Origin: Phoronis australis
Taxonomy: Eukaryota; Animalia; Phoronida
DNA length: 64,000 bases
Direction: 5' to 3'
Assembly (NCBI GenBank): GCA_002633005.1
Contig: NMRA01000180.1
Span: forward strand, 146,125-210,124
Shown here: positions 1 through 64,000 of the stretch, piece after piece
Position numbering within the stretch: the first letter of the stretch is position 1
Layout: each line of letters starts with the position of its first letter
Translations under genes and position numbers: made by a program
Notes under the pieces: model-generated
Seen by the model: only the letters and a program-made list of their open reading frames with translations
Database searches by the model: none
Told to the model about the DNA's origin: nothing

Positions 1-454
1 GATATTAAGTGGTTGTACGTAGGTGAATTTGGTCGCGATTTTTCGCTGACAGGAATCCAGTACGTCAATCTGAACGAGAACGACAGAATGTCTGTGCGAG
101 AAGGAGATGTGCCTGCCATTTACAAAACGACAGGAGAAGTTCAGGTTGCGTCGTCCGTTGTCAATGTGGAGTTCCAAATAGGCACGACGAGTGCGTTTAC
201 CAACAGAGCTTCATATCCCTACGCATTTTCTAACACTGACGTCACCGGATCAGGAAAGCACGACTCGTTGTTAAATCTTTATATATCCCGGTTTATGTAC
301 GTCACTGCTCCTGTTGGTGTTTTAGAGAGAAATGCATCAGACATCGAAAACGTCACAGTTACTGTGAGCAACTCTATTAACTCGGAATCTGCCTCAACTT
401 CGGTGAAAGTACAAAAACCAATCTCTGGTTTACAGCTCAATGGGTCATACATTG
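1..454 (+). CDS. Exon 1 in window (5'-truncated): extracellular region ending in a PKD-like strand
   Basis: Open frame from base 1; ends ...ENVTVTVSNSINSESASTSVKVQKPISGL; donor g|gtaagc at 455, phase 1. Confidence 0.85.
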
Positions 455-3400
455 GTAAGCACATTTCAATTTTTTGTTTTTCACAAATTGCTATTTGATT
501 ACACCTTCTTGGACAAACTTCATAAAGCCTCGGAACGTGCGCACGATAACGTCACACGGAAATTGACCAATACTCTGATGAATGACATTAATTGTATTCT
601 CTAGAGCTGCACCTGCTGATTCAACCTTCCCGTTCGTGCTGGATCAGCCGCATTTAATCAATAGTCTTGAACATTACATTGGTTCTCAGTGACAAATTCA
701 AGCATTCAAATCAATCAGTGATTCTTTCAGGATCAAAAATCTGAAAAATAAGATCATTTTGAAATCACGTAAAATCACGTGAGTAAAAGGTGAATGTTTA
801 GCGAGTACGGTTGAGATCCCACAAAGCGTACCTTAGTGAAACGACGGCCTCTAAAATGTCTCGTCCATGACGTTGATATGTAGAATAATGAAAAAAGACT
901 AGCTGATTTTATTTTATTATTGTGGGTTTATCGACGCAAGTGCTTCCTGGGTTTCTCGCGTGTCTTTCGAACACAGCCCAAGGATGCGTGTCGTACTACA
1001 TGTAGTGTGATCACTTTTTTAAATGTAATGCATGGTGATATGTCACAAAACATGTGTGCTTTTGCTGTCTAAGTCGGTGATAATTGAAACGAGCCCTTTC
1101 GAATAGTTCCATCGTTCACTCGGGTCCAGCAAGCTGCTGCGGTAGCCTACGGAAACAACGTGTCATTTACGTGGTCTCCCGGCGATGTAAATTCAACAGA
1201 GGAGACTGTTGAAAGTGAGGAATTAACAGCAAAAGCCGAGTTCGTCTACACCGCAGCAGGAGTATACGAGTGGAGATATAGAGCGTGGAACATGATCAGC
1301 TCAGAGGAGGCTTCGGTAAGATGAGGGCAAAGTAAATGAAGTTAGTTGTCACTAGTTTGGTAAAGCTAGGAGTTGCATTAAACATGTACACGAGACAGAC
1401 GCATGTCACACCATTCACTCACTCTCAGTTCTACAAAACATGTTACCAAATTGAAACTCTTTTGCGATGACAAGTTTGCGACTGGTACCACATTGTCAGA
1501 CTACGTCAACTGTGTGATGACGTCAAGCGAGCCCTGGTGTGTTTCGTAAAAAGTGACGTGAGTCTTATGTCAGAAACTTGGTCTTACCCTCCACACACCA
1601 ATTCTTGAAAAATGATTAAATATCAAGTCTTCTACATGGGGGGCGCACAATAGGGGACTGGGGGGCTAAAGCCTTCTATCCACTTTTTTCAGTGCTACGC
1701 CGCACATGATCTATAGGCGGTGTGCTAGAGGGGGTGCTGAGGGGGCTTTAGCCACCACTTTTTTCAGTGCTGCGCCGCCCATGTTTTAGAATATGCACCT
1801 AAGTGCTAGTTGTTGGGAACATGTTTACAAATTATTTCTAAACTATGACGCGCGCTTATAATTAACTAGCCAAATCTTTGATCAGGAACTATCAAGTAAG
1901 ACTAAATTCCTGTCTTAAATCATAAGCCACTTTTCATGAAACAGGTCCCTGGTGTATTCTTCCTTAAAGAGGCCTGGAATGTGATAAACTAAGACTAAAT
2001 TGCAATATTGAAAGTGGTTCTCTGCCACTGAAACAGAATTCAACCTGCTCACCAGATATTTTATTGTTTGGCCGTAGATATGTAAAATCTGTTGATATCA
2101 AAGCATTTTTAGTTCCAAATTTGAAAAAAGAGATCTGTCAACTGCTCGCTACTTCGTCGTTTTTACACCAACAAGGCAAAGCACGTCCCCTTATTTCATA
2201 TGGCAAGACGTAGATATAAATGTAGCATATTTCCCTTATATATGCATATATACGAACGCAACGGAATAAACAATGTGAACAATGAAAAGTGTCGTGCATT
2301 TAACAAATTCTGTATATATAAAATTATATATATGTGGGAAATGTGACCTTTGACCTCAAGTGAATTCAAGCAATTGACTGTTAGCGCATGTGCGCATTTA
2401 TCATAAGTGGGAGTGAGATTGGAAACTCTGTGGTTACCACGCAATTTTTCCTTCGCGCGTATTTTGAAAAATCGTGAATTTTATGATTTTTTCTAGAAAT
2501 TTCCTCTCAGAATACTCACAGTGTATGTGGCACTTCTTTTAAGTAAAAACATTAAATTATAAGATTGCAATTTAGTCATTAACTTGAAAAGAAGTTTTAG
2601 CAAAATTAAGATTCGGTAACACTGGCTAACTCACGTCAATATCCACTCTGTTTACTGCATTCCCATAGGGCAGGGTGTATTTTCAAGTCTGGTTTCGTGA
2701 CCAATCAATGGAAATTATGAAATACCTCACTGTCAACTTTTTCAGCAAAATATTACTGTTGAAGATTTACTGTTCAACGTTAGTGTCTCCCCAACGACCT
2801 TCCCGGCAACTGTTAGAGGACAGCTCACGATGATAAGAATTGAGAAAAGCCAAGGTACTTATTGAAGCGTCACGAAAATCTAGGTCTGACAAATTTCTTG
2901 GTTTTTAAGGTGTGAAGTCTTAGATAGGATGTTATTTGTAGCTGTTTTGACTGGGAAACGCTCGTTTAGTTTTCAACAACACAAGTGCTCCTAGTTAGAA
3001 GTGTTTGACATTTCTTAAACATTAAGTGTGGTTCTAGCAATGAAAAATAATTTGTATCATTTCAATGCACAATTAAAGTTACAGACGGCTTGCTTGTTTT
3101 TGTTGACACAGTTCTCACTTGTAATGCTACATGTCCGCATATTAAATTTAACTTGTTAAATGCATTTATAGTTATTATTTTGACATTTGTCACTTTATTT
3201 TGACATCAACCCTTAGGGTTTATTTTTAAGTATTCCCATACTGCCATGATGACGTTTTTTCCATGGCCATCTTGCAGAGTCTTATTTAGTTCTTTCTATT
3301 TACGTCATAATAAATAATACTATTCGCAATCCTCCTCTTGTTTTACTCTGCAACATAGCTCGTGGCGTACCCCGGGCAAAATAGATTACGATAAATGTGC

Positions 3401-6400
3401 TTTTATGTCACAGAAAGAGGTGGTAAAAGTACTTTCTTATTAATTTTGAGGTCTGGTGTCATGCACATACTGCTCATTACAATGTTACTGTCTTTTAAGG
3501 TGAGCCTGCCGACTTCATCGTGGACCTCGGGGATTCTACAGTTGTGAAAGGTATGTTTACCACTTAAACAACTGACAGATCATTGGTATTTTGGTAGTAA
3601 ATAGCATTACGTAGTGGATATGCCAGTGCAGGTCGACGAGCGTTATGCTTTAATATAGGCTAATGTACATTTTACGTGCGCCATTTCATTTTTCCTCGAT
3701 TATTTATTGCAGTGTGATTTAATGCCCTGTTCATTCTACATCACTATTTTACAGCAGTTTGTCATATTTTCAGCTAAATGAGTCACTAGCGCTGGGATAT
3801 TTCCGCGACAACAATATGGATTGTACAATAAGCAGCAATGGACAAAATCCGTTGGTCTAGTTTTCCACAAACTTATTCTAATGACACAAATACAGCTATG
3901 GAGATATTCTGGAAAGAGTAATGCACCTGATAGAAGGACCAATAAACGTTAGGTGGCCAAATTCTATGAGACTGCAAATGTAATTAATTTCAATGAACAG
4001 GCATCTTTCAGTCAGAACCTCCAACGATATAATGTCTGCAGGAACAGCTTGAGGAATCGCCTAGAAAACCATGTCCCCGTCTGACACAAGAACTTAGCAT
4101 TTGAGAACCTTAGTTATGGAAATGTAGGAATACAAATTTTGCAAAGGCAAGTTGGCATCAGTCAGGCTACCAGGAAAAAAGAAAAGGTCTACTACAGGAG
4201 TTCTCGGAAACGAGTATGCTGACTAAAACAGGTCAATCTTTGTGACTTCTTGGTGTTTGCTTCACTCCTCGACTTCTTTTCTATCAGATTCGCTGGTAAC
4301 GTCAAATCTTGCCTGTATTGTGGTTCCGTTACAACAATTTTTTGGAACCGTCGATATCAGCGATTTTTGTCCACCGCTGCTTTGCGTATTGCCGAATTTT
4401 GTTTATACGTCTGCGCCTTCTGAAATATGTGGGCACTGTTGTGAAACACAAACTGGCGATGAAGCATGAAATATGGTGCTTTTGGAATTCCTTGTAGAAA
4501 AATAAATTGGACGTTTGCACCTCGTACAAATGAGCAGTTTAGGCGGCAAATCGGAGCTCATACACGGTGCCAGGGAGGAGCGACAGTGCAAAATCATGAT
4601 TACTCTGACTCCTTATTGGTTAACAGAACATTCGGACATCTTGATAGGTTGGAAATTGGAAATCACATCAGGTGTAACTACTTGTGACCAATCTGATAAC
4701 AGACCATTTCGCTAAAATAATCTCGGACATTNGATGTTTGATTCACTCCTCGACTTCTTTTCTATCAGATGCGCTGGTAACGTCGAATCTTGCCTGTATT
4801 GTGGTTCCGTTACAACAATTTTTTGGAACCGTCGATATCAGCGATTTTTGTCCACCGCTGCTTTGCGTATTGCCGAATTTTGTTTATACGTCTGCACCTT
4901 CTGAAATATGTGGGCACTGTTGTGAAACACAAACTGGCGATGAAGCATGAAATAAGGTGCTTTTGGAATTCCTTGTAGAAAAATAAATTGGACGTTTGCA
5001 CCTCGTACAAATGAGCAGTTTAGGCGGCAAATCGGAGCTCATACACGGTGCCAGGGAGGAGCGACAGTGCAAAATCATGATTACTCTGACTCCTTATTGG
5101 TTAACAGAACATTCGGACATCTTGATAGGTTGGAAATTGGAAATCACATCAGGTGTAACTACTTGTGACCAATCTGATAACAGACCATTTCGCTAAAATA
5201 ATCTCGGACATTAGCTATGTTGGTATTAACCGTATTAAACACGGTTAAAGCTTTCAAATATTTGAAAGACGTCTGTATTTAAGCGGAAACTTTCACTTCT
5301 GCGTGTGGTGGCTTTTTGAGAGAGTATATTTCTAATACCGGAAATTAACATCGTCAGTACGGTTAGATTAAATCGATCTATTCCACCCAACTGCGTGATC
5401 GCTGACGGTAACAAGGCGTCCATACCAAGTCATGGGCACTACGGCACCGACACACTGGAAACTGGGTGTTTCATTACATAACATTGTACAGTATTACTCC
5501 TATGGTTGTGGTGCTGTGTAAGAGTGTTGCCGCCAAATTATCAAACGACGCCCACAATGCTGAATTGCAATATACACGCACGCGCACGTACACTAAACCA
5601 TGGCATGCGCACTTAGGCCCTAGACACACGGGCAATTCTCGCTAAATAAGTTCATAAGGTTGGTAGTATACAAATTGATTGTTTCTTATTTTCACAACCA
5701 CAAAGGCATTTATAACTTGACAGTTTGTTTTCCTCTCAGCAGCCATCTTCCGAAGGTACTGGACACTAGGTGGCGTGGTGATGAAGCTGTTCCAAATTTT
5801 AGGCAACTGAAATACCCTGCATCGTCTCTGTTCATAATTGGGTCACTTTTCCTGACTCATATAGACTCTCTTATACGTCTAGATCTTAAACTATTTTCCC
5901 ACTCAATAGGACAAGCATCATCCCAGTTAATTACATAGTTACAACCAAGCTCATGATCAGTCACTGCAGATTTGTTAATAGTACTCTGAGACCATGCCTT
6001 CTCTAAACGTGTGGCCCTGAGATAGCTCATCCACATCTTTTCTGTGTTCGTTAAGCCTGATTGAAAACTCATGCCCAGAGGATGATCCGGGAATTTCTGT
6101 ATGGCATGTCAATGACATAGACTTCGTACACTGCGAGTACATTGTAACTTTGTTGTAGCGTTGTGTACGAGTTCAGCAAAATGCGACTAATGTGGAAAGA
6201 TTGAACAAGTGCACAATATTACACTGCCCGGTGTTTATAAATCTTTTTCACAAGTAAGCAGGAACAAACTTTATTTAAAGGAGAATGCCACCCGATTTAA
6301 TTAGTCTTTTTTACTTTTTTAATTGGTCTACATGTATATCCACATTCCTCTTAAACGGTCGACCTCACCTTGCCGAGAGGTGTCGCATTAACCTGTGAGG

Positions 6401-9400
6401 AAGGTGAGAAATGACGCAGCGACGTCAGTGGTTCGTCTGCAGAGTGAATGCCGCTATATTGCAATGTATCGTTCCCGCTTGTCCGAACTATGAAGCTGCG
6501 AAGAAAACGAGTTTAACGTTTTTTCGACATCCTCGAGAGCCCAAAATGCTTAGCAAGTGGCTCGAGGTAGTGAAGAATGAAAGATAGGTTGTCAATAGCA
6601 AGTATGAGGCCGTGAAACCTCACCGTGTCTGAGGCCGGCATTTCGTCGACAGTGATATCTCTGACAAATCCTGGCTTACCAAAGAACTATCCATATGTTC
6701 CGTTGCATGTGCATGTTCACGGTGCCTCTGTAGTATTTTGATCAGTGTATTCCGGTTCGAACTGATAGCCTGTGAAACCTAACGATCCGACCCGTGAGCC
6801 TGAGCTCTTGACTAAGTCGGGATTGGAGCGGGGCCAGTTGCCGTTTATTAGTACACGTTTATTATTCTGGGTTCTGTTTCGAAATGAATTATTCTCAGCG
6901 TAACCAATGCTTATATGAAACTGAAACAAAATCTGTCTCATTAGATACAAATTGTAATGCCTTGGAGTGCTCGTGATTGCAAATGTTTTGAAAAGCCAGT
7001 AATGAATAAACCACTGCGTTACCGGCTTTTGATGCCGGCAACAAAGGTAATTGACCAGGTACCGAGGCCGTGTGAGCGCATGCTTATTCAGTGTTTGGTG
7101 ACAGAAAGCTGTTGTGAAGCAATTACTCGATTTTATATGCTATGGTCACATGTTAGGGGAATCTTTATTTAGAAATACAAATACATTATTCAAATCAATG
7201 TTACTGTACAACCTTTGCCCTGACCGTCTGTGGAAGGGAAACCCGACATCAAAGCCCCCGTGTGAAACCAATTACGTCATTAGATAATTATAACACCTCT
7301 GTCTACCGTCAGGTGTCAGGTAACGCAACCGAACGTGCCGTTGTCGAGTAGAACTACTCGATCTAACTTGATACAAAATAGGTTGCTTTTTGGGTGGCAT
7401 TCTCCTTTGATAATAAAAGTGAAGGAAAATTTAACTCAATGCAATTCAGTTTGTTTCTATTTTCAGTCACTAGCGACAACTTCACGATATCTGGTGACCC
7501 CGAGGAAATGGTGTTTCGACGCAGGACTAATATGACCTTACTTTCATCGCCCATGGAGACCATTACGGGAGGTACATTGTACTTTTTGTTTTACATTGAG
7601 GTACAATAATTTAAGCGACTTCATTGGACAACAATTCACATATAGCTTTTGAATCTGTCAGAATTCCTTTTACCACTGAGGAAAGACTTAGAATTGCGTT
7701 CAAAGTATTCCAGAGGAAGCTTCAGAGTGGGCGATGCCTTAAGGGAAACCGTGTTAAAACGCTGTCGTGATGGGTAATGCTTGAGTTCCTACAATATGTT
7801 AAAAGCATCATACTGGCCACACTGAAGTCGTAAAATGGCTCAAAATGGCATATTTGCCTGAGTTTGAGTGTTCAAGCAAGTCGTGTTTTATTGTGTTGCT
7901 AAAGGACCACCTAATACAAACAGAATTGCAAAAGTCTGTTCGATCGACGAAGCCTTTGAGTCTTACAGTGAACTTTTTGCGAGACGCATATTCGGGTTTT
8001 TCTTAGTATGTCCACGATTGTCAAAGTATGTCGGGAATCGTGTTCTTTGATTGTTATCACGTCTGCGTTGCGTTTCAGTAATTCGGCGCTTTGTTAGCGC
8101 TGTTAGTCTCACCTTTTATAAAATAACTTCTCTTCAGTTCCTAAGTACGTAGACCATGTCTGTTCACATAAAGTGGCATAAGCTAGTACTACCTCAACCA
8201 ACAATTGGTTACAATAGCAGTAGAACAAGTTAACACCGAGAGTGAAGTCGATTAAAAGGAACAGGTTTGTGCCTATTTCTCTAAAACATTGAAATATGGA
8301 CAACATGGACGTACCTGCCACTGGTGTCTACAACACAGAATGCGATTATTTGCAGCCACCTTTCGCGTCTGTCTACGTAAGTGCTTGCTGCATCCTGAAG
8401 ACAACTTTAAGTGCAAGTCGTTCGAGTATAACAGAACTTCCAATAATTGCTACTTGAGAAATACAACTATAAACTGCAATAACAGCTGTATCGAACTTAG
8501 GAGAACGTGGGACTCAGATGTGTATGAGCTAAAGGAAGGTGAGTCGTTTGAGTTTATCGTTATCGTAAAAATTCGTCCATACATTAGTCTATTTGCTGGT
8601 CTGTACTCATAGTTAAGCAGATGTTAAAAGTCGTCTCCGACGAGCAATTAATAAAATTGTGAAATGTAACGCAACGAAAGTCCGTTCAAAAGTGTACTAA
8701 AATCCCAAGCTTCGAGCATTGGAAGTGTTGGCGTTCGTTTGAATACAAATTAACTTCTACACTGTATGTATGGATTTGTAGTGGTTAAATGATAATGAAC
8801 CCTCGTTTTGGTGATTTCAACCGATCCTCGTTCTGTCAACTGCTAATGCATCGTTGGCGGACTTGAGTTATAAAAGCAAGTTTTACCTAAAAACTCAAAT
8901 TCTCTGTCATGGATTAAATATTATGGTTCTCGGTGGGTGGTTTTTCCTACAGGTGTCATGTAACTCGCTTCAGGCGTAAAGCACACATCACGAATTTTTG
9001 TCCGACCGGTCGGAAATTGGTCGACGACCGGTCGACGACCGGCCGTCTAGCTGACCAGCAGCCGACTAACAATGGTCTGCTGGGAGCCGTCTGCTGAGTC
9101 GCCTCCGCGGTCGGCTCTTGGGTTGGCAAAGTGGTCGCCTAGCATAGACGATCAATTCGGATTATGCGTTTCCTCGGTCGGCAATTGACTTAGCGGGTGA
9201 AGTTTGGCCAAACAAACATACATTTACCTATTAGCTGTTCGTTCACCAGTAGCCACTCCAGTCTTGACATCGGTTTATCAATTTTTGTTCAACTATTGAA
9301 AGGGGGTAAAATCGAATCAACCTACAAATACGAATTGCGTGAAATTGCACCAACGTAAACGTTATGTTGAATTGCGGACGGCGTGGTAAAATTAAACGTT

Positions 9401-12400
9401 AAATGATTACGTGGAAACATAATTTCGCACTCTAGATGTGAAACTTTTATGAATTATGCATAAAAAAGTATCCACAACCAGGAAATTTGAAATGTGTCAG
9501 TAAATTTGCATACAGTTCCAGGGCAGTAGGAAGTGGGGGAGGCGGGGCGGGCACGGGCCCTCGCAAAAATTTTCAAACGTCTGGGTTAAACCGTGGCAAC
9601 CCCCATAGGCGTGGTGCCGGGGACAGTGGAAAATAGAAAGGCTGCAAAAAACGGATAACACAGAAAACTCAAGACAACATTTAACAAATCTGCATCAGTG
9701 CATAGTTTACCTTTTGAGGACCCAGGCCAGGACATTGTCGTTAGGGTCTTCGCTTTTTCAGCACAGGTCGACTAGACGAACACATATATTTCGAAAAAAA
9801 CGAGAGAATTTGTAAAGCGAAGTTTTTGCAGGGCGTACTAATTTACTGTTTGTTTAAATTCAATAAGTCAATTTTGTGAATGCAAAACTATATTTTTCTA
9901 GAGGCCCCTCTCTGGCAAGGGATAACGGTCACAACTTTCGCTTTATTTTTTTCTCGAAACTGTATATCACTTGCGAAAAATTGATGACCTGACAGATAAC
10001 ATCAATTGCCGCGCATTTCTTGATATTTGAAAATACAGAAATTTTCATATTGAGGGGCCCCGCTTTTGAACGAGGCCATTGATGCCATTCAATTGGCCAC
10101 CTTTTTGTGTTTTTATTAAGAAATTCTTACGGGGCCGCTCACGATGAAAGGGTCCAATGTTGGAATCGATTACCTCTATTTTCCTGTTTTTGTGAAATCG
10201 TGCTTTCATGTTGAAGGAAGCCACCTCCCGCATCGTTTTGGACCACACGAGGGTGTAATGAACTGTCACTTTTTCCCAAGCTTAATGATGTTTAGGCTTT
10301 CATCTTAAGGTGTCCCATTTCAGAAGGTACCCTCTCTCGTTGGAGCTGTAGGGGAAATGTCCCTTTGTCCCACTATGTACATGTATATCTGCGCGTGCCG
10401 GACAAGTGTACACAGGCAGTATATCTACGCGTTCAAGACAGGTGTACACAATCAATTATGGTTGATAAAATATATTACAAATGATTCTTTAAAATAGATT
10501 AATTTCGACTATTTCTAAGAATGGTATGACATGTTTTAAGATGTTGACAAGAATTTATATTAACAAAAGGTGTATTATAAGATCTAAGTTTCTCATCAGC
10601 CCTAGTAATTTATACGAATTTTTGTCACTGACCAAAAAACGATCCGTAAATGATGATCAGACTGATATATGTGAACGATGATCAGTCTCATCAGAATTCA
10701 TATCAACCAAAATGGAGGTGTAAGATTTTTACACAAGCATTACTTATCCTAAGGTCAGAAAATATGATTAAAACAGTGAATAAGATGAACTGTATACTCA
10801 GTGTCTATTTTGTTACGTACAAGGTCATTAAGATTGACGGTAAATATAAAGGGCAAAACTAAGCCTTTGAACTATCAAGGAGCAATGCATACAGAAGTAA
10901 GCAACAGTCAGGGCACGGACTTCTGTGTACATCCTGAGGGGCGTACATGTAGCTAGGATGGAGGGAGATTTGTCTCATGGGGATCACTCTCCTGAGGTGA
11001 GCAGGGGCGGATACAGGATTTTGATTTAGGGGCGACCAGGGCGGACATTCGCACCCCCGAGATGCCAAATGGAATCTGTGAGAATTTTAGGGGGGTATTG
11101 CCCCCTTGTCCCCTACCCCTAAATCCCTCACTGCTTACGTAAACTTTATGAAACTGGACCAATTAATGGGCTTTTTGCACACTTGTCAGAGTCAGACAAA
11201 TGAGTTGTTGTGTCACGTGACCATCACGAGGAGGTGCTTATAAAATTAGGTAGCCTCGTATAGCAAGGCGTCCCAGTGAGTGTTTGAAACGTGCAAGTAT
11301 CGCCTGTTGAGTGACCATATCTGACGAGTGCAGTTTTCAAATGCATATTCTATGCTACTGTTACTGAGTGCCGAAGCGTGTCAGTTTGCGTTCTTTCCAG
11401 GAATAGTCATGAAAAAATGCATGGAAAACTATGCCTCGACATTGTTGTTCTCAATGCAGAAAAAAAGAATCATTATCAGATAAATACATGCAAGGTTGGG
11501 TTGGATAAATTTAATTCAACCGACATCACAACAGTCGCGTTTCAGATTACACTCTTTCCAAGAATCGTCATGAAAAATGCATGAAAACTGTGCAGGGTAA
11601 AGAATCGTGATCAGATAAATACATGCAAGGTTGGTTAAATTTAATTCAACCGACATCACAACAGTCGCGTTTCAGGTTACACTCTTTCCAAGAATCGTCA
11701 TGCTTGAAAACTGTGCCTCGGAGTTGTTGTTCTCAATGCAGGGCAAAGAATCGTTATCCGATAAATACATAAGTACACAAACTTTCTCTTGTACTACACA
11801 AGGTTGGCTGCATTCAATTCAACTGACATTACAATAGTCGCGTTTCAGTTTGCGTTCTTTCCAAGGATTGTCATGAAAAAATGCTTGAAATGCTATTCCC
11901 AGAAATTGTTGTTCACAATGCTGGGTCACCCAGAATTGTTATCAGTTTTCTGTGTTTTTGATTTTTTGGCCCCGTTAATTATCCTCAGAAATTTCAGGCA
12001 ACATTTACAATTTCTATTTATTATTATTACTGAGATCATGAATGAGTTAATCCATAACACAAACTATTTCACTGTCCAGCAGCTTCTATAATTTTTACAA
12101 TACCACAAAAATGAGAACATTTTAGCATCAGAAATATTACATTCAAGTAAGTCAGGCCTGCGAACGTCTGATACAACGTGTATCAGACCGCCTGCAATTA
12201 TATATTTTAAGTCAGGCAAACACATTTTGATTAATAATCCACTGGTGCCACCTGCCGCCCCGAAGTGTTGTACCAGAGGTTTCCAGTTTAATACCATCCT
12301 GCAGCCATCTTATTACTGCATATGAATTTATGTAATTACATCACGTTTCGTCCCTTGTAATTACTAAACGTAAATCGAAACATCAGAACGTTCTAGAAAC

Positions 12401-15400
12401 CATGTGTAGTTAGTTGTTGCAACAAAAGGGGGATTACATATAACAAACTTGACAAATATCCGTGGCGTTGGCGCAGTTGGATTTTGGAATTAAATGCTGA
12501 ATGACGTCAACATGAACTTTTGTCTTAAAACGCTACGAAATATTGCCACAAGTCAAACTTTAATAATTCTGCTAAAACTAAAGATTGCTTTAAGGTATTT
12601 CAATAAACACAATATACATTCATTGACTGGCCGTAGTTCGGCGGGAAATGACGTGGTACGACGATGATAACTGGTATGGAACCGGTAACTCTCCCCTACA
12701 TTTGATGTACAACGTGGCACTGACTGAATGCATCAAACAAACATGGACTTTTTCAAAACACCGTGTTGGCCATATTTGTGTGGAAAAGCGAAATGAACAA
12801 ATATCTGTACACGCTGCTCAAAACACTTTTGTGGACATACGGAAACGAACACGTCGTTGTCTTAGAACGCTGCATTTCTGACAAAGCACTCTTGTGCTGG
12901 AAGTTTTTTTAAGATTGAGCACTGTTCCAATAATTGTAGCTCTTGTTACAGCTGACCACAGAAGAATGATTCTGCGATTTTAGGACTGAAACTGAACCAA
13001 ATCTGACATGGTGACTCATTAGAAGGTGCGGTACTCGGGGAGAGGGGGGGGGCAATACAAGCGTGATATTTTTATTTTGGAGCCATAGTTGCCAGATATC
13101 ATTCAGCGTCACTTACTACCAAAGGAGGCCAGATCATGCGCTATAAACATCACCAGACGCTTTGCTTCACAAAACGTGTACCTTGGTGTATTTCCTTTCA
13201 TTTTTTCGACATCGCATTCGCTTTACCAAAGATTCACGCATAAGTGCCGCGTAGAGACAAACACCTCTTCACCACATATTCGTATCTTCCCGTTTTATTT
13301 TATACAATTTGTCAATATGTTGTTGGCAGAAAATATTTGTTTTCGGAACAACGTCAACGACCGACTGATACACGTAACTAGAGCAGATTTTACCGTCACC
13401 GATGCATAAAAACGGAATGCGCAAGGCTAGAATGGGTAGTAGCCTCAATGGCGGATTTAGGGGGTTGCCAGGGGGGCCATCCCCCCTATAATTCTACCAG
13501 ATACCATTTGGGAGTTCGGGTGCCAATTGCTGACTAACACATGAATGAACAATGCATAGGCATGAACAAACCCCTGCTGCATCCCCACGCTATAGGCTGG
13601 GCGGGCTCGATTGTCGAAATTTTGATTATTCCTGTACATCTGTATGAAAATGAAATATTTTCATTCGTTTTCATATATCATTTGATACCACAATATTAGC
13701 TTGAAATGGCAGATACAACCATGTAATAACCCATAACTATCTCACTAGTGAGATAACGATTTGGCGGGAAACCGAGAACGGGGTCGAAGCCGGGACCCTT
13801 ATGAAGTGCTGCTCGCCGACTTTACCACTACGCCACGCAGCGACTGCCGTCCTTAGGAGCGAAAATAGAATACTTAAATGAGCCCGCGCAATAATCCCCT
13901 GTTCAACAAACCGTATTGCACTGTATTTATACGCTACGAAAAATAAGACACATAATTTCCATAAAAATGATATCTTAATTCGGTGAATTTTTTCTCTCAT
14001 GTCCTCTTACTTGTAAATCACCGATCTCCAGTTTGAATGCGGGTATCGTGTCGTCAGGATCTTTGACTTGAGAATTATATCCAGTTACCAGTGGTAACCT
14101 ACTTTAGCAGACGATAATTTCCCGGTCGAAGCTTAGCGTGAAAAAACGTGTTTTAAGCTATAATAGTTGGTAAACCTTAATTTATAAATTCAATAATTCT
14201 TCAAAATCCAGTCGGGCTCTAGATAACGGGGGATAACGACTTCGCCATGTAATAATCTATATGTATTCTTAACAACGGTTTTTTTTAATTTATGTATTCG
14301 TATATAATAATTGTATATAGACTTCTTTGTATTTTTTACCCAGATCTAATGCCTCTCGGCGCTTTCTGGGTTATGTATATTCATTGTATTCTGAAGATTT
14401 CGTAATAAACATTAAAAAAAATTATTCCTGTGCCCTGCCCCCNNNNNNNNNNNNNNNNNNNNNNNNNNNNNNNNNNNNNNNNNNNNNNNNNNNNNNNNNN
14501 NNNNNNNNNNNNNNNNNNNNNNNNNNNNNNNNNNNNNNNNNNNNNNNNNNNNNNNNNNNNNNNNNNNNNNNNNNNNNNNNNNNNNNNNNNNNNNNNNNNN
14601 NNNNNNNNNNNNNNNAACACAAAATCCTGGATTCGCCCCTGAGCCTCAGTAAAGGTCATTCCGTGTTTGATGTCACTGTCTAAGTTCGTGGAAGTCGTAA
14701 CCATATGATTTCGAAGTTAGAGCCTTCCAAGTACGTGGTATTATGCCATAAAGTTCCGTGTATTTCGCGTCTTTACTGCAAGAGTTAATACTGTGAAAAC
14801 AAAATCTCTGGAGTAAGAGCTCTTCGGTACAACAACTCATTCCCTATCCCATCATCATGGGCGCGTGATAGGAGACCCGTGAGGAATTTTAAAAACGCAA
14901 AAAGATGCAGTTCAACGTAACACAAACAAAAAACAAGTGTGGACGAAGACTGTAAAAAATAGCTGCGTTTACAAAATGACTACGGCGTTGTATTGACCGG
15001 GAAGCAGCCAGTCTAATGCAACTTGTTACTGTCACGAGCCAAAAGATCAAATGTAAAGAAAACTTTAAAATTGTGTATTCCAAAACTTGTTGCATTGTCC
15101 GTAATCCAATGTTCAATATTACCGCTTGCCTCCAACCTTCGTGTACTCATGAAATGGAAACAGTAAAACAAGTTAACTTATTTGACCCTGTGCCGAGACG
15201 AATATCGGCGTCTGCACGCAAAGCGGTATCAGCCTGACAACCTATTACGCAAATGCTACTCTGGCCTAAAAATAGAAGCCGACGAGCGGGTCGGTTTATG
15301 GCCGGTCGGCAATTAAAGGAGCATGCCACCCAAAAAACAACCTAATTTATATCAATTTAGATCGAGTAGTTCTACTCCATAACGACACGTACGGTTGCGA

Positions 15401-18400
15401 TACCTGACACATGACAGCAGACGGAGGTGTTGAAATTATCCAATGCCGTCATCGGTTTCACACGCAGTCTGTTCAGCAGTTCACAACACGGGTTACTGGT
15501 GTCAGCTTATCGCTTGAAGTCATCGTTTAACACCAATAAATCATCAAATGTTGATGCAAAACCCTTGAAAATACACCGAGCTCTTATAAAAACGTGTTGT
15601 TTTATTTGGCTGTTACGGGTTTACTGGTATTTGGACACACCGAAGCTTAGGCCTACAAAGTTCGGAAGACCAATTTATCAAGGTCCGTAGCACTAAGGAG
15701 TTTGGGGTCTGTTTGGAGATAAATTCGAAGTATTCTTCCGTGAAATACAGACAGGAGAACCTAGATCTGTGTTGTTATACTTGTGATTTTGCGAGTTCTA
15801 TTGGTATTTGGACACACCGTAGCCTACAAAGTTCGGCACGGGCCAATAAGGTCCGTAGCAGGAGCTTGGGGTCTGTTCGGAGATAATTTCGAAGTATTTT
15901 CCGTGAGATACAGACACGAGAACCTAGATCTGTGTTGTTTGGAATTGTGAGTTTTGAGTTCTAAACACAAAACGCTTGTTATCCTGAGCCGTGGCTCGGA
16001 GCCCGATCAGGCCCGTCGCGGCCGGCCGGATTGACTCCGCCGTTATCCTGGCCAGTGGCTCGGAAACTGATCAGACATCACGAACATAAACCAGACAAAG
16101 TTCAGTGGAAACTAAACTTACAGTCAAAAAATACTATCCTAGTGAGCCAAAGTAATGTGCACGGTGATTATGTTGGTGAATTAGCCACGAAACTGCAAAT
16201 CTACTTACTCGTCGGGGGCCGCAAATTCACTGAGGTTCCGCTTTGGCCACAGCACCGTCAGGGCAGAAGTTGTACATTGACAATCATCATTTGAGTAATG
16301 TTAATGTAAATAAAGATTCCCCTAACACCTGGCCGTGGGATGGAAATCGAGTTGTTTCACAACAGTTTCTGCCAGCAAACACTAAATTAGCATGAGCTCA
16401 CACGGCCTCGGTGTCCCGTCAATTAGTTTTATTACACCTAAAGCCGGTAACGCATAGATTTATTCATTGCTGGCTTCTCAAATCATTTGCATTCACGAAC
16501 ACTCCAAAGGCATTACAAATTGCATCTAATGAGACAGACTTTGTTTGAATTTTATAAAATTATTGGTTAGGGTGAGAATAATTCAGTTGAAACAGAACGC
16601 TCAGTTACGAACATGGCAACTCGCAATCCCGACTTAGGACGAGCTAGAGCTCGATCAGTCCCGACTTCGCAGGTGGATCGTTAAGTTTTACAGATTATCA
16701 ATTCGAACAGGAATACAGTGATGAAGAAATACTAGAGAAGCGCCGTGAACAAGCTCAGACAACGGAACGTACGGAGTTATTTGGTAAGCCGACATTCGTC
16801 AGGCACTGTCGATGTCTGCAGGCCACAGACACGGAGATGTTTCACGGTCTAATACTTGCTATTTACAGCGTACATTTCATTCTTCACTACCATGAGCCAC
16901 TCCCTAAGCATTTCGGACTCTCGAGGAAGTAAAAAACGATATACCCGCTTTCCTCGCAGCTGCTCAGTTCGGACAAGCGGGAACGATGCACCGCAACATA
17001 GCAGCATTCACTCTGCATATGAACCACTGACGTCGCTAGCGTCGTTTCTCACCTTCCTCACAAGTTAACGCGAGGTAAGGCCGACTGTATAGACCCTATT
17101 CACGCCGACAGGAGGCGCGTTCCAAAACGAGGCTCGCTACGATAGCTCTGTTAGATGAGTCTGTGTTTCAGTCCGTGTTGTTCCGCGAACGGCTAGAAAA
17201 AATACGGACACGCAACTGCCTGCTTTGCAATCTCTAAAGACATTGAGATTCGGAAGCGTTGGGTCGTTGCCATACGCCGCGACGAAGCAAAACTTTTATG
17301 TCCGTGTAAAATAAAATGTTTTCGAAAAGTTAGATCATATTTTGTAGCATCTCGGTCAGTTGTCAAGCATCGTATTAACGACCGGTAATGGGCTAGCCAG
17401 GCTGTATTTTCATGACTACGGATTTTAGGGGGGGGGGGCATGGTCCTCCTAAAATTGTATCAGATCTCATTTTTGATTTCGGGTGCGAATTGCTGACTAG
17501 CACACGTGCGCAACCAGGGGATCTTGGGGGGGGGTGAAAGTAAACGCATAGGCGCTGAATGAACCCCGTTTACCGTTTTTTTTTTTTAGTCAACAGGTCC
17601 GCAAACCCACGAATTCAAGACCCCTGCATCCCCAGATTTTAGGCTGGACGCGCATCTGCCGAAATGCTGCTTATTCCTGTGCCCTGCCCCCCCAACTCAA
17701 AATCCTGGATCCGCCCCTGCTACGGGTTGAAACATTGTAATTTTTCTTTCCAAAAAGGACAGGGCCCTCAATCCCTCAAATTTGGGGCCCAATATCGGCC
17801 CTATTCCCCTCTCAAAAATATTGAAATATCACGCGAAATTCCCCCAACGAGGTATAAAAATCTAGTGAAAAATCTCTCTGAGTTCACATCACCTGTAACC
17901 ACACAGGTGTCAATTTGTATGAGCACGGCACAAAAGGCTACTTTAAATGGAGACAGAGCCTATGAGAGCTTGCAACAGGGGGGTGCTATTGATGGTGATC
18001 AGAGGTAGATTGTTCCCGCCCTCACTCGGCGAAAAAATCGCCTCTCAGTAGGCACTGGCACCTTTCCCCTCGGATGAACGAGGTTCCTGCAGAAACATGA
18101 TAAACTATGATTGCATTGTCCGGTTAACTGAAATTGAGTTCTAAAACGAGGTTATGTTTTGGACGAACGAATTAGGTGTTTTAATTTTAAAATTCAACTT
18201 GGTCCAGATTGATATTTGAAATCACATGAAATAGACGTAAGAATTATTACAACCAAGAAAGCAGAATTGATGGTCAAACAATTTTTATTTTCAATTACGA
18301 GCCAGCTTTATTATTTTAATAAAAAACATATTTAATAACATCAATTATTCTTTCAGATCAATGACAAATCAACTGTTAGTCTCAGTGAGTGCATAGGATC

Positions 18401-21400
18401 AGGCTATACTTGATGTTAATATTCTTGATCAACAAATTAAACCACGAGATGTGGCTAATTGCACATGACAGCCATCACTGTCAAATATGTCTTCAACTCG
18501 TCAACAATACGAGCAGATGACCTGGTCCGCGTAGAAAGTATTTTGATCAACAATTTACAAGAAAAAACGTAACCCTGCATTCAGCATAATACCTAATCCG
18601 TAACACTACGATCGCTGCAATTTGGTCATATTTACTTTTCATGTTTCGAACCTAGTTTTCCGAACAAAATTAAACCCTTTCGTCAGACAACTCTTTGGCG
18701 CCTTAACTTGTTCTCTAATGTAATTTTCTACGTCTCTGTGGTTAATTGTCGACACATCATTAAAATTCAATATCCAGGTTGGACTCGAAAGACCGGCTAT
18801 TTAACTCACGCAATGTCTACTTTCGCTTTGTTTATCGCAGTGNNNNNNNNNNNNNNNNNNNNNNNNNNNNNNNNNNNNNNNNNNNNNNNNNNNNNNNNNN
18901 NNNNNNNNNNNNNNNNNNNNNNNNNNNNNNNNTTTGATTTTAGAATGTTTGCTTTCTCGCCTATTCTCGAGCTATTGCGCAGCTTCACTGCGTCCATGCC
19001 AAGGAACTACGTTGGTGCTTGAGTGTTTTGGTTTACGTACTTCAGGTTTTAAAAGATTTTAATTGTGGTACCATTGCAAATTGTAATCCATAAGAATCCC
19101 CCGACGATGTTTCACTCCAGCAACTGTGATTAACATGTACACGTAACGAGAATTTGCAGATGCAGTAGCTAAGATTTTCGAATTACTTTCAGAACTCTTC
19201 AGTGTCGACATTACAAAGAACTTGTCTCCTGACAAATACTCAAGTTCATCCCATCTCTCTACTGACTACACTCCCGGTAACGCAAAACTTGACAGTTCAA
19301 GAGCTTGGAAACCATTAGGTTCAGATTTAGATCCTTTCGTTCAGGTAATAACCCTTAACTCGTTCTTGCATGCCCTGATAATTTCATTTCGCAGCGTTAA
19401 AGTTGCTATTTGTCGGTCTTCAAATACATGCACATGTAGTTAAGTGAGCTATTTCAGTCATGACGATTTTAGGAATCTACGTGTACTAGTTGGATTTTAA
19501 GTGGCACAGAGAGTGAAAACAGGAACGATGTGAGCAGGCGACTGTGTCGGCAAAAAAACATACTTCATGTTAGGTTGCATTATTAGTATACAGCATGTTC
19601 GTATAACAAAACGTTTTGGTTGGATTTGAAATAAGTGTTAGGCTGATTTCGAAGGGACTTCAATTAATCTATTTATGATGGTTGACACTAGCGAGGTCTA
19701 AACATGGCTGCCTGATCACAGTGCGTCGGAATTTTCATCGGTAAATCTTTAATGTTTTTAGAGTAGTGAAACTGTTCTTTCAGGAACCACGCCTTGGATC
19801 AATGATTTGGGTAACCCAAATGAACGAGCCCAATCAAAATTAGCGTTGTGCATGCGAATTTGTTTCACCAGGAGGCCTCTACCGTTGTGTACGGATTGGC
19901 TCTACTTTCCCTTATTTCACGGTTTACAAGTACATCATGGATTATTGAATGCCCTACAGTACAATAACATATATGGGATAAGGGATTTTACATTTAATTT
20001 TAATCTAATATGATTGTGGTTTGGGAAGTATTGGAGAAACAAAAAACTTGTATAAAATTTTGGAGTTTGCTTTGTAATAGTCATCAGAGTTCATGTGACG
20101 GGTTGCATGAACAGTCCCAAACAGGGACTCGAATAAGTTTTCTAATTTTTTTGCCTATTTGTGTTTTTTCTATACTCTATAATGACAAACGTAATACTAT
20201 ATTTTTCCATGATTGTATCTTTATTATGAGACCCTTTTTGACTAATGGCATTTTTGATAACATAAATAAAAACTGAAAATATTTAGGGACTTATTCCTTA
20301 AATTAGGGGTGTTGCATGAAACGATCCCTATTTATTTATGATAATATTGAGAATTCACCATCAAGTTCACTCTCCATATGTATCAAAACCAAAACTTGAC
20401 TTAGTAATGAAACTAAAACATCATAAGAAAAGACTGTCGGTGTTTTCACAAGTCCACAAATACGCAGTAGATTTAGGGAACTTAGTTGGCTCCCTGTTTA
20501 GGACTGTTTCATGCAACTGGCCTCTAAAATGCAACGTCTGTTGATGGACATTAAGTACCAGAAGCGATTCTGTGAAATGATCCATCGTCTTGTGTACGCA
20601 GAGCTTCAAGTAGTTATAACATTTTTACAGATTGAATTGGAAAGAGCGTCGCTTATAATTGGGATTACCGTTCAAGGAGACGGGTCCTCCAACTGGGTAA
20701 CGAGCTTCACTGCTGAGTCTCGAAACGTCGGAGAGCCTTGGCACCATGTTGACAACGGAATGGTCTGTGATTTATCGTTCAACACTTGTTATTTTGAATA
20801 AATTTAACGAATTCACTACGTTGGGCTTCTATGTAGTGAATGCCGTTCTAAAACTAGTCACTTGCTCTCATAAGATTAGAATTTATATAATTTGTGGGCT
20901 ATGGAAAAAGTGGGTTTCCGCTAGTGCATGACAATCAGAAATTTGAGTTTATCCAAATGTTATGGCTTTGCTCGGCGGTTGTTACGTAGCATACTTAAAC
21001 AGGTTTTGTACAAAACTTTAAAGCTTATCCGCTGCATAATTTGATGCATGATATCGAATGCGTTGTTAAACAATGGCATCTTAACGCGTGATAACTTGGG
21101 TATTACTTGGGTGCAGAACCAGCGTCATCACACTCGAGGCAGACCCATAGATTCTCGGCTTTCCACGTCATCAAGTCAGACAAGGTTCTTTGACTAACCA
21201 CTCCAACCAACTGCTGATTACACAGTCGTCTTGCCCGGCCATGCAACCGACTTTCAGCACCACAGTCTCTCTCATATCCAAACAGCTGCATTCTGTCAAT
21301 TGCATTTCCATTCTCCCGTGGCTCCACCTCTCTAAGCGCTCCTAGAATCTCACTCTTTCCCAATCTGAGGGCACCCTGTATCGGTGCATTTCCCGCTAAC

Positions 21401-24400
21401 TTGTCAGCGTGATAATGTGATGTTATTTTTTTATACAAAATGCAACTTCTTTACGCCCAGACCCAGGATGATAAAGTAAACATCCTCTGTTCTGTTCAAA
21501 TTACGTTCACAACAATTCGCTATCCCAATAAAATTGTACCTTTAAAAAGGGACAGTTGCAAAAAGTAGGCTCCGTCGTCAGTTTCCACTATCTCTTAAAA
21601 AGCCTTAGCCTCGTTCTTACCTCCAGCGTCCAGTCGGCTTCGTGCAAGTCGCATTTTTGAATGCAATTGACTTCCGTAAGGGGTACCTTTGGTGATTTGG
21701 CTTACATGAGGGCACTGACCTAATCATATGCAAGTCCATGTTCGCGTTAGGAGCCACGAATGGTAGGGACACGGCATCAATTTGATTCTGTTCCGATTTG
21801 TATGCATACGAATAAGGGTGAAATAGTCAGTTTTTTTTCAAAAAAAAAACACCCATCTACAAGGGAATATTGAATGGCACTGAGATAAGCAAACAGTCCA
21901 TGCATTGGTGTGGTTTATCTCCTTCGTTATGTCATTTAAAAAGAGTGGTGACTGAAATTCTTTCCTTGGCTCCATTCATTTGGGAGTGTCACACCTGTTG
22001 GGGCCGGGGCTCACGCTCGTCTAACGGGATGAATAAACACATATACATCGCAATATCTGTCTTTCTTTTGAGAGTTCCTGATGAACATTTTTCCTGATAA
22101 CATTTTAGTGCACTGAGAAGGAAATCGTACCTCATGAAACATAGATTTGGATGAGGTTTTGATAAATACCACTGAGGCAAAGGAGATTTGCGATATTTCC
22201 TCCTATGCTGCTAACTTACCACCCGGCATTATAATGATATTTTGGTCAACTACCACGGGTAACGTTTTGATTTCCCCAGTTTAGACAAACTCGTGTTCAA
22301 AGTGATTACTATCTGCACTAACACGTCTGGTCTTTAAATGGTTATTTACGGACAAGTTACGCGTTTAGTGCGCCGACAGCGTGTTAGGCGCACAACATGA
22401 TCCTTGTTTCCTAGCAACAGCAAATCGGTTGAAATTACCAAGCATAAGAATCACTTCTAATCACATTAAGAAATAAGTTAAAACCAGTTTTGCAACAAAA
22501 AGCGTCTAGTACGTTAAAAGTCTGACGTATGACGGGTTCATTGCAGCTTTAAATGATATTAACAACGGCTTCCCACCCCTATATCTAAAACCGAATAATG
22601 CGCTGTAAGCCTATTCAACCTTCCAACGTTTGGATCAAATTTTGAAGTCTACTCAACGTGCAACTGTGTCCAACGCTTTAGGTGAGACAAACGACAGGTA
22701 TGGCGAAACACCGTCTACCAAGAACTGTAATATCCATTCTGCCATATAGCGAGTGTGTGTTAACTGTTGAATAATGCTTTTATGACTCAAATGGGACACC
22801 AATGGCGAACAACTTTTATCTACAGTACAGTATTTGGTGCTGAATTCCAAAAAATAATGTTTTCTCTTCACAGGATTTCCAAGCGAACGTGGACTCTTCC
22901 ACGTCGAAGCAGATAATGCTTGGACAAGCTATACTGTGCCGATATCTAAGGATTAGACCCAAAGGCTATCAGGGTGAAATTGCAGTGCGGATCGGCCTCA
23001 AAGGAGCGACAGGTGAGGTGTTCCGCGTAACATTCTGCTTTGCACATTACACATTAAGCCAAAAAGTTGCATATGTACGAAAATGAATTGCTTAATGCTC
23101 GCAATATGTATTTTGGTACGTGTTAGACGTCAAATCTAGTGTAGAACCGTTAATGTAGCTAAACCATCAAACGCCTTAACTGATACATAAAACTGAGTGC
23201 ATCGTTTATTTTACCGCAGTGCTGTAGTGGTAAAAAAGAGGTAAGTAGGCGCCCAAAGCATGCGCGCACCCAGGGGGAGGAGGCTCGGGTGTGCGCATGC
23301 AAATGCCACCGTATCATCTTGAACGCTGAACGTAACTTACGGTGCGTAGGCGCTACGTTCAAATGCCAAAAAGTAGTTGGATGGGCCTGCGTTCGCCTAC
23401 GCCCCTCCACATCACTGTTTAACCGTAAACATTTATCAAATTGCTTCACGACACTACTTGCCTACAGGTCCATCACTGTAAATTGCAGCACTCGAAAATT
23501 ACGCGTGCTTTAACCGGAATGCTACATGTCTGCTCTCTTATTTTCAGCTACTACGAGTATCTATGATTTCCAATACAAATACGCTGAAAACGGTATCTAC
23601 CAGGTGACTGTTGCTGCAAACAACTCGCTGAGCTCAGCCTCTGACTCTAGCAAAGTGACGGTACAGACAGCGTATAGCGGATTAAGGATCACTTCACCTG
23701 CCATCCGATTTGGCGAGTCAACTCAGCTTCTTTTGACGTCGGTCACAGGATCTGGACCGGCGACTATCACCGCCTCATTTGCGGCAACCGAAGTTGGCAC
23801 AACTAATTGCAAATCAGCTCTTCCATGTAATGTTACGCTCGACGCAGCTGCACATGTCAAATATGGCGACTTCCCATTTACGTTTAGCGTTGCAAACTTA
23901 GTCTCTGACCCAATCACAACCACAGAGGTCGTTTCTGTTGACCATATACTTGCTGACGTAGAGCTTCATCCCACGCAAACAGCAGAAGCAACTGGAACCC
24001 CGGCCATTTTTGCTTTGAAGTTTAAAAGTCACGTTTCAAGATTAAACATAACAGCCGATTTCCGGGACAACACAACGCCAGACATAATTTATGTAGAATA
24101 TTACGACAACCAAACCGTTATATTCATAAATCACACGTTCCTTAACGCAGGTGTTTACGCACCAAAATTCTATTTTAAAAGCCTCGTCACTGATTTCACC
24201 AAAATAACTACCATAACAATCCAAAATGCAGTCGCTAATATATCTTTTACCGATAACGGACCTCAGCCGATTCTGAACAATGATTCATATGGAAACGTGC
24301 ATTTTCAATTTCATTTCTCTGGTAGCTCATTAAGATTTCCAACCAATGCTACTGCCCTTATCGATTACGGTGACACTTTCACCGACCTAATCCTTCTCTG

Positions 24401-27400
24401 CTCCAACCTTACCAACGTTTCCCACAATTACACCAAATACGGGACGTACAGCGTCAAAGTCAACATTTCCAACATTGTAAGCTTTGCATATTTTGATACA
24501 GAAGTTGTTGTTGAAGAGAAAATACAGGGTCTTTCGCACCAGGTCGCTCGAGATTACATTCAAATTGGAGACACCGTCGAACTGACAGCTTCTGTAGTGT
24601 GGGGAAGTAACGTAAACTTTACGTGGTCTTTTAACGATTCCACTGCTCCGGTTCACAAATACGTTGAGAAAGGTAATATCACTATAAACCACACATTTGA
24701 ACATTCTGGAATTTACGAAGTACGCGTTACCAGTGTTAACAAAGTTTCGCAAAACCAAAGGACGGTTCTAGTAACTGTGGAGCCTGAAATTAAAGATGTC
24801 CAAGTCTCGCACAATTCACCTCAATCTACAGACACTGATGTTGTATTTAACTTTGAATTCACTGGAACTAACTTACTGTTTCCCTTGAAGCCGCAGATAA
24901 ATTTAGTATTCGGTGACTATTTCAACGACACCATCAGCTATGAAAGTAATCCAATATCTCACCACCACAGATATACAGAATTTGGAAACTACACAGTCGG
25001 AGTAGAGATATACAATCACATTTCAACTCAAGTATTGAACTTGACCATAGTGGTGGATGAGATCATTCAAAACTTGACCCTTCACGAACCAGATTTCGTG
25101 AAAGTTGGAGAAGAGACGAAGATCCAAGCTCGAGTGTCCAGAGGTAGTCGAGTAAGTCTTCGTTGGTCATTTAGTGATGAAGAACCAGGCAATAGCACAA
25201 CGTATATTCACTCGAGGCACAATGTCAGTTCGGTCACCCACTCTTATTCAAAACCCGGGACCTATCAAACACTCGTCCTGGCAGCCAACGCTATCAGCAA
25301 TCACAGTACCTCTCGTGAAGTTGTAGTTGAACATCCCGTAACCGGATATAAAGTCTTTGGTGAAACGACCTCTCTTCTCCCAAGTGCGAGTCCACGAATT
25401 TCCACTCTCAGGCTGGATATGCTCCTAGCAAAGAGCGCCTTTGAGGCCACCAACGCACAGTACTCTATTGACTTCGATGACGGGATTACGGTAGATTCGT
25501 TAAGCCTCAGATGTAGTTTTTCTGACAGCTATGTTGAAGGTTATCGTAAATGTCAGGCGTTGTTTGTGCACAATTACACACGTTCTGGAGAGTTCACAAT
25601 CAAGTTAACTGTGAAGAACAACGTGTCACAAGAGATCTATGTGTTTAATCACACTTGCTTTGAAGAAATCAGCCACTTACGAAAGGTGGTGTTATTCAAC
25701 CATTCTCATACTTACATAAACGAACCTGGATTTGGACAAAATAGATCGCACTACCCAATGGAGAACAGCATTATTTTCATAGCCAATAAAACAACCGGAA
25801 ATTTTTTAACGTACACCTGGGGTTTTGGTGACGACAGCCCCGTTGTATCTAAACGGGACGATCCCATTTCAGTTCACAAGTATAACAAACCTGGGGTCTA
25901 TACAATAACTCTCAATTCCTCAAATCTCCTTGATTATCATATAATAAGTAAAACAATCACGATACAACGTTCGGTCCACATCAGTGGGATATCATCAGCG
26001 GAAAGCATCACGGTAAGAGGGACGAATCATTCATTTGACATACGATTGGGTGCTAGAGCCTCAAATGCGTGTTATTGGATTGATTTCGGCGATACCTCTA
26101 CCACGGGTGGCAGATATAGATGGTTTGGAGATGAAGCTGAGTGTAAGCGAGTTTGGACTTCAGCATTTGACTTTAAAAACTACGAAGACGTAGACATAAC
26201 AACTGGTGTTTTTTCTTTAGTAGCAATCCTCAATACACTTGGACAGTATGACATCGTCTTAAACGGAACAAATCTCGTCTCATCACATCAGGCGTCAATG
26301 AGATTAGGTGTAACTAAAGGTTATTGTAAGTTTCCTGTTTTGGACCTGGAAGATGTCAACCAATGCAGCAAGCCTATGTGCGATGAAAACAATTTGAAGA
26401 AAGTATACAAGTCAGAGAGTTTTGTGGTTCGCTCAACCGTGAAGGTTGTTTGTGAGAATACAACATCGCTTAAGTCGTGGACAGTTGAATTATGGTCTGA
26501 GCGCACTGCCGAGTGGACCAACATCAATAAAAACTTAAGTATTACCCTAGCTTCGAATTCCCTTACAGAGCTTTTCATTCCAAGCCGTCTGTTGCAATAC
26601 AACCTCTATAAATTTACTCTCAACTATTCCATGACGGACTTTGACGGAATTTGGAGTCAAGCTTCAGTTAAGATTCGAATCGTAAAATCGCCGTTAGTTG
26701 GCACGTTTATAGGAGGAAGTTTCTTGAAACGAGAATGGGGAAAGAATCATACGCTTGACGCCACTGCCGGTGTTGTTGACCCCGACTTGGTGGACGAGAG
26801 CAAAGATGGCATGAGTGTGTTATGGTTTTGCAAACGCACGTGCGAGTCATGGCCGCAATATTCTGAAAACATGAGCATTTTGGAAACTGGCGATTCGTCA
26901 AATTGTCTTACGAACAACCAGTCGGCAGGAGGATGTTTTATACACGACCTAAACGATGGACCAGGTAAATTAATCGGAAGTCATAAAAGTAAGAAATGCA
27001 CTGCATGCTTTGTTTCTAATTTATTCCGGAAATATAGACGCTGTGCTTTAGATAATAGGCTTTGGAAACTAGTAGAGAAAATAATAGGGCTTACTTGGCA
27101 TGATGAAGATCACATTTTGACGACAAGATTTATTTGAGGTCCCAACATTCAACCTAGCATCTTCGAATCACATTAATCGATTAAAATAGATTATCGTGTT
27201 AATTAGTCCAGCCTGCACTCGCTGACGTGTAAAAGCAGCATGCGTTACCAATGCAGCTGACACTCTTGGAAGTGCACGCTATAACTCGAGCTCGCAAGTA
27301 CAAGCGAATCTTCTCCCATACTGCGAGCTCGACAATTCCAAAATAGTCTATTCAGTCAGCAGAAAGGATCTTTCCAAGGTCGGAAAACACATTCGATTAA

Positions 27401-30400
27401 AGTGCAAATCGAAACCAACCTTACAACAATAAGATAGACTAGTTTATACTTGGTGATTTTGTCCTCGAAAATCACTGGAGGTGGATGAATTGGGACTTTG
27501 AGTAATAAGCAAATAGACCAAGATGTGTTCCCTATTCTGTGTTTCAGGAGTCTTGAGCTCGCTAAGATCGGAACCATGGACAATCAGCAAAGACTACATT
27601 CTAAACTTACCTACATATTTGATGTTAGAAAACGAAACGTACAACTTAAGAGCAGTTGTCAAGAAGGACACACGCTCAATTGACTTTAACATCACCTTGT
27701 TGGTAACAAACGGAGCTCCGCCGCAGATTAAAATTGAGTAAGTCTTGAACCTAAAACGACCAGTTGTATTTCGTACGAGACCCTAAGCTCTTGAATTACT
27801 CCGTTTTTTTCAGATTATACATTTTGCAGTTACCGGCTTTAGTTTTAGTTCATTTTTGATCAACTGTGTGCACAATGGAAATGGATCATAAAAGGTATTC
27901 TTGTGAAAAGAATTGTATTTTACAATCGAGATCCTTTATGTCGACGTAATTGCACAAAAGCACGCAGTATGTATAATTGCATTTACAGGTGTTTCACAAA
28001 CTGTCTCAACAATAAACTCAATCCAGTAAACAGATTGGCTCTCAGATCAGCATTGGACAACGAAATTTTCGGTGTGAGGTATGAATACAGGTAAGACATT
28101 TTGAATGTAATGTCAGCAAACGGATAGAACTCTTTAATGCCTCTAAGTAACAACGTATCATAAAGCCACTTGTTGCCTTGCTCAACGTGACTATTCGCAA
28201 TAAGCTGAAAAGTATTACATGTATACTGGTTCCTGTTTAAATTCCCATTAGATATACTAGAAGATAATGGGCGGAGATGTGGGATGAAGGTCAGAACTGA
28301 TACCAAGACATTTTTTGAAAACTTGGTGTGCGTGGCGCAACTTTATTCACTCAAAAATATGTGTCCTTACTGTACGAAGTAGTGGCCTACACAACGGGGG
28401 GTAGCCAATTATCTCCCACTAATCAACGGGAGTTGAAGAGTTTAATAGGCTGCAAATTTGCCAGTATGTTGTCGAGCTTGCCAAAAAAATTTGAGCGATG
28501 CGGTGACTTTCACTGGCGTGATCGTGCCTAACTCTCAAGTGAAACTGGTTGCAGCCTTGCAGGAAAAAACCCAGATACAGTACTTCGTTATATTATTTTC
28601 CTCTTGTTTTGTCCCTGAGCACGTGGTCATTGGCATTTCAAAGACCTGTTTCCTCGCGAGTTATGCCAGTTAATGAGCGAGTTTCGAGTTTCCATGATGG
28701 ATGCATCCGCACTAAGAAGAGCGTTTCGTTTCTCGCGAGAAAAGCAAGATCTCTCAAGACTTCGCAAAGTCACACAAGTGGAAAGCGAGTGTTTAGCGAT
28801 ACTCTTGAGCTTACCAGGCGGTCTTGGCAAAATGGCGGCGGATTTTTACATTCTGTTCGGCGATTAATACCAAAGTTATGTCATCAGTTCACGTGTAATC
28901 AGGCGTTGCTTAAAAACAAGGCGTTTGGAGTGAGTATTCATGAAATAAGCTTCCCTGGTCATCCGGTGCCATGGTGATCAGTGATAGAGGTAATTCGTGG
29001 TTTTAATTGTATTAAGGCTTTACGTGCTGTGATTTAAAGATTTCTTTTTTTTCTTTGTTTCGATAGCTAACTGTCAGTACTAGTAGTGACTCTGTTGTTG
29101 ACTTCGAGAAAATGTGCATGACCTTGCAAATTAATGGTCCTTCACTGACGTTAGCAGTTTTAAATGCTGGAAATGACAACGAATGTGTAGCAATCCGAAA
29201 CACTTTGGATGTTATATAGCCACATTTTTGTACAGTCTAGTCGATATTTTTTTGTAAAATACCGGTTTTAGCGGGTGTTTTTCTCCCGTCCGCTTACGTG
29301 AAAAACGCACGTGAATTTTTTGTTTGGTACTCCACCTAACTACTGTTACATAAATAGTCAAGGTAGTGTACGAAACCATGGCTTGTGTGACTCTTAAAGC
29401 TACATTTTGTCGTTTATCTGGCTAAAAATCAAACATGGAATTGGGCCTTCTACTGTCCTAAAATCGGTCACATATTCCTTATCGTGATAGTTTTCTATTT
29501 CTGTATCCAACAAGGATATTGAAATCATCAGTTACTCAAGAACGTGAGTCGAGCTTTATTGGGGTTGGCCATCCCTGAAATATCATGACAAATTCGAAGA
29601 AAATGGCACAAATACGCATTGCCTGTGCCGTGCGTTAGTAACGGAAAAGAAATATTTTCGTGTTAAAGAATGCTTTCAGATGAGAGTACAAAGCCTAATT
29701 CGATTTTGTGTTAGCGTGAAAAACAGGGCGAAATGTAACTATGACACAAACACTACGTCAAGTAATCCGTCCAATAAAACATTTGGGAAATCTGTATGCG
29801 ATCAACCTTGCACCCGTGAGAAAACATAAAAAACACACGCAAAGTCCTGATTTATAGGAGGCAACTGCCTGAGGTTTCCTTCTTGAACCACCCAGAGGTA
29901 TCACGTAAGTTATTGAAACTGACGTCTACTACTATGCTCAGGTAAGACACACTTGTTGTTTTAGATGGGACATTTTGGACGTTCCCTCAAACGGTTTCGA
30001 TTACACCAATCCAACCAGATACAAATGGGATCATTCAAAGTGGAACCAGAAAGCCAGCACTGGAGTAGAGTCCCGCGATTTTGCTCTGGACGAGGGAGTG
30101 TTTACTAAAGACACATACAGGAAGTCGTTCAAAATCAGAGCCGTTAGCTATCGCCCCACGAGCCCGGACTTATATGGTATCACTATCAAACATAAAAAAT
30201 GACTAAAAATTCGTATTTTTGGAGTTGTGTTAGATGATCATTACTTGGGCTTCGGTCTCGACTGAACTAACTTCCATTTATGATTATTTAACTAAAATGA
30301 AGCAGAAAAAGAGCGGATGCTTAGTGGTGAGGTCATTGTTGTTGAAATATTGGTCCTAGCCAGGCTTCAATCTCATGCCTCCGGCTTGAAAGTCTCGGCG

Positions 30401-33400
30401 TCCACTCGATCACGTGACTATTTTGTTTGCCTAATTTTATAAACTAGAGGCTCAATCTTTCCCGAAGTTTACTGAAGGTTACCGAAGGGGATAGGACGTA
30501 GACACGGAATGATGTGCTTCATCAACAAAATCCTCCGCTGATCGTGATTTTTAGTTAAAATATGTTTTTACAGCAATCAAAAATCAAAATGGCGTACACC
30601 TTCTCGAAACAGTATTTCTATACATATATATATGTATGTTTGTATGTAGGCTATGTACGCATGCATGCATGTATGTGTATGTATTAGCTGTACATTTTGT
30701 TGTTTACGGTGCCAGTAACATTTATTGCAGATAATATTATAGTCTGATTCATGGGAACGATTAGGAAACTAATGTGACTGATGACAAGGGTGTGCAATGG
30801 ATATGCATGTTTGTAATGGATGCAACATTGAGAACAAGATTTCCTCGTTCACGGGTTTTTTGCGAACCCTAAAAGCAACTACAATTCACTAATTTATCAG
30901 TAAGCAACATTCTAGTAAACATCAGGCGTACGCAGTTAACTGACACTGGCAAAATGTCCGTTTCAGGCGAATCATACTATGAATTCGTGGTAAACGATCC
31001 TCCTAAGACAGAAAATGTAAGTTGCACAGTGACGCCGCCAAACGGAACAGCGTTGAACACAACCTTCATGGTTGAGTGCACAGGATTTGAAGACGTCGAC
31101 GTTCCAATAAAGTATTCATTCATTCAAAAAACACAACGAAACCAAGTCAATGGCGATGTGATTGACAAAAGTGAGTATTTCTTACAGTCAGCTATTAACA
31201 AGCAAATCCAGCATCTTTGTAATTCGTTCTTAGTTAAAGTCACGAAAACACGCATCATGAAACATAAATGGACGATGAGCCGTGCAACTTTCGAAATATC
31301 GTGATCGTTTTATTGCTATTCATTAGCGTGTGTACATGGCTTTGCACTGTTGTGACCATGGTTAAAACATTAACAAAAACATGAAAAAGCAACATCTAAA
31401 TCGGTTGTCTGCTTAACTAGACAGGGGACACAAGGTTTCGAGAAACGCAAAAGACAGAGATCGGATTTTGCCTACTTGTAAGTAGATTTCTGTCTTTTGA
31501 CCTGAGCTTCGATAAACAGGCCGAAGATGTGCCCGTAAGTATTTGTCTCTGGGTGGTTTGTCTGTTTCCGAATATAAAGCAGAAGATCTTCAATTTGATA
31601 TTATTTGAGGTAATTAGATTTTTAAGACGTTGTAGATAATCAACAGTTTACATTGATTACAGCCATAGATGTTCATTTTGACAAAATACGATTTTAAGCT
31701 TACTTTCTGATTTGGGGTCAGAATTTCATGACATTAGTCCGAGGCAGATTGGTCGATTTTGTTCTGAATCAAGCCCAAAAAGTTTCATAAACCGGGATGA
31801 TCACTTTGAATTCATGTTGGACTTGGAAAATGATTTTTAGTGCAGTTTCATCGCCTCACAGGTGGCTTCAGCCGAGACTTAAATATGCCACCCTATCTTG
31901 TTTGTAGACAGCAAACCAAGGTTCACCAAAACAGTTAAGCTTCCACCTGGTCTTGAAAGTGAGAACAATGTTGTTTACATTGTGGTCAAGGCAACAGATA
32001 GCATCGGCACTTCGTCCGAATACGTTGTGGAGATCCCAGTGAGTATATTATTGCTGCTATTGTTTAAAGCTGCTTTAAACTCCCCTACATCCGCCAAAGA
32101 ATGTACAATAATCGACAAAATACTGTTTCCCTGTCACGACGCTCATCTGTAACTTTGATTTAGACCACTTTTCGATGTGAACATTCTCGTATCTTGTTCC
32201 TTACACTGATGGAAATGACTTCTGGACATTACAAAAACTCGTGATAACCATGAAATTAACATTATTGAGCAACGGGGTAACACAACAACCGTATCTGACT
32301 GTTAGGTAAAAATGAACAACAATACATTTTAGAATTTTCTTTTTACATTGATACCACATCTTAATTTCTTTCTGAACAGACTATGTGTTACTTGGTGATT
32401 GTGTTTATAAATGGACATGGAATAGTGTCTCTCTAGTGATCATTACGCGTTGAAACCATCATATCCTGAAAGAAGATGGTTAACAATAGCGTGATTTCCC
32501 GAAAGACCGGGTTTCAAAGATTGCACAGAGCTAAATCTCGATTCATATGTGAAGCTCTTTTGCTCCCCAAACGAGAACTTCAGCTCTGGGGGCTAGATTG
32601 GCAGTCTGAAAGTCCGCTAGTCCGAAGGTCTGACATCACAGTCAGGTATTTATAGGTACGTGCAAAGGTTAACAATCCCCAAGGTCCAGTAGTCCGGAGG
32701 TCAAGGTGAGTCTAGGTTCATAAGTCAGAAATGTAAAGCTACAATTCGTCCTATTTAGCTGACGAAAAGCCAAATGGGCCTTTCACTCTCGTGAAATTGG
32801 TCTCAATATGCACCTGTATTCATTAACCTGACAGGACCCCTATTTCCGTTACCAACAAGAAGATCAAAATCATCAGTAATTCAAGAAAAGGCTTGAACGT
32901 TTATTTGAATTGGCTAACCCTAAAATTGCGGCGAATTTGAAAATGCTGCATGTCCACGTTGCCCGTTACTAAGTTGAGTTGGTAACGAGAACTTTAAGAG
33001 ATGTTATGAGAGTAAAAATCCTAACTCCATTTTCGTTTTTAAACAAGGTGAAATGTAGCATTAAGTCGTCTTTTGGGTTGAACATTTGGACTTTCGGAGT
33101 TGTGCACATTCGTCCTAGTGAACATGCCGGCACATTACGGATTAAGAAACACCTTTACATTTTATCGAAATTTTGAACCTGGTGTCTTTTTCAGACGTGT
33201 AAACCTTTGGAGTTATGAATCTTTTTAAAAAAGCTATATTCGTGAGTTTCCATATCACTGCCAACAACTGATTGGCGTGCTTGTTTTTTTCGCCCTCAGT
33301 TACCTGATTTGTGCATCTAGCTTTCACTAAACTAAGACCGAGGGTGGTGTGTGTTCCATAGTCCAGAGACACTCGCAAAGTCTTTGCGGTGAGAAACCTT

Positions 33401-35832
33401 TCCTTGTGAAGGCTCACAATTCAACATTAAAAGTCACTAATCACTTCAGTGGTCGCCACTTTGTTACATGTTTGTTACTTTTGCAAGGTCTCAAGCATAT
33501 TCGCGAAATTGTCGTGTGGATTTGTGTGGTCTTTTGTGATTTTGATTCTTTTGCAAATTTCTCGCGTCTACGGAACGCATAATTAGAAGACTTGAGTTCG
33601 TAAGCAAAACAACACAGACGAATTTAATGTCACATGGTGCGTTGCTGCGATGAGGGAATCATAAGTTATGCTTGCGAGTTATCGTAGGAAGCTTAAACGT
33701 AATAAAACAAAACTATGTATTAATCCATTTTGGTGAAACATATACAGTAAACGTCTATCATTCATGCATACCACAGGTTTTCCGCCAAAAAATATCAACG
33801 GCTGAATTATCGAGTTCGTTGGCCAACATAGAATCTTCGGGGACTGCTCAGGAAAAAGGTCAACTGGTCATTGCCATGGCAACAATGATCAACGATGAGG
33901 GGACCTCTGCGCAAAGTTCCGGTATTGAAAGTAACAAGGGTAGTTCGAACCCGGTGGACACTGGCACTGGTTCAAGTTCAGATAAGGAAACTGAGCCAAC
34001 GGCAGAGGAAACTCAGAAGGAAAAGGAAAAGAACAAGCAGGTCAGTTAATTGCACCCGAGGGCATACAGTTTACTAGGTCCTTGAAAAGCTTTAAGCGGT
34101 TGTTAGTAAACGAAACTGTGCTAATATTGGACCCGGAATCTAAATGCCCAGTTGTGGTTTTGTCAAGACCAGCGCCATCGGAGAGAAGTTGGTATTGCGC
34201 AGTAATAGGCCTGTACAGACCAGACTCAGGAATGACAGAGAAGTAAATGGAAATTCAGTACCGTGTGCCTCCTAGATCCAGGTAATAAACCCTGGCACAA
34301 TTTGGTTTTACGTTTGCAGACAACATAACTAAAACTTCGAATATGATATCCTTGTAGCTTCGTTTGAAAATGATGGATGTCATCGCAAGCGTAGAAGTCA
34401 ATGACCCCGAGACGTCAAACCAGCTTCTCGGTGCTGCTGTGTCGGTCACGGCAAAGCCCGATGAAGTCTCGGAAGAAACGCAGGTAAGAGTCATCGAAAA
34501 CTTAAAGGATAGTTCCAGCCCAGATTTTATCGCCTCTTGATGATATGCTCCCGTGGTGTATGTGAGACACTTTCTAATTTTGTCCCTGGTTTAAATGGAT
34601 CCAGTACCCCGTACTCTGTCGTGTTTGAATTGTGCAATCTAGTTCATTTGATAAACGCAAACTTGTGTTGGCATTTCACCCTTTGCTGACCAACGCACTG
34701 AGCTTGGTATACTCTGTCTCCCAGTGTTCAAACAGTGGTGAATTCGGAATTAAGTTGGTGTGGCAAGGAAAGCAAGAAACTTTCCAAAAGAAATGCATGC
34801 ATGTTTTAAAGTAAATCTCCTGGGTCCCTTATGGCGTGGGTCCCTATGTTCTCCATCCAATCCGATTTTAAAAAGAGTAGTCTTTATACATTAGCACTAC
34901 TTAGTGAATATCGTGTCGATTGTTGCTTCAAATGCACTTGCCAGCTCAAAATTAATGTACATGTCCAAAGCATCTGCAGACGGGTTTCTGATCGTCCTAC
35001 CTTGGGACTCAACACGACGAGCTGCTACCGTTTGGTAGTAAATGCCAGACAGGTACGTGCTGGATGCGGAACTACCTGAAGCCCGCCATTTTAACGCTGG
35101 GCACAGTTACCACTTTATCACCACGTAGATTGTAGACGTGCACCTCTCAGACACTATTAAATAAGTATAGACCACGTTGGATAACATTTTTCAAACATCA
35201 CAAATTCCATTATTATCATAGGTGTCAGCATAACAAAACCAAAGACACCACCTTAATTTGCTTTAGCTTTCAAAAATGGACTCCTGGTGTCAAACGTTTG
35301 CCGTGGTGGAAAGAGTGACTTGTATTACATCTACGCATTTGACGAGAATCTAATCGTGCAATTTACACACCTACAGATTTCCTCAACGTCTAGAAGTGTT
35401 TGCATCTTCTTGATATCAATTGTTTTTCAACTGATGACTACGTATACGTTTACATATGGCGTAGGACAAAGCTACAGAGATCGCCTCTAGCGCTTCAAAC
35501 CAAATGAAAAATATGGCTGACGACCCAAGCGTTAGTGCTGAAGCTTTGGAGGAACTTGCTGATAACGCCGTCAAACTGTTAAGTATGTTCATAAACATTT
35601 ATTTCATTTATTAAGTGAGTTTCTTTTCCGCGTGTTAGTCCTTACATTCACAATGTCCGATGTGCTGTTTGTTCCATGGTTTATACGCTGGTTGCCAAAC
35701 GGTTGCTACGGTCTGAGAGTCAACTACCTTCTGCTTTAAGCCGAATATTTACGCCATCAAGTCAAGTCCATTCAGAATGTGTGGTGAAGAAATATTATTA
35801 AATTATGTAATTGAGAGACAGCCAGAGATTGA

Positions 35833-35927
<95 letters not shown>

Positions 35928-38900
35928 TACTTTGCACAATCTGATTTTCACCACCCAAGGTATAGACCGGTAGCGGCTGGTTACCAGTGATAATTATTAC
36001 TGTTATATGCCCCACATGGAAAGCATCGCAGATGGCCAGCGGCGACAGAGAATCTCTTAACATTCGAACATACATAACATTTTATGACATGGCAGTTTTA
36101 TAATATATTTTTAAGTAGAGAGAAAAACCCAATCGCATTCTGGAAAATTGCAGTGGTTCAAAAGCTATGACAAATGGTTAATATATAATCTGTTTTGCCT
36201 TGATGTTTTCCCGTTGGAGTCAGAGTATATGATGGTCAGTAGTTTGTATTATTAGTAATGTAACCGGAAATTGTGATGATGTTGTTCTGTGCATGTTTTC
36301 TCAAAGTGGCCGATATTCTTGGATGAATGCTATGTTGTGAAAGTATCTAGGGAGCATTTTGTTTAAATATTTGTAGTAAAACTTTAAGTAAGTATGATAA
36401 TGGAGAACATTACACGTGCTTCGCTTATTATACATGGCGATAACTCACTTATTTTTGCGTGATCTTCGTGCACCCACTTCTGAAAGAATTACGCCATCGT
36501 CAAGCAAATCCATATGTGTGTAAATTTGTAACCAAATGTGCTTTCCACAGGTAATGTTCTTCAAGCGTCCGTTGAAACAGTAATGTCGTCTACCGATTCA
36601 TCTGCTCAATCGTCTGGTCAGTCTCCGCCAGGTGGAAGCAGTAGTGCCAGTAGCACCTCCGCCACTGAAAGTGGCAGCAATGATCAGGTGAAATATGGAG
36701 ATGACACTCTCTCCGAGTTAATGTATTTTTGTTTCTCTTATTTTTATGTTTTCACAAATCGTAGTAGTACTCGTCGTCGTGGTCGTAGTAGTTGTTGTAG
36801 TAGTAGTACTACACTTCATATTAAAACAGAACCAAAACTGATTAAAAATACAAAATTTATGGAGACTCCAGAAGTACCCAAAGGATTTGCTGATCAGGAA
36901 TGCGCCAGTAAAACACGATGTGTTTCAAGAAAATAAAGGAAAATCAATTCAATTCAAAAAGGTGGTAATGCACATTACGCCAAAAGAAACCAAACAGTTA
37001 CGAAAAACAGTTACATATGAAGTAATTGGGAATAGTGTACTCAGAATCATTAAAAACATAAATTCTTAAAATAATCAATAACAGCAGCTAATAAATGGGT
37101 AAAAAGTCTGTGAAAGACTTGTGGGATGGTTATCAATAATGTTAGGCAAAGTATTGCGAACTGCATACGATATGCCTTTAAAGATAAAGCGATTTGTCAG
37201 GCTTTCCTTCCCAAAACTAGCTTCAAATTAGATCTATTTTGCGTCACAGATCAATGATTACCTTGAAGAGTCGAACAGGCTGGTCAAATCACGTGATGAA
37301 TATGTGTAATAGTATATACATGTATGTAAACTGTTAATAATTCCAGGTAAGCGGCAGCAGTAACGGGCAGAAACCTGCTCAAGATTCACAAACTGTGGCA
37401 AGGGCGAAAGCACGGCTGAAAAATACTCAGAATCTTCTCGATCAAATCACAGATTTCACACTGAAGAAAAAGGTGATCGGGGAATCTGCTTCTACTATGG
37501 GAAGCGGAGCTCTAGTTCTGTCTGTTAGGAAGCAATACACGGAAAAATTAAACAACGGTAAGTGTGCTGAATGGTTTTGACGTGTTCTCAAAATGTTCAC
37601 CATAGTTTGAAAGTATGACGCGTCAATTCAGGTGGCCAAATCGAGCCTACACTGTAGTAGTTGTTTTTTAAACATTGCAGAGAAATTCAATCATAAAAAT
37701 GCTAATATTTTAATTATGCAGCATGACGAAATGTTTCGGAGATTTTACAACCGGGTCAAGATCTCTTGACAACAGTTGTCTGCTTTGTGCTCAACGTCTT
37801 CTTGAATTAAGCCCAGTGATGCGAGATGTTAGGGAAATCATAATTAAGTTACATCTACTCAACGTCCTTATTACAATAATGTAAAGCACAATTAAAACTG
37901 GAGACAGAGTTCTTTCGTTTACAGTGATGGTGTCCGCCAACAGTAAGGATGACGACAGCTCCTTTAAACTGTCAGATTCGATTGCCATGTTTGGTCAGAG
38001 TAACGATACCCAGCGATACATGTCAACAGTTGTGAGTATGTAAGGCACTATAAGTCCAAGTTTCCATAAGAACACATTATGGTGTCCATCCGACGTCCCA
38101 TGTGAACGTGATAATGTGTCAATCCGACGTACCAGCTCTTATAGATACACGGTCTTTTTTGTTTCACTTTATGCCCGACTTGATGCAACACGGATTGCCG
38201 CTTTGAGCAACATTCTTTTTTGTTTGACACATATCCCAACCGATACAAACCATCACATAGGCCCGTTTTTGCGGACGGAATGGAGGCCAGCTTCCCGTTC
38301 AGTAACGCTAGGACTGACTAAAAAGCAAGAATTCGCGAAATAACGTGAGATGTTGCCGTGTAATTTGAATGAGAACACGTGACTTTGGCTAGATTTTAGC
38401 TAGGTCATAGCGTTACTGAACCAGGTGTTGGCGTTAAGGGCCATTGCTAGGACAATAATATTAAGAGCATTGGTGTCTGGGAGGAATCACACGTTAGGTT
38501 TCAGTTGCAATTATTGTTTCAGGTACAGTACGCAACTGTTATTCCTCTAGAGTACATAAATGCGAGTGATATATGATCCTATCTAATCACAGTTTTTCAG
38601 TCGACTTTGCAAGTTAAAACGATATCAAGCCCGTGTTTCGTTGAAGAAACCACCTTTTGACTTAAGCCACTTACAAATGCGAAATCGGTCTCAACTCGTT
38701 TCCAGGCAAGAAGCGATTTTTGGTCTTGCATAGAACTGGCATTTTGTTACTGCCCAAGATCATTACTGACAAATAAATTGACACGCCGTGTCAAATCAAC
38801 TTACATAGCCTTATTTCAAGCAATAACAAGCTGTCAGCTCTTTCGAAGCTAATTTGACTGAGGAACAATTTGAGGCCAATTTCACAACGATATGTACTCT

Positions 38901-41900
38901 CATTCAAAAGTTTTTGATTGTCATGTGGTAAAAGACATGTTTATAGACACTTTAGGCACTTTGACCTATTTTTCTCATAAGGTAAAGTCGGAGAAGGTGA
39001 ATCCCTTTCCCTGGGCTGCAGACTCGTCAGCAGTATCATCCAACATTAACAGTTTTAGTTTCAAAGACAGCAATGACAGCTACGTCAAGGTGTCCGGACT
39101 GGGTGCTGGCCAGGAAATTATGATGATGTTACAAGAGGTACACCTTGTTTGCTCATAATACTCATTGTACTGAACCTGCCTTTCGGCTTTATAGTAGCTG
39201 AATTTGCCTGCTGTCCATCATAGCATGAGATGGTCAAGGAGCACGTGGTCACATTAATTTTCACCGTAAGCCTAGATTTTTTGCAAACGCCATTTTATAT
39301 TGAAATGATCCTTTGAAATTTTGACTAAATTGCCTTCTCCCAAAAATACATTATCTTGCTGAGCGTATATACGTGTATGTAAACTAAACGTTGTCCTTGC
39401 ATTCTAAGAAAATCTGAAAGACTTGAAACTTGAGTGTATTGACCTTTGTCTTTTGGCATTCGGATAATCACTCTTCCAGTGGCTTAGTCTGTTTTAGGTA
39501 AATGGGCTAAGGCTGAAAGAAAATATTTACCACTCGGAAGTCAAAAGACATACATGTACATATGTAACCTATTGGACTTGACAGATGACAAAATGTTTCA
39601 ACAAATTTTAACGCAAAAGGCAAATGCAACCTTTGGGGATTCGTAAGAAGATTTCTAACAGTAAGCTTAAGTCAAACAACAAAGACCAACGATGCCTTCG
39701 AGAAACAGGGCATAGCACACCGGTCTCGCAGACCTGCGGCCTATTTCTTGAATGGGATTTTGACTTTGGCAACGTTCAGAACTCTTACTGCGAACAGCCA
39801 AAAATTGATTGTTATTTCTCTTGTACTTCCTGAAAAGTTTTTGTCTTCTATATAGTCGAGCACGCTACGGATTTTGCCTGCTCTCTTGCAGACAAATTTT
39901 CTGACTTTGAACCTTAGCCTTTTTTGAAAAACAAGCTAAGCCATCCCTTGACTGGCAGGAAACTAAAGCCAACAAGACTATTTTTATTTGTTTAACTTTA
40001 ATTCTTCCGGGTCGTCTTCAATCCTTGTGACTACAAACATTGCTCGGAACTCAACTTGAACATTGAGTAAATTTCAGATTTTGCTCAAGTATCGAGTATT
40101 GTTTGGTGGTCGTCGTCTCTGGTTCTTATCCTACATTTCGTTTTGAACTCATCATGTTGTCGAACCCGATGGTGACACTCCACCACTGCTAAATCAACCA
40201 AATGATGCTACACTATGAACTCAAATCCGACAGCATAATTTGAACATATTGACGCCACCATTTTTGTACACGGCTAAAGACAAAATGCTCCATACCCAAG
40301 ATAAAACATTGCAGATGTCACCTTTCCGAACTTTCAAGCAAATTCCTTATTTCTATGATTTATGGCCAAATTAGTAATAAACACAACATGTAGTATTGAT
40401 GTGAGTATGAAGTAGGTTGAAAATTGACAAATGTTTTTAAGAATGAGTTTTGTGGCGAAAATGATCCGCCGCAAAACATTGAATCGTGTCCAGTAAGTAT
40501 CCTGACGTGGTGTGCTGGAGAATGCCACTGCGTGATGCAGGTTACATGTATGTGAGCCAGCGAGTTAAGTCGTTAGTGCAAAGTTCAACTATTTGCAGAA
40601 GTTTTGTTTTCACATTTACAAGTTGTCAGTGAACACAACTGCATTTTGTTTAAAATAGATTTTGTTAAAATAGCATTTTCGTTAGTTCCTACTACATATT
40701 AGCATTGGTAAGAGCACACAAATACATCTTTAAGTTAACTCGGCGCGCCAACAAGTGTCGCGACCAAATATATCGTTGATGACGAAGTTGCATTCAGTAT
40801 GTAAATAATTAAAATCATAGTGTTAACTGTGTGACTGTTTGGATTTCTCTAACATGAATTGACATTTTCGCCTTCTCACAATTAAATGATGATTTCAGTT
40901 CAACCCAACCCCAAACGCATCGCTTGGTAGAACTTCCATGAAACTAGATAGGGCGTTGCCACACCAGGTGGCAGTTGGTAAGCGAGTGGCCGTATTTTTG
41001 AGAGTAGCGAATCTCAACAATACTCTTGTAAGCAACGTTACAAAACCTGTTCAATACACGAATGTGTCCGCAAATACAACAGCGACGACACCTTGGTTCG
41101 CATCATCCTCTACAAGTCAGGGCACCACAGTTCCAGCGTCAACGACGGCGTCGTCATCTGCATCAAACTCAACGCTGCCGCCGCCCAAAGGTTCTGGAAC
41201 GTTCTTTTGTGTCTTTATGACAACAGGTTAGTGATAAAAATTTTCCAAGAATATTTGAACCTTCAATGCGATTTTAGCGTTGGCTCTAATTACACGTACA
41301 TGTATGCCTCATTCCCCAGGACTGCCGTGGGCAATAACACTAACACTTTAAACTCAAGGTAGCACATCGTAACAAACTGTATACAACAACGACTATATGT
41401 GGTGATCACCCTGTGTCACTATTGTTGTCCATGGTAACCCAGTCAGAAAGTAGTGCTACTCACGTGTTTTGGCTCTCCTTCTGTTTTCGCAACGATGGTT
41501 TTCAACGAAATTTGGAATGCACTTCTTCACATTTTTTTCAAACTACATGTATACCTGGATTATGACATGGTTATTTTTTTCCTTTTTATGATTCCTTCAC
41601 AAGAATTCGCAATTCTAAATTAAATAAGGCTATCGTTAAAAAAGCCAGTTCCAAAAACGCGACTTCTTCGTATGTTTCGGCCAAATGAAAACCTCGAATA
41701 ATTTGATATTCAAATGGCATACAAGTAAAAAGTAGGTCGGTGGATTAACTTTTGACGTATTTTTTAAATCACGACATTAACTTTATAACAATGATACCAT
41801 TAATAAATGGCGTAGGGAATACCTACTGGATCGTGTTGATATTTCCGAATATAATCCCTACATCTGTCGTCAACCGATTTTTTCCGTTTTTCGTTCATTT

Positions 41901-44900
41901 AGGCCTTGCAACTAAGATTTTGAATAACAAAATATAGGCAAACTTGTGTTTAAAGCGGTAATTGACTTATTACACACAGGATAGTGTTTAATGGTAGTCA
42001 TGTGGTTGGAGAATATTTCCATAGGCGCACCTAGGGGGCTCGGGGGGATCGAACGAACCCCCCAATTTGACGAATTGNTACATGCATGCCTCATTCCCCA
42101 GGACTGCCGTGGGCAATAACACTAACACTTTAAACTCAAGGTAGCACATCGTAACAAACTGTATACAACAACGACTATATGTGGTGATCACCCTGTGCCA
42201 CTATTGTTGTCCATGGTAACCCAGTCAGAAAGTAGTGCTACTCACGTGTTTTGACTCTCCTTCTGTTTTTGCAACGATGGTTTTCAACGAAATTTGGAAT
42301 GCACTTCTTCACATTTTTTTCAAACTGCATGTATACCTGGATTATAACATAGTTATTTTTTTTCCTTTTTATGATTCCTTCACAAGAATTCGCAATTCTA
42401 AATTAAATAAGGCTATCGTTAAAAAAGTCAGTTCCAAAAACGCGACTTCTTCGTATGTTTCCGCCAAATGAAAACCTCGAATAATTTGATATTCAAATGG
42501 CATACAAGTAAAAAGTAGGTCGGTGGATTAACTTTTGACGTATTTTTTAAATCACGACATTAACTTTATAACAATGATACCATTAATAAATGGCGTAGGG
42601 AATACCTACTGGAACGTGTTGATATTTCCGAATATAATCCCTACATCTGTCGTCAACCGATTTTTTCCGTTTTTCGTTCATTTAGGCCTTGCAACTAAGA
42701 TTTTGAATAACAAAATATAGGCAAACTTGTGTTTAAAGCGGTAATTGACTTATTACACACAGGATAGTGTTTAATGGTAGTCATGTGGTTGGAGAATATT
42801 TCCATAGGCGCACCTAGGGGGCTCGGGGGGATCGAACGAACCCCCCAATTTGACGAATTGACAAAAAGGTCCGCCTCAATGAAACAAAAAGTCCGAGCAA
42901 ACGAGGCAAAAGTCCACAAAGTCCAAAGGAATTCGGCGCGGACGCACAATACATAGGCCTGAACCTAGTAGCCCGTTTTTTAGTCCTCGTTGAATTTCTT
43001 CAGTAAAAGATCCGCATACCAAAAATTCGAGCGCCCCTATTTCGTAATGTTATTTTCCTGAAGATCATGCACAACGATGTGATATTACGTAAGTGAAAGG
43101 CGACTGTTTTGCGAGTGGCACAGAGGAACACAACGGCTTCTACTGAAGTATTTGGTCGGCGAGGGTGTAGTGATCGATTATGGGTGAATGTGTACGGCTT
43201 CCCTTCCATAAGTTAATATTTTTCACCGCAATAATCTGACGAGTGTCTCGCGTTTACAGAATATGTTCAACGTCATAGCACAATCAACTTTACACAGTCG
43301 ATTCCATTCCCAGTAAAGTTGTTTCCGACAGGAAAACGTTCTAACGCCCATTGAGTGAATGTTGACTTAAGACCCACAGTTCGACTAATAAAGCAAAAGG
43401 CCTGTAGCAAAGGAAAATCACAGAATGTTTCCTGAGGAGTTTATTTCTCTTTCCGACCTTTTTCAGATGGTGCGAACCCTGTTGATTGTTCCAATCATTT
43501 GAAATGCACTCTTCCACACCTACAAGCTAGCCCGACGAGCCATCCAGACCCCAACGTGTGTTTTCTGGACACACAAAGTGTGAATACGTGAGTTCATAGT
43601 ACATGTACATGTATATACACTGTATGAAAATACTAACAGTATGAAACATAGTCGGTGCTACAGAGACCACTGTGTTCCCCTTAATATCTGAAGTACTAAG
43701 CTCATTTGTTATCCACAGACCTCTCGTTATGATCAGAGGAAATACACTGCAGAACATAAGCAATATGAATCCATACAAATAGCAGGCAATCGTTATCAAC
43801 TCATCCCATGCTGGATATCGTAGGTCTAAAGAAGGAAAATCGATCTTGTACAAGGTACGTGCTGTTCAGGTTCCGCTAGCGGAATTAGAGGCCAAAGACA
43901 ACAACCTCACAAGTTTTTGTTCGTGTACGGAGGACTACGTGATAGAAGCGAACTACACAACGGAAGTTTTTAGCACCTCTTGCCTGTTCTATGATGAAGA
44001 GCAAAGCGAATGGAATGACGGTGGCTGCAGGGTAAGTAGGACATGGTCCACAATACTTTCAGGTAGTAAACTTTGACCACTGATTCCAATCCGCATTCAT
44101 CTCTTGGCACCAATGGGTATTTTAAGACAGAAATGGATACCTACTACATTTATTGCTTTGCACTGTCCATGCTCGCACCCAGCATGGACCTTTTACTAAA
44201 AAACAAAATCGCGGACTCAAAAAACGGGGACTTCAAAATAAATAAGGGGCGCTATGTTCAGAGCTAAGAATTGTACATTCGCGCCGATTTCCTGCGTTCT
44301 TAGTGGGCTTTTTTCTCGTTTTCTCGGATTTTCTGTTTCTCTGAGGCGCGCCTTTTATCCCACTTCGCCAAACGAGGGGGGGCTCGAACGAGCCCCCCTG
44401 GGTGGGCGCATGCTGTCTGATCTCTGATTTAAATTGTCTATTTCGTATCCGAATTTTCTCAAGCAGAAACGCGCAGCCTGAAACCAGGTGTCGTTTGTTT
44501 ACATCGAATTAGTAATGGTCTCTATTTTGTTACATGATCGGTCATCCACGAGTATAGCCTTCATTCTTTCTTTCAAGGTTGGACGAAACACTACCTACAG
44601 CAGCACACAATGTTTCTGTTCACACTTGACGTCTTTCGCCAGCACGTTCTATGTGCCTATGAACAGGATAGTTCCTCCACACGAAGCGTTCTCCCAACTT
44701 GACGAAAACCCTGTCTGTTTCGTGTTCTCGATATGCATCATGGCTCTCTATCTTGTTATTATTGTGTGGGCCAGAAAGGCAGACTTGTCCGACATGAAAA
44801 AGGTAATAATTTAAAACGAACAATGTGAATGTGTTTGGACATGTGGCACACGAACAAGCGCCTAAAGGAAAAGAAAGTTTTAGATTCGACGTTCTCTACT

Positions 44901-47900
44901 TCATTAAGACACAGAAACGACACCTAGAATTTAACTGCCATGCAATTGTCTTTGAGTTGTTCGTCTTTAATTGTTTAAATTCTTTTAAGAAGTTGAAACA
45001 ACACATTTTAAGTGTTATTAGATAACATTGCTTAGCATACGAATTTAACACCTCTTTGACCAATGCCTGTTGCAAGAACGTTCTTCATTTTAGTTGTATT
45101 TAGTATTTTGTGACGACATATTATAGATAGTTCGAACTCTCTTCAAATGGCAGTGATTCAAGTAATGATAATCAAATAGTTATAGTGATCGGAAATATCG
45201 AGGTACATTCCCATGCCATTACAAGTATTGCAGTTCATTTTACCCTTGACAAATGTGAGCTATTCAGTGTGATTCGGTGAAGCTCATATAACCACGTGTG
45301 CGATCCCAAAAAATAGTGTTTCTTACAGGTGGGAGTTACACCACTGGAGGACAACCGACCGGAAGACAAGTACGGATATGAAATCACAGTATGGACAGGC
45401 TTCCGTGCAGGTGCCGGCACTACAGCGCACGTTTCCATCATCTTGACAGGGGACGTTGATGAAGACAGGCCACGCCTTTTGCAAGACACAAAGAGGTCTA
45501 TTCTCCAAAAGGGTTCCATAGATACGTTTTATATGACTACGCCTTACAGGCTCGGCAAAATGTCACACCTCAGGTATGTGTCTTGTTTGGGTTAGCTCTT
45601 TCTTATCTTCTTCCGATCAGCACTTCGTTGGCAAAATATAACACTAATGCTGCGTAAGTTCAACAATCACTCGTGTATAGTCATGACTGTAGATTTATCC
45701 CGTACGCGTGGAATCTGTTGTGAGAAATACGGCCACGTATTAAAGCTTTCCGAATTCACCTCCCGCACTACTTCAACAGTGACCTCTGACATGGACTGTT
45801 CAAAAGGTAGGTCAATGTCGACTCGACGTCTCCAACCGCATCGATCATCAAACTTTCCGAATATAGTTTAAAGTAATACAGTTGCAGCAGTGTAACTAAC
45901 ACTCGACATGCAACCAGGCCGATTCCTAGGACATTACAATATCAAATATTGATGTTATTTAACTATTTCCAGGAGATGTTACAAGTTCACTGCACAGTTG
46001 CCGTTGTTTTCATCTTTGTTACTTCTTATCAAGAAATAAATCGTTACTTTTAAAACTGTTTCTTTTACAAGAGAAAACTTGCAACCTAACGCGTAGGTAC
46101 ATATATATAGGATATGATCCACCATGTGAACAGTCTGGGTGAAATATTTAAAAATCTGCCGAAAAAATGAAAGAAACTTAGGAATTCGAAGCGCCAGTCG
46201 AGGTCGATACGCGAAATAAGATCGAGTGGGATATTATTTCATGTACGCCAATCGAGGTGCGTTTTGTGTATGTATTGATAAAACAATAATTTCGCGGTGG
46301 CAGGGAGCCCATGAAATCACTCTATACACATTAAACATGCGATCGATTTCGTGCCTGTGTTTCAGAGTGTGGCATGACAATCACGGAAGCAGCCCTTCGT
46401 GGTTCTTCAGTCGCATGTTGGTCGAGGATGTTCAAACGGGAGAAAAATTCTACTTTATATGTGACCGTTACTTGGCAGTCGAAGAGGATGATGGAGCGGT
46501 GAGAACGCTAAACGATGTACTTGAGTTTTAAATGGAAAGAACTGTTTGCCTTAAACATGCGTTTTTCTTTCGCTTTCGGCCGAAACCACAGAATGAATGC
46601 CATTTATTAAAACAAACCACGAAATCAGTAGCATTTAATACAATACAGCCTTACTTTCGAGTGCGTTTTAGTGTCAGTGTTTCTGACTTGATGAAAAAGA
46701 AGTTTATTGTCATTCAACTTCGGAGGCCATTGTGTTTATGGCATCTTTAGAAATTTTGATTTCAAACTTTTTAAGAAATTATTTTCACCTAAAAAGCTTG
46801 TCCGAAGAACAGTTGTTAGGAAAGAGTTTTGATCACAGAAGTGAAAAGGAAAGAGTTTCCTAAAGTAGGCCAATGCTTTTCGCAATACTCGAAAAAAATT
46901 ATTAGACTAAGTAGTCCTCTCAAATGTGCCTTTGTTGCGAGATTCATGCCATACGTAAAAATGGCAACTTTCATAAATATGGTGGTCATGTGATTACAAA
47001 CGTGTATGTGTCCTTTTAAGGTATGAATTGGGATTCACCAGTCATCGAGGACTCCAAAAACATATACTTTTATTGGTTGAAATTCTACAGTTGAAACTTT
47101 ATTCGATAAAATTTGTAAATTCTTTTAAGAAGCGCATTTGACAGATAAAGCAAATTTTTGCACTAAGTTCTACATATACAATGGGCATGATGACTTTGGG
47201 TTATTCCGGTTTCAGATCGATCGTGTTGTCCCCATAGCAGGACGGGAGGAGCTGACAAGTTTTAACCATCTGTTCTGGTCGAAAACTCGTCGTAATTTGT
47301 CAGATGGTCATATCTGGTTTTCCGTATTTGCTCGCCCGACCCGTAGTAAATTTACGCGCGTGCAGCGAATCACCTGTTGTCTCGCATTGGTGTTTGGTAT
47401 GATGACGGCCAACATAATGTTTTACGATACCGGTGATAAAGTTGAGAGTCCGCAATCGATATCCCTTGGACCAATGTCGTTTAGTTTCCACAGTCTTTAC
47501 GTCGGCGTCATAAGTAGTTTAATCACTCTACCGCCATCTTTGATTATCATAACAATATTCCGCATGTCAAAGCATCCTCCAGACTTCAAAAAGTCAAAGA
47601 AATCGGCAAACAGCTCACCAGACGACAAGAAACAAAACTTATCGGAAATTAAAGTTACGACTCTGAGCCAAACATGGGAGAATCAAAAGTTCTCTTTAAA
47701 TCAAGAGGTAACCACTGGAGAAACTCAGATGAAGTACACGCAGACTCTCGCAAATGAAGAATATGGTCAAAAATCAATTATAACGGCTGGTCTAAGTCCC
47801 GGATATTCCACTCAAGAGCAAATGAAAACTCCAAAAAAGAAGAGAAAATGGCAGCTTCCTTGGTGGTTTATCATTTTTGGCTACATTCTGAGCTACGGCA

Positions 47901-50900
47901 CCGTTGCCGGGGCATTTATAATCATTGTGGGCGTGGGTGCGGGATTTGGACCCAAAAAATCTGAAGAGTGGTTAGCGTCGATGGTGGTGAGCTTGGTGGA
48001 AACCATCTTCTTCACTCAGCCGTTAAAGGTAAGTATTCCTTTACCACTGTGCGTTCAAGTTAATAATGGGAAGAAGTGACGAAATGTAGTGAGTAGTCCT
48101 TTTGCGTGTTGATAATAATAACGCGAGATTATGCGAGACTTAAATGTGACGTCACCGGAAGTGGGGCAAAAACTTGTCGTTTGGCCATTTACCCGATTCA
48201 AAAGCAGAGTGTATTCTGTTGTTTACTTCGAGTTTTTAATCTTTTATTGTGAAAAATGCCAATCAAGCATTGCTGTTATGGCAAATAAAATTCATATTCG
48301 CACTACAATACGTTCCATGGCGTTCTGTACTAATTTCGTATTTTAAACGGGCGGTAGGCGAAATCCGCTCGCTGATTAAGTTTTCACCTCGTCAAAAATA
48401 CAATCATTCTACACCTAAAATTATCACTTAAAAAGGCGCTTGCTTTCTTCAGTGATCCTTTCTACTTCTAAACATATCTTCGATGAAGCATAGGTATTGG
48501 AATTCAGATGACTTTGGCGAAGAATTCCGACTCCACTTTTTGGTTACTGTTAACTTTGACCGCGCGCGCGATAACCACAAAGTATTTCAACCATAGGCAT
48601 GTCTATGGTTTCAACTGAGTCAGGTGAGTATGAGACAAAGGCTAGCGCGAGAATGAGCGAAGCGCGTGACCTTGCATAATAGCATGGGAAATATCAAGTG
48701 AAATTTGTAAGATTTGTGTCCCTTGTAGTTTTTGCTCGTCAACAGGCGTGATTTCATGTAACTTCCTCAAAGTGGCGCCCGATGAGAAAAACTCGAGCGA
48801 ACCGCGAGGTTTTCATTGATGTTGTCAAGTTATTTGCAGAATAAATTGTATCCAGAGTCAGGATATGTGGTAATTATAACTCCATGTGCACATATGCATG
48901 TTTCAATTGATTTTATTTGCTGTATTTTGAAATGAGTAACTTTTTATGGGGATATGCTATCGCGCCTGTATGCCTGCGGCATTCAGGCCTAGACCGGGTC
49001 GAGTTCCAATTTCAGTCCGTTCACAGCTTCGCACAACATAACAAGTTCACATTCTCTTCGTCCTTTCACAGTTATTCCACGATCCATCGACCATCCCTTA
49101 AATCGTATTAACGTTTTAAGCGTAAAATTCACCATAAGAACTCCAGTAAGATTTCGCGTGTATAGCAAAGACTCGGGGCAAAACAAGAACAATATGGCGG
49201 GTTTTGCTCTTCTTCCGGTGACGTCACATTGACTAACTGGAAACTCGCAAGTGAGCTATTGAAGACTTGGGCGAAACAAATTGTTTTACTGAGGTTTTGG
49301 TCGAACGTAATGTTCCCAACACTTTGTGGGTCTGTCCTCATAGCTCTTTGACGAGAGAAGGGAAACAAACGAGTTTGAATTTGAAGACAATTTTGCTGGT
49401 AACTCTCACCACACCTATACCCTCAAAATAAAAAAAATTTCATGGAAACAAATTTGTTTTTCAACTGCAATTGTTTACGCAAGTCATTGAATGGTTTAAA
49501 AGCATTTTCGAAATAAAATCCCGTATTGTAGTTCCGGGTGCAGCCAAACAGTCATATTGAAAGGTCGCTGCTTTTTTGCTGCAAAACGACCACCAAGCTA
49601 CAATGTGCATCTTATTAAGGTTGTAATTTTGGAACATTGCAAACGCGTGAACTGCTGAAGTCATTGCAGCATTGGTGTATCGACCTATTTTGACTTTGTT
49701 TTTCTTTTTGGCATAAAAGCCTCGGCTATAGTTGCAGAACGTACGTCACAGTTTTTGTCAACTTTCTTAACTGTACAAGTAGAATAAAGCCATTAAGTAT
49801 TCCTTTGCTCGTACCTTAGATAAGACCTAAGATTTAATTGCGTTCTTAGGTTCTTATCCTGGGCCTGTTCTACGCCCTTGTGATAAAAAAACCAGATCAA
49901 GACGAAGACGAGGACAACGACCAGGTAACAGACTCCAGCACAGACCTCTTACATCCTCAGGCAGTGTCCTTCTCTTCCAAAAATCTTCGCGAAGCAAAGA
50001 GACCACCTGTTTACATGCCTCCCGATGAACATGCTTTACAGGAAGCCAGGAAACTACGGTACGTCAAAACACAAACTATCTTTCCAAGTTTTCCGTGTTC
50101 TTTTGATTTACAATCTGGCAGTAAGCCACTGACTAATTCAATCACATAAAGGCTCTTTATTGGTTTCCAGATTTAAAGAGATGGAGATGTATACGATCAT
50201 AAAGGAAATTGCGTTCTATATGTTCTTTCTCTACCTACTTCTCATGTGTGCGTATGGCAACCAAGATCCGTGGTCATATACACTCAAGGAGAAAGTGACG
50301 CAAGAGTTTCTAGGCGGCGTCTATTCCAACCACAGTCGCTACGGCGGACCAATGGAAATCAGCAAGGTATTACTAGAAAAAAATCACCTAAATGGGGAGA
50401 TATTTCGACTGTTTAGCGGTATATTTTTGCCACGTTTACATGGTATATGTAGTTCTAGTTGGTGCGTTTATGGATAACCTAGAGGTCCACACCAGGAGAT
50501 TTGCAAGCGTTTTGCGTTTGAAACACCAATGTTCCTGTGTGTTACGACAACTAGAGTCCCCAAGAAGATGTTCGACAACATCTGACTCGTATAGTCATAG
50601 TAACAACTAGCTCAAGAGCAAAATAGATTCTTAGTTGCTCGCTCTTTTCAGTCCAGATAATTAAGGTGGTTGGACGGTGTTTGTGTGAATTACATTTAGG
50701 AGAAGCAGAACTCTTGACCCCTCTCTGTGTTTGCTGTGTGGGTTAGTCTTAATTTTTTATGTGACGTCAATTACCCAAAAGAGATCCTTGTGTCATGTTT
50801 ACGGAATGGGAAACAGCTAATGGTCAAAGCAGTTATATATGTCTATCCTAATTGAACATGAGCGCGCTTTTTAGTGTATTCGTAGTTAAGGGCCAGAGTA

Positions 50901-53900
50901 TCCATTTGCAGTTCGTAGTTAAGGGCCAAAGTATNCAAGCCATTTCACCATGTATTTAAAGGGCTCGCGAAATCGAGGCTGTTAATCTATCACCACTAGT
51001 ACATGCACGCCCTCTAGTTATTGTAGACTTTCCGAATAGCCCCATTGAAAATGAGCGCGCTTTTTAGTGTATTCGTAGTTAAGGGCCAGAGTATCCATTT
51101 GCATTTCGTAGTTAAGGGCCAAAGTATCCATCTGCAGTTCTAGTAATACTTTATCTAATGTTAAAGTGGATTATGCACACAATTTTAAGGTAAAGACCAG
51201 AATAACATTCTGGAACTGGGTTCAAGGAACTCTAATTCAGTCGCTGTACACGGACAAGTATTATAACGGCGCAAAAGTTCAAGGCGGACGTTTCACCGCG
51301 GACCACAACATGTTCTTGATGGGAGTGGCGCGATTGCGCCAACTGCGTGTCCGTCCAGGTTTGTCAGTTGAAAACGATATCTTTCAATGAAAATTTTGAA
51401 TATCACGTTTGATTCATACAGCTTTGTCATCAGATTTGTCCAGGCAGATTTCATTCTGTTTTGCAAGGATTTCTGTTGCACGTTTAACACAAAAATAAAC
51501 TTTCTGTAACGAATTTACCTGTGTATCCGTCTGAGCTAGACTGCGTAAACTTATATGATGGAAGATGGATTTTTGTTGGGGGACCACAGAAATATCAAAA
51601 GAAAACCAACAACGTAAACATTGTCCTGCAATCTACCTAACATATGTCGGTGAACACATAATTTTTCAGTGACACAAGACTGCATGGTCTGCTTCCCCGT
51701 TTTCTTTCCAGGAAGCACGGCGGCCGAGCATGCGCGTTACTCGAAAATGCGTGCTCTATGGGTCAATGGCGGCGGAAACAAGTTGTTTCCGAGCATACTT
51801 ATCTGAGAATTGGCGCCTGCTACGAGAATGTTCCATGGTTTCAAATATATTCTTTAAGAATGGGAAGTGTGACGCGTGATAGTGTGACGTCATTGATACT
51901 ATCCAGCGTACCTGGATATGAAGTCTAATAAGTGTTTGTATTTCTCATCGGGATTTGGAGATATAATATCATGGCGTTTTTGGAACGGCACGATTATTAA
52001 AAGACAGCGTTGCAATTTCTGCCGAATACTTGTACAGAACCTAATGCGTTTTCGTGTTTTGCTAATGATTTTGCTATTTTTGCTTGCTTTAGCCTCGTGT
52101 AAGGTGCCAAAACCAATAAATGCGTATATCTCATCATGTCGACAAGGATACAATATTATAGGGGAGGACGATGGATCATACCTGAGCGGTTGGACCCCAA
52201 GTAACACTTCTGGTGAGACTTCGTTGCTTGCTTATTACCTTGCACTGTAGTTTACATCCCACCAGTCATACTATCACTTCACAGAGATTGTTTTCTACGT
52301 GTAAAAATACGAACAAATTCCAGATTCCATACTTTTCGATATACATTACAACATCATCGTTTCATAATGACACAGTCGACTAGATAGTTCCATACAAATC
52401 ACATGTACACGGCTGCAACATGAGGTCGCCAAACGTGATAACGACCGTCAACTTGGTAAAGTGTCTTTTTCTCTTTTAAAATGGTAGTAAACCCTGATTT
52501 TGACCATCAATTTAAACATTTGAAACGAAACAATGTTGTGTAGACAATCGCGATTTCTTAAAATTTTGATGCAAGTTTCACAACTCCTTATGAAAAATAG
52601 CTATTTCATGACAAATTGAGTCATCTCTTCACGTGACCATGCTTTCCTTATTCCCAGGAAATACAAATTACCTAATAGCAGATGACGAAAGAAATTTTGG
52701 GTAAAATCTCCAAAATTGAGTCTGGATTAAGCAACATGTGTCATTGCTGGTTGTGATGAGACATGGATACAGATGATATGGACTTATTTCTTCTTGGAGA
52801 AATATTTAACACCTTTTCTCTAATAATTATTCTCATTTCAGTCAGAATTAAGTTTGCAATAATGGTTTCTTTAAGCTGACCATTTTGTTTATTTACAAAG
52901 ATCCTCAAAGCGACCCAGAAGTTGGTTGGAACTTCACCGGTGCCATCGATTTAGAAGGATATCCTTACAATGCTGATTTGGCTATTTACGGAGGCGGTGG
53001 TTTTGTGGCTGAGCTGGGTAGGAGCAAAGCTGAAGCTGAGGCGGTTGTGAATGCTTTGATACAGAATAACTGGCTCGACCTCCATACCAGGGCTGTGTTT
53101 GTAGAGTTTGTGCTCTACAATCCTAGTCTCAACCTGTACGCTATATCAACGATCGTGATAGAATTTTTTGAAGGCGGAGGTAAGAAGTGAAATAAATAAT
53201 CGTTTCAGATTAAACAAGTTGTACACTGAAAACCGTTTTATACTGAAATTGACATTACTTCTATCAGTGTCAAACACTTCTCACAGTCACCCTTTTGCCA
53301 ATGAATCATTTTGTCTTCTTTTGGGGAACTCGTCATTTCCTAAGGTTTTCATTTTATGACACTCCACACCCAACTGCTTTCAGCTCCATGAAGACGAGAC
53401 ATGGCAGATGATACAATGGCTGGTCGTTCGGTAAAGCCGCTCGCTTTTATTTCCAGGTGCCCTTCCGTTTCCACGTTTTCACATTATGCGACTAGACAGA
53501 TACGTTGGGTCGTTCATGTTTGTGATTTTAGCTGTCGAAATCATCACCGGGTTGACCATCCTGTTTTTCATGGTGAAGGAATTCAGAAGCGTCCACAAAT
53601 TGAAGAAAGCTTACTTCAAGGTTCGTATCTTATCCATCCGTCAGCGCCAGCGTCTCATTACTAATTATGCCCCATTGCTCCGGTACATCAGCTTTTGAGC
53701 AATAGGTTAGGGGGATTTTGGAGCAAATGTTCTGTGTACAACACTGTCAAAGGTGTTGCTCTCTCTTGTGGGGGGGCATTCATCAAGCTTGGCTGACACA
53801 AGTTCTAGAAAAACCATTTGTCCAAGCTTACAACCGTAGTTATACTCTTTTATCAAAAATAAGGTTGGGCCTGCAGCAGTCATAGCACTAAGCTGTGTTG

Positions 53901-56900
53901 ACTTTGGCGGGTTTACTTATTCTAGCCATTGTTGTCGGGGTGCGTGGCCTGCGCAATTTTCCACCATAATGCACCACGTTGATGTGCTGTGAAATCTCAA
54001 ACAAGCGTTATGTGTTGGTAATCAAACATAAAACATCCAGCTGTGATCTCTTTAGTCTCTATTACACTTCTTAGTGCTGCCCATTGCTTTAGGCAAAAGG
54101 GTGCGGGTGGCAAGAAGCGTAATAGGCTTAATTCAGAAGGGTATGTTTTGTTTGCACTTCACGGTTATCCGGGTGCTACTTAACATGTTTAGTGCAATTA
54201 ACTATATGCACGAATTTTTTGCGTGGCCCACAAATAAGGCCGTCCCGGATTACACAGCAATAGAACTTCCCATTGTCCCGGATATAAGAAAGCCCGTTTT
54301 TCATTGATCTTTGGAATGTCAGGCACATTTTCACAGGTTATGTAGGAAACCTTCGGGGTCTATGGCCCTGGAAATTGTCTCGATGTCAACCGTCTAAAAT
54401 ACCAGGATTGAATGATATCTTTATGAAAGGGGATTATGTTCGGTTCAAAATCAATACGGGGACCTTGATTTACCCACTCGCTCCAAATTTTCTTTTCTTT
54501 GGTTGATGTAAGGAAGGCAAGTTTTTCCACTTTTCTCCCGTCGGAGTTGCAGCCCATGTAGCAGATAGTACTTCGTTGGCATTCGAAGGGTGAATAGAGT
54601 ACTGCGGCCGAGAACGTCTTGTAAACAAGACAACAAAGATCATGTGGAATTTCAATCATGGCGGAAAACACCGGGGCTAGACAGATATTTCCTCATTAGG
54701 ATATGTATATAAAGCGAAATTCGAGTGTCGCTTTGTAATCCTGGGCAGCCGTATTCATAAGTGGGCAAATTTCCACGAAAACTGGTTATTGTAATGTTTT
54801 GGAAGTGTGGTCTCGTTCACGACATGCAGTCCTCATCTGTTAACTTTACGTAGACTTTACGGTAACATTTCTCCATCCTTTACCGGTAGGCCCATCCTTT
54901 ACTGAACTCTCCTCTTGGTTTGAGGTAACAGAACAATGCATGACTGATCTCCTTTTCAAAACGTCATTTCACAATGGAAGAACATCCAACACAGATATTT
55001 ACCCTTTTCCATTTTCTTTGTGTCAGCATTGCAACTCAAAATACAATAGTGCAAGTTTTCCTGTATCAAATTGAAGAGCCTTATGACAATAAGGGAATGA
55101 GATGGTGACTTGCTTGTCAAGAAACAACACAAAATGTGTTGAATTGAACTAGTGTGATGCTTAGCTATTTGAAGACAGGTCTTTTTCTAGATCGTTGACA
55201 GAACTTTAATATGACATTACGTTGCACTTTTATCTTCTGATATATGAAATGTATATACATGTATATATTTCTCAAAAACTAGGCAAAACGGCTATTTTGC
55301 CATCACGCACAGAAACCGTCTAACACAAATATTGAATTCTGACCAATATGATAGTGAGCAAATCTTCGTCTATTACAGGACAATTGGAACGTAATGGAGT
55401 TTTTATTGATGCTACTCAGTATTGCTACCATCGTAATGTTCTTCTTCCGATTGGTTAACGCCAAGCTCACTCTGCACAACTACCGGAAGAATCCGACTAA
55501 GTTCGACAACTTCCAGTATACGATCACGTGGGACGAGGTTAGTCGACTAAACCGGTTGTTGGTTTTCAGCGCTATCGGTACACTGGTATTGGCGCTAGAT
55601 TCTTACGATCCAATCCCTTAAGTAATTAAGTAACTAGGGCCATTGAAAGTGTGTTTGTAGAATTAGGCGTATCGGACATTCACTGCTGAGCCAGAGACGT
55701 GGGTCTGCAGTTTAGATGAAACAACACTGTTGAGAGCTTCCTCTTTCCTTATCTTCCTGGCAAGCATTGAGCATTGCATCTCTGGTGTGAGGGTCATGCC
55801 CCAAAGAAAAGACCACTGGCAAGACTCGGTGAATGTTCGACAGCACCTGACCCTGGTGGTCCATCAGGACATTAGAACTGACAACAATATTCCCTCAGGC
55901 ATCCAACAGTACGTGTAATTGACCTATTGCAAGCTCCGCCTCTTTGCTTAATGTCAACTAACAAACAATAAGTTTTACCCGGATCGGGTAAAATGGCGGC
56001 TTGGAAACGAAGGTGTGTCTATAATGCTGCGTTCTAAATGGTCAGTTAAGCCGTCACACAAAATCTTGGCGATAGGTCAGTTACCAGTTTGCCGATAGCT
56101 AACGAATAGAAAAATATGTCGCATTTCCAGATGTACGGAATCATGCTGGCGATGCTGGTTTTCGGTTTCACTGTCAAGTTCCTCAAGTTGCTTCGATTCA
56201 ACAAGAACATGTCGGCGCTGTTCAGAACGCTATCCGTAGCCGCACATCCTCTTCTGGGCTTCAGCATAATCTTCGGCTTGGTATTCCTGGCCTTCTCACA
56301 GATGGCTTTCTTGTTCTTTGGTAAAACTCTGCTAGGCTTCAAGACTTTTGTAGCAACAATGGAGACGCTTGGGACGATGATGCTGAGTAAGTGAGGTGCA
56401 TTCATGTTGCTTAGAAAACAGCTTAGTTGTAACTCATTGCGTAAAGCTCCATGCAGTTAAGGGATTGTTCAGGTTCAGTCAAAATTTCCACCGTGGTTTT
56501 AGCGGTACTGAATGGATTAGTTTAGGTAGCTTCTAGCATACTAAGTTGCTCACGACAAGGAGCATTCAGTGGCGCTTAGTTTCGCGTGGTAAAGGTTTTG
56601 CTTGTATAGAAAATAACATGTGTGTCCATAGAGTTGAATATTTGGTGGGCTTTGGCAAGATAACATGACAGAGAAGTGTATCTCCTGTGAATCATAGCTG
56701 TGTTCACTGATGCATATATAAGTCAAAGTATGACAGTCGTCTCACGTATACAATTATTCAATTGTAGTTCTTTTTCCGTGTTTCTTTCAGATCGATTTGA
56801 TTTCAATGCCTTTGATTCAGCCGACCCCGTTCTCGGTCCGTCGTTCTTCTTGCTCTATTCTATCCTCATAACATTCATTCTCGTCAATATGTTCATGGGA

Positions 56901-59900
56901 ATCCTCTGTGACGCTTTCTCCACTGTGAAGGCTGAATTGCAGGGCGAAACAAACCAGTACGAGATAGTAGATTTCATGGTGACCAGGTAGGCAATGCAAG
57001 GACAGGTTAGCTTGTAATCACATTATTCTACGCGCCCGTTTATATTTAAAAGTGTTCTAAATCCGTGTTCGATGATTTTATCCAAAGCCGATTTTATGAC
57101 CTGCTGTTGTGCATCGTATAGCTAAAAGTCTTTCCACAATGTACAGTATAACAAATTGGTTTTGGTGGTTGGAGACTATCGGTCATTCCCCATAATCGTC
57201 CATTAACTCGCCCGATACGTTAGTCGCGCTTGCAGATTTAGCAAGTTTTGTTAAGTTTTTGAACTTGAATAAAAATTTTGAAGATCTGCTGAGCATAGTT
57301 CTGTTTCAAAGATTTAAGTGTTAAATCCGTACCTATATCAGTTGATACTCAAAAACTAGTCTTCGTATCCTTTTAAACATTCTAATGTGTAAATGCACGC
57401 CCCTTCCTGAAAAGACTCTTCGGGCCCTGACACCAAGTTCTAGACAAGGAAGTGCCACTTACGATTTAAAAAAAAAAACACCTTGCAGTAGGGTTTTTCT
57501 GTAACCAAAAGACATCGTTCATCGGTCGCCACCAACACAATATGGCCTTCCACCTTGATGCCTATCCTCGAGTAGTGTCACCTGGCCAAAATGGGTCGTA
57601 TAAAATTTTTTGCATAGAGTGTCTTATCAATAATTAGCGGTATATCTTAAATGTAGTATACCTCGGAATAGAAATTTCTTCCAGTGTTCTACGTTCCGTC
57701 ATCCATCAAGGGTCCTTCGCATATTACGTTCTATTTCTGTGTTCTTTGTTTAAAGGGACAATAAAGTGGCGACTTCTATCGAAGACCAACAATTGAATTA
57801 GACCGCCTACTGTTACAACATTGGTCTTATCTTGTTTCTCTTACAAATCACAGATCATGACTAGGCTTCAGAGTAGCTCATAGGTTGTTGTCTCGGATCA
57901 GTGCCATCAGGTTACTTGTCAAAGCGGGTTACCTTCAGTAGCAAGGGCTGCATGACTGTCAAGGGCATTCAAGGCGATTGATTGCAACTGATTTCAGTTA
58001 TACAAAAACATAAAGTCGTGACGACGTAGCTTTGGAAACAAATTGTCGCGTAAAAAATGGCGTTTTTACTTCAGAACATGGTTTTTAGCTACGGGTGTCT
58101 GTTATTATAGATGTATGGTGCTATTCAAATAGACCCAGTAAACTTTAGCAACATGAGAAAATGCGATTTAATTACACAGACGCGGTAGCCTTTTTGCTCC
58201 GCATTGCGTCACCGCGAAGATATACAACAAAGAACGCAATCCCAAAAATAATATTGTCGTGATAAGTAGGAGTCTGAGTAGAACACCATGTGAAGAGTCT
58301 CGTGATGACGTAGATGAATACATGTATAAGTTAAAAAGACCAACATTTCATTATATATGGTAATTTATGGCATCGTTGAGCTCAGAATAACGATTAAACC
58401 ATCGTAAGAACCAAAATCACGTGCTTTACAGGTTGTACCTGTATATAACATTCCCCAATTTTTCGCGTTCGACTTTTGACTACACTCCGATAAGTTGTAC
58501 GTGACTCCATGCGGAATAGATGCTGTCTCAGGAGTAGAGTACCGGGGGCGTGGATCGCCTTAGTAAGTGCATAGGTGAAACGTCGTGTGATCCATTCGGA
58601 CCATTTAATTTGGTCTCGTGTTAAGACACAGGCAGTGATTGGCCAGTGACTTTTATGAGTTGATCAAAAAATTGAGAAGTTGCGTGATTGTTTTGATCGA
58701 AAAGTGAGTCGGATCACTTGTTTCTGAAAAATAATTAAATCTCACCTGACCAAAAATGGGAAATCTCTGATAATAAACACATAACTGCAATTTTATGAGA
58801 TAATTTATACCAATTATTTGTAGATTGTGGTGATTTCCTAAGTACTTGCCTAAACCTTTATTAGCAGTAACAACAGTGAGACCCGCGGTCTTAAGTTTTA
58901 GTAACTTTTCCTGAAACAGGTACTAGAATCAAAATCTAATTAAATTTTGCTTTATAGGTTTAAGAGGTTAATTGGGTTTGATACTCCGAAAAACAACCGG
59001 ATTTCTCAAGAACACAACAGTTACGTTGGAAAAGGTAAGTACAGGTGTATATATCCCGTCAACTACGGAATATGTTTAATAATAAACGAGTTTCTTCAGC
59101 AGACATTCCATCTACCTGTAATTGCATTCTGAAGGTGTTAGTGACCGAGATCTTCTCGCCATCTTAGCTGTGACGTCAATTACGGCGTCCGCCAGGAATT
59201 TTGCCCAAAGTCTGGTATGACTTTTAAAAATGTGTTTAAATCGAGGTTACGTTTTCAATTGTTTTACATGCCAAGGAATCAGTCGAGAAGACGTGATGTT
59301 TAGCGAGTGGGTGCCATTTGATTTTCCATCAACCTGCAAAAATTGCACTTACCATTTATGCTTTTCAAGATTAGGGCTTATTTTAGCTGCTTTGCTTTCT
59401 TGTAAATTTGTCCGATTTTTAGTGATTTTAAGGTGCTTCAATGCACCATTTAAATTGTTCTGACCAGTGACTACATTGTCAGCGTCATTACGTCTGCACT
59501 GCATATCGCAACAGTAATTCAGTGCGTCAAAAACGAGAAAAAATAGAAGAAACTTTAATTGAAAGTTTTTTAGCTCCATTAATACATGGCGTCTTTCGTG
59601 CCCTTGTGTTTTCGCGAGGTTCTAGTGCCTACGGAACGCACGCCAGCTGTTTGTCTCAAATTTACTTCACCCCATTGTTACGCGCAGTACTTAATTTTCA
59701 TTAGCCACCGAAAAACTGAGCGCTTAGGGTTACCGCAGACGGAGAGGCACGAGCTAAGCAGACATGACCTATGGGCTAAGCCCATTTTCAGTCGGGGCGT
59801 GTAGCTCTCCATCTGCGCCTGCCATACTGACACACATTAATTTCTCCCGCTGGAACACTGCGATGAGTTAAATTTTGCATACTAAATATTCCAGGTCTCA

Positions 59901-60085
59901 GCACCGAGGAGAGGTGTGACGAATTCCAGTCGAAGACGGATGAACTCTTACAGAAACTCAGCGAGTATATCGCGCATGAGCAGAGCAAAACTCAATTCAG
60001 ATCGAACATAAACTACGCTACAGGGACCCAGCAGCAGCCAAGAAGTCACAAAGACCTTCTCCTAACCAATAGTAAAAACAAATGA
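1..60085 (+). CDS. PKD1L: Polycystin-1 family protein (PKD1-like / REJ-type receptor-channel subunit); 5'-partial, 40 exons in window, about 3665 aa
   Basis: Phase-consistent chain of GT-AG exons (sum 10998 nt, divisible by 3, ending TGA 60083-60085). Motifs: PKD repeats (WGFGDDS...HKYNKPGVY), REJ, NPFPW, GPS (CLFYDEEQSEWNDGGC...CFCSHLTSF), PLAT (YEITVWTG...AGTTA...WHDNHGSSPSWF), HIWFSVF..P..SKFTRVQR, TOP (YGGGGFVAELG...WLDLHTRAVFVEFVLYNP), KFLKLLRFN, VNMFMGIL. Family is certain; exact orthology (PKD1 vs PKD1L1/2/3 vs REJ) is not established. Confidence 0.95.
1107..1315 (+). CDS. Exon 2: PKD domain
   Basis: Acceptor aatag|, donor |gtaag; AYGNNVSFTWSPGD...FVYTAAGVYEWRYRAWNMISS; phase 1-0; absent from ORF track. 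Confidence 0.88.
1636..1782. repeat. Two adjacent short GC-rich elements sharing CCACTTTTTTCAGTGCT.CGCCGC.CATG
   Basis: Similar 3' segments at about 1680-1708 and 1754-1783. Confidence 0.55.
2746..2854 (+). CDS. Exon 3: start of next PKD domain
   Basis: ttttcag|QNITVEDLLFNVSVSPTTFPATVRGQLTMIRIEKSQ g|gtactt; phase 0-1. Confidence 0.8.
3500..3550 (+). CDS. Exon 4 (51 nt): PKD core motif
   Basis: ttttaag|(G)EPADFIVDLGDSTVVK g|gtatgt; VDLGDS resembles the WDFGDG PKD motif; phase 1-1. Confidence 0.78.
4252..5212. repeat. 480-bp near-identical direct duplication split by a single N at 4732; probable haplotype-overlap assembly artefact
   Basis: 4252..4731 vs 4733..5212, about 6 substitutions, junction exactly at the N. 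Confidence 0.85.
5745..6010 (-). mobile_element. Penelope-like retroelement remnant (C-terminal GIY-YIG endonuclease region)
   Basis: Minus-strand translation KSAVTDHELGCNYVINWDDACPIEWENSLRSRRIRESI*VRKSDPIMNRDDAG, then a frameshift to QLPKIW; matches the typical PLE EN tail SA..H...I.W...E....R.I.E.I.I....NRD.G. Confidence 0.8.
6279..7406 (+). mobile_element. Non-autonomous Kolobok-like DNA transposon with degenerate THAP domain (copy 1, both ends present)
   Basis: 15-bp TIRs AGGAGAATGCCACCC (6279) and GGGTGGCATTCTCCT (7392-7406), flanked by TTAA and TTGA; 6465-6650 reads CIVPACPN...FFRHPREPKMLSKW...HRV*GRHF (THAP C2CH) with stops. Confidence 0.8.
7467..7571 (+). CDS. Exon 5: N-terminal half of PAN/apple domain
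   Basis: Pyrimidine tract + ttttcag|(V)TSDNFTISGDPEEMVFRRRTNMTLLSSPMETITG g|gtacat; phase 1-1. Confidence 0.72.
8356..8538 (+). CDS. Exon 6: PAN/apple domain core
   Basis: tttgcag|(A)TFRVCLRKCLLHPEDNFKCKSFEYNRTSNNCYL...DVYELKE g|gtgagt; CxxxC...CxSFxY...CxL pattern; phase 1-1. Confidence 0.88.
11003..11133. repeat. Short GC-rich dispersed repeat (AGGGGCGGATACAGGATTTTG ... CCCCTAAATCCCTCACTG)
   Basis: Termini related to 13446, 14620-14641 and 17700-17719 (AAAATCCTGGATCCGCCCCTG). Confidence 0.55.
11376..11925. repeat. Degenerate minisatellite, about 3.5 units of 130-170 bp
   Basis: Recurrent GCGTTTCAG...CTTTCCAAGAATCGTCATG...GATAAATACAT...AATTCAACCGACATCACAACAGTC. Confidence 0.85.
13636..14420 (+). 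mobile_element. 785-bp insertion flanked by 11-bp direct repeat ATTATTCCTGT, inside a dispersed repeat
   Basis: ATTATTCCTGT at 13625-13635 and 14421-14431; uninterrupted paralogous site at about 17655-17720; 3' end has AATAAA then an A-run. Confidence 0.7.
13773..13850 (-). other. tRNA-derived (SINE-head-like) pseudo-sequence
   Basis: Minus strand TGGCGTAGTGGTA (A box) ... GCTTCGACCCC (B-box-like) at tRNA-like spacing; no intact cloverleaf seen. Confidence 0.55.
14443..14616. other. Assembly gap (174 N)
   Basis: N run. Confidence 0.99.
15317..17087 (-). mobile_element. Kolobok-like THAP element copy 2: inverted relative to copy 1, with extra internal sequence, one end lost
   Basis: TTAA|AGGAGCATGCCACCC at 15313-15331; 15317-15465 and about 16247-17085 align in reverse complement to 7260-7406 and 6358-7235; THAP reads CIVPACPN...LRVCG. 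Confidence 0.8.
15625..15963. repeat. Diverged tandem dimer of about 170 bp inside Kolobok-like copy 2
   Basis: TGGTATTTGGACACACCG...GAGAACCTAGATCTGTGTTGTT...GAGTTCTA occurs twice. Confidence 0.8.
17089..17330 (+). mobile_element. Fragment of a second THAP-encoding DNA transposon
   Basis: Starts TATAGACCCTATTCACG; translation CSANG*KKYGHATACFAISKDIEIRKRWVVAIRRDEAK resembles the THAP core F...KD...RKRW..AIRRD. Confidence 0.65.
17415..17720. repeat. Dispersed repeat, uninterrupted paralogue of 13446..14641
   Basis: Shared GGATTTAGGGG, TTCGGGTGC.AATTGCTGACTA, CTGCATCCCCA...TAGGCTGG, TTATTCCTGTGCCCTGCCCC, AAAATCCTGGAT.CGCCCCTG. Confidence 0.75.
18843..18932. other. Assembly gap (90 N)
   Basis: N run. 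Confidence 0.99.
19193..19344 (+). CDS. Exon 7: F5/8 type C (discoidin) domain part 1
   Basis: ctttcag|...KYSSSSHL...PGNAKLDSSRAWKP...DPFVQ|gtaata; phase 1-0. Confidence 0.85.
20100..20521. mobile_element. MITE-like element with imperfect terminal inverted repeats
   Basis: GTTGCATGAACAGTCCCAAACAGGGA (20102) vs TCCCTGTTTAGGACTGTTTCATGCAAC (20491-20517). Confidence 0.7.
20631..20762 (+). CDS. Exon 8: F5/8 type C domain part 2
   Basis: ttttacag|IELERASLIIGITVQGDGSSNWVTSFTAESRNVGEPWHHVDNGM|gtctgt; phase 0-0. Confidence 0.85.
22874..23012 (+). CDS. Exon 9: F5/8 type C domain part 3
   Basis: ttcacag|DFQANVDSST...AILCRYLRIRPKGYQGEIAVRIGLKGAT g|gtgagg; phase 0-1. Confidence 0.87.
23548..26964 (+). 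CDS. Exon 10 (3417 nt): about 10 PKD repeats plus start of REJ domain
   Basis: Within ORF 23526..27137; acceptor ttttcag|ct, donor ccag|gtaaat; repeated DFGD...H.Y...G.Y.V....N.VS; REJ start CKFPVLDL...LDATAGVVDPD...WFCKR; phase 1-1. Confidence 0.95.
27548..27737 (+). CDS. Exon 11: REJ
   Basis: gtttcag|...TYNLRAVVKKDTRS...NGAPPQIKI ga|gtaagt; phase 1-2. Confidence 0.88.
27989..28090 (+). CDS. Exon 12: REJ
   Basis: tttacag|CFTNCLNNKLNPVNRLALRS...YEY ag|gtaaga; phase 2-2. Confidence 0.88.
29965..30176 (+). CDS. Exon 13: REJ
   Basis: gttttag|WDILDV...STGVESRDFALDEGVF...SPDLY g|gtatca; phase 2-1. Confidence 0.85.
30967..31170 (+). CDS. Exon 14: REJ
   Basis: gtttcag|GESYYEFVVNDPP...CTVTPPNGTALNTTFMVECTGFEDVDVPIKYSF...a|gtgagt; phase 1-1. 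Confidence 0.92.
31908..32038 (+). CDS. Exon 15: REJ C-terminus
   Basis: tttgtag|...KLPPGLESENNVVYIVVKATDSIG...EIP|gtgagt; phase 1-0. Confidence 0.88.
33777..34040 (+). CDS. Exon 16: helical GAIN-A region with Ser/Thr/charged insert
   Basis: ccacag|VFRQKIS...EKEKNKQ|gtcagt; phase 0-0. Confidence 0.82.
34358..34483 (+). CDS. Exon 17
   Basis: cttgtag|LRLKMMDVIASVEVNDPETSNQLLGAAVSVTAKPDEVSEETQ|gtaaga; phase 0-0. Confidence 0.85.
35465..35582 (+). CDS. Exon 18
   Basis: gcgtag|DKATEIASSASNQMKNMADDPSVSAEALEELADNAVKLL a|gtatgt; phase 0-1. Confidence 0.8.
35811..35922. repeat. (GA)n microsatellite
   Basis: Long GA run; explains the spurious SLSLSL ORFs. Confidence 0.98.
36551..36687 (+). CDS. Exon 19: Ser-rich linker
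   Basis: ttccacag|(S)NVLQASVETVMSSTDSS...SGSNDQ|gtgaaa; phase 1-0. Confidence 0.8.
37347..37557 (+). CDS. Exon 20
   Basis: ttccag|VSGSSNG...LLDQITDFTLKKKVIGESA...KLNN g|gtaagt; phase 0-1. Confidence 0.82.
37925..38031 (+). CDS. Exon 21
   Basis: tttacag|(V)MVSANSKDDDSSFKLSDSIAMFGQSNDTQRYMSTV|gtgagt; phase 1-0. Confidence 0.8.
38297..38421. mobile_element. Small MITE-like inverted repeat
   Basis: GTTCAGTAACGCTA (38297-38310) and TAGCGTTACTGAAC (38408-38421), perfect 14-bp IR. Confidence 0.55.
38982..39137 (+). CDS. Exon 22: GAIN-B region (NPFPW motif)
   Basis: cataag|VKSEKVNPFPWAADSSAVSSNINSFSFKD...VKVSGL...LQE|gtacac; phase 0-0. Confidence 0.85.
40899..41226 (+). CDS. Exon 23: GAIN-B with Ser/Thr-rich insert
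   Basis: atttcag|FNPTPN...GSGTFFCVFMTT g|gttagt; phase 0-1 (an alternative phase-1 donor at 41190 is possible). Confidence 0.72.
41297..42860. repeat. About 782-bp near-identical direct duplication split by a single N at 42078; probable haplotype-overlap artefact
   Basis: 41297..42077 vs 42079..42860 with scattered substitutions and 1-bp indels. Confidence 0.85.
43467..43587 (+). CDS. Exon 24
   Basis: ttttcag|(D)GANPVDCSNHLKCTLP...DPNVCFLDTQSVN ac|gtgagt; phase 1-2. Confidence 0.82.
43824..44031 (+). CDS. Exon 25: GPS motif first half
   Basis: Acceptor cgtag| is weak but in phase; ...SCLFYDEEQSEWNDGGCR|gtaagt; 5' boundary uncertain. Confidence 0.8.
44578..44802 (+). CDS. Exon 26: GPS cleavage site (HL|T) and TM1
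   Basis: tttcaag|VGRNTTYSSTQCFCSHLTSFAS...NPVCFVFSICIMALYLVIIVWARKAD...K|gtaata. Confidence 0.95.
45329..45573 (+). CDS. Exon 27: PLAT domain part 1
   Basis: cttacag|VGVTPLEDN...YEITVWTGFRAGAGTTAHV...HL ag|gtatgt. Confidence 0.95.
46366..46498 (+). CDS. Exon 28: PLAT domain part 2
   Basis: gtttcag|VWHDNHGSSPSWFFSRMLVEDVQTGEKFYFICDRYLAVEEDDGA|gtgaga. Confidence 0.95.
47216..48028 (+). CDS. Exon 29: TM2-TM5 with cytoplasmic loop
   Basis: gtttcag|IDRVVP...DGHIWFSVFARPTRSKFTRVQRITCC...LPWWF...EWLASM...FFTQPLK|gtaagt. Confidence 0.95.
48143..49230. mobile_element. Probable non-autonomous DNA transposon bounded by a 19-bp perfect inverted repeat
   Basis: AATGTGACGTCACCGGAAG (48143-48161) and CTTCCGGTGACGTCACATT (49212-49230), with weaker similarity extending inward. 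Confidence 0.6.
49850..50058 (+). CDS. Exon 30
   Basis: ttcttag|VLILGLFYALVIKKPDQDEDED...PPDEHALQEARKL cg|gtacgt; phase 0-2. Confidence 0.9.
50171..50366 (+). CDS. Exon 31: channel S1
   Basis: tttccag|FKEMEMYTIIKEIAFYMFFLYLLLMCAYGNQDP...EISK|gtatta. Confidence 0.92.
50851..51140. repeat. 84-bp duplication around a single N (50935) containing a 33-bp tandem unit
   Basis: 50851..50934 vs 51044..51127; unit TTCGTAGTTAAGGGCCARAGTATCCATTTGCA. Confidence 0.8.
51190..51358 (+). CDS. Exon 32: TOP domain
   Basis: ttttaag|VKTRITFWNWVQGTLIQSLY...MGVARLRQLRVRP g|gtttgt. Confidence 0.93.
52093..52212 (+). CDS. Exon 33: TOP domain
   Basis: gctttag|(A)SCKVPKPINAYISSCRQGYNIIGEDDGSYLSGWTPSNTS g|gtgaga. 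Confidence 0.9.
52901..53179 (+). CDS. Exon 34: TOP domain
   Basis: tacaaag|...IYGGGGFVAELG...NNWLDLHTRAVFVEFVLYNPSLNLY...EGG g|gtaaga. Confidence 0.95.
53457..53620 (+). CDS. Exon 35: channel S2
   Basis: tttccag|(G)ALPFPRFHIMRLDRYVG...KKAYFK|gttcgt. Confidence 0.92.
54436..54582 (-). mobile_element. Third degenerate THAP-domain remnant (DNA transposon)
   Basis: Minus strand MPTK(frameshift)CYMGCNSDGRKVEKLAFLTSTKEKKIWSEWVNQGPRIDFEPN, a THAP-like N-terminus. Confidence 0.55.
55379..55537 (+). CDS. Exon 36: channel S3
   Basis: attacag|DNWNVMEFLLMLLSI...FDNFQYTITWDE|gttagt. Confidence 0.93.
56131..56386 (+). CDS. Exon 37: channel S4-S5 and pore helix
   Basis: tttccag|MYGIMLA...KFLKLLRFNKNM...AFSQMAFLFFG...METLGTMML a|gtaagt. 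Confidence 0.95.
56791..56986 (+). CDS. Exon 38: pore filter and S6
   Basis: ctttcag|(N)RFDFNAFDSADPVLGPSFF...VNMFMGILCDAFSTVK...EIVDFMVT ag|gtaggc. Confidence 0.95.
58958..59034 (+). CDS. Exon 39: cytoplasmic tail
   Basis: tttatag|FKRLIGFDTPKNNRISQEHNSYVGK g|gtaagt; phase 2-1. Confidence 0.85.
59895..60085 (+). CDS. Exon 40 (terminal coding exon): short coiled coil and stop
   Basis: attccag|(G)LSTEERCDEFQSKTDELLQKLSEYIAHEQ...SKNK TGA; heptad-like F..K.DELL..L..YI. Confidence 0.85.
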
Positions 60086-63000
60086 TTCGAATCTATGGAA
60101 TTGGACGCGAATTTACGAAAGAAGGGACAATAGAATCCAAAACTTCATTTTTCCGATGTTCATGCAACAACATACGTGTATTATAGGATTTTAAATGCTA
60201 CTTACAAGCTCTGTTTTTCGAATTTCAATGCGTTATTATCACTGAATAATTTCATGAGGGAGATTATAATTACATTTCACTAGCAAGAATTATAGTCCAG
60301 GCCAAAGCGTTTGTAACGCTTGTCGATTTCACAATCTTGCCAAACAGAGTGCATTAGGCTCACAGAATTTTAGTTGGTTCCACAAAGGATTAAATGGTCG
60401 AGTAGCGGTTTTAAGTTCCATTGGAATGGGTTTAGTTTATTTCAACCAGTCGTGACTTTTAGATCGACGAGCTTGACCCTCCGTTGAACGTGAAGATCGA
60501 TGTGTTTAATTCCGACACGTGCCGTGTAGGCCTACTTTGTTTACCCACATACACTCGCAAAGGACAAGAACCAGTTCGTTTTCTGGTACATGGTGGTATT
60601 TCATATTCGAAAGAACGAATTCGACTGTATTCGCATTTTAAAGCAATCCAGTAAAATGGTTTCAAAGACCTTGGAGAATCTCAGACCTCTTGCGTGGCAA
60701 GTTTTTTAAATGATCGTGCACTGTACTTGCTTCATGTAATTTATGCAAGCTGCCGTAAACAAATCTATGATGCCGCTCTTCTACAAAAGATCCCGTATTA
60801 CTCTAAAATATTTATACTATTGAAACTATTGACTTTAGTTTTGTTTGCACGTGAGTTAGCACTTTACGTAATATGTTGTGGTGACAAACCTTTAGTGTAT
60901 GTTGTTAAGGTTATTAATTTAAGATCTGGAATTAAGAAAACAAGCTTTTATGTACGGGTACTTATCTCGGCCATGTTGTCACTATGAACAGTGCGGGTAG
61001 ACATGAGAATCTCGCGAGAAAACTCATTGAAAAATCTTACACGTTTACGCGAATTTCTCGTCGGAACACACACCCCAGATTAGTGTTAAGTGGTGGTGAG
61101 GCAAAACTACCTTATTGTTGCCAATGAAGCCTTTCACGAGACACCATCTGCTTGTCATTTTACATGATGCAACAAGTGGTACAAAATGCCTTATCAAAAT
61201 GGAAATAAGACATGAAAAGAGATGACGCTAAAGAATCCCAAGATTACCTAGGTCTTCTCAAAATTTCGCCTTACATTACAAGCGGAGCACGTGATCATGC
61301 TACTGTGGCTATGTCTTTGGTACTCCTTTGCAAGCGTCCCCAACCATTTAATAGGATGTTAGACTATAGAACCTGCAGTGGTGGTGCGATAATCTGTCCA
61401 AATGTGTTTGAGTGCGTCCTCGTAACGTCTAAAGACAGGACACTTATGATATATTTATCCATTAATCGATACCTCATTAAAAGCACCTTTCTAATCGTTT
61501 GATGTTACAGATCTACAGACGATGGACTGCTACATACAAAACAGTAGCATGTTTGAAACTGACTCGTAATATGCTATTCATCTTCCTTGTCCTATGTTCG
61601 GTTTTATTTAGTCTCGGCCTTCATTGTTTATGATTAATTATTACTACAGTGTATGTATTAATAAATGTGAGTATGGCAAAGAGCTGCGTGTGTTTGGATG
61701 TTTTCCCTGCATACTACGCGAACAGCTAACTGTAGCTAAACAGGACAGATATAACAACAGCAACGGGTTGAAAAATGATGGTCTACTTGAATGATTGTAT
61801 TTGAACAAACGACATCGCGAAGAGCTCGCAGAACATTTGCCACAAACAGATAAAGCCAAGAACAACACTACTGCATACGAACGCATGCGCAGAAAAAAGA
61901 ACACAGGAACGACAGTTATAATACTACTAATATTTACTAGCATATACTTTGTAAATTGTAGCCTATATGTCTATGGCAAGGACGCCACGCAGTGGTGTAA
62001 TAACCATGTACAAATGCTGACGACGGACCAGAAACACGAATTGATCGTCTTATTGCAGACAAGTTCAGTGAACCCTCCAGACGGAACTTGCAAAGAACTA
62101 CGTAAAAGACAGGTGTGAAGAAATAGATAACGATGATTATATACACAGAGACAAACGACTGTAGAATGATGACGGAGGAAACTATTCTCTGATAAATAAA
62201 TTTAATTGAAATTAAATTTCATTTATGAAACGTGGAGTTTTCGACAAGCTCGATCTGTCTGCTTGAGACTGCCAGATATCATTTATTGGCTGTTATGTCA
62301 GTTTTGCCAAAGGATTTCATGGTGATTTAAAATATTAACTGACTTCAGGGAATTTTTATGATTTTTAAATAAAATTTTAACGCTAAAACCGTAACAGTTT
62401 TCAAGTAGAATGCACCAAAATGCAGTTTCCCACGTCAAGCGCTGACAATTGCTTAGAGAGGCTCCCAAATCAAGGTGGAGTACCGAGACGCCTGTTAGTC
62501 CTCGTGGACCGAGCGCCCACTGCTCGGTATTGTGTGCATGCCTCCTGGAATCTAGGAAAGGTAAATCTTGTAGCCCAGTACGAATAAATCTGATATCTTA
62601 GAGATGGCTCAGCATGCAGGAGTTCAGTGCTTCCTGTTTTACATTACGCTTCTGATTCATATTTTTTGCCAATTTCGAACAAATCTTCTGAGAAATTTGT
62701 TTCATTGAATGCAGGCTAAAAAATTAGTGAAATCGACCGGTGGCATTCTTTTTCCCAAATACTGTAGCAAATCCCATAGATACCTTTTGCCAACGTGATG
62801 TAATAAATGGCGGGTCTAGGATGTGAAAAGAGTGGCCAAAGCGCGATTCTCGAATTTGTTTCGGTCGCGTTCGTAGATATCTCGTAAATAGGTAACGCGT
62901 TACGAAATTGATGTCTTGGTGCATTTTGACCAGTAAATGGAATTCGGGCAAACCTAGATCATATGAACCGCCGACGCAGCAAAAAGTCCAGGTCCGCCTA

Positions 63001-64000
63001 TGAAGGTATAAAAAGCATCTTTGTTTTCTGGCTAAGTGTCGTCTCGTATGCGTTCAATGTGTCAGATTTTGTATGTAATCCAATAGATGTCTCCGGCACT
63101 CGGTCAAATGGTCGGTATGTACACTGACTAGGTCATATGCTTTGAAAAAATCTGACTGTGCACATTGCAGAAAGCCCTTAGTTAAAATAGAAAAAACTTA
63201 CCCTGCTGCAACAATTAATCTTTTCCGTCGGGGAATATATCTTGCACACCAATGGAATTAATCAACTGATTGTGATCTATTGTTGTGTTGACTTACAGGG
63301 TGGACTACCTGTAGTCGTTCAAAACACACTGAGGGATTATTCTGCCCTTATACGCCCACAGGTAATCCGTTTGAAAGTTTGAAAGTAATCCACCTGGGGT
63401 AATCCATTTGGTCCTTCGTCTCGAAGGAATCTTGACCGCGTATCAGCAATATTTTCTCTCGTTTTCCACTACAGGGTCGCCAAACAACTTTCCCGAAACA
63501 TCCGACGCTTACACAATCACCCAAAAACTGATAGAGGAGAACTATCGGTACTCTTTGAAAGAGAAGTCCAATGGCTCCAAGTGCAGGCAGGAAAGTTTCT
63601 TTCATAAATTACTTACAGAACACGAGGCGTAACAAAAAGATCAGATTATGTCGTCATAGTTAGTAACCCGCTCATTATGACGTCACATGTTCTGAATGTG
63701 TGTTATGGAAAGTGTTTTTAAATCGTCTTTTTGGACGCTAAGTTCATCAACTCTGACTGCAGTTTAACTGTTAAAACTAATGTTTCGTGCACTATTAATT
63801 TGGTAGTCACATTTTAATTTGTTTTATTAGGAAATACAAATGCAAAAGATGCAATCATAATCATGTGGACGAACATCACAACTAAGTGATTGCGCACGAT
63901 CTCACAAACTGATGGAGTAAATATCCAACTAAGTTGAACCACACAACGAATGAGCCACCCTCTGTTGGACAGTTAATGACGCCCCATGAGAGACAAAAGG

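What the first reader, a model, noticed from the sequence alone, without database searches (positions are those of the whole stretch)
3500..23640. PAN + discoidin cassette inserted inside a PKD domain, removable by in-frame exon skipping
Seen: exons 3-4 encode the first half of a PKD repeat ending ...FIVDLGDSTVVK (phase 1). The matching second half (ATTSIYDFQYKYAENGIYQVTVAANNSLS) begins 20 kb later at 23548 (phase 1). Between them lie five exons (711 nt, 237 codons) encoding a complete PAN/apple domain (7467-8538, phase 1-1) and an F5/8-type C discoidin domain (19193-23012, phase 1-1). Splicing 3550 directly to 23548 gives an ordinary contiguous PKD repeat (DLGDSTVVKATTSIYDFQYKYAENGIY). Established: PAN and discoidin are ligand/glycan/lipid-binding modules with N- and C-termini close together, so they tolerate loop insertion, and class 1-1 exon shuffling is a known route for module gain. 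Inference: this polycystin displays two ligand-binding modules from a loop of a PKD Ig-fold, and each can be dropped independently, giving up to four isoforms (none, PAN, discoidin, both). I do not recall this nested architecture in described polycystins; that absence has not been checked.
Basis: partly seen in the sequence, partly recalled or inferred. Interest (0 to 1): 0.88.

Follow-up and report, generated by a model that had tools for sequence, protein, structure and literature searches.

The report
Binding modules nested inside polycystin repeat
In this invertebrate polycystin gene, five exons for a PAN domain and a discoidin domain lie in the middle of one PKD repeat, so the two modules likely hang from a loop of that repeat; related polycystins likely use the same loop for other inserts, and the proposed skipping of these exons is untested.

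Summary
Observation confirmed. Five GT-AG exons (711 nt; PAN 288, discoidin 423; both phase 1-1) lie between two complementary halves of one PKD repeat of an invertebrate PKD1-like gene. Joined, the halves score 46.1 bits on a PKD profile built from homologues; 0 of 300 shuffles of either half reach that. The oyster relative is colinear, and its equivalent repeat has only about 33 extra residues in the same loop, so the cassette is likely a lineage-specific gain. The nested build is probably not unique. An upstream repeat looks split by 206-414 aa at the same loop in three oyster proteins and in a snail PKD1, where the insert includes C-type lectin domains (weak scores); window exon 1 is the end of that older insert. 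Four isoforms are frame-permitted but unshown: no reads on exons 3-4 in four runs. Co-folding is inferred; both folds of homologues failed. Ten paper searches listed no description of the architecture. The scan noted a similar PA14-in-PKD insert in a bacterium (unchecked). Verdict: new variant of a known kind; interest 0.5.

The parts
1..454 (+). Exon 1 of the window (5' end cut off): tail of an older inserted domain, followed by the second half of an upstream PKD repeat that is probably also split
   Evidence: PKD profile 67-91 on aa 117-141; aa 1-104 score 5.9 bits on a profile of the inserted domain from 9 oyster, snail and fish proteins, 0 of 500 shuffles reach it (max 5.7); alignment
1107..1315 (+). 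Exon 2: most of an intact PKD repeat
   Evidence: Pfam PKD 25.7 bits, cut-off 23.5
2746..2854 (+). Exon 3 (phase 0-1): last strand of the intact repeat and start of the split repeat
3500..3550 (+). Exon 4 (51 nt, phase 1-1): strand with the DxGD motif; ends the first half of the split repeat
   Evidence: no RNA reads
6275..7411 (.). Decayed DNA transposon with terminal inverted repeats and a broken THAP-like relic; ends 55 nt before the PAN acceptor; first arm of an inverted pair around the PAN exons
   Evidence: the THAP label is recalled from the motif and comes from no library search
7467..7571 (+). Exon 5 (phase 1-1): N-terminal part of the PAN/apple domain
   Evidence: no Pfam hit alone; assignment inferred from position before E6
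8356..8538 (+). Exon 6 (phase 1-1): PAN core with six Cys
   Evidence: Pfam PAN_1 E 6.8e-06; best PDB hit HGF N domain, E 0.45; Cys count
15312..17073 (.). Second, inverted copy of the same transposon family in the PAN-discoidin intron
   Evidence: 77% over 874 nt and 86% over 153 nt, minus strand; computed duplex -199.7 kcal/mol against shuffled mean -48.9 for the 153-nt arms
19193..19344 (+). Exon 7 (phase 1-0): discoidin N-terminal third
   Evidence: only PDB hit is the CASPR2 discoidin domain, E 0.017
20631..20762 (+). Exon 8 (phase 0-0): discoidin middle; weakest donor of the cassette (5 of 9 matches to consensus)
   Evidence: Pfam F5_F8_type_C 40-82, E 0.017
22874..23012 (+). Exon 9 (phase 0-1): discoidin C-terminal third
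   Evidence: Pfam F5_F8_type_C 86-124, E 0.0086
23548..26964 (+). Exon 10: second half of the split PKD repeat, then further PKD repeats and the start of the REJ module
   Evidence: donor position
27550..57000 (+). Downstream exons of the same gene (REJ, GPS, PLAT, polycystin domain, channel); borders only approximate
   Evidence: tblastn with four homologues placed pieces at 30927-56996; start of the range read from the sequence

Best explanation
Five exons encoding a PAN domain and a discoidin domain lie inside one PKD repeat of an invertebrate polycystin-1-like gene; they were likely gained by exon shuffling into a phase-1 intron, and the two halves of the repeat likely still fold together and display both modules from one loop as a standing part of the receptor. 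Shown: exon borders and phases, open frames, domain matches, complementary halves, colinearity with an oyster gene that lacks the modules. Inferred: the phase-1 intron lay just after the DxGD strand (the C'-E region; strand names recalled), both 1-1 modules were inserted there, and the cassette is normally spliced in. Both folds have their ends close together (established knowledge, recalled), so the host sandwich closes around them. The modules would then act as sideways-facing glycan, protein or membrane sensors on the PKD stalk, much as the C-type lectin of polycystin-1 gates the PC1/PC2 channel (PMC7728438). The loop is likely a family-wide graft site and this cassette one lineage's use of it.
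For: Exon model and phases; only open + frame in 5 of 5 cassette exons, while transposons in the introns have decayed to 77-86%. Half hits 6-54 and 54-90 against one hit 6-90 when joined; 0 of 500 and 0 of 300 shuffles. The cassette-free form aligns end to end with oyster P0001 (7-506 to 388-919, E 1.6e-10); the full form breaks into pieces 7-269 and 521-743. In the alignment the cassette falls where 4 oyster proteins have a Cys-rich loop and 2 oyster paralogues have none. Of 211 full-span PKD hits in the fetched proteins (redundant set), the 8 with most excess length (33 aa) are this very repeat in oysters; 40 have 10 or more extra residues. Upstream split repeats: P0001 16.1 bits, P0019 15.2, P0005 9.6, P0013 8.6, reached by 0-1 of 300 shuffled first halves and 0-3 of 300 shuffled second halves. 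No similarity to the fetched homologues or to the window protein in the 4 introns tested.
Against: No transcript evidence: zero depth on exons 3 and 4 in 4 of 4 runs; depth on exon 10 at most about 2 and no exon-exon joint among those listed. The first half alone scores only 2.4-7.2 bits. No homologue with PAN in a polycystin was found among the 13 proteins scanned against Pfam, so the cassette is known from one genome; only a faint N-terminal F5/8 hit in amphioxus P0035 (E 0.1). Two N gaps (14443-14615, 18843-18932) lie inside the cassette and could hide exons. The discoidin has a single Cys, so the terminal disulfide usual in this fold (recalled) is absent. Borders of the homologue halves were chosen by eye and their scores are weak.
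Confidence: 0.72

Rival explanations
1. Regulated cassette: PAN and discoidin exons are alternatively spliced, giving up to four receptor isoforms. PAN-only skipping might be helped by the inverted transposon pair that flanks exons 5-6 and could pair in the pre-mRNA.
For: All four joins are open. Inverted copies at 6275-7411 and 15312-17073 enclose exactly the PAN exons; one ends 55 nt before the acceptor; computed duplexes are far below shuffles.
Against: Symmetric phase is expected from exon shuffling alone. Cassette splice sites are no weaker overall than those of the flanking exons (donors 5-7 of 9 against 6-7 of 9). The arms are only 77-86% alike and belong to a multi-copy family (high read depth), so the pairing may be chance. 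No junction read either way.
Confidence: 0.18
2. The halves no longer fold together: the insertion broke the repeat, and each half is a linker or pairs with a neighbouring domain or chain.
For: The first half alone is a weak profile match; no structure model could be obtained.
Against: The joined halves score as well as intact repeats of the same protein (31.0 bits against 14.5-44.3) and keep the DxGD and Y-x-Y-x3-G-x-Y motifs, which implies selection on the fold.
Confidence: 0.05
3. The five exons are not part of this mRNA: they belong to a separate interleaved gene, are dead exons, or were placed here by a scaffold misjoin at an N gap.
For: Two N gaps lie between PAN and discoidin; no reads join the exons; the oyster counterpart lacks the modules.
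Against: Same strand; phases match the host intron at both ends; frames intact. The gap-free stretch left of the gaps links half 1 to PAN, the stretch right of them links discoidin to half 2, and the halves complement each other across the gaps, which a misjoin would hardly produce.
Confidence: 0.05

Closest known systems
Oyster PKD1-like proteins (Ostrea edulis LOC125649388 = P0001; Magallana gigas XP_065928761.1 = P0019; Saccostrea LOC134273293 and LOC133182772)
   Same: Best hit of exon 10 (E 1.5e-85); same order of domains around the site; PKD-REJ-GPS-PLAT-channel build; 47-48% identity over about 607 conserved positions.
   Different: The equivalent repeat holds a Cys-rich loop of about 33 extra residues, not PAN and discoidin; that loop shows no homology to the PAN (409 of 1000 shuffles score as high). 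Orthology is only weakly supported (bootstrap 61 for a group that also holds Macrostomum and P0015).
Polycystin-1 proper (PKD1 clade; snail P0013, fish pkd1b P0006-P0011)
   Same: Shares the older inserted domain whose tail is window exon 1. In P0013 C-type lectin domains (2 Pfam stretches) lie between two apparent PKD halves 414 aa apart. The lectin of human PC1 is needed for channel activation (PMC7728438, passages).
   Different: Separate clade (P0013 with fish at bootstrap 100, window outside); lectin instead of PAN and discoidin; a different repeat. The papers read draw the lectin between PKD I and II, not inside a repeat (PMC7728438, PMC3677617, passages). The fish proteins start with the lectin and lack the first half.
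Class 1-1 exon shuffling of extracellular modules (recalled; no paper read on it)
   Same: Both modules begin and end in phase 1 and sit in a phase-1 intron.
   Different: Modules usually land between domains; here the receiving intron is inside a domain.
PA14 domain inserted into a bacterial PKD-like domain (scan note e1-9809492, unchecked)
   Same: A whole sugar-binding-type domain grafted into a PKD-type fold.
   Different: Bacterial, no introns, circularly permuted insert; not tested here.

Membership tests
Polycystin-1-like (PKD1-like) receptor-channel subunits | Tandem PKD repeats followed by an REJ module | tested here: met
   Pfam PKD (7 stretches) and REJ on exon 10
Polycystin-1-like (PKD1-like) receptor-channel subunits | GPS, PLAT, polycystin domain and channel region downstream in order | tested here: met
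   tblastn of P0001, P0003, P0005, P0013 places these regions at 44575-56996 in order (domain positions)
Polycystin-1-like (PKD1-like) receptor-channel subunits | Signal peptide and N-terminal WSC or LRR | not testable with these tools
   The gene starts before the window; no genome is held
PKD1 proper (vertebrate polycystin-1 orthologues) | Groups with PKD1 in a tree of the conserved C-terminal region | tested here: not met
   Window falls with invertebrate PKD1-like proteins and shark PKD1L1 (bootstrap 99), apart from snail PKD1 plus fish pkd1b (100); 14 sequences, midpoint root
PKD domain (PF00801), split repeat | One full profile match from the joined halves, with DxGD and Y-x-Y-x3-G-x-Y motifs | tested here: met
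   Own profiles from homologue repeats; the Pfam model itself was not run on the joined form
PKD domain (PF00801), split repeat | Halves form one seven-stranded beta-sandwich | not testable with these tools
   The spliced protein was not folded; models of homologue regions had mean pLDDT 32
PAN/apple domain (PF00024) | Profile match above cut-off with core cysteines | tested here: met
   26.3 bits against 21.4 on E6; six Cys
F5/8 type C / discoidin domain (PF00754) | Profile match across the whole domain | tested here: inconclusive
   E8 and E9 match consecutive parts (40-82, 86-124), each under the cut-off; E7 matches the start of the CASPR2 discoidin domain; the joined domain was not scanned
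F5/8 type C / discoidin domain (PF00754) | Disulfide joining the two ends (usual in animal members; recalled) | tested here: not met
   Only one Cys, internal
Alternatively spliced cassette exons | Both inclusion and skipping junctions seen in RNA | tested here: inconclusive
   Gene almost unread in 3 raw RNA runs and 1 contig set

The most novel reading that the evidence does not exclude
One loop of the PKD fold is a standing graft site in the polycystin-1 family: this gene carries two nested inserts (an ancient one and a newer PAN-discoidin cassette), and the activating C-type lectin of polycystin-1 itself sits inside an unrecognised split PKD repeat rather than between repeats. Ligand specificity of polycystin receptors would then evolve, and perhaps be switched by splicing, through exchange of modules at this loop without changing the length of the stalk.
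Probability: 0.4. Interest if true: 0.72.

Novelty: new variant of a known kind. Interest (0 to 1): 0.5.

Why it matters
Polycystin ectodomains are drawn as beads on a string. A clean, exon-bordered case of whole modules inside a PKD repeat shows how these receptors could gain new binding modules sideways, and explains why profile scans miss some repeats. It points to a quick test on polycystin-1: if its lectin region is also an insert in a split repeat, the domain map used for ADPKD variants and for lectin-swap constructs would need redrawing. For this organism alone the result is a new domain combination of unknown ligand.

Tried and rejected
RNA: no indexed holder was listed; three raw runs and one contig set under the same species label were offered. 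Laid on 7300-25300 and 2720-3620, nearly all reads were intronic repeats, with zero depth on exons 3-4. Structure: AlphaFold2 on oyster P0001 196-830 (8 rows) and snail P0013 262-985 (5 rows) gave mean pLDDT 32.4 and 31.9, unusable; no fold search was run on them. Complex prediction on the two halves of the oyster upstream repeat: no verdict (0.27, mark 0.34). The deep profile search never ran (queue full; one accepted job failed on profile size) and the protein atlas did not complete, so homologue sampling is thin (42 proteins). Idea that the oyster loop is a relic of the PAN domain (similar Cys spacing): rejected, 409 and 972 of 1000 shuffles score as high. Idea that the inverted transposon pair carried the PAN exons in: not favoured, the first copy has both its own termini and the second was not traced to its far end. 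PDB holds no relative of the inserted region by sequence; the second half alone gave no PKD hit. PMEL/GPNMB as a precedent for a split PKD domain: passages of PMC8273697 and PMC12639109 did not state it. Homologue searches gave 2 and 3 proteins, none with PAN or F5/8 listed. Supplements of papers were not opened and could hold domain tables of invertebrate polycystins.
Full report
What the window is. The + strand carries one long spliced gene of the polycystin-1-like family. Exon 10 holds seven Pfam PKD stretches and the start of REJ, and four homologues place GPS, PLAT, polycystin and channel regions in order at 44.6-57.0 kb. The best of 14 hits of exon 10 is an oyster protein, P0001 (E 1.5e-85). 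In a tree of 8 conserved blocks from 14 sequences the gene falls with invertebrate PKD1-like proteins, not with snail PKD1 and fish pkd1b; its nearest branch is unresolved (bootstrap 61 with oysters, Macrostomum and P0015). No genome is held, so the 5' end is unseen.

Checking the observation. The ten exons from 1 to 26964 splice through GT-AG sites into one open frame. The cassette is E5-E9, 711 nt: PAN 288 nt and discoidin 423 nt, each phase 1-1. In 5 of 5 cassette exons the predicted frame is the only open one on the + strand. E6 passes the Pfam PAN_1 cut-off; E8 and E9 match consecutive parts of F5_F8_type_C below cut-off; E5 and E7 have no Pfam hit. E7's single PDB hit is a discoidin domain. 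The discoidin has one Cys and so lacks the end-to-end disulfide usual in the fold (the norm is recalled).

Are the flanks one repeat? I built a PKD profile from 41 repeats of homologues only. The spliced protein gives two half hits, profile 6-54 (2.4 bits) and 54-90 (19.6 bits); the cassette-free join gives one hit, 6-90, at 31.0 bits, within the range of the protein's other repeats. On the isolated halves the join scores 37.6 bits and 0 of 500 shuffled first halves reach it; the discoidin tail in place of the first half adds nothing (25.3 against 26.0). A second profile of 114 repeats gives 46.1 bits, 0 of 300 for shuffles of either half. tblastn with all fetched proteins and the window protein found nothing in the four introns tested, though two N gaps lie inside the cassette.

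What relatives show. The cassette-free form aligns end to end with oyster P0001 (7-506 to 388-919, E 1.6e-10), whereas the full form breaks in two. In the multiple alignment the 237 residues fall in the loop after the DxGD strand, where four oyster proteins have a Cys-rich loop and two oyster paralogues have none. Among 211 full-span PKD hits in the 42 fetched proteins (a redundant set), the eight longest are this repeat in oysters (33 extra residues) and 40 have ten or more extra residues. The oyster loop is not detectably related to the PAN. None of 13 homologues scanned carried PAN; one amphioxus protein has a faint N-terminal F5/8 hit. So the cassette is likely a gain in this lineage, at a site already tolerant of insertion.

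An older nested insert. Two repeats upstream, oyster P0001, P0019 and P0005 and snail P0013 have what look like PKD halves 227, 227, 206 and 414 residues apart. Joined, they score 16.1, 15.2, 9.6 and 8.6 bits, reached by 0-1 of 300 shuffled first halves and 0-3 of 300 shuffled second halves. These scores are weak and I chose the borders by eye. In P0013, which groups with fish pkd1b at bootstrap 100, the insert includes C-type lectin domains. Window exon 1 is the tail of this shared insert (5.9 bits, 0 of 500 shuffles, maximum 5.7) followed by a PKD second half. The nested build is therefore probably a family trait that this gene shows twice. Human polycystin-1 was not among the fetched sequences and was not tested.

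Skipping. The runs offered could not test it. On 7300-25300 the reads were mostly intronic repeats, depth on exon 10 was at most about 2, and no exon joint was among those listed; on 2720-3620 exons 3 and 4 had zero depth in 4 of 4 runs. Only about a fifth of each raw run was read. This is no evidence for or against skipping. Phase symmetry follows from exon shuffling and does not imply regulation. One new point in its favour: two inverted copies of a decayed DNA transposon (6275-7411 and 15312-17073; 77% over 874 nt, 86% over 153 nt) enclose exactly the PAN exons and could pair in the pre-mRNA; the family is abundant, so chance is not excluded.

Mechanism. Most likely (0.72): a phase-1 intron inside the repeat received two 1-1 modules; they are spliced in as a rule; the halves close into one sandwich and hold the modules out from the stalk as binding sites. 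Co-folding, constitutive inclusion and ligand binding are inferred. The functional model is the lectin of human PC1, which passages of PMC7728438 report as essential for activating the PC1/PC2 channel. Regulated skipping 0.18; halves not co-folding 0.05; separate gene, dead exons or misjoin 0.05.

Literature. Ten searches (listings and abstract starts) gave no paper whose listing describes a split PKD repeat or a PAN or discoidin module in a polycystin. Passages were read in PMC5318412, PMC7728438, PMC3677617, bioRxiv 10.1101/2024.07.17.603829 (68), PMC8846589, PMC8273697 and PMC12639109. Those on PC1 list the lectin as a unit between PKD repeats. The library lacks most subscription papers, so absence is not established. 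The scan's own notes held no look-alike of this sequence but one bacterial PA14-in-PKD insert (unchecked).

Verdict. Real feature, correctly described; a new variant of a known kind. The isoform claim is open, and uniqueness is overstated, but the comparison suggests a general graft site in polycystins that may include polycystin-1 itself. Interest 0.5.

Noticed in passing
window 1-454; P0001 205-526, P0005 163-459, P0013 349-850: An upstream PKD repeat looks split by a 206-414 aa insert shared by oyster PKD1-like proteins and snail PKD1 (with C-type lectins inside); the shared inserted domain has no Pfam or PDB match.
   Followed up: partly
window 6275-7411 and 15312-17073: Inverted pair of a decayed DNA transposon with terminal inverted repeats and a THAP-like relic, enclosing the two PAN exons; could favour PAN skipping or back-splicing.
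   Followed up: partly
window 3141-3396: Short, highly repeated element in intron 3, with reads that go back 254 bases (tandem or circular copies elsewhere).
   Followed up: no
window 4254-5221 and 41297-42860: Two near-perfect tandem duplications (487 nt, 98%; 782 nt, 99%), each with a single N at or near the junction (4732, 42078), and a third short one at 50851-51130 (N at 50935); likely assembly artefacts from merged alleles.
   Followed up: no
P0001 about 960-1060: Another oyster PKD repeat appears to carry a Thr-rich insert of about 100 aa after its DxGD-like motif (read from the sequence).
   Followed up: no
P0035 / P0002 residues 15-103: Amphioxus polycystin-1-like protein begins with a faint F5/8 type C match (E 0.1): a discoidin-like module at the N-terminus, not nested.
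   Followed up: partly
window 19193-23012: The discoidin has lost both terminal cysteines usual in the fold; the host repeat may hold its ends together instead (speculation).
   Followed up: no
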